A stretch of 64,000 nucleotides of DNA from Candidatus Chisholmbacteria bacterium RIFCSPHIGHO2_01_FULL_52_32 (lineage in GTDB: Bacteria > Patescibacteriota > Microgenomatia > UBA1400 > Chisholmbacteraceae): contig MHCJ01000003.1 of NCBI GenBank assembly GCA_001816585.1, forward strand, positions 778,681 through 842,680. The letters run 5' to 3'. Positions 1 through 64,000 of this stretch are shown one piece after another. How positions within the stretch are numbered: the first letter of the stretch is position 1; every line of letters begins with the position of its first letter. The position numbers were made by a program, and so were the translations under genes. The notes below the pieces were generated by a model. It saw only the letters and a list, made by a program, of their open reading frames with translations, made no database searches and was not told where the DNA came from.

Positions 1-69
1 GACCTTTTGGTGTTTGGCAAGGTACGCATTTCTGATTCTTGTGGCAAAGTCTCCAATTGTGTCAATCAT
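1..69 (-). CDS. rpsH: 30S ribosomal protein S8, N-terminal fragment (gene continues beyond window start)
   Basis: Reverse complement of 1-69 translates to MIDTIGDFATRIRNAYLAKHQKV, matching the S8 N-terminus (..DPIADMLTRIRNA..). Position immediately downstream of rpsZ fits the spc operon order. Confidence 0.6.
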   Translation of the reverse strand, partial: MIDTIGDFATRIRNAYLAKHQKV

Positions 70-127
70 AAGATAAGAATAGGATATAGCCTGCCTGCCG
101 GCGAGGCAGGGGTATAGGGTTCTGTTA

Positions 128-313
128 TTACCATGATGCTTTGGTGACTCCCGGCAATTCTCCTTTATGGGCAAGTTCTCTGAAACAGAGGCGGCAAATT
201 CCGAACTGGCGGAGGTAGGATCTGGGTCTGCCGCAAAGCTGGCAGCGGTTGTGCTTCCTTGAGGAAAATTTCGGTTTTCTCTGATCTTTGAGGATTTTCG
301 ATTTTTTTGCCAT
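128..313 (-). CDS. rpsZ: 30S ribosomal protein S14, type Z (zinc-binding, 61 aa)
   Basis: 61-aa ORF with [20 protein letters not shown] CxxC..CxxC motif; sits between rplE and rpsH as in spc operons. Confidence 0.9.
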
Positions 314-395
314 CGTTTGACTCCTTCGATTCCTTCGACTCCGCTCCCTTCGGTTCCACTCAGGGCAAGCAGGACTAGTTATCCTTCGACTCTGC

Positions 396-1001
396 TCAGG
401 ACAAGTTATCCTTCCTTCGCGGAATTCTCCTTTCGTCAGACAGTTTACCCTTAGCCAATTCTGGCTTGGCGAAGGGCATGCCTAATAGCTCCAATAGCCG
501 CATTGCCAGTTTGTCTTCTTTCGCTGTGGTCGTGATTGTTATTTCAAGACCTCGGGTTTTGCTGATTTTATCATAACTTACCTCTGGAAAGATGAGCTGT
601 TCTGTTACCCCCAAAGAGTAGTTCCCATGTCCGTCAAAGGCCGTTTTTTTCGTTCCTTGGAAATCCCTTACCCTGGGGAGGACTATTGTTACCAATTTTT
701 CAAAAAAATCATACATCCGTTGTCCACGCAATGTGACCTTAAGGCCAATCGGATCGCCTTCTTTTATTTTGAAGTCCGCGATAGCTTGTTTTGCCCTGGT
801 GATAACCGGCCGTTGACCGGTTATGACTGCGAGTTGTTCAGACATTTCTTTGAGGGCTTCCTTTTGGCCCTGCGGTTCATTTATTCCAGTATTCAGGAAA
901 ATGGCTTTAAGCCTCGGAGCTGCAAGCTCATTCTTCACTCCAAGCTCTTTTTTTAGGACCGGAATAATTTCTTTCTGGTATTTTTGTCTTAATCTATTCA
1001 T
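396..1001 (-). CDS. rplE: 50S ribosomal protein L5
   Basis: 201 aa; typical L5 sequence (..[19 protein letters not shown]..), conserved operon position. Confidence 0.95.
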
Positions 1002-1008
1002 CGTTTTT

Positions 1009-1317
1009 TCAAATATTGGCCTTACACTTCCGGCAAATTCTGGTCTTTCCTCCTGAAGTTTCCATTTTGTACCCTACTCTTGTGATTTGCTTGCAGGTTG
1101 GACAAATAAGGGCGACGTTTCCCATGGGAAGGGCTCTTTCACGGTCAACAATGCCTCCCGGTTTTCCCTGGCCCCTGGCTTTGACGTGTTTTTTATATTT
1201 ATTTACCCCCTCAACCAGTACTCGCATCAGGCGCGGATCAACTTTTTGCACTTTTCCCGTCTTTCCGCGATCTTTTCCGGCGGTGATTTTGACTATATCT
1301 GCAATCTTTAGCTTCAT
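1009..1317 (-). CDS. rplX: 50S ribosomal protein L24 (KOW domain) with C-terminal CxxC...CxxC motif
   Basis: N-terminal KOW motif MKLKIADIVKITAGKDRGKTGKV; C-terminal CPTCKQITRVGYKMETSGGKTRICRKCK. Confidence 0.9.
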   Translation of the reverse strand: MKLKIADIVKITAGKDRGKTGKVQKVDPRLMRVLVEGVNKYKKHVKARGQGKPGGIVDRERALPMGNVALICPTCKQITRVGYKMETSGGKTRICRKCKANI

Positions 1318-1348
1318 AGCTTTCTTTTTCCCGTCTGACTATCCCTCT

Positions 1349-1723
1349 TTAGATAACTTCCGGCGCAAGTGATGCAATCCGGGTAAATCCAGCATCTTTT
1401 ACTTCTCTTGCAATCGGACCGAAGATCCGTGAACCTCTTGGATTTTTGGTCTCCAGCGCGTCGATCAGTACACAAGCGTTGTTGTCGAACCGAATGTAGC
1501 TCCCATCCTGGCGTCGGTATTCTTTCTTGGTCCTGACGATCACCGCCTTGACCACTTCTCCTTTTTTGACTTGCCCCTGAGGGTCGGCGACGATAACGGC
1601 GGCTGTTATCATGTCACCAACGTGCGCAAATTTTCGCTTAAACCCTCCATGAATGTGGATGAGCCGAAGCAGCTTGGCTCCCGTATTATCCGCTGGTTTT
1701 AGGACTGTACGCAATTGAACCAT
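1349..1723 (-). CDS. rplN: 50S ribosomal protein L14
   Basis: 124 aa, [17 protein letters not shown]... is canonical L14. Confidence 0.95.
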
Positions 1724-1729
1724 CGTTTA

Positions 1730-1972
1730 TTACTCCCTTCCTTTTTGCTCCAGTTTCCCGACAATTTGCCATCGTTTCCGCTTACTTCGGGGCCTGGCTT
1801 GGGCAATTTTGACCTGGTCACCGACTTTGACCCCAATCTCATCATGAGCTAGGTATGTTTTCGTTTTCGTGACGATCTTTTTATACACCGGGTGACGCCA
1901 AGAACGATCGACCTCTACTTTAGCCGTCTTGGCCATTTTTGTCCCCGTGACTTTGCCGATTGTTACCCTCAT
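1730..1972 (-). CDS. rpsQ: 30S ribosomal protein S17
   Basis: 80 aa, GKVTGTKMAKTAKVEV..HPVYKK pattern of S17. Confidence 0.9.
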   Translation of the reverse strand: MRVTIGKVTGTKMAKTAKVEVDRSWRHPVYKKIVTKTKTYLAHDEIGVKVGDQVKIAQARPRSKRKRWQIVGKLEQKGRE

Positions 1973-2181
1973 ACTTTCCTTTTTGCGAGCTGCTTTTCTC
2001 GAATAAACGTCTCCAGTATTGCGATTTCTTTCCGTTTCTTTGCGTAGGTATGAAGGTCTTTGAGTTTGCCACTTTCTTTTTGCATACGGAGATTGATGAG
2101 TTCTTTCTTAGATTCCTCAGCCTTTTTTTTCAGCTCTTCTAGGGTTTGCTCGTAGAGTTTTTGTTTTTCGTTCTTCTTCAT
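1969..2181 (-). CDS. rpmC: 50S ribosomal protein L29
   Basis: 70-aa Lys/Glu-rich helical protein between rplP and rpsQ; 4-nt overlap with rpsQ. Confidence 0.85.
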   Translation of the reverse strand: MKKNEKQKLYEQTLEELKKKAEESKKELINLRMQKESGKLKDLHTYAKKRKEIAILETFIREKQLAKRKV

Positions 2182-2189
2182 TTTTTTCC

Positions 2190-2597
2190 TTATTCCCGCT
2201 TTACAAATCTTGTCCGCACCGGCAATTTGTGTGCAGCTCTGCGGAAGGACTCTTTGGCTACCGCCTCCGTTACTCCTCCAAGTTCGAATATCACGCGTCC
2301 TGGTTTCACTGTTACCACGTACTGATCAATATCTCCCTTTCCTGAACCCATCTTCGATCCCGGAGCTTTGCGCGTAACCGGTTTGTCCGGGAAAATGCGA
2401 ACCCACATCTTTCCTGTCCGCTTTGTCTGATGGGCAATGGTACGCCTGGCGGCTTCTATTTGACGCGAGGTTACCCATCCGCGAGTCAGGCTCTTTAGAC
2501 CATACTCACCAAAATCCACATTGGCTCCTCTTCCGGCAACCCCTTTCATTGTGCCCCGGAATTCTTTCCGGTATTTTCTTTTTTTCGGCTGTAACAT
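2190..2597 (-). CDS. rplP: 50S ribosomal protein L16
   Basis: 135 aa, MLQPKKRKYRK..GTMKG.. canonical L16. Confidence 0.95.
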   Translation of the reverse strand: MLQPKKRKYRKEFRGTMKGVAGRGANVDFGEYGLKSLTRGWVTSRQIEAARRTIAHQTKRTGKMWVRIFPDKPVTRKAPGSKMGSGKGDIDQYVVTVKPGRVIFELGGVTEAVAKESFRRAAHKLPVRTRFVKRE

Positions 2598-2600
2598 AGG

Positions 2601-3260
2601 CTATGTCGTCTGTTTTTCTCCTTTATAAATCCATACTTTCAACCCCACATATCCAGATTTCGTAAAGGCGGTCACTTGGCTATAATCAATGTCGGCGCGG
2701 AGTGTTTGAGACGGAATTGATCCTTGGCTGTATTTCTCTCTTCGGGAGATTTCTGCACCTGCGATTCTGCCTGAAAGGACAATCTTTACTCCCCTAGCCC
2801 CGGCGCTCATGACGCGTTCTATCGCCTGGGATACCGCGCGCCTGTGAGGATACCTTTTCTCAAGTTGTTCGGCGATCCTGGTGGCCACCAGCCTGGCTTG
2901 GAGGTCCGGATCTTTGACTTCTACGATATCGTCAATGACCACCTTCTGGCTCTTTGGATCGTTAGGGTTAATACCCAACACGTTCATCACCTCACCCTTG
3001 AGCTGCTCAAGCGCAGTTCCTCCCCTGCCTATCACCACACCCGGTCTTGAGACATTGAGAATAATCCGTATCGCATTGATTGACCGCTCGATCTCCACTT
3101 TCGTAATTCCGGCAAGCTCCAACTTTTTCATGAGAAAGCGTCGGAGCTTGACGTCCTGAAGTACCTGTTTGGCGTAATCGCGTTTGTTGGCAAACCAGCG
3201 CGATCGCCAAGTGTATAAGTTTCCGAGTCGAAACCCGAATGGGTTAACTTTTTGCCCCAT
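2601..3260 (-). CDS. rpsC: 30S ribosomal protein S3
   Basis: 219 aa, MGQKVNPFGFRLG.. plus KH domain, canonical S3. Confidence 0.95.
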   Translation of the reverse strand: MGQKVNPFGFRLGNLYTWRSRWFANKRDYAKQVLQDVKLRRFLMKKLELAGITKVEIERSINAIRIILNVSRPGVVIGRGGTALEQLKGEVMNVLGINPNDPKSQKVVIDDIVEVKDPDLQARLVATRIAEQLEKRYPHRRAVSQAIERVMSAGARGVKIVLSGRIAGAEISRREKYSQGSIPSQTLRADIDYSQVTAFTKSGYVGLKVWIYKGEKQTT

Positions 3261-3627
3261 CTTTTAATCCTTTCTTTTGGTCCGTCTTACTTTCTTCTGA
3301 TTTCAGAATGATCGTAATATGCGAAGTCCTCTTCTTTATTGCATGTGCTCTCCCCCGACTCACCGCATTCCAACGCTTGAGCGTTGGTCCCGCACCAACA
3401 GAAATTCTTTCGAATCGGAGGCTCTCCTCACTGAGGTTTGCATTCTTTACGGCGTTGGCGACAGCTTGTTTTATCGTCTTTGCTAAAGGGATGGAGGCAG
3501 TTTTTCGAATAAACTGTAATTTCTCTATTGCTTGGTTTGGCTTCAAGTTCCTAATGGCATCGGCCACCAAACGAATTTTTCGAGGGGATATGCGAATATA
3601 TTTTTGCTGGGCCTTTACTCGTATCAT
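3244..3627 (-). CDS. rplV: 50S ribosomal protein L22
   Basis: 127 aa, ..IRISPRKIRLVADAIRN.. canonical L22; 17-nt overlap with rpsC. Confidence 0.9.
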   Translation of the reverse strand: MIRVKAQQKYIRISPRKIRLVADAIRNLKPNQAIEKLQFIRKTASIPLAKTIKQAVANAVKNANLSEESLRFERISVGAGPTLKRWNAVSRGRAHAIKKRTSHITIILKSEESKTDQKKGLKDGAKS

Positions 3628-3646
3628 GCTTTCCTTTGACTACTTT

Positions 3647-3931
3647 TTATGTCTTTGTCAGAAGCCTCTTGACCATCCTTCCGTGCCCATGGAATGTCCG
3701 GGTCGGAGAAAATTCTCCCAATCGATGCCCCACCATTGCTTCCGTAATATAGACTTCTTTAAATAACTTTCCGTTATGGACAAGAAAAGTATGCCCGACA
3801 AATTCCGGAGGAATTTGGCTGTCCCGTGACCAGGTTTTGATCGGCTCCTTGTTTCCTGTCTCTTTCTGTCTCTGCACTTTGATCAGGAGTTTTTCATCAA
3901 TAAATGGTCCTTTTTTACTCGAACGGCTCAT
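3647..3931 (-). CDS. rpsS: 30S ribosomal protein S19
   Basis: 94 aa, [22 protein letters not shown].. canonical S19. Confidence 0.95.
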
Positions 3932-3956
3932 AGAGGCTGGCTCCTTTATTCTCTTC

Positions 3957-4796
3957 TCACTTTTGTCTTCTATCTTTGATGATGAATCGGTCCGAATACT
4001 TCCTGTTCTTTCGGGTTCTCTTACCTAAGGTTGGTTTTCCCCACGGGCTTTTCGGTGATGGCATGCCAATTCCGGAGCGGCCTTCTCCGCCTCCATGGGG
4101 ATGTGCTGCCGGATGCATTGCCACACCTCGTACAGAAGGACGAATTCCCCTATGGCGAGTTCTTCCGGCTTTGCCGAACTTCACCGTCTTCCACTGTTCA
4201 TTTCCCACCTGACCGACGGTTGCATACGCGCGAAGGCTTATGAGCCGTTCTTCCCGACTCGGCAGTTGAACTGTCGCAAAGCCTTGTTCCTTTGACTGGA
4301 TAAGGGCTGCCACTCCCGCTCCCCGTACCAGCTGTCCTCCTTTTCCAGGATGGACCTCGATGTTGTGGATGGGCATCCCGACCGGAATCTTAGCCAGTGG
4401 GAGAGCGTTTCCCACTTTGATCTCGGCGTCTTCTCCGGAAGACACCCAATCGTTCACCTTCAAACCTGCGGGAGCGAGGATGTAGCGTTTTTCCCCATCC
4501 CGATAGTAAATTCTGGCGATATTGGCGCGGCGCAATGGATCGTACTCAATGGCAACGACCCTTCCCGGTATACCACTTTTGTCCCTTTTAAAATCAATAC
4601 GGCGTATCAGTTTCTTCTGCCCTCCGCCCTGATGGCGAACCGTGATTTTTCCTGTTTGGTTTCTTCCGGACCGCTGTTTTATCGCTCCCATAATAAGCGA
4701 TTTCTCCGGATCTGAATTCGTGATCGTTGTTTCTCCCCGCAGGTCGCTGCGGTGCCTTGTTCCCGGACTGGTTGGTTTTCTTTTGATGACAGGCAT
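3957..4796 (-). CDS. rplB: 50S ribosomal protein L2
   Basis: L2 signature (..HPHGGGEGR..). Start set at the ATG giving MPVIKRK, preceded by GAGGAGGG SD; the ORF-track start 4826 is an upstream in-frame extension. Confidence 0.95.
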
Positions 4797-4809
4797 CGGT
4801 TCCCTCCTC

Positions 4810-5103
4810 TTAAGACTTTGTCTCAAATACCTCTATTTTCTGACCTTCCTTAAGCTTAATGACTGCCTTCTTCCGGTCATGCGTTCTCACCGTATGACGG
4901 AATTTTCCTACCCGGTGTGTTTTTCCGGAAGCCTTTGCAGTATTGACTGCTATGACCGTGACGCCAAAGGCAGCTTCTACCGCTCGTTTGATCTGTCCTT
5001 TGCTCGTATGATGTTCCACTTCAAAAGTGTAGCTTCCGCTTGAGGTTTTGATCATCGATTTTTCCGTAATGGTGGGACGTCTTAACACGTTTAATCGTCT
5101 CAT
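4810..5103 (-). CDS. rplW: 50S ribosomal protein L23
   Basis: 97 aa, conserved operon position between rplD and rplB. Confidence 0.9.
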
Positions 5104-5897
5104 GATCGTGTTTTCCTTCCCTGCCTTTTTTGTCCGGTTTCCCTTTTCTTTGTGTTTCTGGTGTTTTTTCCCTGCTTTGTTCTTCGTACTGCTTTCTCAA
5201 TTCTTTCCGGTTTGAAGGCTTGAATTTCCTGCTTTTTCCGCGATTGTTTACCACCGGACTTTTCTGTCGTTCCTGTGTATATCTCTTCCATCGAGGGCAG
5301 GGCACTTTTCGGGACTACCATCATTCCTCCAGTTAAGATGTCGTAGGCATTCAGCGACTTTACCGATAGGAGATGCATCCCTTTTACGTTTCTTGCACCC
5401 CGTATGATCGAGTGGTTTCCCTCCGGTACGATGATCGATATCCGATTGACATCGCCTGCCACCTTTTTGAGGATTTTTTTTATCTTACTCGTTTTGGGTT
5501 CCACTTCCTCGAGTCCGTCCACCACCACCAGTTCTTTCTTCTCAAGCTTTTGGCTTAATGCAAAAAGGAGCGCCTTTCTCCGCAGGCTTTTTGGGAACTC
5601 CATTTTGTAGTTTTCTTTTCCGGTTGGGCCATGGGCAACACCACCGCCGACAAAAATGGGGGCTTGGGCATCACCATGACGGGCCCTGCCAGTTCCTTTT
5701 TGCCGCCAAATTTTCCTTCCGGACCCTCGGACCTCACCGCGCGTCTTTGCTCTGGCTTGAGCACGGCGCTTGTTGGACAAATATATCCGTATTGCAAGGC
5801 TAAGAAGCTTGAGATTTCCGGTTGCCACAAACATTTCCTCGGGAAGATTTATTTTCCCGACCGGTTCTCCTTTGGTATTAACGACTTTGACTTGCAT
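5100..5897 (-). CDS. rplD: 50S ribosomal protein L4, with about 60-aa Lys/Arg-rich C-terminal extension
   Basis: 265 aa; L4 core (..GSGRKIWRQKGTGRARHG..) followed by a basic low-complexity tail. Confidence 0.9.
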   Translation of the reverse strand: MQVKVVNTKGEPVGKINLPEEMFVATGNLKLLSLAIRIYLSNKRRAQARAKTRGEVRGSGRKIWRQKGTGRARHGDAQAPIFVGGGVAHGPTGKENYKMEFPKSLRRKALLFALSQKLEKKELVVVDGLEEVEPKTSKIKKILKKVAGDVNRISIIVPEGNHSIIRGARNVKGMHLLSVKSLNAYDILTGGMMVVPKSALPSMEEIYTGTTEKSGGKQSRKKQEIQAFKPERIEKAVRRTKQGKNTRNTKKRETGQKRQGRKTRS

Positions 5898-6627
5898 CGG
5901 CTGGTGTCTCTCCTTCTATCACCTGGTTGGTTTTCATATCTTCTGCCTCTTTCTTCTCAAGGTGTTCAGACTCTGCCTCTATCCCTGGAAATTTTTTGCT
6001 TTCTCCGACTTTCTTGATGATCAAGAGTCCTTTTCTTCTCCCCGGAACTTGCCCAGTGAGCCAAATCTCTCCGCTCGGGTCCACTTTGACAATCATGAGA
6101 TTTCTTATCGTCACGGTTGCATTCCCGGATCTTCCCGCCATCTTCTTGCCTTTGTAGACGCGTCCGGGGGTGGTGGTTTGTCCAATTGATCCAGGCGCAC
6201 GCTCCCTGTCTGACTGCCCATGGGTCCGTGGCCCTCCCTTAAATCCCCAACGCTTTACCACTCCCGTAAAGCCTTTTCCGAGGCTTTGGCCGGTGACGTT
6301 TGCTAAGTCTCCGGGCTTGAAGAGCTTATCGACGGTGATCAGGTCTCCGACGTTTACCTTGTCCTCCTCTCTAATCCTCAGTTCCCTCAGGAACCGTGGG
6401 ATACTCTTGATGCCTTTTTTCTGCAACTGGCCCAAAACAGCATTGCTTGGGGCGCGTTTTCTTTCACCCAGGCCTACCTGAATGGCCAGATACCCATCCT
6501 GACTTACCGTTTTTACCTTCGTTACCAGACAGGGTCCGGCTTTGACGATAGTGACCGGAATGCGTCTCCCGTCCTTTAGGAACGTTTGCGCCATTTGTTC
6601 CTTTGTCCCAAGGATTGCGTTGAGCAT
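5878..6627 (-). CDS. rplC: 50S ribosomal protein L3, with acidic C-terminal extension
   Basis: 249 aa; L3 core; C-terminal about 35 aa (EAESEHLEKKEAEDMK...) overlaps rplD start in another frame. Confidence 0.9.
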   Translation of the reverse strand: MLNAILGTKEQMAQTFLKDGRRIPVTIVKAGPCLVTKVKTVSQDGYLAIQVGLGERKRAPSNAVLGQLQKKGIKSIPRFLRELRIREEDKVNVGDLITVDKLFKPGDLANVTGQSLGKGFTGVVKRWGFKGGPRTHGQSDRERAPGSIGQTTTPGRVYKGKKMAGRSGNATVTIRNLMIVKVDPSGEIWLTGQVPGRRKGLLIIKKVGESKKFPGIEAESEHLEKKEAEDMKTNQVIEGETPADASQSR

Positions 6628-6671
6628 ATTCTAATTCCTATCCTTCTTCTGTTTATCTCATTATGAGCAAT

Positions 6672-6694
6672 AAAAAACGATCCGGATGGATCGC
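6672..6694 (-). terminator. Intrinsic-terminator-like hairpin (6-bp stem CGATCC/GGATCG, 4-nt loop, U6 tract on the minus transcript) inside the 176-bp rpsJ-rplC spacer
   Basis: Plus strand reads AAAAAA-CGATCC-GGAT-GGATCG; on the coding (minus) strand the hairpin is followed by TTTTTT. Confidence 0.45.
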
Positions 6695-6803
6695 TTTTCG
6701 AGGCTTTCCGTCCTGTCTTTTCTCTTGTGTTCAGCCTGTTTTCTGGTCCCCCAAATCTCCCTCCTTTAAGGAAGATGAGGATGCGATTTGATCATCCTTT
6801 TCT

Positions 6804-7112
6804 TCACATCTTGATTTCGATTCCTACTCCGGCGGGCAGCTCCAGATGCATGAGCGAATCAATGGTTTTCGATGTCGGTTCTTTAATATCGATAAGGCGC
6901 TTGTGTGTAAGGATTTGAAAATGCTCCCTGGCGTCCTTGTCGGTATGCGGACTGGTTAATACCGCGAGCATCTTTCGGTCCGTAGGCAGAGGAACAGGAC
7001 CGACCACTTGCGCTCCTGTTGCTAGTGCAGTCTCAAGGATTTTGGCCGCTGCCTCATCGATAACTCGATGATCGTACCCTTTTAAACGTACGCGAATTCT
7101 GCCCTTCGGCAT
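6804..7112 (-). CDS. rpsJ: 30S ribosomal protein S10
   Basis: 102 aa, [19 protein letters not shown].. canonical S10. Confidence 0.95.
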
Positions 7113-7136
7113 ACTTCTTTTTTCAATTCAAACGAA

Positions 7137-7170
7137 ATGGGCAACGTCATTGCCGTTGCCCATCTTTTTT
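7137..7170. terminator. GC-rich palindromic hairpin (10-bp stem ATGGGCAACG/CGTTGCCCAT) between tuf and rpsJ; perfect T-tract on the plus side, imperfect U-tract (UUCGUUUG) on the coding minus side
   Basis: Read directly from sequence; lies 3 nt downstream of the tuf stop codon. Confidence 0.4.
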
Positions 7171-7173
7171 ATC

Positions 7174-8373
7174 TTAGGCGATGATTTTTGTAATGACTCC
7201 TGCGCCGATGGTGTGGCCGCCTTCTCTTATGGCAAACCGCAGGTTCTGCTCCATGGCGACTGTTTGAATCAACTTCACCATCATCTTGGCACTGTCGCCA
7301 GGCATAACCATCTCGACTCCTTCGGGGAGCTTGATTTCTCCCGTGACATCCGCAGTGCGGATGAAGAATTGCGGCTTGTAGCCTGAGAAGAACGGTTTCT
7401 TTCTTCCCCCTTCTTCCTTCGAGAGGATGTAGACCTCAGATTCGAATTCGGTATGGGGGGTGATTGACCCGGTTTTCGCGAGGACTTGTCCCCGCTCGAC
7501 TTGTTCTTTCTCGATCCCCCTAAGGAGGATTCCCACGTTGTCTCCTGCTTGGGCCTCATCAAGCGTCTTTCTAAACATCTCTACCCCTGTCACCACCGAT
7601 TTCTGGGTGTCGCGGAGTCCGACAATCTCAATCTCCTCATTGACGGTGACTTTGCCCCGCTCAACCCTTCCGGTGACAACCGTTCCCCGTCCTTTGATAG
7701 AGAACACATCTTCTATGGAGAGAAGGAAAGGTTTCTCGATATCCCTTTTGGGGGTGGGGATGTATTCATCCACCTTGTTCATCAGCTCAAGAATTGCTTT
7801 TTGAGCCTCTTTATCCCCTTCGTAGGCTTTGAGAGCAGAGCCTCGGATGACGGGGATCTCCTGACCGGGAAAGTCGTATTTCGTTAACAGTTCCCGGATT
7901 TCAAGCTCCACCAGATCAAGAAGTTCCGGGTCGTCGACCGCATCGACTTTGTTTAAAAATACCACGATCGCCGGCACATTCACCTGGCGAGCCAAGAGGA
8001 TGTGCTCTCTGGTCTGGGGCATCGGTCCATCGGTTGCGGCAACGACCAGGATTGCACCATCCATCTGGGCTGCACCCGTGATCATGTTTTTAATGTAGTC
8101 GGCGTGTCCCGGGGCATCGATGTGCGCGTAGTGTCGTTTTTCCGTTTCGTACTCGACATGCGTAATATTAATCGTCACCCCTCGCTCCTTTTCCTCCGGA
8201 GCGTTATCAATGTCATAGAAATCAAGAGACTTGGTTTTACTACCCGGAAGGCTGGCTAAGGTTTTGGTAATCGCCGCTGTGAGCGTCGTTTTTCCATGGT
8301 CAACATGACCAATGGTTCCGACATTGACATGCGGTTTGGTGCGTTCAAATTTTTGCTTGGCTGCTTCAGCCAT
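7174..8373 (-). CDS. tuf: Elongation factor Tu
   Basis: 399 aa, [22 protein letters not shown] motifs. Confidence 0.97.
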
Positions 8374-8427
8374 GGCCCCTCCGATAATACAATTAATAAT
8401 TAATGCTGGTCGATTTCCGAGTTTTTC

Positions 8428-10581
8428 TCATTTCTTCGCTTGGGTCTCTTTCCCTGTCTTCCCTTTGCTTAACAATGCTTCCTGGATATTTGCCGGGACT
8501 TCCTCATAATGACTCGGCTCCATGTAGTAACTGGCACGACCCTGGGTCATGCTTCGTAGTATTGTAGCATATCTCGAGAGCTCTGCCAATGGGGCTAAGG
8601 CGTGGATGATTCGTACCTTGCCCCGTTGAGTTGTTCCGACAATGTGGGCGCGTTTACTCGAGAGATCGCCGATGACGTCCCCCATGAACTCTTCAGGTAC
8701 GGTAACCTCAACTTTCATGATTGGTTCAAGGAGAACCGGACTGGCCTGTTTGACGGCCGTCTGAAGCGCCATGGAACCTGCAATTTTGAAGGCAATTTCT
8801 GAGGAATCTACTTCGTGATAGGTTCCGTCGTAGAGGGTAACCTTCATGTCCACTAAGGGGTAGCCTCCGATGACGCCGTTTTCCATGGCTTCCTTGACCC
8901 CTTTTTCCACCGCAGGAATGAATTCCCGGGGAATTTTCCCTCCGACGACCTTGTTTTCAAATTCATATCCTTCGCCGCGGTTTTTTGGTTCAACCCGTAA
9001 GAAACAGTGACCATACTGTCCACGACCCCCACTTTGCCTGATATACTTTCCTTCTGCTTCTGTGGTTTGTCGGATGGTTTCCTTATAGGCTACTTGTGGA
9101 TTTCCGGTGTTGGTCTCCACCTTGAACTCCCTTTTTAACCGATCGACAATGATTTCAAGGTGCAATTCTCCCATTCCCGATACAATGGTCTGCCCTGTTT
9201 CCGGATGCACCTTGATTTTGAAGGTCGGATCTTCCTCGGCAAGCTTAGCCAGGGCCGTTCCCATGCGCTCCTGGTCTTGTCTGGTTTTTGGCTCTATTGC
9301 CAAGGCAATGACCGGTTCGGTAAACTCAATTCCTTCAAACAGGATCGGGTGGGCGCTGTCTGAGAGTGTGTCTCCGGTTGTCGTCTTGCCAGCTCCGACA
9401 ACCGCCACGATTTCTCCAGCCTCGGCATCTTCGATTTCCTCCCTTTGATTGGCATGCATGAGGAGCAAGCGTCCAATACGTTCCTGTTCCCTCTTCGTGA
9501 TGTTGGTGGCATATGATCCCGCAGCTAAATGACCAGAATAAATACGGATATAGGTTAGCCGGCCTACATGCGGGTCGGTTTGTACCTTAAACGCAAGGGC
9601 TGAGAATGGCTCGTTCGGATCCGGTTTTCTTTCCTCCTCCGCTCCGGTTTTGGGATTCACTCCCTTTTCCGGTTCCAAATCCAAGGGGCTGGGGAGAAAA
9701 TCGACCACCGCATCCAGAAGGGGCTGAACCCCTTTGTTGCGGAGGGACGACCCACAAAAGACCGGAACCAGCTCGTTTTTGATGGTTGCTCTCCGGAGGG
9801 CTTGTTTGAGCTCCTGGACACTCGGCTCTTCATCGCTGATGTATTTTTCAGTGAGCTTTTCATCTGTTTCCGCTATTCTCTCTATTACCCTGTGGCGTGC
9901 CTCTTCGACTTTCGCTTTGAGCTCTGGCGGCACTTCTTGTATGGAATACTCAGCGCCGGTTTCATCACCTTCCCAAATGATGGCCTGCCGTTCCAAAAGC
10001 AACACAATTCCCTTGAAACTCTGCTCCACACCTATGGGAATAGCCAGGACCGCTGTTTTTACCCCCAACTTTTCTTCGATATCCCCGACCGTTCTGTCAA
10101 AATTTGCTCCCAACTTATCCATTTTGTTAATGAAGCAAATCCTGGGAACGCTGTATTTGTCGGCTTGGTGCCAGACTGTTTCTGATTGGGACTGGACTCC
10201 CTCTTCTGCGTCCAATACCGTGATCCCTCCGTCAAGGACGCGTAAGGAGCGTTCGACCTCGGCAGTGAAATCCACGTGTCCCGGGGTATCAATAATATTG
10301 ATGCGATGGGGTCCTGAAAAGAGCGCCTCGGGAAGCTTTGGCGTCCACATGGTCGTGGTTGCGGCAGAAACAATGGTAATCCCGCGTTCCTTTTCCTGTT
10401 CCATCCAGTCCATCTGGGTTGTTCCTTCATCGATGTCGCCGAGTTTATAGGTCTTGCCGGTGTAATAGAGGACGCGTTCTGTCGTCGTCGTCTTCCCAGC
10501 ATCGATATGAGCAATGATGCCGATGTTGCGGATCCTCTCAAGCGGGATTTGCCTCTCCGTTTTTGTTTTTTTTACCGTCAT
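8428..10581 (-). CDS. fusA: Elongation factor G
   Basis: [13 protein letters not shown].. EF-G motifs. ORF-track start 10593 is TTG; the ATG at 10581 (MTVKK..) is preceded by GAGGAAAAAA. Confidence 0.97.
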
Positions 10582-10658
10582 TTTTTTCCTCAATATGACA
10601 ACCTGGCAATCTTGCTTTTTTTTACAAGCAGATTTGCCCTCTTCTGTTTTCCTTTTTT

Positions 10659-11138
10659 CTACCAGCGGAAATGGGCAAACGCCTTGTTGGCCTCTGCCAT
10701 TTTATGAGAAGTGATCTTTCGCTGAAAGGCCATTCCTTCACCCTTGGCTGCATCCATGATCTCGGAAGCGAGCTTTTCGGAAAACGTCCGAAATTCTTTG
10801 TTTGGACGTTTCCTGGCCTCAGCAACAAGCCAGTGGAGAGCCAAAGAAAGGCTGCGTGGGCCCCGGATGGGGGTCGGTACTTGATAGGCTGCTCCTCCGA
10901 CGCGCCGGGACCTAACCTCCATAAGGGGAGATATATTTTGAATGGCAGTCTCGAATACTTCGATTGCATCTTGCTTCGATTTCTCTTTAATAAGGCCTAA
11001 GGCCCCGTAGACATGGTGTTGGGCGATGGTCTTTTTCCCTTGGCGCATCACCATGCTAATCAGTTTCTCAACCGTTCGGTTTTCGTATATTGGATCCGGT
11101 GAAATTTTCCTCTGTGGCGTTTTTCCGCTTCTCGACAT
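10659..11138 (-). CDS. rpsG: 30S ribosomal protein S7
   Basis: 159 aa canonical S7. Confidence 0.95.
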
Positions 11139-11147
11139 AATTTCTCC

Positions 11148-11618
11148 CTAGGCTGCTTCGGTGTCTGTCTTTGCCTCCGTTTCCTCTGGTGTTCCCGGGA
11201 TCATCACCTTTCCTCCACTTCGAGTTCCGTATTTGGATCTTCCCTGCTTTCTTCCCTCAACACCGCTTGAATCGAAGACTCCTCGAACAATATGGTATTT
11301 CACGCCCGGTAGATCCTTTACTCTTCCGCCCCGCACTAAGACGATGGCGTGTTCAGCGAGTTGGTGGCCTTCTCCGCCGATATAGGCCGTCACTTCCTGC
11401 TTGTTTGATAGTCTCACCCTGGCTACTTTGCGGAGCGCCGAGTTCGGTTTCTTGGGTGTCATCGTTTTTACGATTATGCACACCCCCCGCTTTTGAGGGT
11501 TTGCGGTCTCTCTCATCAACCTTTTCGGCGCATTGAACGATCGCCTGAGGGCGGCGGCTTTAATTTTCTTTCGTATTTTTTTGCGTCCTTTACGGACAAG
11601 CTGGTTCATGGTTGGCAT
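11148..11618 (-). CDS. rpsL: 30S ribosomal protein S12, with about 19-aa C-terminal extension
   Basis: [12 protein letters not shown].. canonical S12; tail [19 protein letters not shown] beyond the usual C-terminus. Confidence 0.95.
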
Positions 11619-11639
11619 AGGTTTTTCTTTTTTATTCTG

Positions 11640-11672
11640 TTAAACGAAAAACAGCGGGCGACGCCGCTGTTT
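11640..11672 (-). terminator. Hairpin (9-bp stem AAACAGCGG/CCGCTGTTT) plus U-tract on the minus transcript, 20 nt upstream of rpsL and 160 nt downstream of rpoC; terminator or attenuator
   Basis: Read from sequence: plus TTAAACGAAAAACAGCGGGCGACGCCGCTGTTT; minus transcript gives the hairpin followed by UUUUCGUUUAA. Confidence 0.4.
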
Positions 11673-11834
11673 GGAAGGGACTTTCTCCTCTTAATGCCTT
11701 ATCCTCCCTTCTGCGCAACGCTTCGTCTTACCCAAAGCATTCTTCCCCCTTTCGATGAACTTGTTGACCACAAGTTCCGATCGCATCGGTTGGTATTGTA
11801 CCATACAAGGCGGGTTTGACTCAATGATCGATCG

Positions 11835-14800
11835 TTATTTCTTCTCCTCATCCTGAAGGAAGCGCTCTTTTTCGACGGGTATGAGCCTGCCAATGATGAC
11901 ATTCTCTTTGAGCCCGAGCAGCCGATCTTCTTTCCCTTGGATAGCGGCTTCTGTGAGGATGCTGGTGGTTTCCTGGAACGAGGCTGCAGAGAGCCAGGAT
12001 TCGGTGTAGAGAGATGCCCTGGTTATCCCGAGGATGACGATTTGGGCCGTTGCCGGCTCTCCTCCTTCCGCAAGAATTGCTTCGTTCTCCTCCTCAAAGC
12101 GTTCTTTGTTGATGAGCTCTCCTGGAAGAAGGTCCGTATCTCCGGTCGACTCTATTTTTACCTTGTCGCTCATCTTGCGGATGATGATTTCAAAATGACG
12201 ATCATTAATGGGAATCCCTTGACTCTCATACACCTGTTGGATTTCACTCAAGAGATATTCTTGGGCCGCTCGGAGTCCCCGAATCTTTAGAACTTCCTTG
12301 ATGTCAAGACTTCCAGACGATATTTGGTCTCCGACCCCGACGAGATCTCCCTCTTTTACGCGTAGGGTTGAGGTGAGTTGCACGAGATATTGTTTCTCTT
12401 CAATCGGTTTGCCCGATGATTTTATTGTCACTTTGTACCCTTCAGGTGTTTCCTCAATCGAGATTTTCCCGGCAATCTCGCTCATCGGAGACACCATCTT
12501 GGCGGTACGGGCCTCAAACAACTCCTCCACCCTTGGTAAACCTTGGGTCACATCGAGTCCAACGATTCCCCCAGTGTGCTTGACACGCATGGTCAATTGG
12601 GTTCCCGGCTCGCCGATCGACTGGGCTGCGATGACCCCAACAGGCGTTCCGATCTCGACAAGTTTTCGACTCGAGAAATCCCATCCATAGCAGGTTTGGC
12701 ATACTCCATATCTTGCCTGGCAGGTGAGGGGCGAGCGAGCATCCACCTCGCTTATCTTGGTTTTCTTCAACTCTTCAAGTTTCTCTTCATCGATCAACTC
12801 ATCTTTCTTGATGAGAATCTTTTTTGTTTTGGGACTCATGATTTTCTTGGCAGAAATTCTTCCCAGAATACGCATGTAGAACGATTTTCCCCTTGTTCCA
12901 TCAGCTTTTATGGTAATGCATTCCGTTGTTTTACAATCAATCTCCCTCACCAGGCTATCGTGGGCGACATCCACCAGTCGGCGCGTTAAGTATCCCGCAT
13001 CTGCCGTCTTTAAGGCTGAATCCGTCAATCCTTTCCGGGAACCCCGGGCTGAAGTCACATATTCAAATACCGAAAGACCTTCACGGAAGTTTGACTTGGT
13101 CGGAAGTTCTACAATTTTTCCCAACGGATCAACCACCAGGCCTCGCATTGCCGCAAGTTGTTTCACCTGATCTTTGCTAGCTCGAGTTCCCCCAGAGTCG
13201 ATGCTCATTTTCACCGCGTTACTCTTCTCAAAATTTTCCCAAGTCCGCTCGGCGATAAGGTCCGTGGTCTCCATCCAAATTTCATTGGAGAGCCTTCTTT
13301 TCTCTTCCTGGGTAATGAGTCCCTCTTTGTAGTTTTCTTGGACTTCTTCGACCTTCCGGTTTGCTTCCTTGATCAATTCATCTTTATCCCGAATGATCTT
13401 ACAATCGGAAACGGCAATTGACAGCCCAGAACGGGTTGCCGCATAGAACCCGATGTCTTTGAGATTATCAATAAGGTCAGTCGTCTCTTCTTCGGTAAGG
13501 GTTGAAATCGCCCGACGAATGAGTTCTTTAATTTCTCCAAGGGTTATTGCCCTGTTTAAGAACCGGAATGCTTGGGGGAGAAGATTGTTGAAGATAAGCC
13601 TGCCAACGGTCGTTTCTATGATCTGCGGTTTGCCGTTTTTGGCAAGGTTCACTTTGATCATCTGGCGCAATTTTACCTTCCCGATCTCGTAGGCAAGGAT
13701 TATTTCCTCTGGTGTCGAAGCGATTATTTCATTTGGTTTAATGGCTTCATCAACGGAAGTTAAGTAATAGCAACCGAGGGCCATTTCTTTGTTCGGAATC
13801 GTGATTGGTGATCCGTCCGCTGGTTTTAGGAGATTTTTCTTGGGCATCATAAGACTCTCGGCCTCTTCTTTCGCCACTTTCCCGAGAGGAATATGAACGG
13901 CCATTTGATCTCCATCGAAGTCGGCGTTGAATCCTGCACAGATACAGGGATGGATACGAATGGCATTACCATCGACGAGTATGGGAAAGAACGCCTGGAT
14001 GCCGAGCTTGTGTAGGGTTGGGGCACGGTTTAAAAGCACGGGGTGGTTGTGGGTGATATTTTCCAAGATGTCGTAGACTTCCGGCGCCCTCCGTTCCATG
14101 ATGTGTTTCGCTGATTTGACGTTCGGTGCGATGCCTTTGAGGATGAGTTCGCGGAGGACATATGGTTTGAACATTTCAAGCGCCATTTCTTTGGGAAGTC
14201 CACACTGACTGAGCTTGAGATCCGGGCCAACGATGATGACTGAGCGCCCAGAATAATCTACCCTTTTCCCCAACAGGTTTTGCCGAAAACGGCCCTGTTT
14301 CCCCCGTAACATGTCTGAAAGGGATCGGAGTTGCTTCCCGATTCGACGCCTTCTCGTCGTTCTTGATTGAGAAGCATCAATCAACGAATCTACCGCCTCT
14401 TGGAGCATGCGCTTTTCGTTTCGCAGGATGATTTCCGGAGCTCCTAAATCGATCAGGTGCTTCAGGCGATTATTTCGATTTATCACCCTTCTGTAGAGGT
14501 CATTGAGGTCGGAAGTTGCAAACCTTCCTCCGGATAACTGGACCATTGGACGCAAGTCAGGAGGTATGACTGACAGAACCTTGAGGACCATCCAGGACGG
14601 ATCAATCCCCGCTTTCTTCAGTCCAGTAATCACACGCAACCGTTTGGTTGCCTTGACTTGGCGCTGTCCCGTGTATTTTCGGCTCTGTTCCCGAAGCTTG
14701 GCCGTTAATTTCTCATAATCGATGGTATTTACGAGTTTTAGAAGCGCTTCGGCACCCATCCCTACCTCGAGATGACTGGTTGCTTGGTAATCAAAAAGTT

Positions 14801-15548
14801 TCAGGTATTCATCTTCCGTCAATAGGGAACCTCTTTTGATTTTCCGGACGATGTCTTTGACCGCGCGAAAGACGTCCTCTGCATTTTGCTGTTCTTGGAG
14901 CAGTGCTTCTTTCAGGTTGGCGATTTCCTGCTTGTTCTTAAGTTTTCGCTCTTCAATAGTCAGATCCCGCTGCTCTGAGGATTTGACTTTGGATTTGATA
15001 CTGGCTAAATCTTCCTTTACCTTTTCTTCAGCCTTCTTGATCTCCGCTTCGGTTGCACGTTCGAGTTCTTCCTTCTTTCCCTTCAATTTTTCGTCAAGGC
15101 GTTTAAGAATTTCCTCACGCTCGTTTTCATCAACCTTCAAAACCAGGTACTGGGCAAAGTAAATTACGGAGGCGAGGTTTCTGGGAGAAATATCAAGAAG
15201 CAAGGAAAGCTTTGAGGGCGTTCCCTTAAAGAACCAGACATGTGCGACGGGGGCGGCGAGATTGATATGGCCCATCCGTTCACGGCGGACACGACTCTGC
15301 GTTACTTCGACGCCGCACTTGTCACAGATAATTCCCCTGTAGCGAATCCGTTTGTATTTCCCGCAGTAGCATTCCCAATCTTTTGTCGGGCCGAATATCC
15401 GCTCGCAAAACAATCCATCTTTTTCCGGTTTGAGCGTTCGGTAGTTGATGGTTTCCGGCTTTGTCACTTCGCCATGAGACCAAGCAAGCATGATCTCAGG
15501 TGAGGCAAGTTTGATTTGCAGGCCCTGAAAATCGATAATATTTTTCAT
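11835..15548 (-). CDS. rpoC: DNA-directed RNA polymerase subunit beta'
   Basis: 1237 aa; Zn-binding CxxC...CxxC N-terminus, NADFDGDQM catalytic motif. Confidence 0.97.
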   Translation of the reverse strand: MKNIIDFQGLQIKLASPEIMLAWSHGEVTKPETINYRTLKPEKDGLFCERIFGPTKDWECYCGKYKRIRYRGIICDKCGVEVTQSRVRRERMGHINLAAPVAHVWFFKGTPSKLSLLLDISPRNLASVIYFAQYLVLKVDENEREEILKRLDEKLKGKKEELERATEAEIKKAEEKVKEDLASIKSKVKSSEQRDLTIEERKLKNKQEIANLKEALLQEQQNAEDVFRAVKDIVRKIKRGSLLTEDEYLKLFDYQATSHLEVGMGAEALLKLVNTIDYEKLTAKLREQSRKYTGQRQVKATKRLRVITGLKKAGIDPSWMVLKVLSVIPPDLRPMVQLSGGRFATSDLNDLYRRVINRNNRLKHLIDLGAPEIILRNEKRMLQEAVDSLIDASQSRTTRRRRIGKQLRSLSDMLRGKQGRFRQNLLGKRVDYSGRSVIIVGPDLKLSQCGLPKEMALEMFKPYVLRELILKGIAPNVKSAKHIMERRAPEVYDILENITHNHPVLLNRAPTLHKLGIQAFFPILVDGNAIRIHPCICAGFNADFDGDQMAVHIPLGKVAKEEAESLMMPKKNLLKPADGSPITIPNKEMALGCYYLTSVDEAIKPNEIIASTPEEIILAYEIGKVKLRQMIKVNLAKNGKPQIIETTVGRLIFNNLLPQAFRFLNRAITLGEIKELIRRAISTLTEEETTDLIDNLKDIGFYAATRSGLSIAVSDCKIIRDKDELIKEANRKVEEVQENYKEGLITQEEKRRLSNEIWMETTDLIAERTWENFEKSNAVKMSIDSGGTRASKDQVKQLAAMRGLVVDPLGKIVELPTKSNFREGLSVFEYVTSARGSRKGLTDSALKTADAGYLTRRLVDVAHDSLVREIDCKTTECITIKADGTRGKSFYMRILGRISAKKIMSPKTKKILIKKDELIDEEKLEELKKTKISEVDARSPLTCQARYGVCQTCYGWDFSSRKLVEIGTPVGVIAAQSIGEPGTQLTMRVKHTGGIVGLDVTQGLPRVEELFEARTAKMVSPMSEIAGKISIEETPEGYKVTIKSSGKPIEEKQYLVQLTSTLRVKEGDLVGVGDQISSGSLDIKEVLKIRGLRAAQEYLLSEIQQVYESQGIPINDRHFEIIIRKMSDKVKIESTGDTDLLPGELINKERFEEENEAILAEGGEPATAQIVILGITRASLYTESWLSAASFQETTSILTEAAIQGKEDRLLGLKENVIIGRLIPVEKERFLQDEEKK

Positions 15549-15561
15549 CTCTCTCCTTTGG

Positions 15562-18500
15562 CTACTCTCCCTGGATAGTTTTACTCACTTCTTTTTGGTC
15601 TTTTTCCCTGTTTTCTTCCTGTTTTTCTTCTTTTCCATCGCTTCGGTCTTTAGACTCGGATGCCTGCTTATCATTTTGAGGCTGTGGTTCTCCTATTGCC
15701 GGCTGGCTTGATGCGGCTTGGATTTCCTCCTGCGCCACTTCAAGCACATCCTCTTCAATTGCGCCTGTTGGAATAACCTCAAGGCTCAGGCTTTCCAATT
15801 CTTTAACGAGCACCTTGAATGACTCTGGCACTGTGGCTTCGGGAATATCCGTTCCTTTGACGATTGCTTCAAACGCTTTGGCCCTGCCAACCACATCGTC
15901 TGACTTAATCGTTAACATCTCCTGAAGCGTGTGAGAGGCTCGGTGTGCCTCAAGTGCCCAAACTTCCATTTCTCCCAGACGTTGTCCTCCCATTTGGGCT
16001 TTCCCACCGAGGGGCTGCTGGGTTACCAATGAATAAGGCCCCGTGGAACGGGCATGGGTCTTATCTTCGATCATGTGGATGAGCTTCAGGATATAACCGA
16101 TGCCAACCACCGTCTCTTCTTCCAACCGTTGCCCACTCCGACCGTCATACAGCTGCACTTTTCCACTAACAGGTAATTTTGCCTTCTCCATTTCTTTGTT
16201 GATGATTTCTTCTGGGATTTTTTCGAAGACGGGTATTGCCACCTTGAAACCGAGGCGTTTGGCTGCCCATCCTAAGTGTGCTTCGAGCAGCTGTCCGAGA
16301 TTCATGCGCGCAAGTACAGAAAGCGGAGAGATAATGATGTCGACCGGTGTTCCGTCTTCCAGATAAGGCATATCCTCGATAGGAATGATCTTTGAGATTA
16401 CCCCCTTGTTTCCGTGACGACCGGCAAGCTTGTCTCCGACCGTTACTTTTCTCATCTGAGCAATGCGGATAACGACCTTCTTATTGACCCCAGGATCAAG
16501 CTCATCTCCCTGGTCGCGGTCAAGAATTTTGACGTCGATCACCGTTCCTCCCTCACCATGGGGCATGCGAAGGGACGTGTCCCGAACCTCACGGGCTTTT
16601 TCTCCAAAGATTGCTCGCAGCAACCGTTCTTCCGCCGTGAGTTCCGTCTCTCCTTTCGGAGCGATTTTCCCAACGAGAATATCATTCGGCCCGACTTCTG
16701 ATCCAATGACGACAATCCCATCCTCCCCCAAGTTCCTCAAATCCGCTTCTCCGACATTCGGGATATCACGGGTCAATTCCTCCGGACCCAATTTTGTGTC
16801 CATGACTTGCGCTTCGTACTCGTTGATGTGGATGGAGCTTAAGACGTCTTCTCTGACCATGCGTTCGGAAATGATGATGGCATCTTCATAGCCCAAACCG
16901 TCAAAGGACATATAGGCGATCACGAGGTTTTGTCCGAGCGCCAACTCTCCATCCGCTGAGCAAGGGCCATCAATGATGAGGTCTCCTTTTTTCACCCGTT
17001 GTCCAACTTTCACAACCGGTGTTTGGGAATAGCAGGTTGATTGGGCAGAACGGCTGAATTTTTGCACGATGTAGTCTTCCTTGTTCCCATTCACAGAAAG
17101 GTATTCTCTTGGGTCCTCAAGCGCTTCCTTTTTCATCTGTTCAGCCTCTTTTTGGTTTACTTGGATTTCGACCTTTGTTGCATCAACATAGGTCACTTTC
17201 CCATCATGTCTTGCACGTATGGACCGTTCCATGGACTCAATGACGGACTGCTCCATCCCCGTTCCGACGATAGGCGAATCTGGTCGAAGCAAGGGAACCG
17301 CCTGACACTGCATATGAGTTCCCATCAGCGCCCGGTTTGCTTCATCGTGTGCAATGAAAGGAATGAGGGAAGCCGAGGTTCCAACAACTTGTCGTGATAC
17401 AAGGTCAATGTATTGCGCCTGTTCCGCGGGTGCTTCCAAAAATTCTCCCTGATACCTTACCGGAAGCCATTCTTCGATAATGTATCCGTCTTTATCGATG
17501 TTCACCTCTGCATGGGTGATGTAATATTGCTCCTCTTCGTCTGCTGACAGATAGACGATTTCGTCGCTTATCCTCATTTGTGTCTTTCCGCTTCGCTCGA
17601 CTTTGATCACTTTTTTGTAGGGTGCTTCCAAAAATCCGAACTCGTTTACCCTGGCATAGAGAGCCATATAATTGACAAGTCCAATGTTTGGTCCTTCTGG
17701 AGAGCGAATGGGGCAAATTCTTGCATACTGACTTGAGTTAATATCTCGCATGGAGAACGAAGCCCGTTCACGTGTGACTCCTCCCGGCCCCATGACAGAA
17801 AGACGCCTCAGGTTATCAATTTCACTCAGGGGATTGGTTTGGTCCAGGATCGTAGAGAGTCTGTTTCGGCGGAAAAATTCGGAAATGGTCGCGATGACTG
17901 GACGGGCATTTACCAATGTGGCCGGGGTGATTTTTTCATCGGCTTTGGTCAAGCTCATTTTCTCTCGAATGGATCGTTCTAAACGGAGTAGTCCAATCCT
18001 AAATGCGGTTATCACAACGAGTTCACCAACACAGCGCACCCGACGATTGGAAAGATGATCGATATCATCCACTTTTCCTTGACCGTTCTGCAATCCAATA
18101 AGGTAGCGGACCGTGGCGATGATATCTTCGGAATGAAGCACGTGATTCGCTTTGGCGTTGGGGATATCGATACCCAGTCTTCGGTTTAACTTGTAGCGCC
18201 CGACCATTGCGAGATCATAACGACGAGAATCAAAGAAGAGTTGGTAGAGGTACTGATTGGCATTTTCCAGCACTGCCGGTTCTCCGGGACGCATTTTTTC
18301 GTAGATTTCAACCACCGCTTCTTCTCTAGTTTTTGTCTGGTCTTTTGCAATAGTCGTCGTGATGTACTGGTGATCCGCATCAGCATCGAGTCCGGAGAAC
18401 GTTTCGAGGATCTTGTCGTCCTCAACCAGTCCGACCGCACGTAACAGCACCGTTACGGGAAATTTCCGGTGTCGGTCAATTTTGACAGTGATTAAATCAT

Positions 18501-19020
18501 TGCGGGTCACTTGAAATTCAAGCCATGAGCCACGCATGGGGCGGAGTTCCGCTTTATGGAGCATCCTTCCTGTTGCAGGATCAACTTCTCCTGAGAAAAA
18601 GACGCCGGGGGAACGGACTAACTGATTCACCACTGCCCGTTCGATTCCATTGATGATGAAGGTTCCCGTTTGTGTCATCTTTGGGATATCTCCAAGAAAA
18701 ACTTCCTGCTCCGTCACTTCACCGGTTTGTTTGTTGGTAAGACGGGCTTCAACCTTCAGTGGCATCTCATACGTCACGCCTTTGGTTTTTGCCTGATCAG
18801 GTGTATTCTTCGGAGGGCCGAACCGGTGTTTGCCAAGCGCGATTTGCCAGTTCTTTCCGGTGAAATCTTCAATTGGCGAGATCGCTTCCAAGGCTTCAGC
18901 GATTCCTATCGTGAGAAACCATTGGTACGAATCACGCTGTACCGCAACGAGATCAAGAGGTGGGATATGTTCTCGAGCTCTTCCCCAGTTCAGACGAAAG
19001 TTTGTTTTATTTCTGGTCAT
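15562..19020 (-). CDS. rpoB: DNA-directed RNA polymerase subunit beta
   Basis: About 1150 aa with conserved rpoB blocks. ORF-track start 19080 is TTG; first ATG at 19020 (MTRNKTNF..). Confidence 0.97.
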   Translation of the reverse strand: MTRNKTNFRLNWGRAREHIPPLDLVAVQRDSYQWFLTIGIAEALEAISPIEDFTGKNWQIALGKHRFGPPKNTPDQAKTKGVTYEMPLKVEARLTNKQTGEVTEQEVFLGDIPKMTQTGTFIINGIERAVVNQLVRSPGVFFSGEVDPATGRMLHKAELRPMRGSWLEFQVTRNDLITVKIDRHRKFPVTVLLRAVGLVEDDKILETFSGLDADADHQYITTTIAKDQTKTREEAVVEIYEKMRPGEPAVLENANQYLYQLFFDSRRYDLAMVGRYKLNRRLGIDIPNAKANHVLHSEDIIATVRYLIGLQNGQGKVDDIDHLSNRRVRCVGELVVITAFRIGLLRLERSIREKMSLTKADEKITPATLVNARPVIATISEFFRRNRLSTILDQTNPLSEIDNLRRLSVMGPGGVTRERASFSMRDINSSQYARICPIRSPEGPNIGLVNYMALYARVNEFGFLEAPYKKVIKVERSGKTQMRISDEIVYLSADEEEQYYITHAEVNIDKDGYIIEEWLPVRYQGEFLEAPAEQAQYIDLVSRQVVGTSASLIPFIAHDEANRALMGTHMQCQAVPLLRPDSPIVGTGMEQSVIESMERSIRARHDGKVTYVDATKVEIQVNQKEAEQMKKEALEDPREYLSVNGNKEDYIVQKFSRSAQSTCYSQTPVVKVGQRVKKGDLIIDGPCSADGELALGQNLVIAYMSFDGLGYEDAIIISERMVREDVLSSIHINEYEAQVMDTKLGPEELTRDIPNVGEADLRNLGEDGIVVIGSEVGPNDILVGKIAPKGETELTAEERLLRAIFGEKAREVRDTSLRMPHGEGGTVIDVKILDRDQGDELDPGVNKKVVIRIAQMRKVTVGDKLAGRHGNKGVISKIIPIEDMPYLEDGTPVDIIISPLSVLARMNLGQLLEAHLGWAAKRLGFKVAIPVFEKIPEEIINKEMEKAKLPVSGKVQLYDGRSGQRLEEETVVGIGYILKLIHMIEDKTHARSTGPYSLVTQQPLGGKAQMGGQRLGEMEVWALEAHRASHTLQEMLTIKSDDVVGRAKAFEAIVKGTDIPEATVPESFKVLVKELESLSLEVIPTGAIEEDVLEVAQEEIQAASSQPAIGEPQPQNDKQASESKDRSDGKEEKQEENREKDQKEVSKTIQGE

Positions 19021-19200
19021 TTTTTTCTTGCCAATCCTTCTTTTTCCAACTTCACCCGTTTTGCTCTTCAAAATACGCAAAAACCCGGGTTTCCCCAGGT
19101 TTTCTTCTTTTGTTTATTCCTTTTTTATGAGAAAGCGGATCGTTGTGTCAGATGGAATGTGCACGGTGGGTATTTTCAGCTTGATTGCTAACTGTTTTTT

Positions 19201-19240
19201 CAAAAAACAAAAAATAGACGTACAAAAAGTACGCCTTTTT
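19201..19240 (-). terminator. Weak hairpin (CGTAC/GTACG) followed by a 14-nt U-rich tract on the minus transcript, in the rpoB leader downstream of mltG; bidirectional-looking
   Basis: Plus: CAAAAAACAAAAAATAGACGTACAAAAAGTACGCCTTTTTT. Confidence 0.3.
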
Positions 19241-19257
19241 TGGAAAGGCTCGTTTTG

Positions 19258-19286
19258 TTTATAACAAATTCTGACTCGCTTGTCAA
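19258..19286 (-). promoter_or_regulatory. Near-consensus sigma70-type promoter for rpoBC (TTGACA-N17-TATAAA on the minus strand)
   Basis: Reverse complement reads cTTGACAagcgagtcagaatttgtTATAAAc; starts 14 nt after the mltG stop. Confidence 0.4.
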
Positions 19287-19299
19287 GCCTTCATGGGTT

Positions 19300-20307
19300 T
19301 TATTTGTTGAGGTATGTTACGATATTCCGATTGTGTTCTTCAATGGTTTGGGCGTAATGTAATTGTCCTTCGTTATCTGAGAGGTAAAACCAAAAGGCGG
19401 ATTCTTGTGGATTGGCGACAGCGTTGAGAGAGGCGAGGGAAGGATTACAAATGGGGCTCGGCGGGAGACCTGTTCTTTTATAGGTGTTTAAGGGAGAGTT
19501 GATCTCAATATCCGCTTTTGTGAGTGATTTTTTCCACCAACTATCTTCTTTCTGCTGATATCCTAGAGCATATTGAATAGTCGCATCTACCTGAAGTGGC
19601 CATTGGTTCTTCCACCGTTTGATCAGGATGCCTGCCACGAGGGGGCGGTCTGTGGCGAAGCGTGCTTCGCGTTCGACTAGAGAGGCTAAAATGATTGCCT
19701 GTTCCATCGAGAGTCCCTGATTTCCGATTGCCGTGCGGGTATCTTGGCCTATTTTCCTCGTAAATGTCTCTGAGAGGAGATCTGCAATTTCTCTTGCTTC
19801 CATGCCTGTGGGAATGAAATAGGTATCGGGAAATAAATAGCCTTCTTTCCCTTCTGTCGCGGCAAGGAATTCTTCCCGGTTAAAGCTTAAGCCTCGCTTT
19901 GTGAATTGATCACTGAGCTCCATTGCCATTTCCTCCCTTCTCCATCCCTCAATAAGAGTTACCCTTATATCCGAGGTGCCGTGGGTCAGGGTCTTGGATA
20001 TTTCATCCAAGCTCATCGCTTTCGAGAGTTCATAGTCTCCGGCTTGTATGCTCTTTTGGAGTCCTTTTCCCACTACCAATATTTTAAATGCTCCTTTTGA
20101 ACGAATGAGATCCTCGTTGGTTAATTTTTTACCAATGGCGTCTATCGAATCGCCGCGGGTGACCGTTATCATTATCTTTTCTTCTGCCTTGGGATCGACT
20201 GGAGAGGTCAACAAGCGGAAGCCTGCACTTATCCCTACAATGGCAAGTAAGAGACCGCCTATGAGAGAGGCAGATAACGCATTTCTGGTTCGTTGTCCCT
20301 TGTTCAT
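19300..20307 (-). CDS. mltG: Endolytic murein transglycosylase MltG/YceG family
   Basis: 335 aa; N-terminal TM, YceG-like domain (..YLFPDTYF.., ..GLPPSPI..NP..). Confidence 0.85.
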   Translation of the reverse strand: MNKGQRTRNALSASLIGGLLLAIVGISAGFRLLTSPVDPKAEEKIMITVTRGDSIDAIGKKLTNEDLIRSKGAFKILVVGKGLQKSIQAGDYELSKAMSLDEISKTLTHGTSDIRVTLIEGWRREEMAMELSDQFTKRGLSFNREEFLAATEGKEGYLFPDTYFIPTGMEAREIADLLSETFTRKIGQDTRTAIGNQGLSMEQAIILASLVEREARFATDRPLVAGILIKRWKNQWPLQVDATIQYALGYQQKEDSWWKKSLTKADIEINSPLNTYKRTGLPPSPICNPSLASLNAVANPQESAFWFYLSDNEGQLHYAQTIEEHNRNIVTYLNK

Positions 20308-20333
20308 ACGGGGGTATCTGCTTTTGGAGAACC

Positions 20334-20534
20334 TTACACTTCTTCAAAGAAGGCACGTCGGTATTTACCGGTCTGCGGATCGTGGATGAAGATCCGACCG
20401 CACTTACAGGTGACCTTCTCCGTTCCGTCTTTGCGCTTCACTTTCTTTCCGCGGAAAAGCGGTGTACCGCACCCGGCGCATTGTCCACGGGAGAGCAACC
20501 AAGCCTGAACTGGAGCGATAATGTTTTTCAACAT
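20334..20534 (-). CDS. Small Cys4 zinc-ribbon protein (66 aa), function unknown
   Basis: CAGCG...CKCG spacing of a zinc ribbon; own ATG; sits between ruvX and mltG. Confidence 0.45.
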   Translation of the reverse strand: MLKNIIAPVQAWLLSRGQCAGCGTPLFRGKKVKRKDGTEKVTCKCGRIFIHDPQTGKYRRAFFEEV

Positions 20535-20579
20535 ACTTCCCGTCCATTATAACATCATTCCTCAACGCCGCTTTCTCTT

Positions 20580-20954
20580 TTATCCATCTATAAATTCCTG
20601 GAGGATGAGGGTTGCGGCATAGGCATGTTTTGGCCTTTTTCGTTTGTCCCTCCCACTGCCGCCCTCAATCAATTTCCGCGTTACCTGTTCTGTCGTGAGG
20701 GTTTCGTCTTGGAAGACAATTGGTATCTTTACGACTTGTTCAAGCTGTTGGGCAAATTGATGGGTTTTTTGGGCCATTTTTCCTTCAGAGAGGCCGACAA
20801 CTATCTTTTCGATCCCTTGTGTGTGGCATATTTGCCTGATCTCTTCGTACACTTTCGGAGCGGTCTTTAGGTTTGCCAAAGGCTCCGCAAGTGGACCGGT
20901 CGCTAAGGCCAGTCCGATATGTTTGAGACCGAAATCGATTCCGAGTATTACCAT
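20580..20954 (-). CDS. ruvX: Putative pre-16S rRNA nuclease / Holliday-junction-resolvase-like YqgF
   Basis: 124 aa, MVILGIDFGLKHIGLALA.. RNase H-like YqgF signature. Confidence 0.85.
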   Translation of the reverse strand: MVILGIDFGLKHIGLALATGPLAEPLANLKTAPKVYEEIRQICHTQGIEKIVVGLSEGKMAQKTHQFAQQLEQVVKIPIVFQDETLTTEQVTRKLIEGGSGRDKRKRPKHAYAATLILQEFIDG

Positions 20955-21019
20955 CCTGTACGAGTAAAAAGTGTAAATTGAAAAATACAGATTGGCGAAC
21001 TTTTCCCCTGTCTATGGCT

Positions 21020-21745
21020 CTAGACCTTGATGAGGGCAGCAGTAATCACAGCGCGACGAAGGTATGTTCCTGGCGGCGTACAGGTAATGAGGCGGAGATA
21101 TTCGTTGTCATACGATTGCTCAAGAACCGTGAGGTTATCGGGTTTTACCTCTGTTTTGTCAATTACCCGATAGGTATAGGAAATTCCATCGAATTTTATG
21201 AGCACTTCGTCTCCAATTTCCATCGTTGGGACAAGGGAAAAGATCGCCTTGTAATTCTTCGGATTGAAGAATTGGGGGAGAATTGAATGACCGAAGATAA
21301 TGGTTGCGCCCAGCTCTCCGGGAAGCGCTGAGCCTTTATATTGGACAAGATTTTTAGAAAGGTCTTCTCCGCCAATGGCTACCGTCGCGTCAATGATATT
21401 GAATTTCGGTATCGATAGCGTGTAGTGGGTAATTTTGGATTCCCTTGCCGTGTTCGGTTTCGCATTGGGAAACCAGTCTGTGGGATTCAGCAATTCCTGG
21501 CTCGCTGAGCCAAACTGATCGGGCTCGCTACCCTTTACAGGTATGGGGGTAACAAACTGTTGGGGCTTGAGACTTGGAGCGGTAAATACCTCATATGAAA
21601 CAATTGGCCAAATGACACTTCCTATGATCATCGTCCCGGCAACCATGAGCCCTTTTGCTGCTATCTTGGGTCGACTCTGTCTCCTATCGCTTGATCCTTG
21701 TGCTTCTGGCTCGATCCTTCGTTTGACGTACCGATAGGGTTTCAT
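21020..21745 (-). CDS. Sortase family transpeptidase
   Basis: N-terminal membrane anchor; catalytic His (IIFGHSI), Cys in LRLITCTPPGT (TLXTC) and Arg (YLRRAV). Confidence 0.8.
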   Translation of the reverse strand: MKPYRYVKRRIEPEAQGSSDRRQSRPKIAAKGLMVAGTMIIGSVIWPIVSYEVFTAPSLKPQQFVTPIPVKGSEPDQFGSASQELLNPTDWFPNAKPNTARESKITHYTLSIPKFNIIDATVAIGGEDLSKNLVQYKGSALPGELGATIIFGHSILPQFFNPKNYKAIFSLVPTMEIGDEVLIKFDGISYTYRVIDKTEVKPDNLTVLEQSYDNEYLRLITCTPPGTYLRRAVITAALIKV

Positions 21746-24024
21746 TCACGCTCTTCGACTTTCATTTCTATCGATATATTTTTGGTAAATCTCGGTATAT
21801 GTTTGAGACGGTCAGGAATTCCGCTAGGAGTAATCTGAATGTCTACCTTCACCACGTTCGGGAGTTTTTCTAAAAATTCTAGGGCAATATCCGGATATTT
21901 TCCTTTGAGGTCTTGTTTTAGCTGTTCCTCATCGATCTGCGGCACGAGAACCGCTTTGTACAATAGTGTTACTTGTCCTACGGCATCTTTCATATCAGCT
22001 GATCGAATTTCCGTTTGACTTTCCTCTTCCTGAAGCTCAAAGTCCTGGGGAGTTGCCTCGCTTATTGCCTGTCGTAGGATTTCCTTTAGGTCATCTTCTC
22101 TATAGGCAAGCGACTTTACTTTCAGCCTGATTGTCGCTTGTATCTTCTGTGCCTCATCTCCAACTTTTCCGCTCAATTCTTGGGATATTACTTCCGTTTC
22201 GGCTCCCTCGTTCAACACTCTGTTTCCTTCGTCCTCCTTTTCCTCTAGTTTTACTGCCCCTTCTGTCTTGAGTTCTGTCGTTAATTCGGCAAGCAGGGTC
22301 TCGATATCTTCGTCTGAAATTGCTGGAACTTCACGGCTCGTTCCTCCGGAAAATGGCGTTTCGTTTTTCGCATCGTATGAAGCCGTTGAGAAAGACTTTA
22401 GAGAAAAATCAGTATTGGTAGAGAGATTGTACTCGGATCCAATTTGCGAGGCAGTCGCTTTCCCTTTGGCTTTTCCGAACATCGTGGTGAGAGCCTCGTC
22501 ACTCTCCTTGGCACTTGCGGATGCGACCGTGACTGGACCGTCAAGGGTGAAAGCTAGGTTGTTCGGGCCCAACACTACTGTTCCTTCCGGAAATGTCTTG
22601 GTTGCCGTGGTCTTGTTATAGATCGTCACCTCACCCGCGGCTTTCTCTCCGACTACTTTGATTCCCGTCACTTCTTTTTCTTTGGAATTTTCCACTTCGA
22701 TCTCGACAATTTTCCCGGGAATGAGATTTTTGGCGCTTTCTATCTGCGTGCTTTCGGGGGAAATGGTAACGGTCAGCTCTTTCTCGAGCGTCCTTGGCTT
22801 AACATAGAGGATCAATCTGGCTTTGGGTATTGTCCAATAGCCATAGACGCTAAGACCCGTTAAAAGGCCGAAGAATCCGAGTGCAACGATCAGGGCGACT
22901 TTTATCCTTGTTGCGACCAACACATCCGGAAGAGATAGTTTGGGCATGCGGATTGGAAAAGGACGCGGGAGGAAGGCAAGGATGTGTTTCAGTCCGGTTC
23001 TTACATCTTGTCTCGCCTCCGGCTCTCCTCTCTGTTCTTCTTTCTGGGAGGTTTTCTTCGGAAAAAGAGGCTTTTCCTCATGTTCTTCCCTGTCTCGGGC
23101 GGTTGGTTGATACACATCGCTTTCAAGTTTAAACCCAATTTCATCTGCCTGAGCGATGATCTCGGGTTCCCCCTCCTTCTCTTTTTCCTCCGTTTCTTCT
23201 GCCTCCGTCTCCCGGGGTTCTTCTTGGACCTCTTCCCTGGTCTCGTCCTCTTCTTCGGTCATCTCAAACCCAAGTGCTTTGGCTGCTTCTGTCCCTCCAG
23301 CGATGGCGACCGCCTTGATCGTCACCTGGATGTCCAATATCTCTACCTTTGGAAAATGCAAGAACGGAAGTTTCTCAAGCCAATTATATGAGAGGAGATC
23401 CTGTCTTACGTCTTCCAAATTGAGCGAAGCGTTATAGAGAAGCATTCTTGAAGGGAAGTTCTCGGTCGTCTCGAACCGCGCCAGTCCTTCTTCCACATCC
23501 GCGCCGACATCTTCGCTCCGTGCGACTACCTCAGAGCCCACTACTTTTCCAAGATTGACAAGCGTCACCTGTATTTCTGACTGGTTAACGCGAACAAGGA
23601 TTGCTGTCGGCGGAGTTCCCTCTTCGCGTTTGAGGAGTTGAACGATCGCTTCCGTTGTGACCACAAATCCGATTGGTTTAAATCCGAATTTCTGGCTAAT
23701 TTGTCGAAGGGTCTTGGCGTGTTCCTTGACAATTTCTTCTCCCTCAACCCAACCTTCCTGAAGTCCAAAAATGACCTTGTTCGGCTCAGGTTTGATTTCT
23801 TCAAGTTTCTGAAGCGAATTATCGATCGCAACCAAAAGGCCCTCGTTTGAGCCCTTCTCGACCTCCCATTCCTCCGTTGTACCCACCTTTATAATTTTGG
23901 TTTGTCCGTCAATCACCTGCCAAACCGCGGTGGTTACCGTTTCACTCCCAATTTCAACTGCCAGGAATTGCTCTTGGGCTTTTTCTTTTGTGGTCAATTT
24001 TGAGAAAATGTCTTCCAATGCCAT
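21742..24024 (-). CDS. 760-aa bitopic membrane protein: compact FtsA/PilM-like actin-fold N-terminal domain, poly-acidic linker, TM helix, about 370-aa extracytoplasmic domain
   Basis: N-terminus FLAVEIGSETVTTAVWQV.. and later ..ILVRVNQSEIQVTLVNLGK.., ..IKAVAIAGGTEAAKALGF.. align with FtsA phosphate-1, phosphate-2 and adenosine motifs; E/D-rich stretch; TM IKVALIVALGFFGLLTGLSVYGYW; stop overlaps the sortase start (ATGA). Confidence 0.55.
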   Translation of the reverse strand: MALEDIFSKLTTKEKAQEQFLAVEIGSETVTTAVWQVIDGQTKIIKVGTTEEWEVEKGSNEGLLVAIDNSLQKLEEIKPEPNKVIFGLQEGWVEGEEIVKEHAKTLRQISQKFGFKPIGFVVTTEAIVQLLKREEGTPPTAILVRVNQSEIQVTLVNLGKVVGSEVVARSEDVGADVEEGLARFETTENFPSRMLLYNASLNLEDVRQDLLSYNWLEKLPFLHFPKVEILDIQVTIKAVAIAGGTEAAKALGFEMTEEEDETREEVQEEPRETEAEETEEKEKEGEPEIIAQADEIGFKLESDVYQPTARDREEHEEKPLFPKKTSQKEEQRGEPEARQDVRTGLKHILAFLPRPFPIRMPKLSLPDVLVATRIKVALIVALGFFGLLTGLSVYGYWTIPKARLILYVKPRTLEKELTVTISPESTQIESAKNLIPGKIVEIEVENSKEKEVTGIKVVGEKAAGEVTIYNKTTATKTFPEGTVVLGPNNLAFTLDGPVTVASASAKESDEALTTMFGKAKGKATASQIGSEYNLSTNTDFSLKSFSTASYDAKNETPFSGGTSREVPAISDEDIETLLAELTTELKTEGAVKLEEKEDEGNRVLNEGAETEVISQELSGKVGDEAQKIQATIRLKVKSLAYREDDLKEILRQAISEATPQDFELQEEESQTEIRSADMKDAVGQVTLLYKAVLVPQIDEEQLKQDLKGKYPDIALEFLEKLPNVVKVDIQITPSGIPDRLKHIPRFTKNISIEMKVEERE

Positions 24025-24066
24025 AGACTCTCCGCTTCGCCGATCGTGGAGAGGGAGTTTAGTTTC

Positions 24067-24104
24067 ATTCTAGCATCAAGGGGTGATTATTTCGAGCACA
24101 AGAA
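24067..24104 (-). promoter_or_regulatory. Candidate extended -10 promoter (TGcTAGAAT) for the FtsA-like/sortase operon
   Basis: Minus strand reads ...tcgaaaTAATCACCCCTTGATGCTAGAATgaaac; about 40-nt leader with GGAGAG SD before the ATG. Confidence 0.25.
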
Positions 24105-24120
24105 CCACTCTGTTTCTGTC

Positions 24121-25959
24121 TTATGAATGGAGTTCTGCGTAGATTCTGCGGATGCCGCTTTGGACCGGTTGTTCCTTTATGATGCGTATTCCGCCGATTC
24201 CGCCGGTCGATTTGACGTGGGGTCCGCCACAAAATTCTTTACTGAACCATTCCTTTGCAGGATCTTTGCCGATTGTGTATACGGAAACCATCGCTGGGTA
24301 ATTTTCTTTAAAGAATGCCAAGGCTCCTGATTTGAGAGCTTTGTCTTTTTCCTCCACCGTTCTGTGCACGGGAAGGTCTTCTTTAATTTTTTGATTGACC
24401 ACGGTCTCGACCTTGGCGATTTCCTCTCCAGAGAGCTTTCTTGGGTGTGAGAAGTCGAACCGAAGGCGCTCGGCGGTGATGTTACTGCCTTCTTGGCGAA
24501 CATGATTCCCCAGTATTTCCCGTAAAGCCTTGTGGAGGAGGTGGGTAGCGGTGTGGAGTTTCACGGTTTCGTCCGATTTATCGGCAAGGCCGCCTTTGAA
24601 TAATCCTTTTGTGGCGGTACGGGAGGTTTCCTGATGTTGACGTTTCGCTTCCTCAAAGCCTTTACCGTCAACCATGACTCTTTTTTGTGCAGCAAGTTCC
24701 TTTACCAATTCTGGTGGATAGCCGTAGGTCTGGTATAGGTCGAATAATTCGGTTCCTGTGATTGTTCCTCCCCCGACTTTCGAAAGCACCTTTTTCATTC
24801 CTTGAGAAAGCGTTTTCTCGAATTTGGTGATTTCGATACGAATGGTTTCCAGGATGCGTCCTTGGTTTTCTCCGAGATTCGGGTCAACTGTTATATAGGA
24901 GCCGCAGAGCTTATCGATGACGAGGTTGATGCTATTGTCAAGATCGATATCGGCAATTTTGCTATGGAGTGCTGCTCTTCTGATGAGTCTTCTGAGGACA
25001 TATCCTTGGAGTTTATTTGCAGGCTCAAAGCCATCGCTCACCATAAACATCGCTGCCCGCAGGTGGTCTAAGATTATCCTGACTGCTCTTATGCTCTCCG
25101 GCGAGCTGACCACAACGACTTTTTCCAATGTTTTCCTTGCTTCTGTAAAGATATCAATATTGAATATGTCAGGTTGATTTTGGCTGGCGGATGCGATGCG
25201 TTCGAGGCCGCCGCCGAAATCGACGTTTTTTTGGGGTAATGGCTTAAACGAATCATCTGCCTGTTTTTCATACTGCATGAACACCGAGTTGCCGATCTCT
25301 ACAAACCGACCGCAATTACAATTGAGGTGGCAGACTCTGCCAAACTTTGGGTCATGGGAAGTTTGAAAATCATAGAAAACTTCGGAGTCCGGGCCCCCAA
25401 TCTCTCCCGGTGGCATGTTTGCCGGTATTCCGGAGCGTGACCACCAGTTTTTATCGGCTCCGTATGTATAGATTTTGATGGTGGGTTCGAATCCATCAGC
25501 GCCTTTTCTGGCGGGAGCATTGGTCTTTAAGACTTTTTTCCAAACGGTGACTGATTCTTCATCTTTTGGAACAACCGCATCTCCCTCAAACACCGTTACA
25601 TACAGCCTTTCCGGTTTTAAGCCAATTTCTTCGGTGAGGAACTCAAAAAACCAGGGAAGTTGCTCTTTCTTAAAATAATCTCCAAGGCTCCAGTTGCCGA
25701 GCATTTCGAAGAACGTAATATGGCGGTTGTCGCCGACCTCGTCGATGTCTTCTGAACGAAAGCAAGGTTGACTATCCATCAACCGCCTGCCCATCGGGTG
25801 GGGCTCTCCCTTTAAGAAGGGAACCAGCTGTTGCATGCCTGAACTTGTAAACAAGGTCGTTGGATCATTGGGAGGCACGAGGGGTGCTTTGGGGATTTCT
25901 CTATGTCCCCTCATTCCGAAGAACTTGATGAACCTGGTGCGAATTTCGTTTGCCTGCAT
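24121..25959 (-). CDS. alaS: Alanine--tRNA ligase, short form (612 aa; catalytic, tRNA-recognition and editing domains, no C-Ala domain)
   Basis: FTSSGMQ, editing-site HxxxH (HTATHLLH) and CGGPHV motifs. Confidence 0.95.
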   Translation of the reverse strand: MQANEIRTRFIKFFGMRGHREIPKAPLVPPNDPTTLFTSSGMQQLVPFLKGEPHPMGRRLMDSQPCFRSEDIDEVGDNRHITFFEMLGNWSLGDYFKKEQLPWFFEFLTEEIGLKPERLYVTVFEGDAVVPKDEESVTVWKKVLKTNAPARKGADGFEPTIKIYTYGADKNWWSRSGIPANMPPGEIGGPDSEVFYDFQTSHDPKFGRVCHLNCNCGRFVEIGNSVFMQYEKQADDSFKPLPQKNVDFGGGLERIASASQNQPDIFNIDIFTEARKTLEKVVVVSSPESIRAVRIILDHLRAAMFMVSDGFEPANKLQGYVLRRLIRRAALHSKIADIDLDNSINLVIDKLCGSYITVDPNLGENQGRILETIRIEITKFEKTLSQGMKKVLSKVGGGTITGTELFDLYQTYGYPPELVKELAAQKRVMVDGKGFEEAKRQHQETSRTATKGLFKGGLADKSDETVKLHTATHLLHKALREILGNHVRQEGSNITAERLRFDFSHPRKLSGEEIAKVETVVNQKIKEDLPVHRTVEEKDKALKSGALAFFKENYPAMVSVYTIGKDPAKEWFSKEFCGGPHVKSTGGIGGIRIIKEQPVQSGIRRIYAELHS

Positions 25960-26066
25960 CTTTTTATTGATGCACCCGATTGTAGCAGATTCCTGTTTGG
26001 CTCCTTTTTCTCGCTTTGTCTCTATTCTACCTCGGGGATGGGGGTTCTGTTCAGACCGCTCTTCGG

Positions 26067-26435
26067 TTATCTCATGGGTCGTCCAGAGCGGGTGAAGTAG
26101 CGGACGACATTTCTCCCGTGTGCTTGGAGGCTTTCAATGTGGCTTACATCTTTTTCTTTTGTGCTTTCCTTCCTTTCGGACCGATCTTTTTTGGGTGACT
26201 GAATCAGCCTGTTGGTCTCTCCTTTTTCCTCAAGTTCCTCGTAGATTTCTTCAAGCTCGCTTAGCACACCATGTCCATGCTCCTGAAGGTAAGTCCTTAG
26301 CCTTCCTCCCTTTTTTGTGGCGAACATGAACATTCCCAAGGCTCCAAGGATCGCTCCCCAAAAGAGACCCGAGCTAAAACCGCCCCCATGTTGATGTCTT
26401 TCCTGTTCTTCTGTTTTTCCCATACTTCCCATCAT
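26067..26435 (-). CDS. YtxH-like small membrane protein
   Basis: Gly-rich N-terminal TM (GLFWGAILGALGMFMFA) then charged helical region; pairs with the DUF948-like neighbour. Confidence 0.5.
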   Translation of the reverse strand: MMGSMGKTEEQERHQHGGGFSSGLFWGAILGALGMFMFATKKGGRLRTYLQEHGHGVLSELEEIYEELEEKGETNRLIQSPKKDRSERKESTKEKDVSHIESLQAHGRNVVRYFTRSGRPMR

Positions 26436-26464
26436 CAAATTCCAAGCGGCATTTTATCTTTTTT

Positions 26465-26767
26465 TCAGTTCCCTTCCTTTGTCTCTTCGGACGTGTGGTT
26501 GGCTTTTTTCCTTCTTGAAAAGAAAAGCCCGATTGCATCAATTGTCTTACCGATGGATCGTAGACTCTCGATCGCTCCTCCCAGGCCCACTATCGGATGG
26601 GCGATAGACTTAGTAATCATCCCTACATCATCGAGCATCTTGTTCATCTTTTCCAACGAACGCCTTACTTCCCGAAGGATGTAGACAATTTGGACACCAA
26701 TCACCGTCAGCAGCGCTGTCAGGATCGTGATGACAATCACGAGTAGTACTTGACTTAGATCGACCAT
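26465..26767 (-). CDS. DUF948/YtxG-like membrane protein
   Basis: N-terminal TM followed by helical region (..LREVRRSLEKMNKMLDDV..). Confidence 0.5.
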   Translation of the reverse strand: MVDLSQVLLVIVITILTALLTVIGVQIVYILREVRRSLEKMNKMLDDVGMITKSIAHPIVGLGGAIESLRSIGKTIDAIGLFFSRRKKANHTSEETKEGN

Positions 26768-26822
26768 TCGTCGCCTTCGTTCCTTTCTCTATCCATAATC
26801 TGGAACTTTTCGGGACTTGTCA

Positions 26823-26852
26823 ATTGTAACTCTCTAGTTTCTACGTATTCAA
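26823..26852 (-). promoter_or_regulatory. Candidate sigma70-type promoter (TTGAAT-N18-TACAAT on the minus strand) for the DUF948/YtxH pair
   Basis: Reverse complement reads TTGAATacgtagaaactagagagtTACAAT. Confidence 0.3.
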
Positions 26853-26897
26853 AATGCGATTTATGATATACGAAGTGGTCTTTGTTCCACGGGGATA

Positions 26898-27533
26898 TTA
26901 GGGAACCACCGTTATCGTCCGTTGAATGGTTCGTACTTTTCCGGAGCGGCTGGTCGCTTTGATCGTAATTGTTCTTGTTCCTTGAGGAAGAATTAGGGAT
27001 TGGCTGAATGAACCGTCGGGATTTACCAACACTTCTTGATTATTGATTGTTAAGGTTGCCTGAGGGTCGGTTTTCCCTTCAACCGTGATGTCCGCACTCA
27101 CTCTGGCTTGCTCCTCTGGCTTTATCACCTCAAGTTCTGGTGCTCCAGCAAGCAGTTTGTACTGATAGAAAAAGTAGGTTGCCAAGAGTATTGCGAGAGA
27201 CAGAATGCCAACAATCGTTGTGGTCTTTGGGGTCCAAATGGCTCGCTTTTCGGTTGAGGGAGGAACCAGTTCTCTTGGGACTACCTGTCCCTTTATATTT
27301 TGGTCATAATCGCGGCGAAAGACGGCGAGGGCTTGATTGGGATCGAGTCCTACTGCATTGGCATAATTGCGAATAAATCCTTTGACGAAGGCTGCTTCTG
27401 GCAGGTTATCGTATTCGTTGTTTTCCAGCGCCTGGAGGTACTTGAGGTTTATTCTTGTTTTTTTCGCGAGTTCAATCCGTTTAAGCCCCTGTTTGAGGCG
27501 AGCGCTTTTTAGAATTTCTCCAACCGTTTTCAT
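26898..27533 (-). CDS. rodZ: RodZ-like cytoskeleton protein (HTH_XRE - TM - C-terminal domain)
   Basis: MKTVGEILKSARLKQGLKRIELAKKTRINLKYLQALEN HTH; single TM; beta-rich C-terminal domain. The long ORF-track start (27647, TTG) would overlap ftsK. Confidence 0.6.
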   Translation of the reverse strand: MKTVGEILKSARLKQGLKRIELAKKTRINLKYLQALENNEYDNLPEAAFVKGFIRNYANAVGLDPNQALAVFRRDYDQNIKGQVVPRELVPPSTEKRAIWTPKTTTIVGILSLAILLATYFFYQYKLLAGAPELEVIKPEEQARVSADITVEGKTDPQATLTINNQEVLVNPDGSFSQSLILPQGTRTITIKATSRSGKVRTIQRTITVVP

Positions 27534-27615
27534 GGATTCTTTTTCGATTCCTTGTTTTCTCTTTAAACCCCGTTTCTCTTCTGGGAGAATATATCGAGAA
27601 TTGTTATGATTTTTC

Positions 27616-29709
27616 TTATTCCTCGGAGGCAATGTGTTGGCGGGCAATGAAGGCGCTCGCGTTCTGAATTAGAACCTCTCGTGGCTTGGATCCGTCTTGC
27701 GGACCCACAACGCCGGCATGCTCGAGTTGATCGAGTACCCTTGCAGCGCGTGAATATCCAATTGAAAGCCGCCGTTGTAATAACGAGGCTGAGGCGCGAT
27801 CGTATTCGCAGACTACCCGAACTGCTTCTTCGAATAGAGAATCTTTTTCCTGATCTCCAATATCTGCCGTCTGGGGTCTTGCCTTATATTTTGTGGTTAC
27901 CTCTTCGGTGTATTGCGGCTTTTGTCCACTTCTCCTTAAGAACTCAATGAGTTTCTGGATTTCCGCTTCTGAAACATAGGTACCTTGGATTCTGGTTGGT
28001 TTTGCTTGTTCTGGAGGAATGTAGAGCATATCCCCTCTTCCGAGCAACTTCTCCGCTCCAGGCATGTCGATGATGACCCTTGAGTCGACCATGCTGGTTA
28101 CGTTAAAGGCGATTCGACAAGGAATATTGGCTTTAATAAGCCCGGTTATGACGTCAACTGACGGGCGCTGGGTGGCAACAATCAAATGGATACCGGTTGC
28201 CCTAGCCATTTGGGCTAACCTTGTAATGGCATCTTCAACATCAGAAGGTGCGAAGAGGATAATATCGGCAAGCTCATCAATGATGATGACGATGTAAGGC
28301 AACGCTTGGAATCCCGACATTTCATTGTACCCTTCGATGTTGCGGGCGCCGACTTCGGCAAACATCTTGTATCGTTTTTCCATTTGTGCGATGGCCCATT
28401 TCAGGGCCGAAACTACCTTTTCGGGCTCAACAATAACGGGAGTCAAGAGGTGTGGAATTCCGTTGTACAATGTCAGTTCTACTCGCTTGGGGTCGACCAA
28501 GATAAATTTCACCTCCGAGGGCGATGCGCGATACAGCATTGTTGCGATGAAGGAGTTTATCGAGACGGATTTTCCACTCCCGGTTGCTCCGGCAATCAAT
28601 ACATGGGGCATGCGTCCGATATCCGCGACGACCGCTGTTCCTGATACGTCCAATCCTAGCGCAACGGAGAGGACCGATTTTGCCTTTTTTATCTGATCAG
28701 AAACAAGCATCTTTTTGAGGGTCACAAACTCGGGGGTTCGGTTTGGAATTTCCACTCCAACGAGGGCTCTGCCCGGGATGGGAGCTTCTATACGAATTTG
28801 GCCGGTAGGGGCCGCAAGGGCAAGGGCCAAGTCATTTTGGAGGGCTGTAATTTTCGATAGCTTTGTGCCCAGGGATATCTCCAGCGCGTACTGCGTTACC
28901 GCAGGTCCGGTGTTGACTTCAACCACGCGAGCTTGAATCCCAAAGGAATCCAAGGTTTGTTCGATGATCGCTGCATTTCCCTTGACATCTCCACGGTCCG
29001 CTTTTGCACCTACGGAATCGCTTAAAAGATCAAGCGGGGGATACTCCCAAACTTCCTGCTGCGGTCCCGGTGCGTTAGTCACAATTTGGGTTCCCAATTC
29101 TTCCTCTTCCCTTTCCTTCTCCTCCCGCTTTGCCTCGCCCATTTTGGGCCTCCGTTCTTCTTCCATGCCGCGAATCTTTATTTCCGTCTGAGCAAGGTAG
29201 GCCGGCCTCCGTTTTTGGCTCGAGAGCTTCGGCAGCTTTCTTAAAAGCTTTGTTACCGTTAGTAAAATTTCATCAAAAGGGGTTTCTGTAAAGATAATAA
29301 AGCCGATCGCAACACTTCCCAAAAGAATGATCACGGCTCCCGGCTTTGAGATGAGAGCCGCGATGTTCAGCCAAAGCTCCTTACCAATGTTACCGGCGCC
29401 CGTCAAGGCCATTGCCGAAATAATGAATAAGAGATTTCCCAAAAACACGTTCGGTTTGGTCACTTTCCATTTCAATTGGGTAAGCATTAAGCCCGCCGCG
29501 ATAATGAGAAACGGGATGAGAAGTGAGGTCCAGCCAAATTGCATTGTGAGGAATGTATTTATGCGATCGAGAAGCACTCCTTGACGGGAAAAGGAAATAA
29601 TGAGAAGTACACCTAGGGAAATCAACAGCACGCTTGCGATTGAATAGAGCGTGTCTTTGCGGAGTTTGAGTTTGAATGGCGCGCGGCGCCGACCTCGTTT
29701 TCTTCCCAT
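27616..29709 (-). CDS. ftsK: DNA translocase FtsK/SpoIIIE
   Basis: N-terminal polytopic TM, Walker A GATGSGKSV, C-terminal gamma winged-helix (..LLQRRLSIGYSRAARVLDQLE..). Confidence 0.9.
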   Translation of the reverse strand: MGRKRGRRRAPFKLKLRKDTLYSIASVLLISLGVLLIISFSRQGVLLDRINTFLTMQFGWTSLLIPFLIIAAGLMLTQLKWKVTKPNVFLGNLLFIISAMALTGAGNIGKELWLNIAALISKPGAVIILLGSVAIGFIIFTETPFDEILLTVTKLLRKLPKLSSQKRRPAYLAQTEIKIRGMEEERRPKMGEAKREEKEREEEELGTQIVTNAPGPQQEVWEYPPLDLLSDSVGAKADRGDVKGNAAIIEQTLDSFGIQARVVEVNTGPAVTQYALEISLGTKLSKITALQNDLALALAAPTGQIRIEAPIPGRALVGVEIPNRTPEFVTLKKMLVSDQIKKAKSVLSVALGLDVSGTAVVADIGRMPHVLIAGATGSGKSVSINSFIATMLYRASPSEVKFILVDPKRVELTLYNGIPHLLTPVIVEPEKVVSALKWAIAQMEKRYKMFAEVGARNIEGYNEMSGFQALPYIVIIIDELADIILFAPSDVEDAITRLAQMARATGIHLIVATQRPSVDVITGLIKANIPCRIAFNVTSMVDSRVIIDMPGAEKLLGRGDMLYIPPEQAKPTRIQGTYVSEAEIQKLIEFLRRSGQKPQYTEEVTTKYKARPQTADIGDQEKDSLFEEAVRVVCEYDRASASLLQRRLSIGYSRAARVLDQLEHAGVVGPQDGSKPREVLIQNASAFIARQHIASEE

Positions 29710-29827
29710 GGTTAAACTTTTTTGAGCACGGCCTTATTTACCATCTTAAAACCATCTTAACCTGACGGAAATCATTATAGCAGCTTGGGGAGTTTTTGGT
29801 GTAATTGCTTCTTATGCTCTAGCACCG

Positions 29828-31480
29828 TTACATCCGGAAGATGATGGGAATGATCATGGGATAGCGTTCGAGTTCCTGAAGAAAGAGCTTTTCAAGCGCA
29901 GCCTTGATCCTGTCTTTGACTGTTCTCCACTCCTTGATTGGCGTTCGGAACTCCCGCAATGTGCTTGCGACTGTACCTTTGGCCTTTTCTAACAATGCTC
30001 CGGATTCTTTCATATAGACCAGCCCCCGGGAGATGATCTCCACACTGCCGGAGATTTGGCTAGTTTGCGCATCAACGGGTATGATGACCACGAGAATTCC
30101 TTCTTCCGACATCTGTTTCCGGTCCCTCAGAACCACTTTCCCAACATCTCCTATCCCCAGTCCATCAACCATGATATTTTTTAATGGGATGGTTTCTCCG
30201 ATTCGCGCTTCCCGTCGGCCTTTTACCTCAATCGTCTGTCCTTCCTCAAGGAGAAAGACTTTATCCTGGGCGTAGCCCATCCTTGAAGCGAGCTTTCTGT
30301 ATTGCACCATATGCCGATAGGTTCCTCCAATTGGGACCAGGTAATCCGGCCTCACGAGTTCCATGAGAAGCATCAATTCTCCTTGTGAACCATGCCCGGA
30401 AACGTGCAGCTCCCCGTTATCTTCAACATCGGCGTAGATTACCTCTGCCCCTTGGTGAGAAAAGGCGTCAATCGTCTCGTACACGGCTCGTTCATTCCCA
30501 GGAATGGCATCGGAGGAGAAGATGATTTTGTCCGTCGGGCGTACCTTGATGTTTTCGTGCTCTCCCTGTGCAGCGCGAACAAGTGCAGATCCTGGTTGGC
30601 CCTGACTTCCGGCAACGATGAGGCAAAGTTTGTCGTCTGGGACATGGCTTATTTTCTTTTTCCACACCAGCGCTTGACTTGGAAGTGTGAGGTAGCCAAG
30701 TTCCTCGGCAACGCGCACATTCTCCTCGATCGATCTGCCAAAGAGGGCAACACGACGCCCGAATTTTATCGCTGCATCAACCGCCTGCTGTATGCGATGG
30801 ACATTACTTGACATGATCGTGAAGATCACTTTGCCTTTGACGTCTCGGATTTCTGACTCTAGCCGTTGGCTCAAGGTTGATTCTGAGGGAGAAAATCCGA
30901 ACCGCTCACTTCTCAAACAGTCCGAGAGCATAAGGGTTACTCCGCGACGACCCATGGTGGCGATCTTTTGGAATTCTGGGCGGATGTTATCGACCGGCGT
31001 GAGATCGAATTTGAAATCGGACCCGTGATAGATGCTTGCTTCCGGTGTTGTGATAAAGAAATGCCGCGCATCGGGTACGGAGTGCGTTACCCGAATGGAC
31101 TCAATGATGAACTGTCCGAGCCTCACTCCTCGCTCGTCGTCGATGATCGTGAGCTTCCGATTCATCCCAAATTCCTTCATTCTCTGCGCGGCGAATGCCG
31201 CGGTAAGCCGGGAAGCATACATCGGAAACTCGGGAAGCTTGGGAAGGATGTACGGAAGACCGGCGATATGATCATCGTGTCCATGCGTCAGGAGCATTCC
31301 GACAATTCGCTTTTTGGAATTTTCTAGGTATGTTGTGTCTGGAATGAGGAGATCTACTCCCAGCATCGTCTCATCTGGGAAACCAATACCACAGTCAACC
31401 AATAAGATTTCCTCATCGGTCTCATACATGAACATGTTCTTGGTGACACTCATTCCACCAAGCGGGATGATCTTTACCAT
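29828..31480 (-). CDS. rnj: Ribonuclease J (metallo-beta-lactamase / beta-CASP)
   Basis: HGHDDH motif (LTHGHDDHIAGLPY), 550 aa. Confidence 0.9.
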   Translation of the reverse strand: MVKIIPLGGMSVTKNMFMYETDEEILLVDCGIGFPDETMLGVDLLIPDTTYLENSKKRIVGMLLTHGHDDHIAGLPYILPKLPEFPMYASRLTAAFAAQRMKEFGMNRKLTIIDDERGVRLGQFIIESIRVTHSVPDARHFFITTPEASIYHGSDFKFDLTPVDNIRPEFQKIATMGRRGVTLMLSDCLRSERFGFSPSESTLSQRLESEIRDVKGKVIFTIMSSNVHRIQQAVDAAIKFGRRVALFGRSIEENVRVAEELGYLTLPSQALVWKKKISHVPDDKLCLIVAGSQGQPGSALVRAAQGEHENIKVRPTDKIIFSSDAIPGNERAVYETIDAFSHQGAEVIYADVEDNGELHVSGHGSQGELMLLMELVRPDYLVPIGGTYRHMVQYRKLASRMGYAQDKVFLLEEGQTIEVKGRREARIGETIPLKNIMVDGLGIGDVGKVVLRDRKQMSEEGILVVIIPVDAQTSQISGSVEIISRGLVYMKESGALLEKAKGTVASTLREFRTPIKEWRTVKDRIKAALEKLFLQELERYPMIIPIIFRM

Positions 31481-31571
31481 ACAAGCATAGAATACAGGTT
31501 AATAGTTCAACGTTACAAGTAAAAAGTTATCTATTTTCCCTTCAATTTGTCTATTGTCTTCCTCCTGATCA

Positions 31572-32228
31572 TTAGAGGAGGGTTAATTGAAGGTTTGTTT
31601 GGTTCTCTTCAGATATTGCCGTTTTGTCATCCGTATTCCCGGGTTCACTTTGTTTTATTAAAGTCTGTAAAACGTTTGCTAATTTCACAAAATCAGCCTT
31701 ATATGCTTCCATTATCTTTTGGTTTCGCAGTGCAGCGGCTGGGTGGTACATCGGAAAGATGATAATCTTTCGCCCTTTCCATTCCACCCGATGGGCCTGG
31801 CCATGGATCCTGGTGATATAGACATCAGGAATGAATTTTCCCATACTGAATCTCCCTAGTGTTGCGATAATCTTTGGTTTAATTATTTGAATTTCCTCAT
31901 CAAGGTATGTCCTGTACGCTTCTATTTCTTCTGGAAGCGGATCTCTGTTCTGAGGAGGTCTTACCTTAAGGATATTTGATATCCAGACGTCCTCCCGCTT
32001 CAAGCCGTTCTCTTCGAGTGATCGGGTCAAGAGCTTTCCAGCCGGACCTACGAATGGTCTTCTTTCGACATGCTCATGATAGCCGGCTGCTTCACCGATG
32101 AACATAAGCTGCGCCTGCGGGTTACCTTCTGCGGGAACAATGTCCTTTACGCTCCTGGCAAGGGGAAGACTCTGGGCATCACTTTCCAGTCTTTCCATTA
32201 CCTTTTGTAATTCCTGTTTGTTGGTCAT
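31572..32228 (-). CDS. Uracil-DNA glycosylase, family 4
   Basis: FIGEAAG...RPFVGPAGKLL and HPAA motifs typical of family-4 UDG. Confidence 0.8.
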   Translation of the reverse strand: MTNKQELQKVMERLESDAQSLPLARSVKDIVPAEGNPQAQLMFIGEAAGYHEHVERRPFVGPAGKLLTRSLEENGLKREDVWISNILKVRPPQNRDPLPEEIEAYRTYLDEEIQIIKPKIIATLGRFSMGKFIPDVYITRIHGQAHRVEWKGRKIIIFPMYHPAAALRNQKIMEAYKADFVKLANVLQTLIKQSEPGNTDDKTAISEENQTNLQLTLL

Positions 32229-32269
32229 GCTTCGGATTATTCCTCTTTTCAGTTTCTTTTTTCTTTCCG

Positions 32270-33325
32270 TTACACCTTCGGGATGTATTCTGAAATGTTT
32301 GCCTCAGTAAGATGCAATGTTTTTGTTTCTCCTTCAACGATCTGCTTTGCCACCTTGCGGGTTATTCCCTGGATGTTACGCTGTAGAGTTCGGATTCCTG
32401 CATCGAATCCCAGGGGCCGCACAATTTTTGGCCAGAGTTCGTCATCGATTTGAAGGTTTTCTGCGGTAATCCCAGACTCCGCCATCGCTTCAGGTAAGAG
32501 GTATTGCCGTCCGATGTGAATCTTTTCGTCATCACTGTATGCCGGCATGCTAATCGGTTCAAGCCTATCCATGACGGCCGTTGCGATGTTGGTGGTGTTG
32601 TTCGCGGTGGTGACGAATAACGCTTCCGAGAGATCAAAGGGAAAGTCAATATAATGATCGACAAAGGCGTAATTCTGTTCCGGATCTAAAAGCTCCACGA
32701 GGACGCCCATGATGTCCGAGCGGGCTTCTTCGGAAACCCGATCAATTTCATCCAAGAGAATCACGGGGTTTTTCACCTTGGCTCGACGTAAGGCTTTGAT
32801 GACGTAACCCGGTTCCGCTTCCGGATACTGACGGGATTGCCCGCGCAGATCCCGCGCTGAACCCATTCCACCAAAGGGAATACGTGCAAATGGCCTTCCC
32901 GTTGCTTCCGCAATCGAATAGGCAAAGGTAGTCTTTCCGGTACCTACCAATCCCACCAGACAAAGAATCGGGGCATGGACCCGCTCTTCTTCTTTGTGTT
33001 TCTCGGATTTTAATTTTAATACCGCGAGGTATTCAATGATCCGTTCCTTCACCTCCTTTAATCCGAAGTGGTTCTTGTCAAAGATCTCGCGGGCTCTATT
33101 TAAATCCAGTACAGATTCGTTCTTTGCATTCCAGGGTAAATTGGCGACCCAGTCAATGTAATGGGTCACCCGATCATATTCGAGTGAATATCCTTCTGTC
33201 TGGGCAACCCTTTTCAGGCGATCCAGTTGTTTCTCTATTTCGAGGGAAAGCTCTTTGGGAAGCTCAGCTTTTTCGATTCTTATCCGAAGAGACTCAATTT
33301 CCTTTGCGAGCGGCTCCTCAACCAT
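32270..33325 (-). CDS. Lon-family AAA+ ATPase module without LAN N-domain and without S16 peptidase domain
   Basis: ..HYIDWVANLPWNAKNE..DHFGLKEVKERIIEYLAV.. then Walker A GLVGTGKTT and Walker B ILLDEIDR; ends (..LTEANISEYIPKV) exactly at the Lon AAA+/protease boundary; next gene is UDG. Confidence 0.7.
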   Translation of the reverse strand: MVEEPLAKEIESLRIRIEKAELPKELSLEIEKQLDRLKRVAQTEGYSLEYDRVTHYIDWVANLPWNAKNESVLDLNRAREIFDKNHFGLKEVKERIIEYLAVLKLKSEKHKEEERVHAPILCLVGLVGTGKTTFAYSIAEATGRPFARIPFGGMGSARDLRGQSRQYPEAEPGYVIKALRRAKVKNPVILLDEIDRVSEEARSDIMGVLVELLDPEQNYAFVDHYIDFPFDLSEALFVTTANNTTNIATAVMDRLEPISMPAYSDDEKIHIGRQYLLPEAMAESGITAENLQIDDELWPKIVRPLGFDAGIRTLQRNIQGITRKVAKQIVEGETKTLHLTEANISEYIPKV

Positions 33326-33392
33326 CAGGTCCTCCAATGGGAATGAATGAAGTCATTATATCAGAGCTTTCAGTGATTAACTGGGGGTAGAT

Positions 33393-35672
33393 TTAGCGCC
33401 GATGAGGGTGAAAGGGCTTTCCGTGTTGACGGCCCTGAGGATGCTGCCACTGTTCTTTGGGGGAATTAAATCCCGGTTTTCTTTCGATTCCGGGGATACT
33501 TAAGTTTAATCTTCCCAGCTCGTCTATCTCTGCCACCTTCACCCTGAGCTTATCGCCGACTGACACCAGTTGGTTTGGATCGGAGACATATTCCTGCGAC
33601 ATCTTTGAGACATGAACCAATCCTTCTTTTCCCGGAAGGATTTCGACAAAAACTCCAAACGGTTGGACCCTTTTTACCACTCCATCAAATTCCTCTCCAA
33701 CCTGCACTTTTCGGGTGAGGCTCTCTATCCACTCTACTGCTTTCTTTATACCTTCGGCATCTGTTCCCGAGATGGTCACCGATCCATCGTCTTCAACATC
33801 AACGGCGGCCCCGGTTTCTGCAATGATTTTTCGAATCATCTTTCCTCCCGGACCGATGACCTCGCCGATTTGCTCCGGCGAGATCTTTAAAATTTCGACT
33901 CTCGGGGCATACTTCGACAATTGAGCTCGAGGGGATGGAAGAATGGAAAGTATTTTCTCAAGGATGAAGAGTCTCCCTTGCCTGGCTTGCTCGATCGCCT
34001 CGGCCAGGAGCTTTTCTGTAATCCCTTTCATTTTGACGTCCATTTGAATTGCTGTGATACCATCCTTGGTCCCTGCTATTTTAAAATCCATATCTCCAAT
34101 CTGATCCTCAAGGCCCTGGATGTCTGAGAGAATCGCGTATCTCTGTTTCTCCCCCATTCTCCCTTCGTAGATCAGACCCATTGCAATTCCTGCCACCGGT
34201 TTCTTCAACGGCACGCCAGCATCCATGAGAGAGAGGGTTGAGCCACAGACCGAAGCCATACTGGTTGATCCGTTACTTGAAAGGATCTCGGAGACAACCC
34301 GGATGGTGTAGGGAAATTCGTCCTCAGGAGGTATCATCGGTTCCAAAGCCCGTTCTGCGAGGGCTCCGTGCCCGATTTCTCTCCTTGAAGGCCAGCCCAG
34401 TCTCCCTACCTCTCCCACGCTAAAGGGGGGCATGTAGTAGTGATGCATGTAGCGTTTCGTACCCTCGCCCTCCATGGTTTCAATCCATTGCTCCAAGGAT
34501 GGCGCCGCAAGAGTAGTTATGGTTAAAGCCTGGGTTGTTCCTCTTTTAAACATTGCGGATCCGTGCGTGCGGGGGAGAAGGCTGACGTCGCCCGTGATTG
34601 GCCTTATTTCGTTCGTCTTCCTTCCATCGGGACGTTTCCCACTTCCAAGAATCATTTCTCTGGTTTTGTGCTTGACAAGCTTTACCAGCACGTCTTTTAC
34701 TTGCGTTTTACTCAATTCGGGTTCCTTTTCTGTGATCTGAAGCGTTACGGCATCGAAATCTGGTTCTCCCTGCTGTCCTTCTGGTTCCGTCAGCGTCTTT
34801 ACCAATTCCTTTGCATGCTGAGTCACTTTTTTCACAACTTCTGGATCTTCTTTCTTTTTCGGAATGGCTTGCTTTTTCTTCCCTACTTCTTTTACGAGCT
34901 TGTTTATCTCTTGAATGATTTTATTGATTTCGAGTCTGGCCGCCTCGAAAGCGCTTAGCAGGGTTTTCTCCGGTATCTCGTTGGCCCCTGCCTCCACCAT
35001 CATGATAGAGTCTTCTGTGGCGGAAACGACCAGATCAAGATCAGAGTATTCCCGTTCAAGGTGGGTGGGGTTTATGACAAAGTCCCCCTGGTTTGGTTTC
35101 TCTCCTTTTATGGGGTTTACTGGGCTTTGCTCGTCCTTCATTTCCTGATGAACCGTCTCAGGGTGTTGGGGGTTGGTGTTTTTCCCTTTGGGAATAAAGC
35201 CAACACGGACCGCGGCAAGTGGTCCGTCCCAGGGAATGTCGGAGATTGCCAGGGCTGCTGAAGTGGTAATGATTCCTAGGATGTCCGGATCGTTTTCGGC
35301 GTCCACAGATAGCACGGTGAGGATAACCTGGGTTTCGGCTGCATAGTTTTCCGGGAACAACGGGCGGATGCCTCGATCGACGAGCCTTGCATTGAGAATT
35401 GCATCGTCACTCGGCCTGCCCTCTCTCTTTACCCAGCGAGAGCCTTTAATCCTGCCTCCAGCGTAGAGTTTCTCCTGATATTCAACCGAGAGCGGGAAAT
35501 AACCCAGATCTTCTCTGATTCCTCCCGAAACCACGGTTGCCAAGATCATGGTATCACCATACCTCCCAAGCACTGCAGCGTTTGCCTGCTCGGCAAACCT
35601 TCCTACTTCAAGTTCGAGGGTTTTTCCTCCGATCTCAATTGTTTGTCGTACCACTTTATCCTGGCGTTCCAT
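33393..35672 (-). CDS. pnp: Polyribonucleotide nucleotidyltransferase (PNPase), with C-terminal extension
   Basis: Two RNase PH domains, KH, S1; ORF-track start 35678 is TTG, ATG at 35672 (MERQDKVV..). Confidence 0.95.
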   Translation of the reverse strand: MERQDKVVRQTIEIGGKTLELEVGRFAEQANAAVLGRYGDTMILATVVSGGIREDLGYFPLSVEYQEKLYAGGRIKGSRWVKREGRPSDDAILNARLVDRGIRPLFPENYAAETQVILTVLSVDAENDPDILGIITTSAALAISDIPWDGPLAAVRVGFIPKGKNTNPQHPETVHQEMKDEQSPVNPIKGEKPNQGDFVINPTHLEREYSDLDLVVSATEDSIMMVEAGANEIPEKTLLSAFEAARLEINKIIQEINKLVKEVGKKKQAIPKKKEDPEVVKKVTQHAKELVKTLTEPEGQQGEPDFDAVTLQITEKEPELSKTQVKDVLVKLVKHKTREMILGSGKRPDGRKTNEIRPITGDVSLLPRTHGSAMFKRGTTQALTITTLAAPSLEQWIETMEGEGTKRYMHHYYMPPFSVGEVGRLGWPSRREIGHGALAERALEPMIPPEDEFPYTIRVVSEILSSNGSTSMASVCGSTLSLMDAGVPLKKPVAGIAMGLIYEGRMGEKQRYAILSDIQGLEDQIGDMDFKIAGTKDGITAIQMDVKMKGITEKLLAEAIEQARQGRLFILEKILSILPSPRAQLSKYAPRVEILKISPEQIGEVIGPGGKMIRKIIAETGAAVDVEDDGSVTISGTDAEGIKKAVEWIESLTRKVQVGEEFDGVVKRVQPFGVFVEILPGKEGLVHVSKMSQEYVSDPNQLVSVGDKLRVKVAEIDELGRLNLSIPGIERKPGFNSPKEQWQHPQGRQHGKPFHPHRR

Positions 35673-35742
35673 AATCAATCCTGGGGAAGCTTTCTCTAGA
35701 GGAGGAAAGCTTGTTATACAGTTCTTTCTTTTTTACGGAGCT

Positions 35743-36012
35743 TTACTTGGAAAGTCCGAGTTTGTTTACGATCTCTTTGTACCGAGCTTCGTCCTTTTTG
35801 AGTAAGTAATGTAACAACCGTCGTCTCTTGGAAACCATCTTTAAGAGTCCCCTTCTTGAATGGTTATCTTTGGGGTGATCCTTGAGATGTCCAGTGAGTT
35901 GGCCGATGCTCTCTGATAGAAGTGCTACCTGAACTTCTGGGGAGCCCGTATCTCCCTTTCCGGTAGCGAACTTCTGAATGATTTTCTTTTTCTGATCTGC
36001 GGTGAGTGCCAT
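35743..36012 (-). CDS. rpsO: 30S ribosomal protein S15
   Basis: 89 aa canonical S15 (..[13 protein letters not shown]..). Confidence 0.95.
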
Positions 36013-36060
36013 GGTTTGTATGGAGGTATTTTACCAAACTTTCTTTCTTCTCTAAAGAGG

Positions 36061-37194
36061 TCAGTCCACTTTCGATGAACCTTTATAGATTTTCGGCTTA
36101 TTAAGCCAGTCTGGCTGGGGTTTTACACTCTGCCAACTTCGACCATCCTTTATCCCCTGAATTCCCGGGGTTCCCGGCTGGGGATTTCGTGTTGCTCCTT
36201 CTCCATGGGTTGTCTGGGTTATCGGTTGTCTGAATTGTCTGGATTGATCTCCCGTATCCCTTGTCGGTTCCGGAAGAATACTCGAAGGGGTGGAGATGTC
36301 GCTCAAATTTAGTTCTGGTTCAGCTAAGCTTGTGGGAGCAATCCCTGGGGGGGCCTGTGGCACTGGTCCCTTTCCTTGAGGGACAAATCTTCCTTGGTCG
36401 CTTCGATCTTGAGAAAAAGCTGGAATTCCTCCTTGAACCCACGGTCTTGACGCGGGCATTGGTTGTGTGCGCCTGGCTCCGGAACGGAGAAGCTCTGCAA
36501 CTGTTTCAAAGGTCTCTGGTCCGGCAAATGGTGCCTGGAAATTCTGGGTTTGTGCTTCGATACCTTTGAGTAGGTTTCCCGCAATGTCCACATCCATCCG
36601 TAAGCCAAGCTGCTTTATCAGATTGAAGATCAGCTCGCAGATCGATCCTTGAGACGACTCCACGACGTTCACTTGGCCGAATTTGGTGTTTGCCTGCGAT
36701 TTGTCGATATTGATGACCGCGGCTTTGTTGAATGCTTCTCGTTCCTTCTCATAGAGCTCCCCCAAACCCTCCAGTCTCTGGGCACCAATCACGACTATCA
36801 CTTCTGCCTGAATGCCTTCGTAGGAAAATTCGACGCTTTTGGTATCCAGAGGAGGATATCCTGATTTCGGTTGGATGACGAGGTTAAATTTCCCGGCGTC
36901 GACGTTATAGCTTACCTTTTCAATGGAATCTTCCTTGTAGTCGAAGGCAATGGTGAGATTCCGGTTGCCGACTTTATCGGAGATCTGATCGATTCCTACC
37001 AGACGGTTGTACTCTACCCGCATCTTCGTCGGGCAGCCGATCACGACGCTTTTCCCCGTTTCCTTCAATGCCAGATACAGTCCCAGCCCGGCGGCCGTAG
37101 TATCGAGGCTTGGATTTCCAGGGATGAGAACAAAAATGCTCTTGGCACTGTCAAGAGCTTTCTTGATTTCCTCAAGATGTTCTTGGGCAATCAT
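36061..37194 (-). CDS. DHH-family (NrnA-like) homolog with degenerate catalytic motifs plus Pro/Gln/Gly-rich low-complexity C-terminal tail
   Basis: N-terminal about 230 aa align to NrnA, but motif I DxD reads SLDTT and DHH reads FDY; the last about 140 aa are low-complexity P/Q/G-rich; ATGA overlap with the infB stop. Confidence 0.45.
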   Translation of the reverse strand: MIAQEHLEEIKKALDSAKSIFVLIPGNPSLDTTAAGLGLYLALKETGKSVVIGCPTKMRVEYNRLVGIDQISDKVGNRNLTIAFDYKEDSIEKVSYNVDAGKFNLVIQPKSGYPPLDTKSVEFSYEGIQAEVIVVIGAQRLEGLGELYEKEREAFNKAAVINIDKSQANTKFGQVNVVESSQGSICELIFNLIKQLGLRMDVDIAGNLLKGIEAQTQNFQAPFAGPETFETVAELLRSGARRTQPMPASRPWVQGGIPAFSQDRSDQGRFVPQGKGPVPQAPPGIAPTSLAEPELNLSDISTPSSILPEPTRDTGDQSRQFRQPITQTTHGEGATRNPQPGTPGIQGIKDGRSWQSVKPQPDWLNKPKIYKGSSKVD

Positions 37195-38753
37195 GTTTCC
37201 TCAATTTTTCTATAGGATATTATCACATCTCCGAGTTTAAAGTCAACTTGGGGCTTGAGGATGATCCCGCACTCGGTCCCCTGTTTGGCACTCTCAATCT
37301 CTTCTTTGCCACGGTGAAGTGATTTGATCTTGGCATCCGATACCCGTTCTTCTCCTCGCTTCAGATGTATTGGTGAGATTTTTTTTATCTCACCGGTTTT
37401 TACCTTACATCCGGCAATGTGTTCCCCGTGAATTTCAAACTGGGCGATGATGACCGCCTCTCCGACGATCTCTTCATCGATGGTCGGTTCAAGCATTTTT
37501 AAGACTTGCTTTTCCAAATCCTCAAAGAGTTTGTAGATGATATTAAAGGTTTTGATCGTCACTTTCTCTGCCTCGGCGAGTTTCTTTGCCGAAGGTGTCA
37601 CTTCGGTATTGAAGGCATAGATTTTTGCTTCTGTGGCGGACGCTAAAAGCACGTCCGATTCGTTTACTTCTCCTATCCCAGACCCAACAATTTCCACTTC
37701 CTCGCTTAAGTTGGTCGTAATCGCCTCCAGTGTTCCTGCGATGTCTGTTTTCAAAATCACGTTCACCGTTTGTTTTTCCTTTTGTTCCTCCCCTTCGGCT
37801 GTCTCATCCTCCTTTGCTTCCTTGTTTGTCAGCGCTTGTTTTGGCTGCTCTTTTTCAGTCTTTACGATTTCCAGTTTTTTTTCTTCCCCTCTGATGGTCT
37901 GTCCAACGCCGGGAAGTTTCTTCCATCCCAACACTTCCACTGGAGTTGCGGGGCCGGCTGTCTCGACTGGCTTTCCATCCGCATCGGTAAGGGCTTTTAT
38001 CGTTATGGTTTGATCGCCGAGGGTCATTTTTGAACCAACCTTCAGTGTTCCATTTTTGACCAGCAAGGTAGCAAGGGGGCCTTTCCTTCTGTCTTGACGC
38101 GTTTCTATCACAACTACATCAAGCTCCCCTTGAGGATCGGCGCGGAGATCCTCAAGATCGGAAACAAGGAGGATCATTTCTAGAAGGTCACCTATCCGTT
38201 CCCCCGTTTTTGCGGATACCTCAACTAGAGGGATTTTCCCGCCGTAGCTTTCTACTACCACGTCTTCTTCCGCCAGTTGCCCTTTGACGCGTTCCACGTT
38301 GGCTTCTGGAAGATCGATCTTACTCACTGCAACCAAGAAGGGCACCTTGGCAGCGCGAATGTGCTGCAGGGCCTCCCGCGTCTGTGGTTTTACCCCATCG
38401 TTTGCGGCAATGACCAAAACGACGATATCGGTCACTTGAGCTCCGTGGGCTCGCATCTTGGAAAACGCGGCGTGCCCGGGAGTGTCAATGAAGGTTATCC
38501 TTCTCCCTTTGTATTGAATTTGATAGGCACCGATACTTTGGGTTATTCCTCCGTGTTCAGAGGCCACGACATTCGTCTTTCGGATCGCGTCCAACAGTGT
38601 CGTCTTCCCATGGTCAACATGGCCCATGAAGGTTACGATGGGTGGCCGCCTATTTTTCGGAGAAATGGAGGTCGATTCTGGCTTCCTTTTCGGGGGAGGG
38701 GACGATTGGCTTGATTGCGGTTTGGTTGTAGTGGTTTTCGATCTGGTTTTCAT
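37191..38753 (-). CDS. infB: Translation initiation factor IF-2 (short form, minimal N-terminal region)
   Basis: [12 protein letters not shown].. G-domain, 520 aa, K/E-rich insert before domain III. Confidence 0.95.
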
Positions 38754-38894
38754 CTTTTCTGAGCATCCATCCTTCTTTTACTCTTTCTTTTCTCTCCGGT
38801 ATTCTTCGTCTATCCTGGTTTCCCACAACGCGAATCGGCATGGCTATCTCTTTTTTCTTTCCCCTTTCTTGGGGTACTGGTGAAAGAAGTTTTG

Positions 38895-40064
38895 TTATTG
38901 GGCGAGTCTCTCCTTGATTTCGGCGATTGCCTTGGGGCCAAGACCTTTGATGTGTTTTAGTTCTTCTTCTTTCCTCTCTTTGAGTGATTCAAGGGAAGTA
39001 ATCCCAGCATCCACCAGGACTTTTCGAACCCTGGCTGTGAGTTTTAAGGAATCAATTTCATATTCCTCTTCGCCGGTCACCGAGATCGCTTTCTCCCCTG
39101 ATTCTCCTTGAATGTCGATTTTATATCCAGTGAGTTTAGCCGCTAAGCGCACGTTTTGGCCTCCCCTGCCGATAGCTAGTGAGAGTTGATCGTCTGGAAC
39201 CGTGACGGTTGCTTTTCTGCCATCCTTTTCTATCTCAACCTTGATTCCATCGGCCGGAGCGAGGGCTTGGGCAATAAAGGTCTGGGGATTGTCCGCATAT
39301 TGGATGATGTCAATCTTTTCTCCCGCCAGTTCGTTGATGACCGCTTGAACCCGAACCCCGCGTTGTCCCACACATGAACCAACCGGGTCGACACCTTCTT
39401 GAGTTGACGTAACCGCAATTTTTGTACGGTTTCCTGGTTCTCTGGCAATGGCCTTGATTTCTACTGCTCCGGAGGTGACTTCGGGAACCTCGCGCCGGAA
39501 GAGTTCTTCAATAAGCCCGGGGTGGGCTCGAGAGACAATGATAGCCTTTCCTTTCAGGGTCTCCCTAATATCGGCGATGTAGAACGCCAATCGCTGATTT
39601 AAACGATAGCGCTCGGTCCTGACTTGCTCTTGGGGCGGCATCACCCCTTGGCCTCGGCCAATGTCCACAATAATGTTCGGTCCGTCAAATCGGAGGACCA
39701 TGCCACTCAAGATTGTCTTCACCTTCTTGGAGTACTCGGCGATGATGGCATCTTTTTCCGCTTCGCGAACACGCTGTAGGATGACCTGTTTTGCGGTTTG
39801 AGCGGCGATGCGGCCAAATCCTGGGGGAGTAACGTCTTCCATTTTTCCCTTTTCGCCTTTTTTAAAGATGCTGGCCGCGCCGGTTAACGGATCTATCTCC
39901 ACCTCGTACTCGATCTCTTCCTCAAGACCATAGTCTTTCCGATAGGCGGCGAGGATTGCCACTTCGATGGTTTCAAGCACGACTTCCGGTTCGATTCCAC
40001 GTTCGGCGCAGATCTGGTTTAAGGCCGATGAGAACTCGGTTCTGGCTGCGGTTTGTGTTGCCAT
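38895..40064 (-). CDS. nusA: Transcription termination/antitermination factor NusA
   Basis: NTD, S1 and KH domains (..GSCVGQRGVRVQAV.., ..LAIGRGGQNVRLA..). Confidence 0.9.
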   Translation of the reverse strand: MATQTAARTEFSSALNQICAERGIEPEVVLETIEVAILAAYRKDYGLEEEIEYEVEIDPLTGAASIFKKGEKGKMEDVTPPGFGRIAAQTAKQVILQRVREAEKDAIIAEYSKKVKTILSGMVLRFDGPNIIVDIGRGQGVMPPQEQVRTERYRLNQRLAFYIADIRETLKGKAIIVSRAHPGLIEELFRREVPEVTSGAVEIKAIAREPGNRTKIAVTSTQEGVDPVGSCVGQRGVRVQAVINELAGEKIDIIQYADNPQTFIAQALAPADGIKVEIEKDGRKATVTVPDDQLSLAIGRGGQNVRLAAKLTGYKIDIQGESGEKAISVTGEEEYEIDSLKLTARVRKVLVDAGITSLESLKERKEEELKHIKGLGPKAIAEIKERLAQ

Positions 40065-40070
40065 AGGAAT

Positions 40071-40102
40071 TAGCGTTTAGCGTATAGCGTATAGCACATA
40101 GG
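40071..40102. repeat. Tandem heptamer repeat (TAGCGTA-like, about 4.5 copies) immediately upstream of the nusA start codon
   Basis: TAGCGTT TAGCGTA TAGCGTA TAGCACA TAGG read directly. Confidence 0.5.
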
Positions 40103-40107
40103 TTTTA

Positions 40108-40132
40108 ATAAAAAAGGTGGGTTTTCCCACCT
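40108..40132 (-). terminator. Rho-independent terminator/attenuator (stem AGGTGGG/CCCACCT, loop AAAA, U8 tract on the minus transcript) between dnaJ and nusA
   Basis: Plus: ATAAAAAAGGTGGGTTTTCCCACCTCC. Confidence 0.55.
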
Positions 40133-40157
40133 CCATAAGCGTTCTTACCAAGTAAGG

Positions 40158-40186
40158 AGTTTACCATGAATCCTTCCATTGGTCAA
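40158..40186 (-). promoter_or_regulatory. Candidate sigma70-type promoter (TTGACC-N17-TAAACT on the minus strand) within the dnaJ 3' region, about 20 nt upstream of the terminator hairpin; possible nusA leader promoter
   Basis: Reverse complement reads TTGACCaatggaaggattcatggTAAACT. Confidence 0.35.
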
Positions 40187-40259
40187 CTTTTAGCTTGCAC
40201 GCCGCATCGGGTTCGGATTGGCGCAGCGATGGTCTTTATGATGAATGTTTGGGAAGAAC

Positions 40260-41138
40260 TTACTCAAGCGTTTCTTGGAACTTTCTGAGGAGATCTTTTT
40301 GCTCATGCGTGAGGCTTTCTGGAACGTTCACAAGCAGTCGGACATATTCGTCTCCCCGTCCTCCATGATGTAGGGCGGGAGCTCCTTTTCCTCGGAGTCG
40401 GATCATCGTCCCAGGTTTGGTTCCAGGGCGGATCTTGATTGTAATTTCCCCATCAACCGTGGGGGCTTTGGTATCTCCACCAAGAGCTGCGATTGGAAAG
40501 GGTATCGCGTGATTGACGAAGATATCCGCGCCATCGCGACGAAAGGTCGGATGTGGTCGAACGTCAAACGTCACATCGAAATCTTTAAAGCGGATGCGGG
40601 TACCATCATCTGCCCCAGGAGGAATTTTAATTCTGTGCTCTTTCCCATCAATCCGAACGATTTTTTCGGCTCCCTTGATGGCATCCATGAAATCAATGGT
40701 TAAACTATAGCGGGGTTTCTGAGGTTCTTGTCTGAACGGTGAAGCGCCGCCGAAGAAGGATTCGAAGATTTCGAAGGGATCGGAAAAACCGCCGAAATCA
40801 ACACCTTCAAAAGGGCTTCCACCAGTTGAATAATAGGTGTAGGTGAAGGGACCGGACCGCTGGGTTTGACCTCCGAATCCAGCAAACGGCCCTCCTGCGA
40901 AGCCTGCACCCTGCTCAAACGCTTGGTGCCCGAAGCGGTCGTAGGCCTCCTTCTTCTTCGGATTGGATAACACCTCGTAGGCCTCGTTGACTTCCTTGAA
41001 TCTTTCCTCGGCATCCTTGGCTTTGTTGCGATCGGGGTGGTACTCGAGAGCTTTTCGGCGATAGGCCTTTTTGATCTCTTCTGCGTGTGCATTGCTAGAA
41101 ACACCGAGAACGTCGTAGTAATCGCGTTTGGTTGGCAT
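40260..41138 (-). CDS. dnaJ: DnaJ-family co-chaperone without the Cys-rich zinc-finger domain (type II / CbpA-like)
   Basis: J-domain with HPD, G/F-rich region, C-terminal substrate-binding domains; no CxxCxGxG repeats. Confidence 0.85.
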
Positions 41139-41193
41139 GGGGATAATTGGGTCGAAGGTTCAGGGTTTAGGGAAAGGAAGAGAGACGATCACT

Positions 41194-43098
41194 TTATTCC
41201 TCTACCACCTCGCCCTCTTCGGCTTTGTCTTTTCCTTGTTCTTCTGGCTTCTGTTTCGAGCCTTCTTGCGGTTTGGCTGTCCCTTCTTCCTTCTTGGCTT
41301 GTTCGTACATGGCGGAGCCGATCTTCTGCAAGGCTTCGGAGAGCTCTTTGGCTGCAGAATCTACTTCATCTCCAGATGCATCCTCTTTGGCCAGAAGGTC
41401 TTTGACTTTCTTTATTTTTTCTTCAACGGCCGTTTTATCCTCTGCCTTTACCTTGTCACCGGCATCTTTAAGGGATTTTTCAGCGGTGAAGACGAGAGTA
41501 TCCGCTTGGTTGCGGGCTTCGGCCAGCCCTTTCTTCTTTTTGTCCTCTTCCGTGAACTTTTCCGCCTCCGCTTTCATCCGCTCGACTTCCTCATCCGTAA
41601 GCTGGGTGGCATTCTGAATGGTAATTTTCTGCTCCTTCCCCGTTGCCTTGTCTTTGGCCGAGACGTTGAGGATCCCGTTGGCATCAATATCGAACGTTAC
41701 TTCAATTTGAGGGACGCCACGAGGAGCAGGAGGAATGCCATCAAGAATGAAGCTCGCCAAGGATTTATTGTCCGCAGCCATGGGGCGTTCGCCTTGGACC
41801 ACATGCACCTCGACTTGGGTTTGATTATCTGCGGCCGTCGAGAAAATTTGAGATTTTTTGGTCGGAATAGTGGTGTTGCGCTCAATCAGGGGAGTTGCCA
41901 CACCTCCGAGGGTTTCGATTCCCAGGGTAAGTGGAGTCACATCCAAAAGTAAGACATCTTTGACGTCTCCAGCGAGTACCCCTCCTTGGATTGCAGCACC
42001 GACTGCCACGACTTCGTCTGGGTTCACTCCTCGGTGCGGTTCTTTTCCGAAGAAGTTCTTAACGAGCTCTTGGATTTTCGGCATCCGGGTCTGTCCGCCC
42101 ACCAAGATGACTTCATCGATGTCTTTGGGATCGAGTTTGGCATCCTTGAGGCAATTTTTGACCGGATTCATTGTTTTTTGAATGAGATCGTCCAAAAGCT
42201 GCTCAAGTTTGGCGCGGGTGAGTTTCATAGTCAGGTGAAGGGGGTTTCCATCCTTGGCCTGAGTGATGAATGGTTGGTTGATCTCGGTTTCTTGGCTTGA
42301 GGAGAGCTCGATTTTTGCCTTTTCCGCAGCGTCACGTAGCCGTTGTAATGCCTGTTTATCTTTCCTGAGATCAATCCCCTGCGCTTCCTTAAACTGGTCG
42401 GCAATCCAATCGACAATCCGTTTATCGAAATCATCTCCCCCCAAGAAGGTATCGCCGTTGGTGGCTTTGACCTCAAATACCCCGTCACCGATTTCAAGGA
42501 CAGAAATGTCGAATGTCCCTCCGCCCAAATCGTAGACAGCAATCGTTTCACCCTTCTTTTTTTCCAACCCGTAGGCGAGGGAGGCAGCGGTTGGCTCGTT
42601 GATAATCCGTTCAACCGTCAAACCTGCAATTTCCCCTGCCTGTTTGGTCGCTTGACGCTGAGCGTCGTCGAAGTAGGCAGGAACGGTGATGACCGCTCGA
42701 TCCACCGTACCCCCAAGATACGCTTCAGCATCGACCTTGGCTTTTTGGAGGATTTTGGCGGAGATTTCTTGGGGGGTGAAGGTTTTCTCTTCAACTTCCA
42801 CCACCGCCATGCTGTCCTTGCCCGATTTTACCTGGTAGGGAACCATATCTATCGTCTTTTTGACCATTTCGTCGGAGAAGCGGCGTCCCATGAGGCGTTT
42901 GATGCTATAAATTGTGTTTTCGGGATTTAAAATCATCTGTCGTTTGGCAACATCGCCGACGAGATTCTTGGTCGGTTCCACAACCGAAGGAATGAGGTTT
43001 CTTCCTTCTGCAGTTGGAATTACTTTTGGCTTCCCTGCCTCCATCACCGCCACCACGGAATTTGTGGTTCCGAGATCAATACCGATTATTTTTGCCAT
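41194..43098 (-). CDS. dnaK: Chaperone DnaK (Hsp70)
   Basis: [22 protein letters not shown]-like acidic C-terminus. Confidence 0.97.
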
Positions 43099-43122
43099 AT
43101 CGTTTTCCTCCTCCTTTTTTCT

Positions 43123-43584
43123 CTAATTGCTAGGTGCCTGGTCTCCTTTTCCGACGTTGACCTTCGCTGGTCTCAGAACGTGGTCGTTTATGATATAGCC
43201 TTTGGTCACTACCTTCACTACTTTGTTCTTTGGGCCCTCTTCCATTTCGAGACACTCCATCGTTTTTGGATCAAATTCCTTGCCTTCGACAGACATCTCC
43301 TTCGCCCCTTCCGATTCGATCACCTGGCGAAAGCGGGTAAGTACCAGCGCCAGTCCCTGATCGTTCAGGTGAAGGCTTGCCCTTTCTAAATCGTCCAACA
43401 CACTAAGAAATTTGTCAATGATTGTTACTCTCGCGAGATCAACGAAGGCTGCTCTTTCATCTTTTACCCGTTTTTCAAGGTTATGATAATCTGCGAGCGC
43501 TCGTTTCCAATTTTCTTCCAACTCTTTTATCTTCTTTGTCAATTCGTGGACATCCCTTCCGTTTGGTTGAATTTTTTTTCCCAT
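43123..43584 (-). CDS. grpE: Nucleotide exchange factor GrpE
   Basis: 153 aa, coiled-coil N-terminus then GrpE fold; operon position. Confidence 0.9.
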   Translation of the reverse strand: MGKKIQPNGRDVHELTKKIKELEENWKRALADYHNLEKRVKDERAAFVDLARVTIIDKFLSVLDDLERASLHLNDQGLALVLTRFRQVIESEGAKEMSVEGKEFDPKTMECLEMEEGPKNKVVKVVTKGYIINDHVLRPAKVNVGKGDQAPSN

Positions 43585-43650
43585 GCCTTTTTCCTCCGGT
43601 TTTCCTCTTTAATAGAAAACCTTGCTTCCTGATTCGTTTGACGTTACTCT

Positions 43651-44379
43651 CTACTGCCAGTCTTGGGCGATTTCGTTTAAGAGGTTACCGAAGTACCTCA
43701 CCATGGGAACAATATAGGGGTAATTCAGTCTGGCAGGTCCAATTACCCCGAGTGAACCATTCCGCGGACCCATTTTCAAATCGGTAAATACCAAACCGAC
43801 TGGCTCAAAGTATCGGCTCCCTAGCTCCTCGCCAACCAAGATATGCACCGCTTCCTCGCCGGTTGCCTTTTTAAATACCTCAAGCAATGCCTGGCTTTCT
43901 TCCAGGAGCGATAACACTGAGCGGGTAACATCGATGTCGAAAAATTCAGGCATCTCAAGGATATGTGTATATCCGGCATGATAGACCCGGTTATCATCGG
44001 TTACCGCGATTGAAAGGGCACTGGTCCGCTCCGCAAGACATCGTGTCGCTTCTCGCAGGAGCTTCTCTACCTCGAAACGATGGTCCCATACCCTTTCCTT
44101 AACCGCCACTTCTTCGGAAACTGAGAGCTCTTTTTCCTTCATCAGCTCTCGAATGTACATCTTGATCGCTTGGGGCGTTGGGATGCGACCGGCTGAGGTA
44201 TGCGGCTGTTTCAAGAGCCCGATCTTGGTGAGTTGCACCATCTCGTTTCGGATTGTTGCTGGAGATACGCCGAGGTTGTACTTCTTGTCCAGAGTTTCTG
44301 AACCCACCGGCTCTGCCGTTTCGGTGAACTCCTCTACGACACACTTTAAGATTTGGATCTGACGTTCTGAAAGATCCAT
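43651..44379 (-). CDS. hrcA: Heat-inducible transcription repressor HrcA (short form)
   Basis: N-terminal winged HTH (LSERQIQILKCVVEEF..EPVGS); ORF-track start 44400 is TTG, ATG at 44379. Confidence 0.85.
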   Translation of the reverse strand: MDLSERQIQILKCVVEEFTETAEPVGSETLDKKYNLGVSPATIRNEMVQLTKIGLLKQPHTSAGRIPTPQAIKMYIRELMKEKELSVSEEVAVKERVWDHRFEVEKLLREATRCLAERTSALSIAVTDDNRVYHAGYTHILEMPEFFDIDVTRSVLSLLEESQALLEVFKKATGEEAVHILVGEELGSRYFEPVGLVFTDLKMGPRNGSLGVIGPARLNYPYIVPMVRYFGNLLNEIAQDWQ

Positions 44380-44413
44380 ATGTTTTCTCTTTCTGGGCAA
44401 TGATTTTCTCTTA

Positions 44414-44440
44414 TTGGCACTACCATATCATGACTGCTAA
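44414..44440. promoter_or_regulatory. CIRCE-like inverted repeat (TTGGCACTA-N9-GACTGCTAA), candidate HrcA operator upstream of hrcA-grpE-dnaK-dnaJ
   Basis: Matches CIRCE consensus TTAGCACTC-N9-GAGTGCTAA at 15 of 18 half-site positions, 9-nt spacer, 35 nt upstream of the hrcA ATG. Confidence 0.55.
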
Positions 44441-44495
44441 TCATTGTCAACTCTTTCCTCATATTAAAAGCGTTGGCTATCGTTTGATGAGCCTG

Positions 44496-46301
44496 TTACC
44501 CTTTCATCATTTTTACGAATACTTCTTCAGGGATCGTCACTCTGCCAATTCTGGCAAGCTCCTTTTTTCCCTTTTTCTGCTTTTTCAGTAATTTATCCTT
44601 CCTGGTTTGATCGCCCCCGTAAAGCTTGGCGGTGACGTCCTTGCGGGCGGCTGGTTTGGTTTCTCTGGCGATAACCTGCCCTCCTATGCTGGCTTGGATG
44701 GGAACGGCGAACTGCTGTCTTGGGAGGAGTTCCTTGAGTTTTTCAACAAGGTCCCGGGCGACCGCAAGAGCTTTTTCTCGCACCACGAGGCGACTTAAGG
44801 CATCCACTTCTTTGTAATTCACCAATACCGCGAGGTACACCGCATCAACCGGTTCATATCCAACATGTTGATAATCCAGCGATGCATATCCTTGGCTTCT
44901 GGATTTTGTTTCATCGACGAATCCATCAACAAGTTCGATAAAGGGAAGTCTATAGATGATTTTGACCTGCTCTGAAAAATACTGGGTGGTTTGGTATGTG
45001 CCTCTCTTTTCTTCACAGAGTTGCATAAGGGGGCCAACGTATTGGCGGGGGGTGAATATGTTTACCTCCACCATGGGTTCTTTGATCTCTCGTATCTCGG
45101 AAGGATCCGGCAGCTCTGAAGGATGGTGGACCTTTATTCTTTCTCCATTTCTCTTTTCCACCACGTATTCCACGGTCGGTTTGGTAGGAATCGTCGTTAT
45201 CCCTTGTTCCCTTTTTAGTCGTTCTCTCGTGATTTCGCCATGGAAGATTCCCAAGAACCCACACCTTAAGCCGCTGCCTAACGTCGGTTGGTAGATTGTC
45301 GTCAACGTCAGCGAAGCATCTGAGAGCTTGAGTTTTTGCGCGGCTACTTTCAATTCTTCAAAGGTCGTCTTTCCTTCTGGAAAAAGGTCCACAAAAACCA
45401 CTGGATTGGGAGTCCTGAATCCCGGGAGAGCCGGGGGGATTGACCCTTTGTCTCTCAACCTTTGGGTGATTGTATCGCCAATTTTCAACGCCTGGATATC
45501 TTTCAAACCTGTTGCGATGTATCCGACTTCTCCTGCGTATAGCGTGACCACCGGTGTCCGTTGCGGAGAAAAGACTCCGACTTCCTTCACTTCAATCTCT
45601 TCCCCGCTGGCGCTCAAATGTACCTTGTGACTTACTCCAATCGTCCCATCGACAACCCTGACAAATGCAACAACTCCAAGATGCTCATCATAGTTTGAGT
45701 TGAATACCAGGGCGCGCAAAGGCCCTCTTGCCACTCCTTGAGGGGGTGGGATTTCTTTCACCAGGCGGTGAAGGAGTCCATCGATTCCATCGCCCGTCTT
45801 TGCGGAAATGTGAGATACTTCTTCCTCTCTAATCCCAAAGACTTCTTTGAGTTCTCTCAATATCTCGTCTATTCGTGCGGACCCAAGGTCAATTTTATTG
45901 AGCGTCGGGATCAAGGTTAAACCGAGGTCCATCGCTTCCCTGGCATGTGCGAGTGTTTGTGCCTGTATCCCTTGTGTGGCGTCAACTAAGAGGATTGTTC
46001 CTTCGCAGGCTGCGAGCGATCGAGATACCTCGTAGGAAAAATCTACGTGGCCGGGGGTATCGATCAAGTTTAAAGTGCAGAGTTCAAAGTTAAAAATTTC
46101 TTTAAGATTGTCAGGCAACTTGTATGACATGCGGACGGGAGCGAGTTTGATGGTGATTCCGCGCTCCTTTTCAATGGGGTTGCTGTCGAGGAGGCGCTCC
46201 TTTTGTTCTTTTGGGGCGACTGTTTTTGTGTATTCAAGGAGGCGGTCGGTTAAGGTGGTTTTTCCATGATCGATGTGGGCAATAATGGCGAAGTTCCGCA
46301 T
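44496..46301 (-). CDS. lepA: Elongation factor 4 (LepA)
   Basis: MRNFAIIAHIDHGKTTL.. start at the ATG preceded by AAGGGAG; ORF-track start 46346 is TTG. Confidence 0.95.
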   Translation of the reverse strand: MRNFAIIAHIDHGKTTLTDRLLEYTKTVAPKEQKERLLDSNPIEKERGITIKLAPVRMSYKLPDNLKEIFNFELCTLNLIDTPGHVDFSYEVSRSLAACEGTILLVDATQGIQAQTLAHAREAMDLGLTLIPTLNKIDLGSARIDEILRELKEVFGIREEEVSHISAKTGDGIDGLLHRLVKEIPPPQGVARGPLRALVFNSNYDEHLGVVAFVRVVDGTIGVSHKVHLSASGEEIEVKEVGVFSPQRTPVVTLYAGEVGYIATGLKDIQALKIGDTITQRLRDKGSIPPALPGFRTPNPVVFVDLFPEGKTTFEELKVAAQKLKLSDASLTLTTIYQPTLGSGLRCGFLGIFHGEITRERLKREQGITTIPTKPTVEYVVEKRNGERIKVHHPSELPDPSEIREIKEPMVEVNIFTPRQYVGPLMQLCEEKRGTYQTTQYFSEQVKIIYRLPFIELVDGFVDETKSRSQGYASLDYQHVGYEPVDAVYLAVLVNYKEVDALSRLVVREKALAVARDLVEKLKELLPRQQFAVPIQASIGGQVIARETKPAARKDVTAKLYGGDQTRKDKLLKKQKKGKKELARIGRVTIPEEVFVKMMKG

Positions 46302-46394
46302 GCTCCCTTGTTCGTGGTCTTGGTGAACTGCCATTATATTCATCAATGGTTTTTTACCTGTCTTTATTCTTTCCTTGTGGGTGGCTTCGGAGAG

Positions 46395-48062
46395 TTAGCT
46401 TGTCGATTCTTCAATCCCAGGCGTTTCCAAGACTTCTTCCGATTTTTTCAGAATCTCTTTCCAATTTCCGATTCGACGCCCTAAGGCAATCACCTCCGTC
46501 AATTGCTCTAGATGAAGTACTGCCGAGAGGTTCAAGTACACCAGCACCCCTATCGCTACAACGCTTGTGGTTAAGATGATGAGGTTTATGGTTTTTGTGG
46601 TATCTAAGATGAAGCTATCAATGAGGCGCATTGGAAGCCAAAGGAAAACGCCGGTGACCATGGTTGCTACGATCATTTTTCCCATCGGAAAAAGGAATGA
46701 AGGAGTCATCACTTTCACCTTTCGATTCAGAAGGATCAGCAGAGAAATTGCTTGGAGAAGACTCGCTAGGCTCAGTGCAAGGGCTAAACCGACGACGCCA
46801 AAACCCATGACTCTTGTTAATACAATGCTTAGGATAGCGGTCGTTATGGCGCTTATCGTTCCCGTTGCGAGAGGCGTTTTGGTGTCGTGGGTTGCATAAA
46901 AAGCACGGGTGAGGACACCCACAATACTTTGGGTTGGGATAGAAATAGAAAGCAGTGCCACAGTTTTCCCGGTTAGGAGCGTGGCTTCCCATGGGAAATT
47001 GCGGGCACCAAATGCAATACGTACGACCGGAACTCGAAGGATGAGCAGGATCACTGCGGCAGGGAGCGAGAGGTAAAGCACCTGGAGTAGCGATGATTGA
47101 ACGGTCTTCTGGAACTCCTCTCTCTTCTCGGAAGCAATCTCGGCACTCAAGGTTGGGAACGATGCTTGGCCGATTGCGGTTCCGAATAGGGTGACAGGCA
47201 AAAGGTAGAGCTGCCTGGCAAAATTAAAAATCGTTAAGGATCCCGCATGGAGAGCCGTGGCAATAAAGACGGCGATAAAGCGCTCCGCTTGCCCGATGAC
47301 GAGGGTAAGGGATCTGGGCGGCATGAGTTTTCTGATCTCTTGGACTCCTGGATGACGAAAATCAAGACTGAACCGGTAGCGGAATCCTAATTTTCTTGCT
47401 AGAGGAATCTGGATTACCAAGTGCAAGAATGAGCCAATCACCACTCCGATGGCCGCCCCAAAGATTCCCATTGAAGGCGTTAATACTATAATACCGGTGA
47501 TTATTCCGAAGTTATAGGCGATTGGCGCGAGGGCAGGAATCAAAAATCGTTGATGCGATTGGATGACCGCTGTCAAAAAACCTGAGAGAGTAAAAAAGAT
47601 CTGGGCAATAAGCATTATGCGTAACAGCTGTGAGAGAAGTACGGTTTTATCTGGTTCAAGGGATGGTGCAATGAGAAAAGCGAAGTGTTTACTTGCCAAA
47701 AAAATGATTGTTATGAAGACAAGAAAGGCGATGGTTATGACCGTGATTGCTGCGGAGGCAAGACGAGAGGCTGCTTCCTCCCCCTTCTTCAATTCATGCG
47801 AGAACACTGGAATAAAGGCAGCGGAGAGAGCGCCGATAACCAACAACTGAAATAGCGTATCGGGAATGACAAATGCGGCGAAGTAGACATCCAGTTCTGC
47901 CTCGCGTCCACTAAAGAAGGTGGCTGCTAGCAAGCGGTTGCGCACCAATCCCAGAAGACCAGAAGCGGCATAAGCCACCATAATGACAAATGCGGCTGAA
48001 AGAATATTTGTCTGTCGTCGCAACAACAACAAGCGACCGTTTCTGAAAAAATTCGTTACCAT
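46395..48062 (-). CDS. murJ: Lipid II flippase MurJ/MviN
   Basis: 555 aa, 14-TM MOP-superfamily pattern with conserved MurJ N-terminus. Confidence 0.85.
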   Translation of the reverse strand: MVTNFFRNGRLLLLRRQTNILSAAFVIMVAYAASGLLGLVRNRLLAATFFSGREAELDVYFAAFVIPDTLFQLLVIGALSAAFIPVFSHELKKGEEAASRLASAAITVITIAFLVFITIIFLASKHFAFLIAPSLEPDKTVLLSQLLRIMLIAQIFFTLSGFLTAVIQSHQRFLIPALAPIAYNFGIITGIIVLTPSMGIFGAAIGVVIGSFLHLVIQIPLARKLGFRYRFSLDFRHPGVQEIRKLMPPRSLTLVIGQAERFIAVFIATALHAGSLTIFNFARQLYLLPVTLFGTAIGQASFPTLSAEIASEKREEFQKTVQSSLLQVLYLSLPAAVILLILRVPVVRIAFGARNFPWEATLLTGKTVALLSISIPTQSIVGVLTRAFYATHDTKTPLATGTISAITTAILSIVLTRVMGFGVVGLALALSLASLLQAISLLILLNRKVKVMTPSFLFPMGKMIVATMVTGVFLWLPMRLIDSFILDTTKTINLIILTTSVVAIGVLVYLNLSAVLHLEQLTEVIALGRRIGNWKEILKKSEEVLETPGIEESTS

Positions 48063-48090
48063 CGATTGTGTGCAGTATACCGCTTTGCTC

Positions 48091-48118
48091 TTGAGATTTG
48101 AAGGATGCGTGATACAAT
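48091..48118 (+). promoter_or_regulatory. Candidate sigma70-type promoter (TTGAGA-N16-TACAAT) for rpsT, giving an about 80-nt leader
   Basis: Read from sequence in the divergent murJ/rpsT spacer. Confidence 0.25.
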
Positions 48119-48205
48119 AGGGAAATTACAAATTTCAATTACAGCCACTTGCACGCTGGTTTAAGCGGGCAGGTAAATTACACATCGTTAGAATATTGAG
48201 GTTTT

Positions 48206-48448
48206 ATGCCAGTTCTCCCATCCGCAAAAAGAGCCCTTCGACGAGACCGTCGGCGAGCGGCAGTCAATCGTCCGATTCACTCAAAAATGAAGCGGCTTCG
48301 GCTCCAAGCCATGGAAGACCGAACACCAGAGCTTTTGGCTGCGGCATTTTCGGCAATTGATCGAGCTGCCAAAAAGCACGTCATCCATAAACACGCCGGG
48401 GCTCGTCTTAAATCGCGCCTTTCCTTGTCTCTCCATCGTAAAGGCTAA
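48206..48448 (+). CDS. rpsT: 30S ribosomal protein S20
   Basis: 80 aa, MPVLPSAKRALRRDRRRAAVN.. basic helical S20 pattern. Confidence 0.85.
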   Translation: MPVLPSAKRALRRDRRRAAVNRPIHSKMKRLRLQAMEDRTPELLAAAFSAIDRAAKKHVIHKHAGARLKSRLSLSLHRKG

Positions 48449-48505
48449 TCCGTTTCTTTCTCCTTTGACAAGGCTCAAAGTACTCCATATACTTAAGGAA
48501 CTATC

Positions 48506-49102
48506 ATGGCTGCCCGAAAGCCAACCATTGATCTTCTTTCCCGCGAAGATTTATCTCAACGGCCGGTTGGTCGTTTGCTTCTGTGGATTTTAACTGTCGG
48601 GCGTTACATCGTTATTTTCTCAGAACTCGTAGTCATTTCTGGATTTATCATCCGTGTTATTCTTGATCGAAATCTCAATTCCATCAATGAAGATCTCCTT
48701 CGACAAAAAGCCATCCTCGCTTCTTATCTTCCAACCGAGCAACGCGTTCGCCGCGCAGCTCAGCAATTTGCGACCATCTCACGGATTGAACAGGAGCAGC
48801 AAGATCTCGGGAAGCTCCTCGAAAAGATCGGCCAAGTTTCCCCAAAGGATCTCAGGTTCTCCAATCTCTCCCTTGACCCTCGTACCATGGAGATCTCTGC
48901 TGTCGCACTATCTCCTTCGGGGTTTTCGACGTTTTTGGGGAACCTCCAGGCTGACCCAGGTATCGGCGATCTGATTCTTCAATCTGTCGAATCCGGCACA
49001 GCTCAAGATCCCGGTATCCATTTTCGTTTGACCGTTGAATTTGTGGGAGCACCATCATTACTTCAAACCCAACCGCCTCCCACTGAAGAGGAGCAGCTTT
49101 AG
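48506..49102 (+). CDS. pilN: Type IV pilus assembly protein PilN-like (bitopic)
   Basis: N-terminal IDLLS (compare PilN INLLP) cytoplasmic peptide, TM, coiled coil, C-terminal domain resembling PilN; AAGGAA SD. Confidence 0.55.
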   Translation: MAARKPTIDLLSREDLSQRPVGRLLLWILTVGRYIVIFSELVVISGFIIRVILDRNLNSINEDLLRQKAILASYLPTEQRVRRAAQQFATISRIEQEQQDLGKLLEKIGQVSPKDLRFSNLSLDPRTMEISAVALSPSGFSTFLGNLQADPGIGDLILQSVESGTAQDPGIHFRLTVEFVGAPSLLQTQPPPTEEEQL

Positions 49103-49114
49103 CAAAAACCCTTT

Positions 49115-49765
49115 ATGTCTTTTCCGTACGAAGAAAATTTTCGCCGCTATGGTCGCTACTATCGGACCGCACGAAAGTATGCCCAACGCCCAGAAGTTCT
49201 GATTTCCACAAGTTTTATCCTTGCTCTTTTCACCATCTCGTTTTTTGCTATCGTGGCGATCAGACCGACGGCCATTACCATCGCTAAACTCTGGAGAGAG
49301 ATTCAAGAGAAGAAAACCATCCAAGCCACGCTGGCGCAGAAGATCGCGAAACTTGAGGAGGCACAATCCACCTATTCTGCTCTTGAGGAAGACCTGGCGC
49401 TTCTCGATCGTGCACTTCCCGAAACTCCGGAGTTTTCCCGGCTGGTACGGGAAATGGAATATCTGTCTTTGACCCAAGGGCTCCAAATCGATGCAGGCCG
49501 CTATGAAACCCTTGAGCTTTGGGTCAGAGAAGCCAGTGCTTCTACGGAAATTGGAACGCATCCGTTCACGTTAGTCCTCCGCGGAACCTATCCTAAACTT
49601 CGCTCTTTTGTTTCGGATTTGGAACGACTAGACCGGCTGCTTTCTATTGGTATGGTGACAATGCAACCATCCCAAAAGCAAGACCAGCCTGGAATCTACG
49701 ACTTAACGCTGACTGCAAATATTCGTGCTTTTTCATTTCCTAGCGGCCTCGATCTTGAACGCTAA
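49115..49765 (+). CDS. pilO: PilO-like type IV pilus assembly protein
   Basis: Short cytoplasmic N-terminus, TM, coiled coil (..LAQKIAKLEEAQSTYSALEEDLALL..), alpha/beta core; follows the PilN-like gene. Confidence 0.45.
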   Translation: MSFPYEENFRRYGRYYRTARKYAQRPEVLISTSFILALFTISFFAIVAIRPTAITIAKLWREIQEKKTIQATLAQKIAKLEEAQSTYSALEEDLALLDRALPETPEFSRLVREMEYLSLTQGLQIDAGRYETLELWVREASASTEIGTHPFTLVLRGTYPKLRSFVSDLERLDRLLSIGMVTMQPSQKQDQPGIYDLTLTANIRAFSFPSGLDLER

Positions 49766-49770
49766 CGATT

Positions 49771-50091
49771 ATGCCATCATCAGAACGATTGAAACGACAA
49801 CTCCTTGAATTTGGAATCCTGACTTTAATCACGGTCATCGCGTGGATTGGGTATGGCGTGTACTCCGTCCTCACACAACCTGTTCGCACCAATGTGAGTA
49901 ATGAGGAACTTCGTCCGTTGCCTCCACTTCTCACAACGGATCAAGTGGGCATTCTTCGGAACCGACTTAGCGTTGGCGATGATGTTCTTGAACAGTTTTC
50001 CCTTTCCCCTTCGGAAATTCCCAGCCCGGTCACTCTCCCCATTCCTCCCCCAACTTCTGCTTCACCTTCTGGTTTGCCATCGACACCTTAG
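49771..50091 (+). CDS. Small bitopic membrane protein with Pro-rich C-terminus (possible PilP-like pilus accessory protein)
   Basis: TM LEFGILTLITVIAWIGYGVY; Pro-rich tail PIPPPTSASPSGLPSTP; operon position after pilO. Confidence 0.35.
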   Translation: MPSSERLKRQLLEFGILTLITVIAWIGYGVYSVLTQPVRTNVSNEELRPLPPLLTTDQVGILRNRLSVGDDVLEQFSLSPSEIPSPVTLPIPPPTSASPSGLPSTP

Positions 50092-50155
50092 TCTCTCTCT
50101 TTAAGTAAGTTAGGGTTGAGAAGCACTGGGATTTAGTGCTAGGATGGAATAACCC

Positions 50156-51571
50156 ATGCTTAAGAAACGTATTCCTACTATTCTCGGCATCCTCTTATTA
50201 CTGGTCGGGATCACCGCAGGGGTTTATCTGGTTGAACTTGGTCCTCAATCGCTTACGACCCGAGCCGGCCCAGAATATACCCCTTCTCATGTGGCGATTA
50301 CCAATATCACCGATCATTCCTTTACCGTTTCTTGGCTCACGGAAACTCTATCTTTGGGTTTCGTTCGGTATGGGACATCCGGTACTGCCCTAGACCTTTC
50401 GGCGCTTGATGATCGCACCGAGAGCGAGGAGAGCGATCAAACCTTTATAACCCATCATGCCACGGTTGAGAATCTGTCTCCGAACACGACCTACTATTTT
50501 GAAATTATTTCCGGAACAGGAACCACAAGTTTTACCAACAACGGGGAACCTTATACCGCAACCACGGCTTCAACCTTTTCGCCTTCTGTCTCCGCCGACA
50601 CCGCGTACGGCGCTGTTTACTTTCCCGACTTAAGCCCGGCTGAGGGTGCATTGGTTTATGTCACCCTTGAGGGAGGTTCTCCGCTGTCATCGCTTGTCGC
50701 ATCCACCGGAACGTGGGGCGTTCCGTTATCTTCAATGCGAACCGCAGACCTTGCCTCTACTATCCAGTATGATCCTTCCGAGACGACGCTTACGATTCGC
50801 GTTGTTGGGTCTGATGGGACTGAGGTTGCGGTTACGACGACCACCGGAAGTGATACTCCAGTCGATGACATCGTCCTTTCGAAGATGTCCGAGGAGGTAG
50901 CCGAGATCCAGGAGGATGCAACCAGTTCGGCGACGACCAGTCAGTTCTCTCTCACTCCCCTTGCGGATCTTCCAGAGACAGAAGGCAACAGCGTCACGGT
51001 TGTCGATCCTTCTGAGGGAGAGGCGATCAATACCCAACTGCCAGAATTCCACGGGAGCGGCCCTGCAGGCAGTTCGATTACCGTGATTGTGGAATCAGAG
51101 CAGCCTCTCCAGGCAACGGTGCAGGTGGATGCTCTGGGCCAATGGTCATGGTCTCCGTCTGTTCCCCTCGATCCCGGTGAACACCAGCTGACGATCCGTT
51201 GGCTGGATCAGAGTGGTATCGTGCGCTCAATATCCAGGAGTTTCGTCGTCTATGCTCAAGGAGAGAGTTCCCTTCCGGCGTTTGAGTCGACTCCGTCTGC
51301 AACAGCGACACCGACTCCAGTTGAGCTGGCCGCCATTACCCCTACCCCAATTCCGACAGCCAGACCCACAACGTCACCACAACCTACCGTTCCCCCGACG
51401 ATCACTGTCACGCCGACTCCGTCCCCGCGTCCGAGTCCTACTCCTGAAGCAACTACTCCCGCTCTTCCAGTACCAGGATCGGGAGCGTTTTCTGTCATTC
51501 TTATTCTCTCAGGGCTTTCTCTCACGGTTTCTGGAGCGCTCCTTTTGTCACGAAAATCCTTCCTTCTGTAA
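50156..51571 (+). CDS. Secreted cell-surface protein: N-terminal signal/anchor, FN3-like (purple-acid-phosphatase-N-type) domain, beta-sandwich/Ig-like domains, Pro/Thr-rich stalk, C-terminal LPxxG-type sorting signal (LPVPGSG + hydrophobic segment + RKSFLL)
   Basis: HSFTVSWLTE...RYGTS...TTYYFEI FN3 pattern; TPSATATPTPVELAAITPTPIPTARPTTSPQPTVPPTITVTPTPSPRPSPTP linker; tail motif, TM and basic end read directly. Confidence 0.6.
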   Translation: MLKKRIPTILGILLLLVGITAGVYLVELGPQSLTTRAGPEYTPSHVAITNITDHSFTVSWLTETLSLGFVRYGTSGTALDLSALDDRTESEESDQTFITHHATVENLSPNTTYYFEIISGTGTTSFTNNGEPYTATTASTFSPSVSADTAYGAVYFPDLSPAEGALVYVTLEGGSPLSSLVASTGTWGVPLSSMRTADLASTIQYDPSETTLTIRVVGSDGTEVAVTTTTGSDTPVDDIVLSKMSEEVAEIQEDATSSATTSQFSLTPLADLPETEGNSVTVVDPSEGEAINTQLPEFHGSGPAGSSITVIVESEQPLQATVQVDALGQWSWSPSVPLDPGEHQLTIRWLDQSGIVRSISRSFVVYAQGESSLPAFESTPSATATPTPVELAAITPTPIPTARPTTSPQPTVPPTITVTPTPSPRPSPTPEATTPALPVPGSGAFSVILILSGLSLTVSGALLLSRKSFLL

Positions 51572-51742
51572 ACGTTCCTTTTGTTTCGAACCTTCTCCTT
51601 TTTTCCCTGTTACAATACTGCTATCCACCTCATTGCTGGCGGCTCGGGCTCGCTTTGGTACTCACCCCGCGAGCTGTAAGCTTTAGGTTGGATGTTGTCT
51701 CTATGAGTAGGCGAACACGCGTAATATTTTAGGGAAAGCTCC

Positions 51743-53014
51743 ATGCGCGTTGCGATCGTTGGTGCGGGATTCACGGGATTAACTTCAGCGCTTCGGTTGT
51801 CGCAAGCGGGCGAATCAGTCTCGTTGTTTGAGGCGTCTGATGCTCCCGGCGGGCTTGCTTCCGGATTGAGTCGCCCTGGCTGGGAATGGCCCGTTGAGCG
51901 TTTCTATCATCATATCTTCACCAATGATGCGGCTATCATCCGACTGGCACATGAGGTTTCCTGGCCTCCATTATTTTTCCATCCTGAAACCTCTGTGTAT
52001 TTTGAAGACAGGATATATCCCTTTGATTCTGTGCTTGACCTTCTCCGCTTTCCGCATCTCTCTTTAGCCTCGAAAGTCAGAATGGGCGCCACTCTCGGGT
52101 TCCTGAAAGCCCTTCCTTTCTGGAAGCCTCTGGAACGGTTCACCGCCGATCGCTTCCTGCGTTTCACCATGGGAAGTGCCGGGTATACCACAATTTGGGA
52201 ACCGCTCCTGATCGGGAAATTTGGACCCTTCGCTCCATCTGTCAATGCGGCTTGGTTTTGGGCAAGGGTATTTAAACGGACGGCGAGGCTCGGATATTTT
52301 CGGCGCGGTTTCCAGGGTCTGGCTGATCAAATTGTCGACTCAATCACCAAGCGTGGGGGGCGGGTTTTGACCAACCATCCCGTCGAAAACGTATCTGTCT
52401 CAAAGAAAGGCTTTGTTGTCCGATCTGCTTCTCGGGAGCAGCTGTTTGACCGGGTCCTTTTTACCACCAGCACCTCTTTGTTTCTTCGTCTTTTTCCGGC
52501 GCTTCCGGATCGGTACCGGTCTGGTTTGCAACAGCTTGCCTCTGTCGATGCTTTAGTTTTGCTTTTGGTCCTTCGAAAGCCTTTTATGGAGGGCGTTTAT
52601 TGGCTCAATGTTCTTTCGCGGTCGCTCCCCTTTTTGGTTCTGATTGAGCATACCAATATGATCGATTCAAAGTACTACGGCGGGAACCACCTGCTTTACC
52701 TCGGGACCTATCTTCCGGCAACAGATCCGTTACTTCACCGTTCTCCCTCATTCCTTCGCCATCTGGCAATCCGGCAGCTTCTGGCAATTCGGAATGACTT
52801 TGATCCTTCCAATATCACCTCTTGTTTTGTCTTTCGGGGGCCGCAAGCACAACCGGTCGTTCCGGTTTCTTATTCATCCATTCTGCCTACCATTTCCACT
52901 CCCATTCCGAACCTCTATCTTGGAAATATGAATCTTGTCTATCCATGGGATCGGGGTACGAACTACGCCGTCGAACTCGGAGAAAAACTGGCTCGTGTTA
53001 TCCTTCACCCGTAG
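51743..53014 (+). CDS. FAD/NAD(P)-binding Rossmann oxidoreductase (amine-oxidase / CrtI / UDP-galactopyranose-mutase structural class)
   Basis: N-terminal VAIVGAGFTGL...LFEASDAPGG dinucleotide-binding motif; 423 aa. Confidence 0.7.
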   Translation: MRVAIVGAGFTGLTSALRLSQAGESVSLFEASDAPGGLASGLSRPGWEWPVERFYHHIFTNDAAIIRLAHEVSWPPLFFHPETSVYFEDRIYPFDSVLDLLRFPHLSLASKVRMGATLGFLKALPFWKPLERFTADRFLRFTMGSAGYTTIWEPLLIGKFGPFAPSVNAAWFWARVFKRTARLGYFRRGFQGLADQIVDSITKRGGRVLTNHPVENVSVSKKGFVVRSASREQLFDRVLFTTSTSLFLRLFPALPDRYRSGLQQLASVDALVLLLVLRKPFMEGVYWLNVLSRSLPFLVLIEHTNMIDSKYYGGNHLLYLGTYLPATDPLLHRSPSFLRHLAIRQLLAIRNDFDPSNITSCFVFRGPQAQPVVPVSYSSILPTISTPIPNLYLGNMNLVYPWDRGTNYAVELGEKLARVILHP

Positions 53015-53017
53015 TCC

Positions 53018-54934
53018 ATGAAACTTCAGCCGTCAATCTCTTCCACGAGTTTCGCGTTCAAGAACCTTACCCAACTGTCAGAAGGGGCGCGGAACAGATT
53101 CGTACAGGCTGCTATGGCCAGGCTAAAAGCATGGCGAGACTACCAAAGTGACAAGAAAAATCAAGACAAACCTTCTGCAGCCAAACGAATTTCTGTTATG
53201 CGGCCCGCTCGGGATAAACCGTTTGCGACCAAGAAATTTCCGTTCCGCGGATTCAATAATGACGCGAACGTCGAGTCTTCTTGGAAATTCTGGCTGACAC
53301 TTATCGTTCTGGTTGGCGGTTTTTTCCGTTTCGCAAAGCTCGATTGGGGGGACGGTTATTTCTTTCATCCTGATGAGTATCACATCAGCTCTGCCGTTGA
53401 TAAACTCTCTTTTCCCTTTCAGATGGATCCCCATTTCTATGCGTATGGTTCTTTCCCCATCTATCTTATCTATTTTGCACGGGCAATCATCTTCGCCCTA
53501 TTCCCAGATTATCTCTTTTCTCCCATACTGATAGGGAGATTCTTTTCCGCTTTCTTTTCAACCATTACAATTTTGTTTGTCTTTTTGAGCGCACGGATCA
53601 CGTTTCGAAACCATACAATCGCTCTGCTCCCTGCCCTTCTGGCGGCGTTAACCCCTGGACTTATCCAACAAGCGCATTTTGCCACCCCTGAGTCCAGTCT
53701 GACCTTTTTTATTTTTCTTTGCCTGTGGCTGTGGCTCTCTTATCTTCGCACCACTCGTCCGGTCTTTCTTTATGTTTCCGCCATCTCCCTTGGGTTGGCT
53801 GTAGCTTCGAAAATTTCCGCTGTTTCTCTGCTTCCCGTGTTTGTGTTCCTCCCTTTTTTCAAGCGCGTTTTATCCTCTTTTCGATCTGTTCTCGCGGGCA
53901 TAGCTCGCTTGGGTGTTTGTCTCCTTCTTGTCCTTGTTTCGTTCCTATCCGTCTTCCCCTTTGCTCTTTATTCCTTCAGCGCTTTTTCCTCTTCCCTTTC
54001 TTATGAGATCGGTGTCGGAAGAGGAGAGCCGATCGTCTTTTACACACGGCAGTTTATCGATACCGCTCCGCTCCTGTTTCATACTATGCATATCCTCCCC
54101 TATGCTCTTGGGCCGGCGATGCTTGGATTTGGAGGTGTCGGATTCCTGATTGTGGTTTCTGATATCTCTTTGCTGAGGTTTGGTACAAAGCGAGACAGGG
54201 TCCTCTGGGGTTTGCTTGTTATTGTTTTTCTGGCTTTGTTTCTCCCTCAGATATTCCTGTTTGCAAAATGGACACGGTTCATCGCGCCCTCGTTTGCCTT
54301 TTTTTCTTTGTTTTCGACCTATTTTTTCTATCGGATCAGTCCTTTCCTCAAGTCGCAAGCTTTGGGGGGGGTGATTCAATCGGTTGCCTGTCTCGTTCTC
54401 CTTCTGCCCACCATTTTTTGGGCGCTTGCGGTTTCTTCCGTCTATTTCCGGCGAGATGTCCGCGTCCTTGCGACAGCGTGGGTCGCCCAACAGCTTCCGC
54501 CACGTTCCTTCCTTCTTACCGAATCTGGCAACATCCTTGAAGTCCCTCTCTGGGGTGAGTTTCGCAAAGACGCATTTGACTTTTATGAGCTTGAACACCG
54601 AGCGGATCTTCAAAGACAGCTTCCGACTCTTCTTTCACAAGCGGATTATTTCATCGTCCAGAGCCGGCGCATCTTTTTCAACCATCAGCGGCTTCCCGCA
54701 CAATTTCCTTTTACATCTCGGTTTTATGATCTTCTCTTCTCCGGCTCCTTAGGATTCGAGTCAATGGCTACCTTTTCCTCCTATCCGAGGTTATCCTTCG
54801 GTCGGGCAACCATAGAAATACCTGATGAAGTAGCCGAAGAAACGTGGTCGGTTTTTGACCATCCGGTGGTACGGATTTTTCGGAAGAGCGTTTTATTCAC
54901 TGAGGCAGAATATGAAGAGCTTCTCACTGACTAA
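53018..54934 (+). CDS. Polytopic membrane protein, YYY/DUF2298-like putative GT-C glycosyltransferase (paralog 1) with loop-1 HPDE motif
   Basis: Basic N-terminal region then more than 10 TM helices; WGDGYFFHPDEY...FYAYGSFP motif; C-terminal soluble domain. Confidence 0.6.
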   Translation: MKLQPSISSTSFAFKNLTQLSEGARNRFVQAAMARLKAWRDYQSDKKNQDKPSAAKRISVMRPARDKPFATKKFPFRGFNNDANVESSWKFWLTLIVLVGGFFRFAKLDWGDGYFFHPDEYHISSAVDKLSFPFQMDPHFYAYGSFPIYLIYFARAIIFALFPDYLFSPILIGRFFSAFFSTITILFVFLSARITFRNHTIALLPALLAALTPGLIQQAHFATPESSLTFFIFLCLWLWLSYLRTTRPVFLYVSAISLGLAVASKISAVSLLPVFVFLPFFKRVLSSFRSVLAGIARLGVCLLLVLVSFLSVFPFALYSFSAFSSSLSYEIGVGRGEPIVFYTRQFIDTAPLLFHTMHILPYALGPAMLGFGGVGFLIVVSDISLLRFGTKRDRVLWGLLVIVFLALFLPQIFLFAKWTRFIAPSFAFFSLFSTYFFYRISPFLKSQALGGVIQSVACLVLLLPTIFWALAVSSVYFRRDVRVLATAWVAQQLPPRSFLLTESGNILEVPLWGEFRKDAFDFYELEHRADLQRQLPTLLSQADYFIVQSRRIFFNHQRLPAQFPFTSRFYDLLFSGSLGFESMATFSSYPRLSFGRATIEIPDEVAEETWSVFDHPVVRIFRKSVLFTEAEYEELLTD

Positions 54935-56624
54935 ATCCTTTCAAATCCCAATCATTCTCATTTTTCTCATTTCTATGATCTTCCGGCTCTATGGGCTTAA
55001 TTGGGACGGGGGACATCATCTCCATCCGGATGAACGGTTCTTAACGATGGTTACCCAAGACATTTATTGGCCTCGCTCTGTCTCTTCCTACCTTAACCCC
55101 GCACTATCTCCCTTGAATCCCTACAACGTTGGCTATCCGTTCTTTGTCTATGGCATGTTTCCGCTTATCCTGGTGAAATTCATTTCTGACCTGATCACCC
55201 TCGACCATTTCTCCTACAACAACATTACTTTGGTCGGTCGTGTGCTGGCTGCGACGTTTGATGTCGGAACACTCCTTGTCGTTTATCTCATCGCGCGACG
55301 CACTTTTTCTTCACGCATAGCCCTGTTTTCCGCCCTGTTCTACGGTCTATCTGTTTTGCCTATTCAACTCTCACATTTTTTTACCGTCGATCCGGTCATG
55401 GTCTTTTTCCTTGTTCTTTCCTTTTTTCTGTTGCTGATTTTCCTTGATGGCCGGCGGCAATGTTTTTCAAGTATTGGGCTTGGTATTTCATTCGGGCTTT
55501 CGGTCGCCAGCAAAATCTCCGCGGGTTATTTTCTTGCCATTATTGGACTTGGGTGGCTGGTCGTTTTTTTGAGAACGAGAAAGGTTCTTCCAACAGTTCT
55601 TGGCGCCGTTTTATTCGTCTTTTTTTCTTACAGCACCCTTCGTCTTGCGGATCCACGGATGTTCACCTCCCCCTCGTTTTTTGATCCACGACCTAATCCC
55701 CAATTCCTTGCCAACCTTCGCGAGCTTCAAGCGCTAAACAATCGTTTTGCGTTCTTTCCTCCTTCCATTCAATGGATTCCGACCAACCCTATCTGGTTTC
55801 CTTTTATGAATATTGTGCTTTGGGGATTTGGCCTGCCTTTAGGCATTTTCGTGGTCTTGGGTCTTGTTGCTTCCCTGCGGTTCTTTACTATGACTATCTT
55901 GTTGCCTCGCCGTATTCCCCGCATCCTGAAGCTTTGGCCAGAGCATCTAGGTCATTTGTTTCTGCTTACGTGGGTACTTTTTCTTTTCATTTCTCAAGGT
56001 ATCCAGTTTGTAAAAACTCTGCGGTATTTTTATCCCATTTATCCGTTTTTTGTGATCTTGGCTGCTTGGTTCTTTGACAACACGGTGGTTCGGCGATCTT
56101 CCCACATCGTTGTTATTGGGTTCTGCGTTATCTTTGTGATTTATCCAGTTTCTTTTCTTTCCATTTACTCCCGTCCCCACTCGCGCGTGATGGCTTCCGA
56201 ATGGATCTACGCCAATATTCCCACCGGGTCTGTTCTTTCATGCGAGCATTGGGATGACTGTTTGCCGCTCGGTGCTTCGGGGAGGTCCAATGCGCTTTAT
56301 CAGACTGAAGTGCTGCCCCTTTTTGATCCTGATACCCCCGAAAAGTGGCGGAAGATCAATCGTCAACTTGAGAATGTGGATTATCTGATTCTCTCCTCTA
56401 ATCGTGTCTGGGGTTCCATTCCGAAGGTACCGGAGAAATTCCCTCTTACCAGTCAGTTTTATCAGGATCTGTTTGCCGGGAAGTTATATTTCAAGAAGGT
56501 TTTTGATCTCACGTCTTACCCTACCATTCCCCTTCTCAATATTCCCATTCCCGATGATTCTTCAGAGGAAGCGTTCACCGTCTATGATCATCCCCGGGTG
56601 ATCATCTTTCAAAGAATGCAATAA
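54912..56624 (+). CDS. Polytopic membrane protein, YYY/DUF2298-like putative GT-C glycosyltransferase (paralog 2)
   Basis: WDGGHHLHPDERF...FFVYGMFP motif pair as in paralog 1; ORF-track start 54855 is TTG, ATG at 54912 overlaps the paralog 1 stop by 23 nt. Confidence 0.6.
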   Translation: MKSFSLTKSFQIPIILIFLISMIFRLYGLNWDGGHHLHPDERFLTMVTQDIYWPRSVSSYLNPALSPLNPYNVGYPFFVYGMFPLILVKFISDLITLDHFSYNNITLVGRVLAATFDVGTLLVVYLIARRTFSSRIALFSALFYGLSVLPIQLSHFFTVDPVMVFFLVLSFFLLLIFLDGRRQCFSSIGLGISFGLSVASKISAGYFLAIIGLGWLVVFLRTRKVLPTVLGAVLFVFFSYSTLRLADPRMFTSPSFFDPRPNPQFLANLRELQALNNRFAFFPPSIQWIPTNPIWFPFMNIVLWGFGLPLGIFVVLGLVASLRFFTMTILLPRRIPRILKLWPEHLGHLFLLTWVLFLFISQGIQFVKTLRYFYPIYPFFVILAAWFFDNTVVRRSSHIVVIGFCVIFVIYPVSFLSIYSRPHSRVMASEWIYANIPTGSVLSCEHWDDCLPLGASGRSNALYQTEVLPLFDPDTPEKWRKINRQLENVDYLILSSNRVWGSIPKVPEKFPLTSQFYQDLFAGKLYFKKVFDLTSYPTIPLLNIPIPDDSSEEAFTVYDHPRVIIFQRMQ

Positions 56625-56637
56625 CCTGTTATTCAGA

Positions 56638-57759
56638 TTATGTAGTCTCCATGAGTGATTCTAATGCGTCCATTGTTCGTTGGTAGTCGAACTTCTTTTG
56701 GATCTCTTTTTTTGGCCTGATGAATCTTTTTCTATTGGTGATAACCTCAGCGATGGCTTTTGCCAAGGCTTTGGTGTTTCTCGGTGGAACTAGCTTTCCC
56801 ATTCCCGTGAGAGATATCGGTATCCTCACTCCGGGAAGATCGGTTGCGACCACAGGACATCCGTGCATCATCGCCTCAACTTGGACCATCCCGAATGCCT
56901 CCAGACGTTCGGTAGACGGAAGTACCAGCACATCAATTGTCTTGTAGAAGCTCGCCATTTCCGCTTGGCTGAGCGGGCCAAGGAATGTCAGGTTCTGCTT
57001 CCATTTTTCCAAGTAGCCCCCGAGCAAACTTTTGTAGTCCACGCCGATCACCTCCTTAAACGGCCCCGCGAAAATCAGCTGTACGTCTCTCCCAAGACTT
57101 TTTCTGAGGGAGGGTAGGGTTTGGAGCAAATGATGGAGCCCTTTTTCCCTGGATACTCTTCCGGCAAATCCGATCTTCACCTTTGCATCCTGCCAGTTTC
57201 CGGATAGATTGGCCGGGGTTTCCAGTTTGACAGGGGGGAGAATGTAGACAACCTTCTTTTTGAATAGTGATAGGAATCGCGAATGTCTGCCGTAATCCTC
57301 GGTGTATGAAATGATGGCGTCTGCAAGGGCGCCGGCAATGAATTGAGTAATCCAAGTTGCAATTTCTGAAATATGATTGACAAGACCCGGCCAACCGGAG
57401 AGGTCGCAATGGTAGGTCAGAATCACATTCTTTTTTAAGAGTTTGGCAAGGATTACCGTTATGAACGATTCGAATTGAGGAAGATGGCAGTTTACAATCT
57501 GCGATTTTCTCAGTGCTTTGTAGACTGCGATAGGAAAAGTCGGCATGACGGGCCCTCTTCCAATACAGACGGGAGTCCAGATCCTTGTGATGAGAACTCC
57601 CCGTATGATCTCTCTGGCTGGCAATTTTTTTCTGTACTTTGCAGTCAGGACTTCGACGGAGTGACTGCGATTCACCATCTCCTCGGCGAAGCGTTTGGCA
57701 TAGATTGTCAGGCCACTGATGTTTGGGTGGTAGTAACTGATTCCGATGAGGATCTTCAT
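56638..57759 (-). CDS. Glycosyltransferase family 4 (GT-B fold)
   Basis: MKILIGISYY.. N-terminal GT4 domain; C-terminal ..EAFGMVQVEAMMHGCPVVATD.. (EX7E-like) motif. Confidence 0.8.
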   Translation of the reverse strand: MKILIGISYYHPNISGLTIYAKRFAEEMVNRSHSVEVLTAKYRKKLPAREIIRGVLITRIWTPVCIGRGPVMPTFPIAVYKALRKSQIVNCHLPQFESFITVILAKLLKKNVILTYHCDLSGWPGLVNHISEIATWITQFIAGALADAIISYTEDYGRHSRFLSLFKKKVVYILPPVKLETPANLSGNWQDAKVKIGFAGRVSREKGLHHLLQTLPSLRKSLGRDVQLIFAGPFKEVIGVDYKSLLGGYLEKWKQNLTFLGPLSQAEMASFYKTIDVLVLPSTERLEAFGMVQVEAMMHGCPVVATDLPGVRIPISLTGMGKLVPPRNTKALAKAIAEVITNRKRFIRPKKEIQKKFDYQRTMDALESLMETT

Positions 57760-58307
57760 GGTGCTTGGATCAGCGATCTTACTGAGCGGGTACCGTTCCA
57801 ATGGATGATTCGAAGTTTCGGCAGTCTCGTGCGCAGGTAGTCTATCTGCGCTTCATCGTCATCGATGAACATCTCAAGCTTCAGCTTGCGGATCATGCTC
57901 TCTTTGAATCGATGCGGTTGTCTATTATTCAAATTCACATACACCCCCTGGAAGAGCCCAGCACAGTCATAGGTTTGCAGCCAATCTTTCGTTCTTCCTC
58001 TTAAAAAGCTGTATCTCCCTGAAATCACGTAGAATTCGTATGTTCCGGCGATTGTCCGGATATCCCTCAGATTATTCCAAATCGGCTGGCGGAGCAGTGG
58101 GTGATGGCTCAACCATCGAATGGAGCGCTCAAGAGCAGAGCTCGGATATCGGTAGGCGAGTTCTGTTTTAGTGCGTTCGCGGACCAGCCGGGTCAGCGCC
58201 CAGTTGGGAAGCCCTGGTGGTTTATCGATGATCACGCCGTCGAGATCCAGTCCGATACGGACCGGTCTTCGCTTGGTCGGTCGTTTCGAAAGCTTTTTTC
58301 CTTCCAT
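57756..58307 (-). CDS. HAD-like hydrolase (putative phosphatase/nucleotidase)
   Basis: Motif I IGLDLDGVIID (DxDGV); stop overlaps the GT4 start (ATGA). Confidence 0.4.
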   Translation of the reverse strand: MEGKKLSKRPTKRRPVRIGLDLDGVIIDKPPGLPNWALTRLVRERTKTELAYRYPSSALERSIRWLSHHPLLRQPIWNNLRDIRTIAGTYEFYVISGRYSFLRGRTKDWLQTYDCAGLFQGVYVNLNNRQPHRFKESMIRKLKLEMFIDDDEAQIDYLRTRLPKLRIIHWNGTRSVRSLIQAP

Positions 58308-58464
58308 CGTTCCTGCCTATTATACGAAGAAAGAGTGTTTTTCCCTACTTCCCGGCTGTCTGTTTCTGGTGATTGTCTGAGGTAACTGAGGCGTCCTCTT
58401 GTATTCATCTCTCTTCTTGTCACTCTGTATCTGATAGGATTGATGCGTGTTCGGGAGTATCGCT

Positions 58465-60570
58465 ATGCCTGAATTATTGAGCGTCTTTTTCTGGTGGGGT
58501 TTGATCTCTTTCCTTGGTGCCTTGGCTTTTCCGTTTACTTTTTGGTTGTTCCGTCGCTTTTGGGATGGGGGATGGGCACTGGCAAAGATCCTCGGTTTGG
58601 TCCTTTTAACCTATTGGACGTGGATTGTTGGGAGCTTGCGGATCCTTCCTTTTGGGCCGCTTTCTTTGTGGCTTGGCGTTGGTCTGCTTGGTTGGTTTTC
58701 TTTCCAAGTCTTCATGAGATCGATTGAGCCGATACGGACGTTTGTTCGCGACCATTTGTCCCTGATCTTGTTTGAAGAACTCCTGTTTGGTGTCGGTTTG
58801 CTTGGCTGGGCATGGATTCGGGCACATCAGCCGGATATTGAGGGTCTTGAAAAATTCATGGATTTTGGATTTGTCAACTCGATCCTGCGCTCCCGTTGGT
58901 TTCCCCCCTTGGACATGTGGCTTTCGGGCAATACCATCAACTACTACTACTTCGGCCATTTGGTGACGGCCGTTCTGACGAAGCTTTCCGGCTTTCCCTC
59001 TTTTCGGACCTACAATTTGATGATTGCCGCTCTTTTTTCCTTGACGCTTGTTTCCTCCTTCTCCATCGGAGGAGCACTTACCCGCACGTTTCTTCGCATC
59101 CGCGATGCGAAATCTTCCAGAGTGCTTGTATTTTTAGGAGCCATTATTTCTGCGGTGACCCTGACCTTGGCCGGAAATCTCCATACCATCATCACCGTTG
59201 TCAACAAAGGGGCTTCTTCGTACTGGTACCCTGACGCTACCCGCTATATCCCTTTCACGATCCACGAATTCCCGCTCTACAGTTTTGTTGTAGCTGACCT
59301 GCATGGCCATGTTTCAAATATCCCATTTGTTCTCCTCATGGTAGGGCTCATCTTCAGTTTTGGGATTGAATTGTCTTTGAAACGGTTTTCCCTTCCTTTC
59401 TCCTCTTTCTTGCTCCGCTTACTGGCCATCGGGTTGACGACTGCCGTACTTTTCATGACGAACTCCCTGGATGCGCCGATTTACTTCTTGCTCTTTATTG
59501 TCGCTTTAGTGAGTTCGGGTCCGCGTCTTTCTTTTTTACGACGCTCTGCCTCAATCATCTTCGTTTCGTTTTACGTCGTGCTGATTTCTGCTTTTCTTTT
59601 TTCTCTCCCCTTTTCTCTCCGGTTTCATCCGTTTGCTCAAGGCATTGCGTTGGTGACTACTCGCTCATCTCCCCGTCAGCTTGGCGTCCTTTGGGGGTTT
59701 TTTCTCCTTGTTGCCTTTGTTTTTCTCTCTTCCTTTATCCGTCATCCCAACCGATATTTTCCAGATCGCCCTTCCGGTCCGGCGCGCCGGTTTCTCCTGA
59801 GTCTTCTCGGAGTTTCCTTGATTCTGGTTGTCCTTCCCGAGGTCATCTATATCAAGGATATCTACGTTGCTGAGTACTATCGAGCAAATACCATGTTTAA
59901 ACTGGCGTATCAGGCCTTCATCATGATGGCCCTTGTTACCGGGCCAGTTTTTTCCGGTTTGCTCTGGAATCTTTGGACAGCGAGGGGGCGAGGGCTTCGT
60001 TTCTCCCTGCTTGCGGTCGTTTTCGTGTTTCTCTTTGGCCTCGGCAGTGTCGTCTCCTATCCTTACTTTGCAATACGCTCTTACTACAGTTCCCTCAAGC
60101 ATTTCCGCGGACTTGACGGTCTTGCCTGGCTCTCCGCAAAGTACCCAAATGATGCCCAAGCCATAGACTGGTTACGGGAGAACGTCGAGGGGCAACCCGT
60201 TATTCTCGAAGCTGTGGGAGAAAGTTATACGAACTTCGCCCGGGTTTCGGCGAACACGGGCCTGCCGACAATCCTGGGCTGGCGGGTTCATGAGTGGTTA
60301 TGGCGAGGGAGTTTTGACGAAGCCGGTCTTCGAACAAACGTCGTTTCAACGATGTACACGTCAGTCGATTCGCTTGAAGTTTGTCGACTTATCGATCGCT
60401 ATGACGTGGACTATGTCTTTGTGGGAACCCTGGAAAGGAGTCAGTATCCCACGCTTTCCGAAGCGGTTTTTGAGCGACTTGGTACGTCCGTTTTTACTTC
60501 TGGAGATACCCGAGTATACCGGATCCGCAAGCCGTGTCGATCCCTGTCTTTTCATCTTCATCGGGCCTGA
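58465..60570 (+). CDS. YYY-motif (DUF2298 / chlor_Arch_YYY-type) polytopic membrane protein, putative GT-C glycosyltransferase (paralog 3)
   Basis: Hallmark NYYYFGH motif, about 14 TM helices, C-terminal soluble domain; ORF-track start 58447 is GTG, ATG at 58465 has a GGGAG SD. Confidence 0.65.
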   Translation: MPELLSVFFWWGLISFLGALAFPFTFWLFRRFWDGGWALAKILGLVLLTYWTWIVGSLRILPFGPLSLWLGVGLLGWFSFQVFMRSIEPIRTFVRDHLSLILFEELLFGVGLLGWAWIRAHQPDIEGLEKFMDFGFVNSILRSRWFPPLDMWLSGNTINYYYFGHLVTAVLTKLSGFPSFRTYNLMIAALFSLTLVSSFSIGGALTRTFLRIRDAKSSRVLVFLGAIISAVTLTLAGNLHTIITVVNKGASSYWYPDATRYIPFTIHEFPLYSFVVADLHGHVSNIPFVLLMVGLIFSFGIELSLKRFSLPFSSFLLRLLAIGLTTAVLFMTNSLDAPIYFLLFIVALVSSGPRLSFLRRSASIIFVSFYVVLISAFLFSLPFSLRFHPFAQGIALVTTRSSPRQLGVLWGFFLLVAFVFLSSFIRHPNRYFPDRPSGPARRFLLSLLGVSLILVVLPEVIYIKDIYVAEYYRANTMFKLAYQAFIMMALVTGPVFSGLLWNLWTARGRGLRFSLLAVVFVFLFGLGSVVSYPYFAIRSYYSSLKHFRGLDGLAWLSAKYPNDAQAIDWLRENVEGQPVILEAVGESYTNFARVSANTGLPTILGWRVHEWLWRGSFDEAGLRTNVVSTMYTSVDSLEVCRLIDRYDVDYVFVGTLERSQYPTLSEAVFERLGTSVFTSGDTRVYRIRKPCRSLSFHLHRA

Positions 60571-61631
60571 TAGAAGAACCTCTCAATATAGGTGTGTATC
60601 TCCTCCCAACCATTGCGGCCGATGAGCACCCATTGTCCATTGTAGTTTGCCAGTGGCGGATGAATGAGAAGTCCCGGCTTTCCCGCTTCTTTATCTTCTT
60701 CTTCGATTACCCCATGACGGATATGTTCAGCCTGTGTTTTGAGGGCGAGTTTGGCCAGACTGACGTATTCCGTTTCCGAAAGATCGGTCTTTACTGTCCC
60801 TGAGAATGTCTGCATGAGCTGCCTGACCTTCGTTGGAGAAAGGAGTGTATCCAGAGACAATATCTTGTTTTTAAAGGCAATGAGTACCTCTCGCTGGCGG
60901 CGGGAGCGGGCAAAATCCGTGCCTTCTTCTCCTTCGGCATTGCGCGACCTGACATATTTTAAGGCTCTCTCCCCGCTCAATTCTTGGAGTCCTTTGTCGA
61001 AGTGAAGGTGTTCGTAGCGTAAATCCTCTGGCTCAGCCTCCTCCATTCCGGGAATGGGATATTTGTAGTCGTCAAAGCTCCGGGGAACATCAATCTCAAT
61101 TCCCCCCACCAAATCGATCGCGGTTTTGAACCCGTCAAAGTCGATTGCCACCGCGTAATGAATGGGTTCTCCTATCACTTCCTCGGCAGCTGATTTTGCT
61201 AAGATGAGTCCACCTCCCTGCCTCTTTTGCTCTCCGAAGAAATAGGTGGCGTTGATCTTTGTTTTGAGTGAGTCGATCCAAATGTCTCTGGGGATCGAGA
61301 GCAAGGCGGTGTCAGCTGATTTGAGATCAATGGATAACACGATGATCGAGTCCGTTAACTCCGGTCCTTCGTGATTTGCCCCACCCATCCCGAGAAGTAA
61401 GATGTTGGTCCTGCCTTTGGTTGTTTGCAACACCGCTTGCGGGTCCCTGACGAGTGAGAAGGCTGCTTGGGGTCCTCGGAGAAGACTTCTTGCTACGGTA
61501 AGCAGGGGCCGTACTGCTTGGACGATTGAAATCACCGCGATCGCTCCGATTGTTACCAGCAGGACAGCTCGTACGACACTGCGATGTTTCGTTAAGCGAC
61601 GTTTGATTTTTGCGAGGAAGTGGTAATCCAT
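60558..61631 (-). CDS. LytR-CpsA-Psr (LCP) family cell-envelope glycopolymer ligase
   Basis: N-terminal TM, ..NILLLGMGG...SIIVLSID...LLSIPRD.. LCP core motifs. Confidence 0.8.
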   Translation of the reverse strand: MDYHFLAKIKRRLTKHRSVVRAVLLVTIGAIAVISIVQAVRPLLTVARSLLRGPQAAFSLVRDPQAVLQTTKGRTNILLLGMGGANHEGPELTDSIIVLSIDLKSADTALLSIPRDIWIDSLKTKINATYFFGEQKRQGGGLILAKSAAEEVIGEPIHYAVAIDFDGFKTAIDLVGGIEIDVPRSFDDYKYPIPGMEEAEPEDLRYEHLHFDKGLQELSGERALKYVRSRNAEGEEGTDFARSRRQREVLIAFKNKILSLDTLLSPTKVRQLMQTFSGTVKTDLSETEYVSLAKLALKTQAEHIRHGVIEEEDKEAGKPGLLIHPPLANYNGQWVLIGRNGWEEIHTYIERFFYQAR

Positions 61632-62363
61632 TTACGAAGAATTGTTTGATGCAATTCGGTTTGCCGCAATGACCATTCTGATCCACTCAGGCGCATTGAG
61701 GCTTGCCGATCCAGGGAGCACTCCGTCAATTCCTGGATCATCAAGGAATCTTCCAATGTTGGCTGCTTTGACACTTCCGCCGTAGATCACCGCTATGGCT
61801 TGGGTTTCATCTCTGATTGACGCAATCATCCGTTTTACTTCTTTAAGGGGGGCAGGTGTTCCTTTCCCGATTGGACCGAGTTGCTGGCTGATTGCTTCCG
61901 GGGGCTCGTACATAAAGATCGAATTCTTCCGGGCTTCTTCATCGAGAGCGATGACCTGTTGCCGCCAGTTATCTCGATCCACCGAAACGATCGGGGTTAA
62001 GCCATTGTCGAGTGCTTGGAGCACCTTTTGGGCGACCACCACTGCTGATTCGTGAAAGTAGCGTCTCCGTTCGGAATGTCCGACGATCACGTACTGTGTA
62101 AGTCCTCGCACCATTCGTGCGGTGATCTCGCCGGTGTAGGCTCCGTCTGCGTAGGGTGAAATGTCCTGGCAGCCCAGGAGAAGTCCAGGAAACTCTTGTC
62201 TCAGAAGGTTCAGGTGGATGAAAGGTGGACAGAGGATGACTTTTAACCCTTCCTCGATCCTGAGGTTTTCCCTCTTTACCTGTTTAATCCAGGTTTGCGC
62301 TTCTTCTTCAGTCTTGTTGGCTTTCCAGTTCCCGATGAGGTATTTCATAACGGCAAGTACCAT
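61632..62363 (-). CDS. tpiA: Triosephosphate isomerase
   Basis: YLIGNWKAN, VIVGHSERR, YEPP.AI motifs. Confidence 0.8.
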   Translation of the reverse strand: MVLAVMKYLIGNWKANKTEEEAQTWIKQVKRENLRIEEGLKVILCPPFIHLNLLRQEFPGLLLGCQDISPYADGAYTGEITARMVRGLTQYVIVGHSERRRYFHESAVVVAQKVLQALDNGLTPIVSVDRDNWRQQVIALDEEARKNSIFMYEPPEAISQQLGPIGKGTPAPLKEVKRMIASIRDETQAIAVIYGGSVKAANIGRFLDDPGIDGVLPGSASLNAPEWIRMVIAANRIASNNSS

Positions 62364-62423
62364 TGCGGAGATCTCATGCGAAATACCCGTTTCTTTCGCC
62401 TGTTTCCGTGATACGATTCTACC

Positions 62424-64000
62424 ATGGCCTCAGGGTTACTCAAAGCGCTCAACCGCGAACAGCGGGCGGCGGTGGCTTTTGAGGGTGGACCGCTGCTTAT
62501 TCTTGCGGGGGCGGGGAGCGGAAAGACCCGTGCGATTGTGTACCGGGTGGCCTATCTTATGAAAGAGCGAGGCGTTGATCCTTCCTCTATCCTTCTGACG
62601 ACGTTTACCAATAAAGCAGCTTCAGAAATGCGTGAACGGCTGGTGAAACTCGTCGGCACTGCTCCCCCCTTCACGGGAACGTTTCATTCGCTGTGCGCAA
62701 AGATCCTGCGCGAACACGGAACGTTGGTCGGGATTTCTCCGTCTTACGTGATTTACGATGAGAACGATCAGGAAGACGTTGTGAAGCAGGCGCTTACAAG
62801 CCTTGATCTTTCCGCGCGAGACTACAATCCCCGGTCGGTGCTGGGAGCGATCAGCTCAGCGAAAAATGAGCTCATCGGTCCAACCGCATATCCGCAATAT
62901 GCCCGCGGCCATTGGCAGGAAACTGTATCGCGAATTTACCTTGCGTACCAGAAACTTCTGCGACAGAGCGAGGCTTTGGATTTTGACGATCTTCTGATGG
63001 AAACCGTCCGACTGTTTCAGAAGCAACCGGCGCTTCTTTCTCAGATCCAACATCGATTCCGTCATATCCTCGTCGATGAATATCAAGATACCAATCATGC
63101 GCAATACGTTTTGACCAAGCTCCTGGCCGGAAAGTGGCGCAATCTCTGCTGCGTGGGTGATTTTTCACAGTCAATTTACATGTGGAGGGGTGCGGATTTT
63201 CGAAACCTCATGAAACTTCAGCAGGATTTTCCCGATCTTACCGTCGTCAATCTCGAACAGAACTACCGGTCAACCCAGATCATATTGGATGCAGCATCGG
63301 GAGTGATCTCCCATAACAAAACCCATCCGATCCTCCAGTTGTGGACAACGCGGAAGGGCGGAGAAAAGATCGTGGTGTATGAATCCCGCGACGAAAAAGA
63401 GGAGGCAGGCTTTGTTCTTGCAATAGTCTCTTCGCTTTCCCGCTCCAATCCTTCGTATTCCTTCAAAGATTTTGCGGTTCTCTATCGAACCAATGCCCAA
63501 TCGCGCGCTCTTGAAGAGGCGTTCATTCGGGCCGGCGTTCCGTATGTTCTGGTCGGAGGAACGCGGTTTTATGAACGGAGAGAGATCAAGGACTGCTTGG
63601 CTCTGCTGCGGGTTCTTTATAATCCGAAGGACCTCGTCAGTTATCGAAGGATAGAAAAGTTGGGGAAGGGAAGGTTGAATACATTCCTTACCTTTGCCAA
63701 AGTGTTTGAGGACAAGGAAAAGTATGCCTCTGCATCTACCCTTGATCTTTTGGATCAGGTCTTGGAGGCTACCGGCTATCTTGACCTGTATAATCCTAAG
63801 GATGAGGAGGGCCTTTCCCGGCTTGAGAACATCAAGGAGTTGCGTAGCGTTGCCGCGGAATTCCCATCAATCAGTGAGTTTTTAGAAAACGTCGCGCTTG
63901 TCGAGCAAGAACATCTTCCCGACCATCCGGCGAATTCTCAGAAGAAGCGGAATGCCGTCACCTTTATGACCCTTCATGCAGCAAAAGGCTTGGAATTTCC
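62424..64000 (+). CDS. uvrD: ATP-dependent DNA helicase UvrD/PcrA family (partial, continues past window end)
   Basis: LNREQRAAV...AGAGSGKTR Walker A; later ..VPYVLVGGTRFYERREIKD.. motif V region, in frame to 64000. Confidence 0.9.
   Translation, partial: MASGLLKALNREQRAAVAFEGGPLLILAGAGSGKTRAIVYRVAYLMKERGVDPSSILLTTFTNKAASEMRERLVKLVGTAPPFTGTFHSLCAKILREHGTLVGISPSYVIYDENDQEDVVKQALTSLDLSARDYNPRSVLGAISSAKNELIGPTAYPQYARGHWQETVSRIYLAYQKLLRQSEALDFDDLLMETVRLFQKQPALLSQIQHRFRHILVDEYQDTNHAQYVLTKLLAGKWRNLCCVGDFSQSIYMWRGADFRNLMKLQQDFPDLTVVNLEQNYRSTQIILDAASGVISHNKTHPILQLWTTRKGGEKIVVYESRDEKEEAGFVLAIVSSLSRSNPSYSFKDFAVLYRTNAQSRALEEAFIRAGVPYVLVGGTRFYERREIKDCLALLRVLYNPKDLVSYRRIEKLGKGRLNTFLTFAKVFEDKEKYASASTLDLLDQVLEATGYLDLYNPKDEEGLSRLENIKELRSVAAEFPSISEFLENVALVEQEHLPDHPANSQKKRNAVTFMTLHAAKGLEF

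Follow-up and report, generated by a model that had tools for sequence, protein, structure and literature searches.

The closest analogues described for the locus analyzed here are pathways that handle pentofuranoses. A three-component system comprises a PPPRS that carries a HAD phosphatase domain, together with a flippase and a GT-C; an SDR epimerase or DprE1/E2 are optional additions (PMC11127046). In Citrobacter youngae O1/O2 these parts are ORF15 (PPPRS-PRP), ORF14 (a MATE flippase) and ORF12/GT136 (the GT-C), together with the SDR epimerase ORF13 (Kelly et al. 2024, PMC11127046), and more elaborate versions employ several GT-Cs or epimerases (PMC11127046). A pathway of this kind can also O-glycosylate Ser/Thr residues of a surface protein, as a preprint on P. 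aeruginosa TfpW describes for the glycosylation of pilin with D-Araf (bioRxiv 10.1101/2020.04.19.049825). The mycobacterial DPA (decaprenyl-phosphoarabinose)/arabinan set consists of the UbiA-family protein Rv3806c, the phosphatase Rv3807c, the FAD oxidase DprE1, the reductase DprE2, the GT-Cs AftA/EmbCAB and the ligase Lcp1.

Gene content compared with pentofuranose pathways

The window, by which we mean the whole 64-kb stretch of DNA that was analyzed, comes from Candidatus Chisholmbacteria, a tiny, uncultivated CPR bacterium from groundwater with a reduced genome. The genes of the locus, which includes two previously unstudied protein families, and of its immediate context are the following:

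50156..51571, plus strand: surface protein, candidate acceptor; context gene (Pfam domains)
51743..53014, plus strand: FADox, FAD-dependent oxidoreductase leading the cluster (Pfam, NCBIfam)
53018..54934, plus strand: P1, GT-C paralog 1 (Pfam PMT_2, PMT)
54912..56624, plus strand: P2, GT-C paralog 2 (Pfam PMT_2, PMT; BLASTP paralogy with P1)
56638..57759, minus strand: GT4 (GT-B) sugar-nucleotide glycosyltransferase, cytoplasmic (Pfam)
57756..58307, minus strand: HAD-like protein of 183 aa, cytoplasmic (conserved motifs)
58465..60570, plus strand: P3, DUF2298 / TIGR03662 'Chlor_Arch_YYY' (Pfam, NCBIfam)
60558..61631, minus strand: LCP (LytR-CpsA-Psr) glycopolymer-peptidoglycan ligase (Pfam, NCBIfam)
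61632..62363, minus strand: triose-phosphate isomerase (TIM), context gene (Pfam TIM, 1.5e-50)

All the reading frames of the preliminary description were recovered where it had placed them, as was the 3-nt gap it had claimed between the FADox stop, which ends at 53014, and the ATG of P1 at 53018; in three other loci (L003, L004, L005) FADox overlaps the next gene. In the public gene call the end of the HAD-like gene and the start of GT4 share 4 nt. Both the FADox-GT-C and the HAD-GT4 gene pairs are translationally coupled. The start codons assigned to P1, P2 and P3 are not firm. The first ~85 residues of P1 form a basic extension, and its true start may lie downstream of the annotated one. 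The P2 frame opens at TTG 54855, with an ATG at 54912 that has GAGG 8 nt upstream, and the public call from 54975 would remove the first transmembrane helix. The P3 frame opens at GTG 58447 (public calls begin at ATG 58465) and that of GT4 reaches TTG 57801 (public call from 57759), while the LCP gene is convergent with P3 and overlaps it by 13 nt.

To call this combination "not a textbook system", as had been done, was an overstatement, because an FAD oxidase, a phosphatase and several GT-Cs, joined in sister lineages by a UbiA enzyme and an SDR epimerase, have close published analogues in the mycobacterial DPA/arabinan pathway and the three-component pentofuranose systems (PMC11127046). The likeness to the Citrobacter system lies in a GT-C transferase that has an additional extracytoplasmic domain, a putative HAD-type phosphatase step, the SDR epimerase of the Levybacteria-type versions of the cluster and the UbiA-family polyprenyl-phosphate phosphoribosyltransferase of the Gottesmanbacteria versions. 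The window cluster differs in having neither PPPRS nor MATE flippase, in a separate, small candidate phosphatase that is HAD-like at motif level only, in three GT-Cs of PMT_2-like and DUF2298 families instead of GT136, and in a leading amine-oxidase-fold flavoenzyme that has no counterpart there. A UbiA-family PPPRS, a part of the three-component system, is absent from both the window and locus L090, and the window cluster, with its three GT-Cs, contains neither a MATE nor an SMR flippase; elsewhere in the window, a MurJ gene at 46395-48062 probably encodes the lipid II flippase. With the mycobacterial pathway the window shares an FAD oxidase, a candidate phosphatase, several GT-Cs and a nearby LCP ligase. 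DUF2298 aligns structurally with AftA across 474 residues, and the UbiA of the sister loci best matches Rv3806c-type models. However, the flavoenzyme here has an amine-oxidase/PPOX/PDS fold and is no DprE1 homologue, the candidate phosphatase is unrelated to Rv3807c, sequence searches detect no Emb/Aft family domains in the window cluster, and the host genome is the reduced one of a CPR bacterium.

Three GT-C-type membrane proteins of two families

The preliminary description had presented three paralogous YYY/DUF2298 proteins. Only P3 is a DUF2298 protein; P1 and P2 form a paralogous pair (29% identity, BLASTP 1e-39), BLASTP finds no similarity of either to P3, and the profile-profile comparison between the two families is marginal (hhalign probability 42%, E 2.6e-4). 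P1 and P2 are ArnT/PMT-like polytopic membrane glycosyltransferases of GT-C type. P1 matches Pfam PMT_2 at 3.6e-9 and PMT at 2.5e-8, and the scores of P1 and P2 are 37.5 and 47.4 bits for PMT_2 (cut-off 26.1) and 34.2 and 34.7 bits for PMT (cut-off 22.7), while a profile of their family finds ArnT (5ezm, 2e-8), AglB (7e-6) and STT3A (3e-5) in the PDB. Besides these matches to PMT (GT39) and ArnT (GT83), they have an acidic dipeptide after the first transmembrane helix, in HPDE, comparable to the DE motif of PMT. HPDE occurs in P1 and P2 only, among the 18,023 residues of the window's proteins, and is 98-100% conserved in 49 homologues; together with YG, Q/H, K and R it is near-invariant in the family, in places where GT-C enzymes typically have their loop and phosphate-binding residues. 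The Pro/Thr-rich surface protein encoded beside them adds to the likeness, such proteins being the classical acceptor type of PMTs in Actinobacteria. Still, P1 and P2 are not PMT (GT39) proper: only positions 81-235 of the 245 of the PMT model are aligned, Pfam detects no PMT_4TMC or MIR domain, NCBIfam gives no ArnT match, both proteins have a conserved C-terminal extracytoplasmic domain of their own, and neither the window nor the 8 kb beyond it encodes a GT2 polyprenyl-phosphate mannose synthase.

It is conceivable, if improbable, that one of these PMT-like paralogs is the flippase for the lipid-linked sugar and not a transferase. The comparison is with archaeal Agl23 (TIGR03663), a PMT-like protein associated with Dol-P-hexose flipping, which translocates lipid-linked oligosaccharide in proteoliposomes and works with Dol-P-hexose in surface glycosylation (PMC11182771). 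Agl23 is encoded together with a DUF2298/YYY protein, as P1 and P2 are here. TIGR03663 proteins tend to share genomes with, and lie near, TIGR03662 YYY proteins, and this is the pairing found in the window. P1 and P2 match TIGR03663 weakly (E about 2e-3), a related paralog family in other loci matches it at 8e-11, and the lack of a dedicated flippase gene in the cluster would suit such a role. Against it, P1 and P2 score 17.4 and 17.5 bits, far under the TIGR03663 cut-off of 126.25, and are not members; Agl23 is described as flippase-associated, not as a transferase, whereas P1 and P2 retain the acidic loop motif and, at the C-terminus, a conserved external domain, as transferases would be expected to. 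We favor reading both as transferases.

P3 belongs to DUF2298 (PF10060; 5e-95, 320 bits, cut-off 27.8) and to TIGR03662 (1e-155, 520 bits, cut-off 300). It has about 14 transmembrane helices and a C-terminal globular domain, and its predicted fold is that of a GT-C with an AglB-type (OST-type) C-terminal domain. A structure search groups the YYY protein with GT-C enzymes and not with transporters, STT3B, STT3A and PglB also ranking high. The string N165-Y-Y-Y-F-G-H171 is fully or almost fully conserved across 51 sequences, and E135, D139, T271-I-H-E274 and D284-x-H286 are invariant in predicted external loops. The motif residues singled out previously are thus conserved in orthologs of both families, and the strings FYAYGSFP, FFVYGMFP, NYYYFGH and HPDE (twice) are all present. 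What does not hold is a Y-x-Y-G motif shared by all three proteins: an aromatic-Tyr-Gly resemblance stands, but the strict form is confined to P1, and the "shared motif" is therefore a resemblance and not a common signature.

The likeness of P3 to GT66 (STT3/AglB/PglB) may go beyond its predicted OST-type domain. Enzymes of GT66 are recognized by two DXD motifs and a TIXE or SVSE motif in EL1, EL2 and EL5, and by WWDYG where the C-terminal domain begins. AglB carries the motifs TIXE and a second DXD (Asp-His-His) (PMC8342417), which the invariant T-I-H-E and D-x-H strings of P3 recall. The possible correspondence of T271-I-H-E274 and D284-x-H286 with AglB E360 and D161/H163 is at string level, and T-I-H-E shares its predicted loop with D-x-H instead of occupying a later loop of its own. 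Moreover, P3 has no Pfam match to STT3, a sequence search of the PDB returns no OST chains for it, and the WWDYG (WWDxG) motif is absent from its residues 540-707; the conserved string in its C-terminal domain is W-x-V-H-E-W-L-W-R, at 612-620.

The flavoenzyme and its cytoplasmic partners

FADox is a cytoplasmic protein with an amine-oxidase / protoporphyrinogen-oxidase / phytoene-desaturase type fold. It matches Pfam Amino_oxidase at 4e-24 and is a member of NCBIfam PRK07233 (NF005560; 6e-115, 384.5 bits against a cut-off of 252 bits, residues 1-421). The top Foldseek matches of its structure model (pLDDT 95.6) are PPOX, phytoene desaturase, which is the best by TM-score (0.84), and MAO. DprE1 has a fold of the vanillyl-alcohol-oxidase type, with FAD_binding_4. 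We considered FADox as a DprE1 homologue and rejected this, its Pfam matches being limited to Amino_oxidase, DAO and NAD_binding_8 and its structure to the PPOX/PDS/MAO type; a DprE1-like role would be one by analogy alone. The FADox family is common to Microgenomates and Chloroflexota. In Chloroflexota its genes adjoin a flippase-like protein and an NDP-sugar dehydrogenase, and among 22 loci, counted apart from the others, a GT-C neighbor occurs in none and DUF2298 in two. This absence of GT-C neighbors in Chloroflexota counts against the explanation that we favor for the locus.

FADox might act on the carrier lipid and not on the sugar: the PRK07233 enzyme would saturate or desaturate the polyprenyl chain, giving a dolichol-like or otherwise modified lipid preferred by the GT-Cs. 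We hold this to be rather unlikely. It would agree with the structural match to phytoene desaturase, with the isoprenoid enzymes HpnE, CrtD and CrtI being the next NCBIfam matches, with the UbiA enzyme using polyprenyl phosphate that adjoins FADox in sister loci, with the lipid-flippase-like neighbor in Chloroflexota, and with the lack of a partner reductase in the window cluster. However, FADox shows no specific similarity to known polyprenol reductases or geranylgeranyl reductases, its matches in a profile search of the PDB are generic for the superfamily, and the SDR epimerase of the Levybacteria-type clusters would suit an oxidase/reductase epimerization of the sugar equally well.

The GT4 gene reported earlier (ORF 56638-57801) is borne out by Pfam (Glycos_transf_1 4.8e-28, Glyco_transf_4 8.7e-14), no NCBIfam equivalog reaching its cut-off. 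The "HAD phosphatase" is less secure: the protein itself has no Pfam or NCBIfam match, nor a PDB sequence match, but 17 homologues preserve D21, D23, the S/T-R98 segment, K135 and D150 in the sequence expected of HAD motifs, and members of its family weakly match Acid_phosphat_B, HAD_2, HAD_PNKP, LNS2 and Put_Phosphatase (sub-threshold, in 4+2+2+2+1 members). Judging from these motifs, it is a candidate sugar-phosphate or lipid-linked sugar-phosphate phosphatase.

Gene order, acceptor and proposed function

The neighbor genes are co-conserved across Microgenomates. Among the 32 non-Chloroflexi FADox loci with enough flanking sequence, a GT-C-type gene lies at most three genes downstream of FADox in 27, DUF2298 is present in 25, and the HAD-like gene is found in 14, beside GT4, the SDR epimerase or DUF2298. 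UbiA adjoins FADox in five loci, all Gottesmanbacteria-like (L007, L022, L032, L088, L089), with a match to decaprenyl-phosphate phosphoribosyltransferase at 1.6e-60 (204.7 bits, cut-off 207) in L007 and L022, and in about nine Levybacteria-type loci an SDR epimerase separates the GT-Cs from the HAD-like gene. These small genomes also keep PilN/O, TIM and UvrD in synteny, and adjacency alone is therefore weak evidence. This weakness applies especially to the surface protein and LCP.

The genes could be neighbors only through the strongly conserved gene order of reduced genomes, without a shared function; GT4 and the HAD-like protein, for example, could make a soluble glycoside via a sugar-phosphate, as sucrose-phosphate synthase and phosphatase do. 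Unrelated genes (TIM, UvrD, PilN/O, MurJ) are equally syntenic, compatible solutes are classically made by GT4 + HAD pairs, there is a weak match to sucrose-phosphate synthase, and a promoter/terminator scan was uninformative. We nevertheless judge this very unlikely. In the Gottesmanbacteria loci the genes are arranged differently, and PilN/O, TIM, LCP and the surface protein are missing, yet FADox, DUF2298, GT4, the GT-Cs and the HAD-like gene remain grouped; elsewhere the HAD-like gene is found in the absence of GT4, flanked by the SDR epimerase and DUF2298; and the translational coupling noted above speaks against mere proximity. The core that resists rearrangement in Microgenomates is FADox, GT-C(s), DUF2298 and the HAD-like gene, with or without GT4.

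In 22 of the 32 loci, the gene next upstream of FADox encodes the surface protein. This protein has, in order, an N-terminal membrane/signal segment, an fn3/Pur_ac_phosph_N domain, a Big_13 Ig-like domain and the Pro/Thr-rich stalk described previously, followed by the C-terminal hydrophobic anchor: LPVPG, a hydrophobic segment and a basic tail form a sortase-type sorting signal, and LPPTG, LPVTG, LPKTG or LPVPG-like motifs stand at the C-termini of 33 homologues. Glycosylation of this putative acceptor is plausible. The identification of LCP is also upheld (PF03816, LytR_cpsA_psr, 1.7e-30, 106.6 bits, cut-off 24.6; TIGR00350, 92 bits, cut-off 62.3; a hydrophobic N-terminal anchor at residues 20-40). 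It is present and syntenic, in 15 of the 32 loci, but outside the resistant core. LCP is co-transcribed with TIM, immediately upstream on the minus strand, and the pair recurs in 18 loci. It is the least securely linked gene; it has a zero-nt junction with TIM and is absent from the rearranged Gottesmanbacteria clusters, which retain all the other genes of the set. Past the window end, 2-10 kb beyond LCP, lie a Wzx-GT4 fusion, Wzy_C, WecG/TagA and several GT4 genes, a cluster also found in relatives and a more obvious source of the LCP substrate.

These neighbors bring up an alternative that we regard as a real contender, if somewhat short of an even prospect: the GT-Cs would assemble or modify, on the outer side of the membrane, a polysaccharide linked to peptidoglycan, in the way that Emb/Aft act for arabinogalactan or GT136 for O-antigen side chains, LCP would ligate the product, and the neighboring protein would not be glycosylated. 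The convergent LCP gene, the Wzx/Wzy/WecG(TagA)/GT4 cluster just downstream and the published analogues, which act on polymers (PMC11127046), all suit it. Less so do the loss of LCP from rearranged clusters and its transcription with TIM, the resemblance of DUF2298 to protein-modifying OSTs too, including the AglB-type C-terminal domain, and the matches of P1 and P2 to protein-mannosyltransferase models. The two explanations are compatible and differ solely in the acceptor.

Our preferred explanation is that the region is probably a conserved Microgenomates module for the extracytoplasmic glycosylation of envelope molecules from polyprenyl-phosphate-carried sugars, in support of the cell-surface glycosylation locus with GT-C-type enzymes and lipid-linked donors first put forward. 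We base it on the gene content, the family and fold assignments, the conservation of catalytic-type residues and the synteny documented here, and from it we infer the identities of the donor, the acceptor, the flavoenzyme substrate and the donor-flipping protein. At the cytoplasmic face, the FAD oxidoreductase, GT4 and the HAD-like phosphatase would make or tailor a lipid-linked sugar donor, which would be flipped to the outer side of the membrane. There the three GT-Cs, the two ArnT/PMT-like paralogs and the DUF2298 protein, with its build of an oligosaccharyltransferase or arabinosyltransferase, would pass the sugar(s) to an extracytoplasmic acceptor, likely the Pro/Thr-rich wall protein of sortase type whose gene immediately precedes the cluster and/or a wall glycopolymer of the Wzx/Wzy/TagA-type genes, then attached to peptidoglycan by LCP. 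The donor may, by analogy, be a polyprenyl-phosphate pentofuranose, and the flavoenzyme would then modify a lipid-linked intermediate; we propose this because sister lineages carry a UbiA phosphoribosyltransferase or an SDR epimerase in the cluster. The pentofuranose idea draws on these other lineages only (five loci for the UbiA neighbors), and no polyprenyl-phosphate sugar synthase (GT2 DPM1/GtrB or UbiA PPPRS) was found in the 64-kb window and 8 kb beyond. The unlike folds of the flavoenzyme and DprE1, the lack of a partner reductase in the window cluster and the sub-threshold HAD assignment also count against our explanation.

Gene content of the cluster and its two GT-C families

The gene cluster at the end of this stretch, which comes from Candidatus Chisholmbacteria (Microgenomates, Patescibacteria/CPR), is a real finding that goes beyond an annotation curiosity, and its general mechanism, extracytoplasmic glycosylation by GT-C enzymes from lipid-linked donors, is well supported. 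Its description has to be corrected in three respects: the membrane proteins belong to two GT-C families instead of forming three paralogs, the LCP ligase is peripheral, and close published analogues exist. Every ORF named in the preliminary description is present in the window.

Genes of the cluster and of the rest of the window
51743-53014 (+), FAD enzyme of the amine-oxidase family (FADox; NCBIfam PRK07233, 384 bits against a cut-off of 252)
53018-54934 (+), P1, GT-C membrane protein (Pfam PMT_2 and PMT, both above cut-off)
~54912-56624 (+), P2, GT-C membrane protein (Pfam PMT_2 and PMT, both above cut-off)
56638-57759 (-), GT4 (Pfam match)
57756-58307 (-), 183-aa protein without Pfam or NCBIfam match
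58465-60570 (+), P3, DUF2298/TIGR03662 'YYY' protein (E 1e-155)
60558-61631 (-), LCP ligase (Pfam and NCBIfam matches)
61632-62363 (-), triose-phosphate isomerase (TIM; Pfam match), zero-base junction with the LCP gene
21020-21745, sortase gene
11835-19080, two large ORFs, presumably rpoB/C
Rest of the window, core machinery: ribosomal proteins, EF-Tu/G, FtsK, DnaK/J, MurJ, sortase, PilN/PilO

As described earlier, the stop of the flavoenzyme gene is followed after 3 nt by the ATG of P1. The true start of P1 may lie further downstream, because 53018-53270 encodes a basic N-terminal extension of ~85 residues that BLASTP leaves unaligned with P2, and homologues measure 545-577 aa. For P2 the most likely start is ATG 54912, with GAGG 8 nt upstream; the public gene call at 54975 (start region 54855-54975) would drop the first transmembrane helix. 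Public calls begin the DUF2298 gene at ATG 58465, not at GTG 58447 (a 707-aa ORF), and overlap the 183-aa and GT4 genes by 4 nt. A scan for promoter and terminator consensus sequences gave nothing above shuffled expectation. GenBank entries from Chisholmbacteria MAGs match the DUF2298 and FAD-oxidoreductase proteins exactly and are labelled only 'hypothetical protein', 'YYY membrane protein' or 'amine oxidase domain-containing protein'.

The claim of three paralogous membrane proteins holds for P1 and P2, which align end to end (29% identity, E 1e-39), but not for P3, which has zero BLASTP similarity to either. When the profiles of the P1/P2 family and of DUF2298 are compared, the match is marginal (probability 42%, E 2.6e-4), collinear from the last helices to the start of the external domain. 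The Y-x-Y-G motif thought to be shared by all three is strictly present in P1 only and is otherwise a loose resemblance (FVYG in P2, YYYFG in P3). The HPDE motif fared better: it occurs in P1 and P2, is absent from all other window proteins (18,023 residues), and is kept in 98-100% of 49 P1/P2 homologues, where a YG, a Q..H pair, a Lys and an Arg are also near-invariant. Searched against solved structures, the P1/P2 family profile finds ArnT (5ezm, 2e-8), AglB (7e-6) and STT3A (3e-5), which makes P1 and P2 GT-C enzymes of an ArnT/PMT/OST-like kind. They do not belong to Agl23/TIGR03663, where they score 17 bits and the cut-off is 126. Nor are P1, P2 and P3 members of an unrelated transporter family, the alternative on which the proposal would have fallen, as Pfam, PDB-profile and fold searches give GT-C families.

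For P3, the argument comes from structure prediction. An alignment of 51 homologues (43-58% identity) yielded a confident AlphaFold model (pLDDT 89.3, pTM 0.93). A structure search lists AftD, ALG9, AftB, PglB, DPY19 and others behind its leading matches. The top 11 matches of Foldseek, in independent agreement, are STT3A, DPY19, PglB, AftA, AglB and Pmt4, and its highest TM-scores, 0.46-0.54, are those with AftA. Judged by this modelled fold, the YYY protein is a GT-C enzyme, nearest to oligosaccharyltransferases and arabinosyltransferases. By sequence it is a member of neither: it has no STT3 Pfam match and no WWDYG motif, and PDB sequence searches with the single sequence and with a profile returned nothing meaningful. 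Invariant among the 51 homologues are E135, K136, D139, the N-Y-Y-Y-F-G-H string, T271-I-H-E274, D284-L-H286, E465, D471 and W-x-V-H-E-W-L-W-R (612-620). From the helix pattern and the positive-inside rule we infer about 14 helices and an external C-terminal domain, with the acidic and histidine residues in predicted external loops. At the level of sequence, the T-I-H-E and D-x-H segments are reminiscent of two AglB motifs, TIXE and Asp-His-His (PMC8342417). With 8,704 clusters at 50% identity (E <= 1e-3), the family is large; in our literature searches DUF2298 turned up in two papers only, without functional work in either, and no paper linking GT-C enzymes with Patescibacteria was found.

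The 183-aa protein had been called a HAD phosphatase. This is reasonable, since residues conserved among 17 homologues follow the HAD motif I-IV order (an N-terminal D-x-D, an S/T segment ending in an invariant Arg, then an invariant Lys, and an invariant Asp within a DDD/EDN string) and several homologues weakly match Acid_phosphat_B, HAD_2, HAD_PNKP, LNS2 or Put_Phosphatase. These family matches are sub-threshold, however, and the window protein has none; a search against PDB sequences gave nothing meaningful.

Gene neighbourhoods in Microgenomates and Chloroflexota

The neighbours are conserved together. DUF2298 homologues at 43-58% identity share the order PilN-PilO-small PT-rich protein-surface protein-FADox-GT-C(1-3)-[GT4, HAD-like]-DUF2298-LCP(-)-TIM(-)-UvrD. 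A scan with the flavoenzyme profile, one genome per species, gave 80 loci whose ORFs were called and clustered; 32 non-Chloroflexi loci with enough flank and 22 Chloroflexota loci were counted.

Genes in flavoenzyme loci (non-Chloroflexi; Chloroflexota)
GT-C-type gene at most three genes from FADox: 27/32; 0/22
DUF2298: 25/32; 2/22
Surface protein: 22/32; 0/22
LCP: 15/32; 0/22
HAD-like gene: 14/32; 0/22
SDR epimerase: 9/32; 1/22
Flippase-like TIGR00374/LPG_synthase_TM protein: 1/32; 14/22
NDP-sugar dehydrogenase: 0/32; 11/22

The flavoenzyme family is also common in Chloroflexota, and DUF2298, found in CPR bacteria, occurs in Chloroflexota loci too. The Chloroflexota order is a flippase-like TIGR00374/LPG_synthase_TM gene, FADox and an NDP-sugar (UDP-glucose-type) dehydrogenase, with no adjoining GT-Cs (for instance L026 8991-11272 and L080 7669-10515; L-numbers denote loci from genomes and metagenomes).

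The most informative loci are those of the Gottesmanbacteria type (L007, L033, L035, L057, L061, L073, L088, L089), in which gene order is altered. They lack PilN/O, the surface protein, LCP and TIM, but keep FADox, several GT-Cs, GT4, the HAD-like gene and DUF2298 grouped, so that a functional core can be told apart from mere conserved order. It follows that the tie to the cluster is weakest for LCP and for the surface protein. The LCP gene, counted as part of the glycosylation locus in the preliminary description, is indeed present, and syntenic in the 15 loci tabulated, but its loss from rearranged loci makes it peripheral.

Several observations accompany this survey. The TIM-LCP pair (60558-62363, -), without intergenic bases, recurs in 18 related loci and is an odd yet conserved pairing, one gene being glycolytic and the other encoding a wall ligase. 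A polytopic membrane protein family of ~546 aa, without Pfam or NCBIfam match, is encoded downstream of the flavoenzyme in 14 loci (L009, L016, L033, L035, L037, L040, L043, L051, L055, L057, L061, L066, L073, L074), directly 3' of it or, in L051 and L066, one gene further; it aligns to the PMT_2-like profile (hhalign probability 80%, E 1.4e-5, 71 columns) and may be another undescribed GT-C-like family. Two Gottesmanbacteria loci (L088 7015-7521, L089 6440-6865) encode a small membrane-anchored protein with a single Big_1 Ig-like domain, whose gene overlaps the flavoenzyme start by 4 nt; its sequence shows no relationship to that of the window's surface protein, and it lacks a Pro/Thr stalk. 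Finally, several public MAGs recorded as 'uncultured Gammaproteobacteria', 'Nevskiaceae' or 'Bathyarchaeia' (L014, L025, L029, L031, L033, L053, L073; protein matches P0059, P0115) bear loci typical of Microgenomates, with PilN/O, glycosylation cluster, LCP and FemAB, and their taxonomic labels look wrong.

The flavoenzyme and the lipid-linked donor

The flavoenzyme model has a pLDDT of 95.6. Among solved structures it comes closest to protoporphyrinogen oxidases, to plant phytoene desaturase (best TM, 0.84) and to monoamine/L-amino-acid oxidases, at 13-19% identity. Sequence and profile searches give generic superfamily matches only. The enzyme is not a homologue of DprE1, and generic similarity of this kind does not support a UDP-galactopyranose mutase or an orthologue of protoporphyrinogen oxidase or carotenoid desaturase. 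The sequence has no signal peptide and no membrane segment, so the enzyme should act on the cytoplasmic side.

The system had been considered not to be a textbook one, yet its analogues are close. FADox has a UbiA-family gene as its neighbour in five Gottesmanbacteria loci; the best NCBIfam match of this UbiA gene is decaprenyl-phosphate phosphoribosyltransferase (1.6e-60; 204.7 bits, just below the 207-bit cut-off), and its best 120 listed homologues are all at least 60% identical, the named sources being Gottesmanbacteria or Microgenomates. Combined across lineages, the set comprises a UbiA phosphoribosyltransferase, a phosphatase, an FAD oxidase, an SDR epimerase/reductase (from Levybacteria-type loci) and several GT-Cs. 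The same logic underlies the mycobacterial decaprenyl-phosphoarabinose/arabinan pathway and the three-component systems that attach alpha-pentofuranoses outside the membrane by means of a flippase, a GT-C and a PPPRS that includes a HAD phosphatase domain, an SDR epimerase or DprE1/E2 being optional (PMC11127046). In a related Pseudomonas system, pilins are reported to be O-glycosylated with D-arabinofuranose by the GT-C TfpW (bioRxiv 10.1101/2020.04.19.049825). Of the combined set, the window cluster has an oxidase, a phosphatase-like gene and GT-Cs. No UbiA, SDR or GT2 polyprenyl-phosphate sugar synthase gene was found within 72 kb (the whole window and an 8-kb extension), and the donor sugar in this organism is therefore an extrapolation.

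Possible acceptors and significance

The surface protein encoded just upstream (50156-51571) carries fn3/Pur_ac_phosph_N and Big_13 domains (Pfam) and ends (51440-51571) in a Pro/Thr-rich stalk, LPVPG, a hydrophobic segment and basic residues; at the same place 33 homologues have LPPTG, LPVTG, LPKTG or LPVPG-like motifs. Given this C-terminus, the homologue motifs and the sortase encoded in the window, it is probably a sortase-anchored wall protein, in the Chisholmbacteria lineage probably a substrate with a variant sorting motif. As such it is a plausible O-glycosylation target, adjacency being its one link to the GT-Cs. Nearby, 49771-50091 encodes, after PilO, a 106-aa protein without database family, with one N-terminal membrane helix and a Pro/Ser-rich tail, the positional counterpart of the small PT-rich family found after PilO in 25 related loci. 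Directly upstream of the sortase gene, 21742-24024 (-) encodes a 760-aa protein without Pfam family, whose central segment is Glu-rich and very acidic and for which one membrane helix is predicted.

The JGI metagenome contig L090 is 100% identical to 51632-64000 and runs 8.4 kb beyond the window end.

Genes beyond UvrD (L090 1-8363)
GT4-Wzx (Polysacc_synt) fusion
Two more GT4s
DUF4330-like protein
Wzy_C
WecG/TagA-type GT26
DUF6311 membrane protein

These genes look like a Wzx/Wzy wall-glycopolymer pathway, whose product an LCP enzyme would be expected to join to peptidoglycan; the GT-Cs could decorate this polymer after export.

A joint reading, which we consider unlikely as a whole, is that YYY proteins form a new GT-C branch, that the flavoenzyme is of a new kind, and that together they make up a lipid-linked envelope glycosylation pathway of ultra-small bacteria. 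Under this reading, DUF2298 may be an unrecognised oligosaccharyltransferase- or arabinosyltransferase-like branch, and the flavoenzyme a new kind of enzyme working on polyprenyl-phosphate-linked intermediates, which could either do the work of DprE1 without being homologous to it or reduce or desaturate the carrier lipid; sortase-anchored surface proteins rich in Pro and Thr are one possible target for O-glycosylation.

CPR bacteria (Patescibacteria) make up a large part of bacterial diversity, and almost no work has been done on their envelopes or on the surfaces by which they attach to hosts. The cluster is widespread in Microgenomates and unites two sizeable families without assigned function, DUF2298 and the PRK07233 flavoenzyme, both of which gain a testable biochemical context: lipid-linked extracytoplasmic glycosylation akin to the arabinan and pentofuranose paradigms. 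The function of the flavoenzyme is open to experiment because the family occurs in Chloroflexota lineages with cultured members; one MAG (L079) is assigned to the cultured species Litorilinea aerophila. If the flavoenzyme does replace DprE1-type chemistry or remodel the carrier lipid, it would represent a new activity in glycan biosynthesis.
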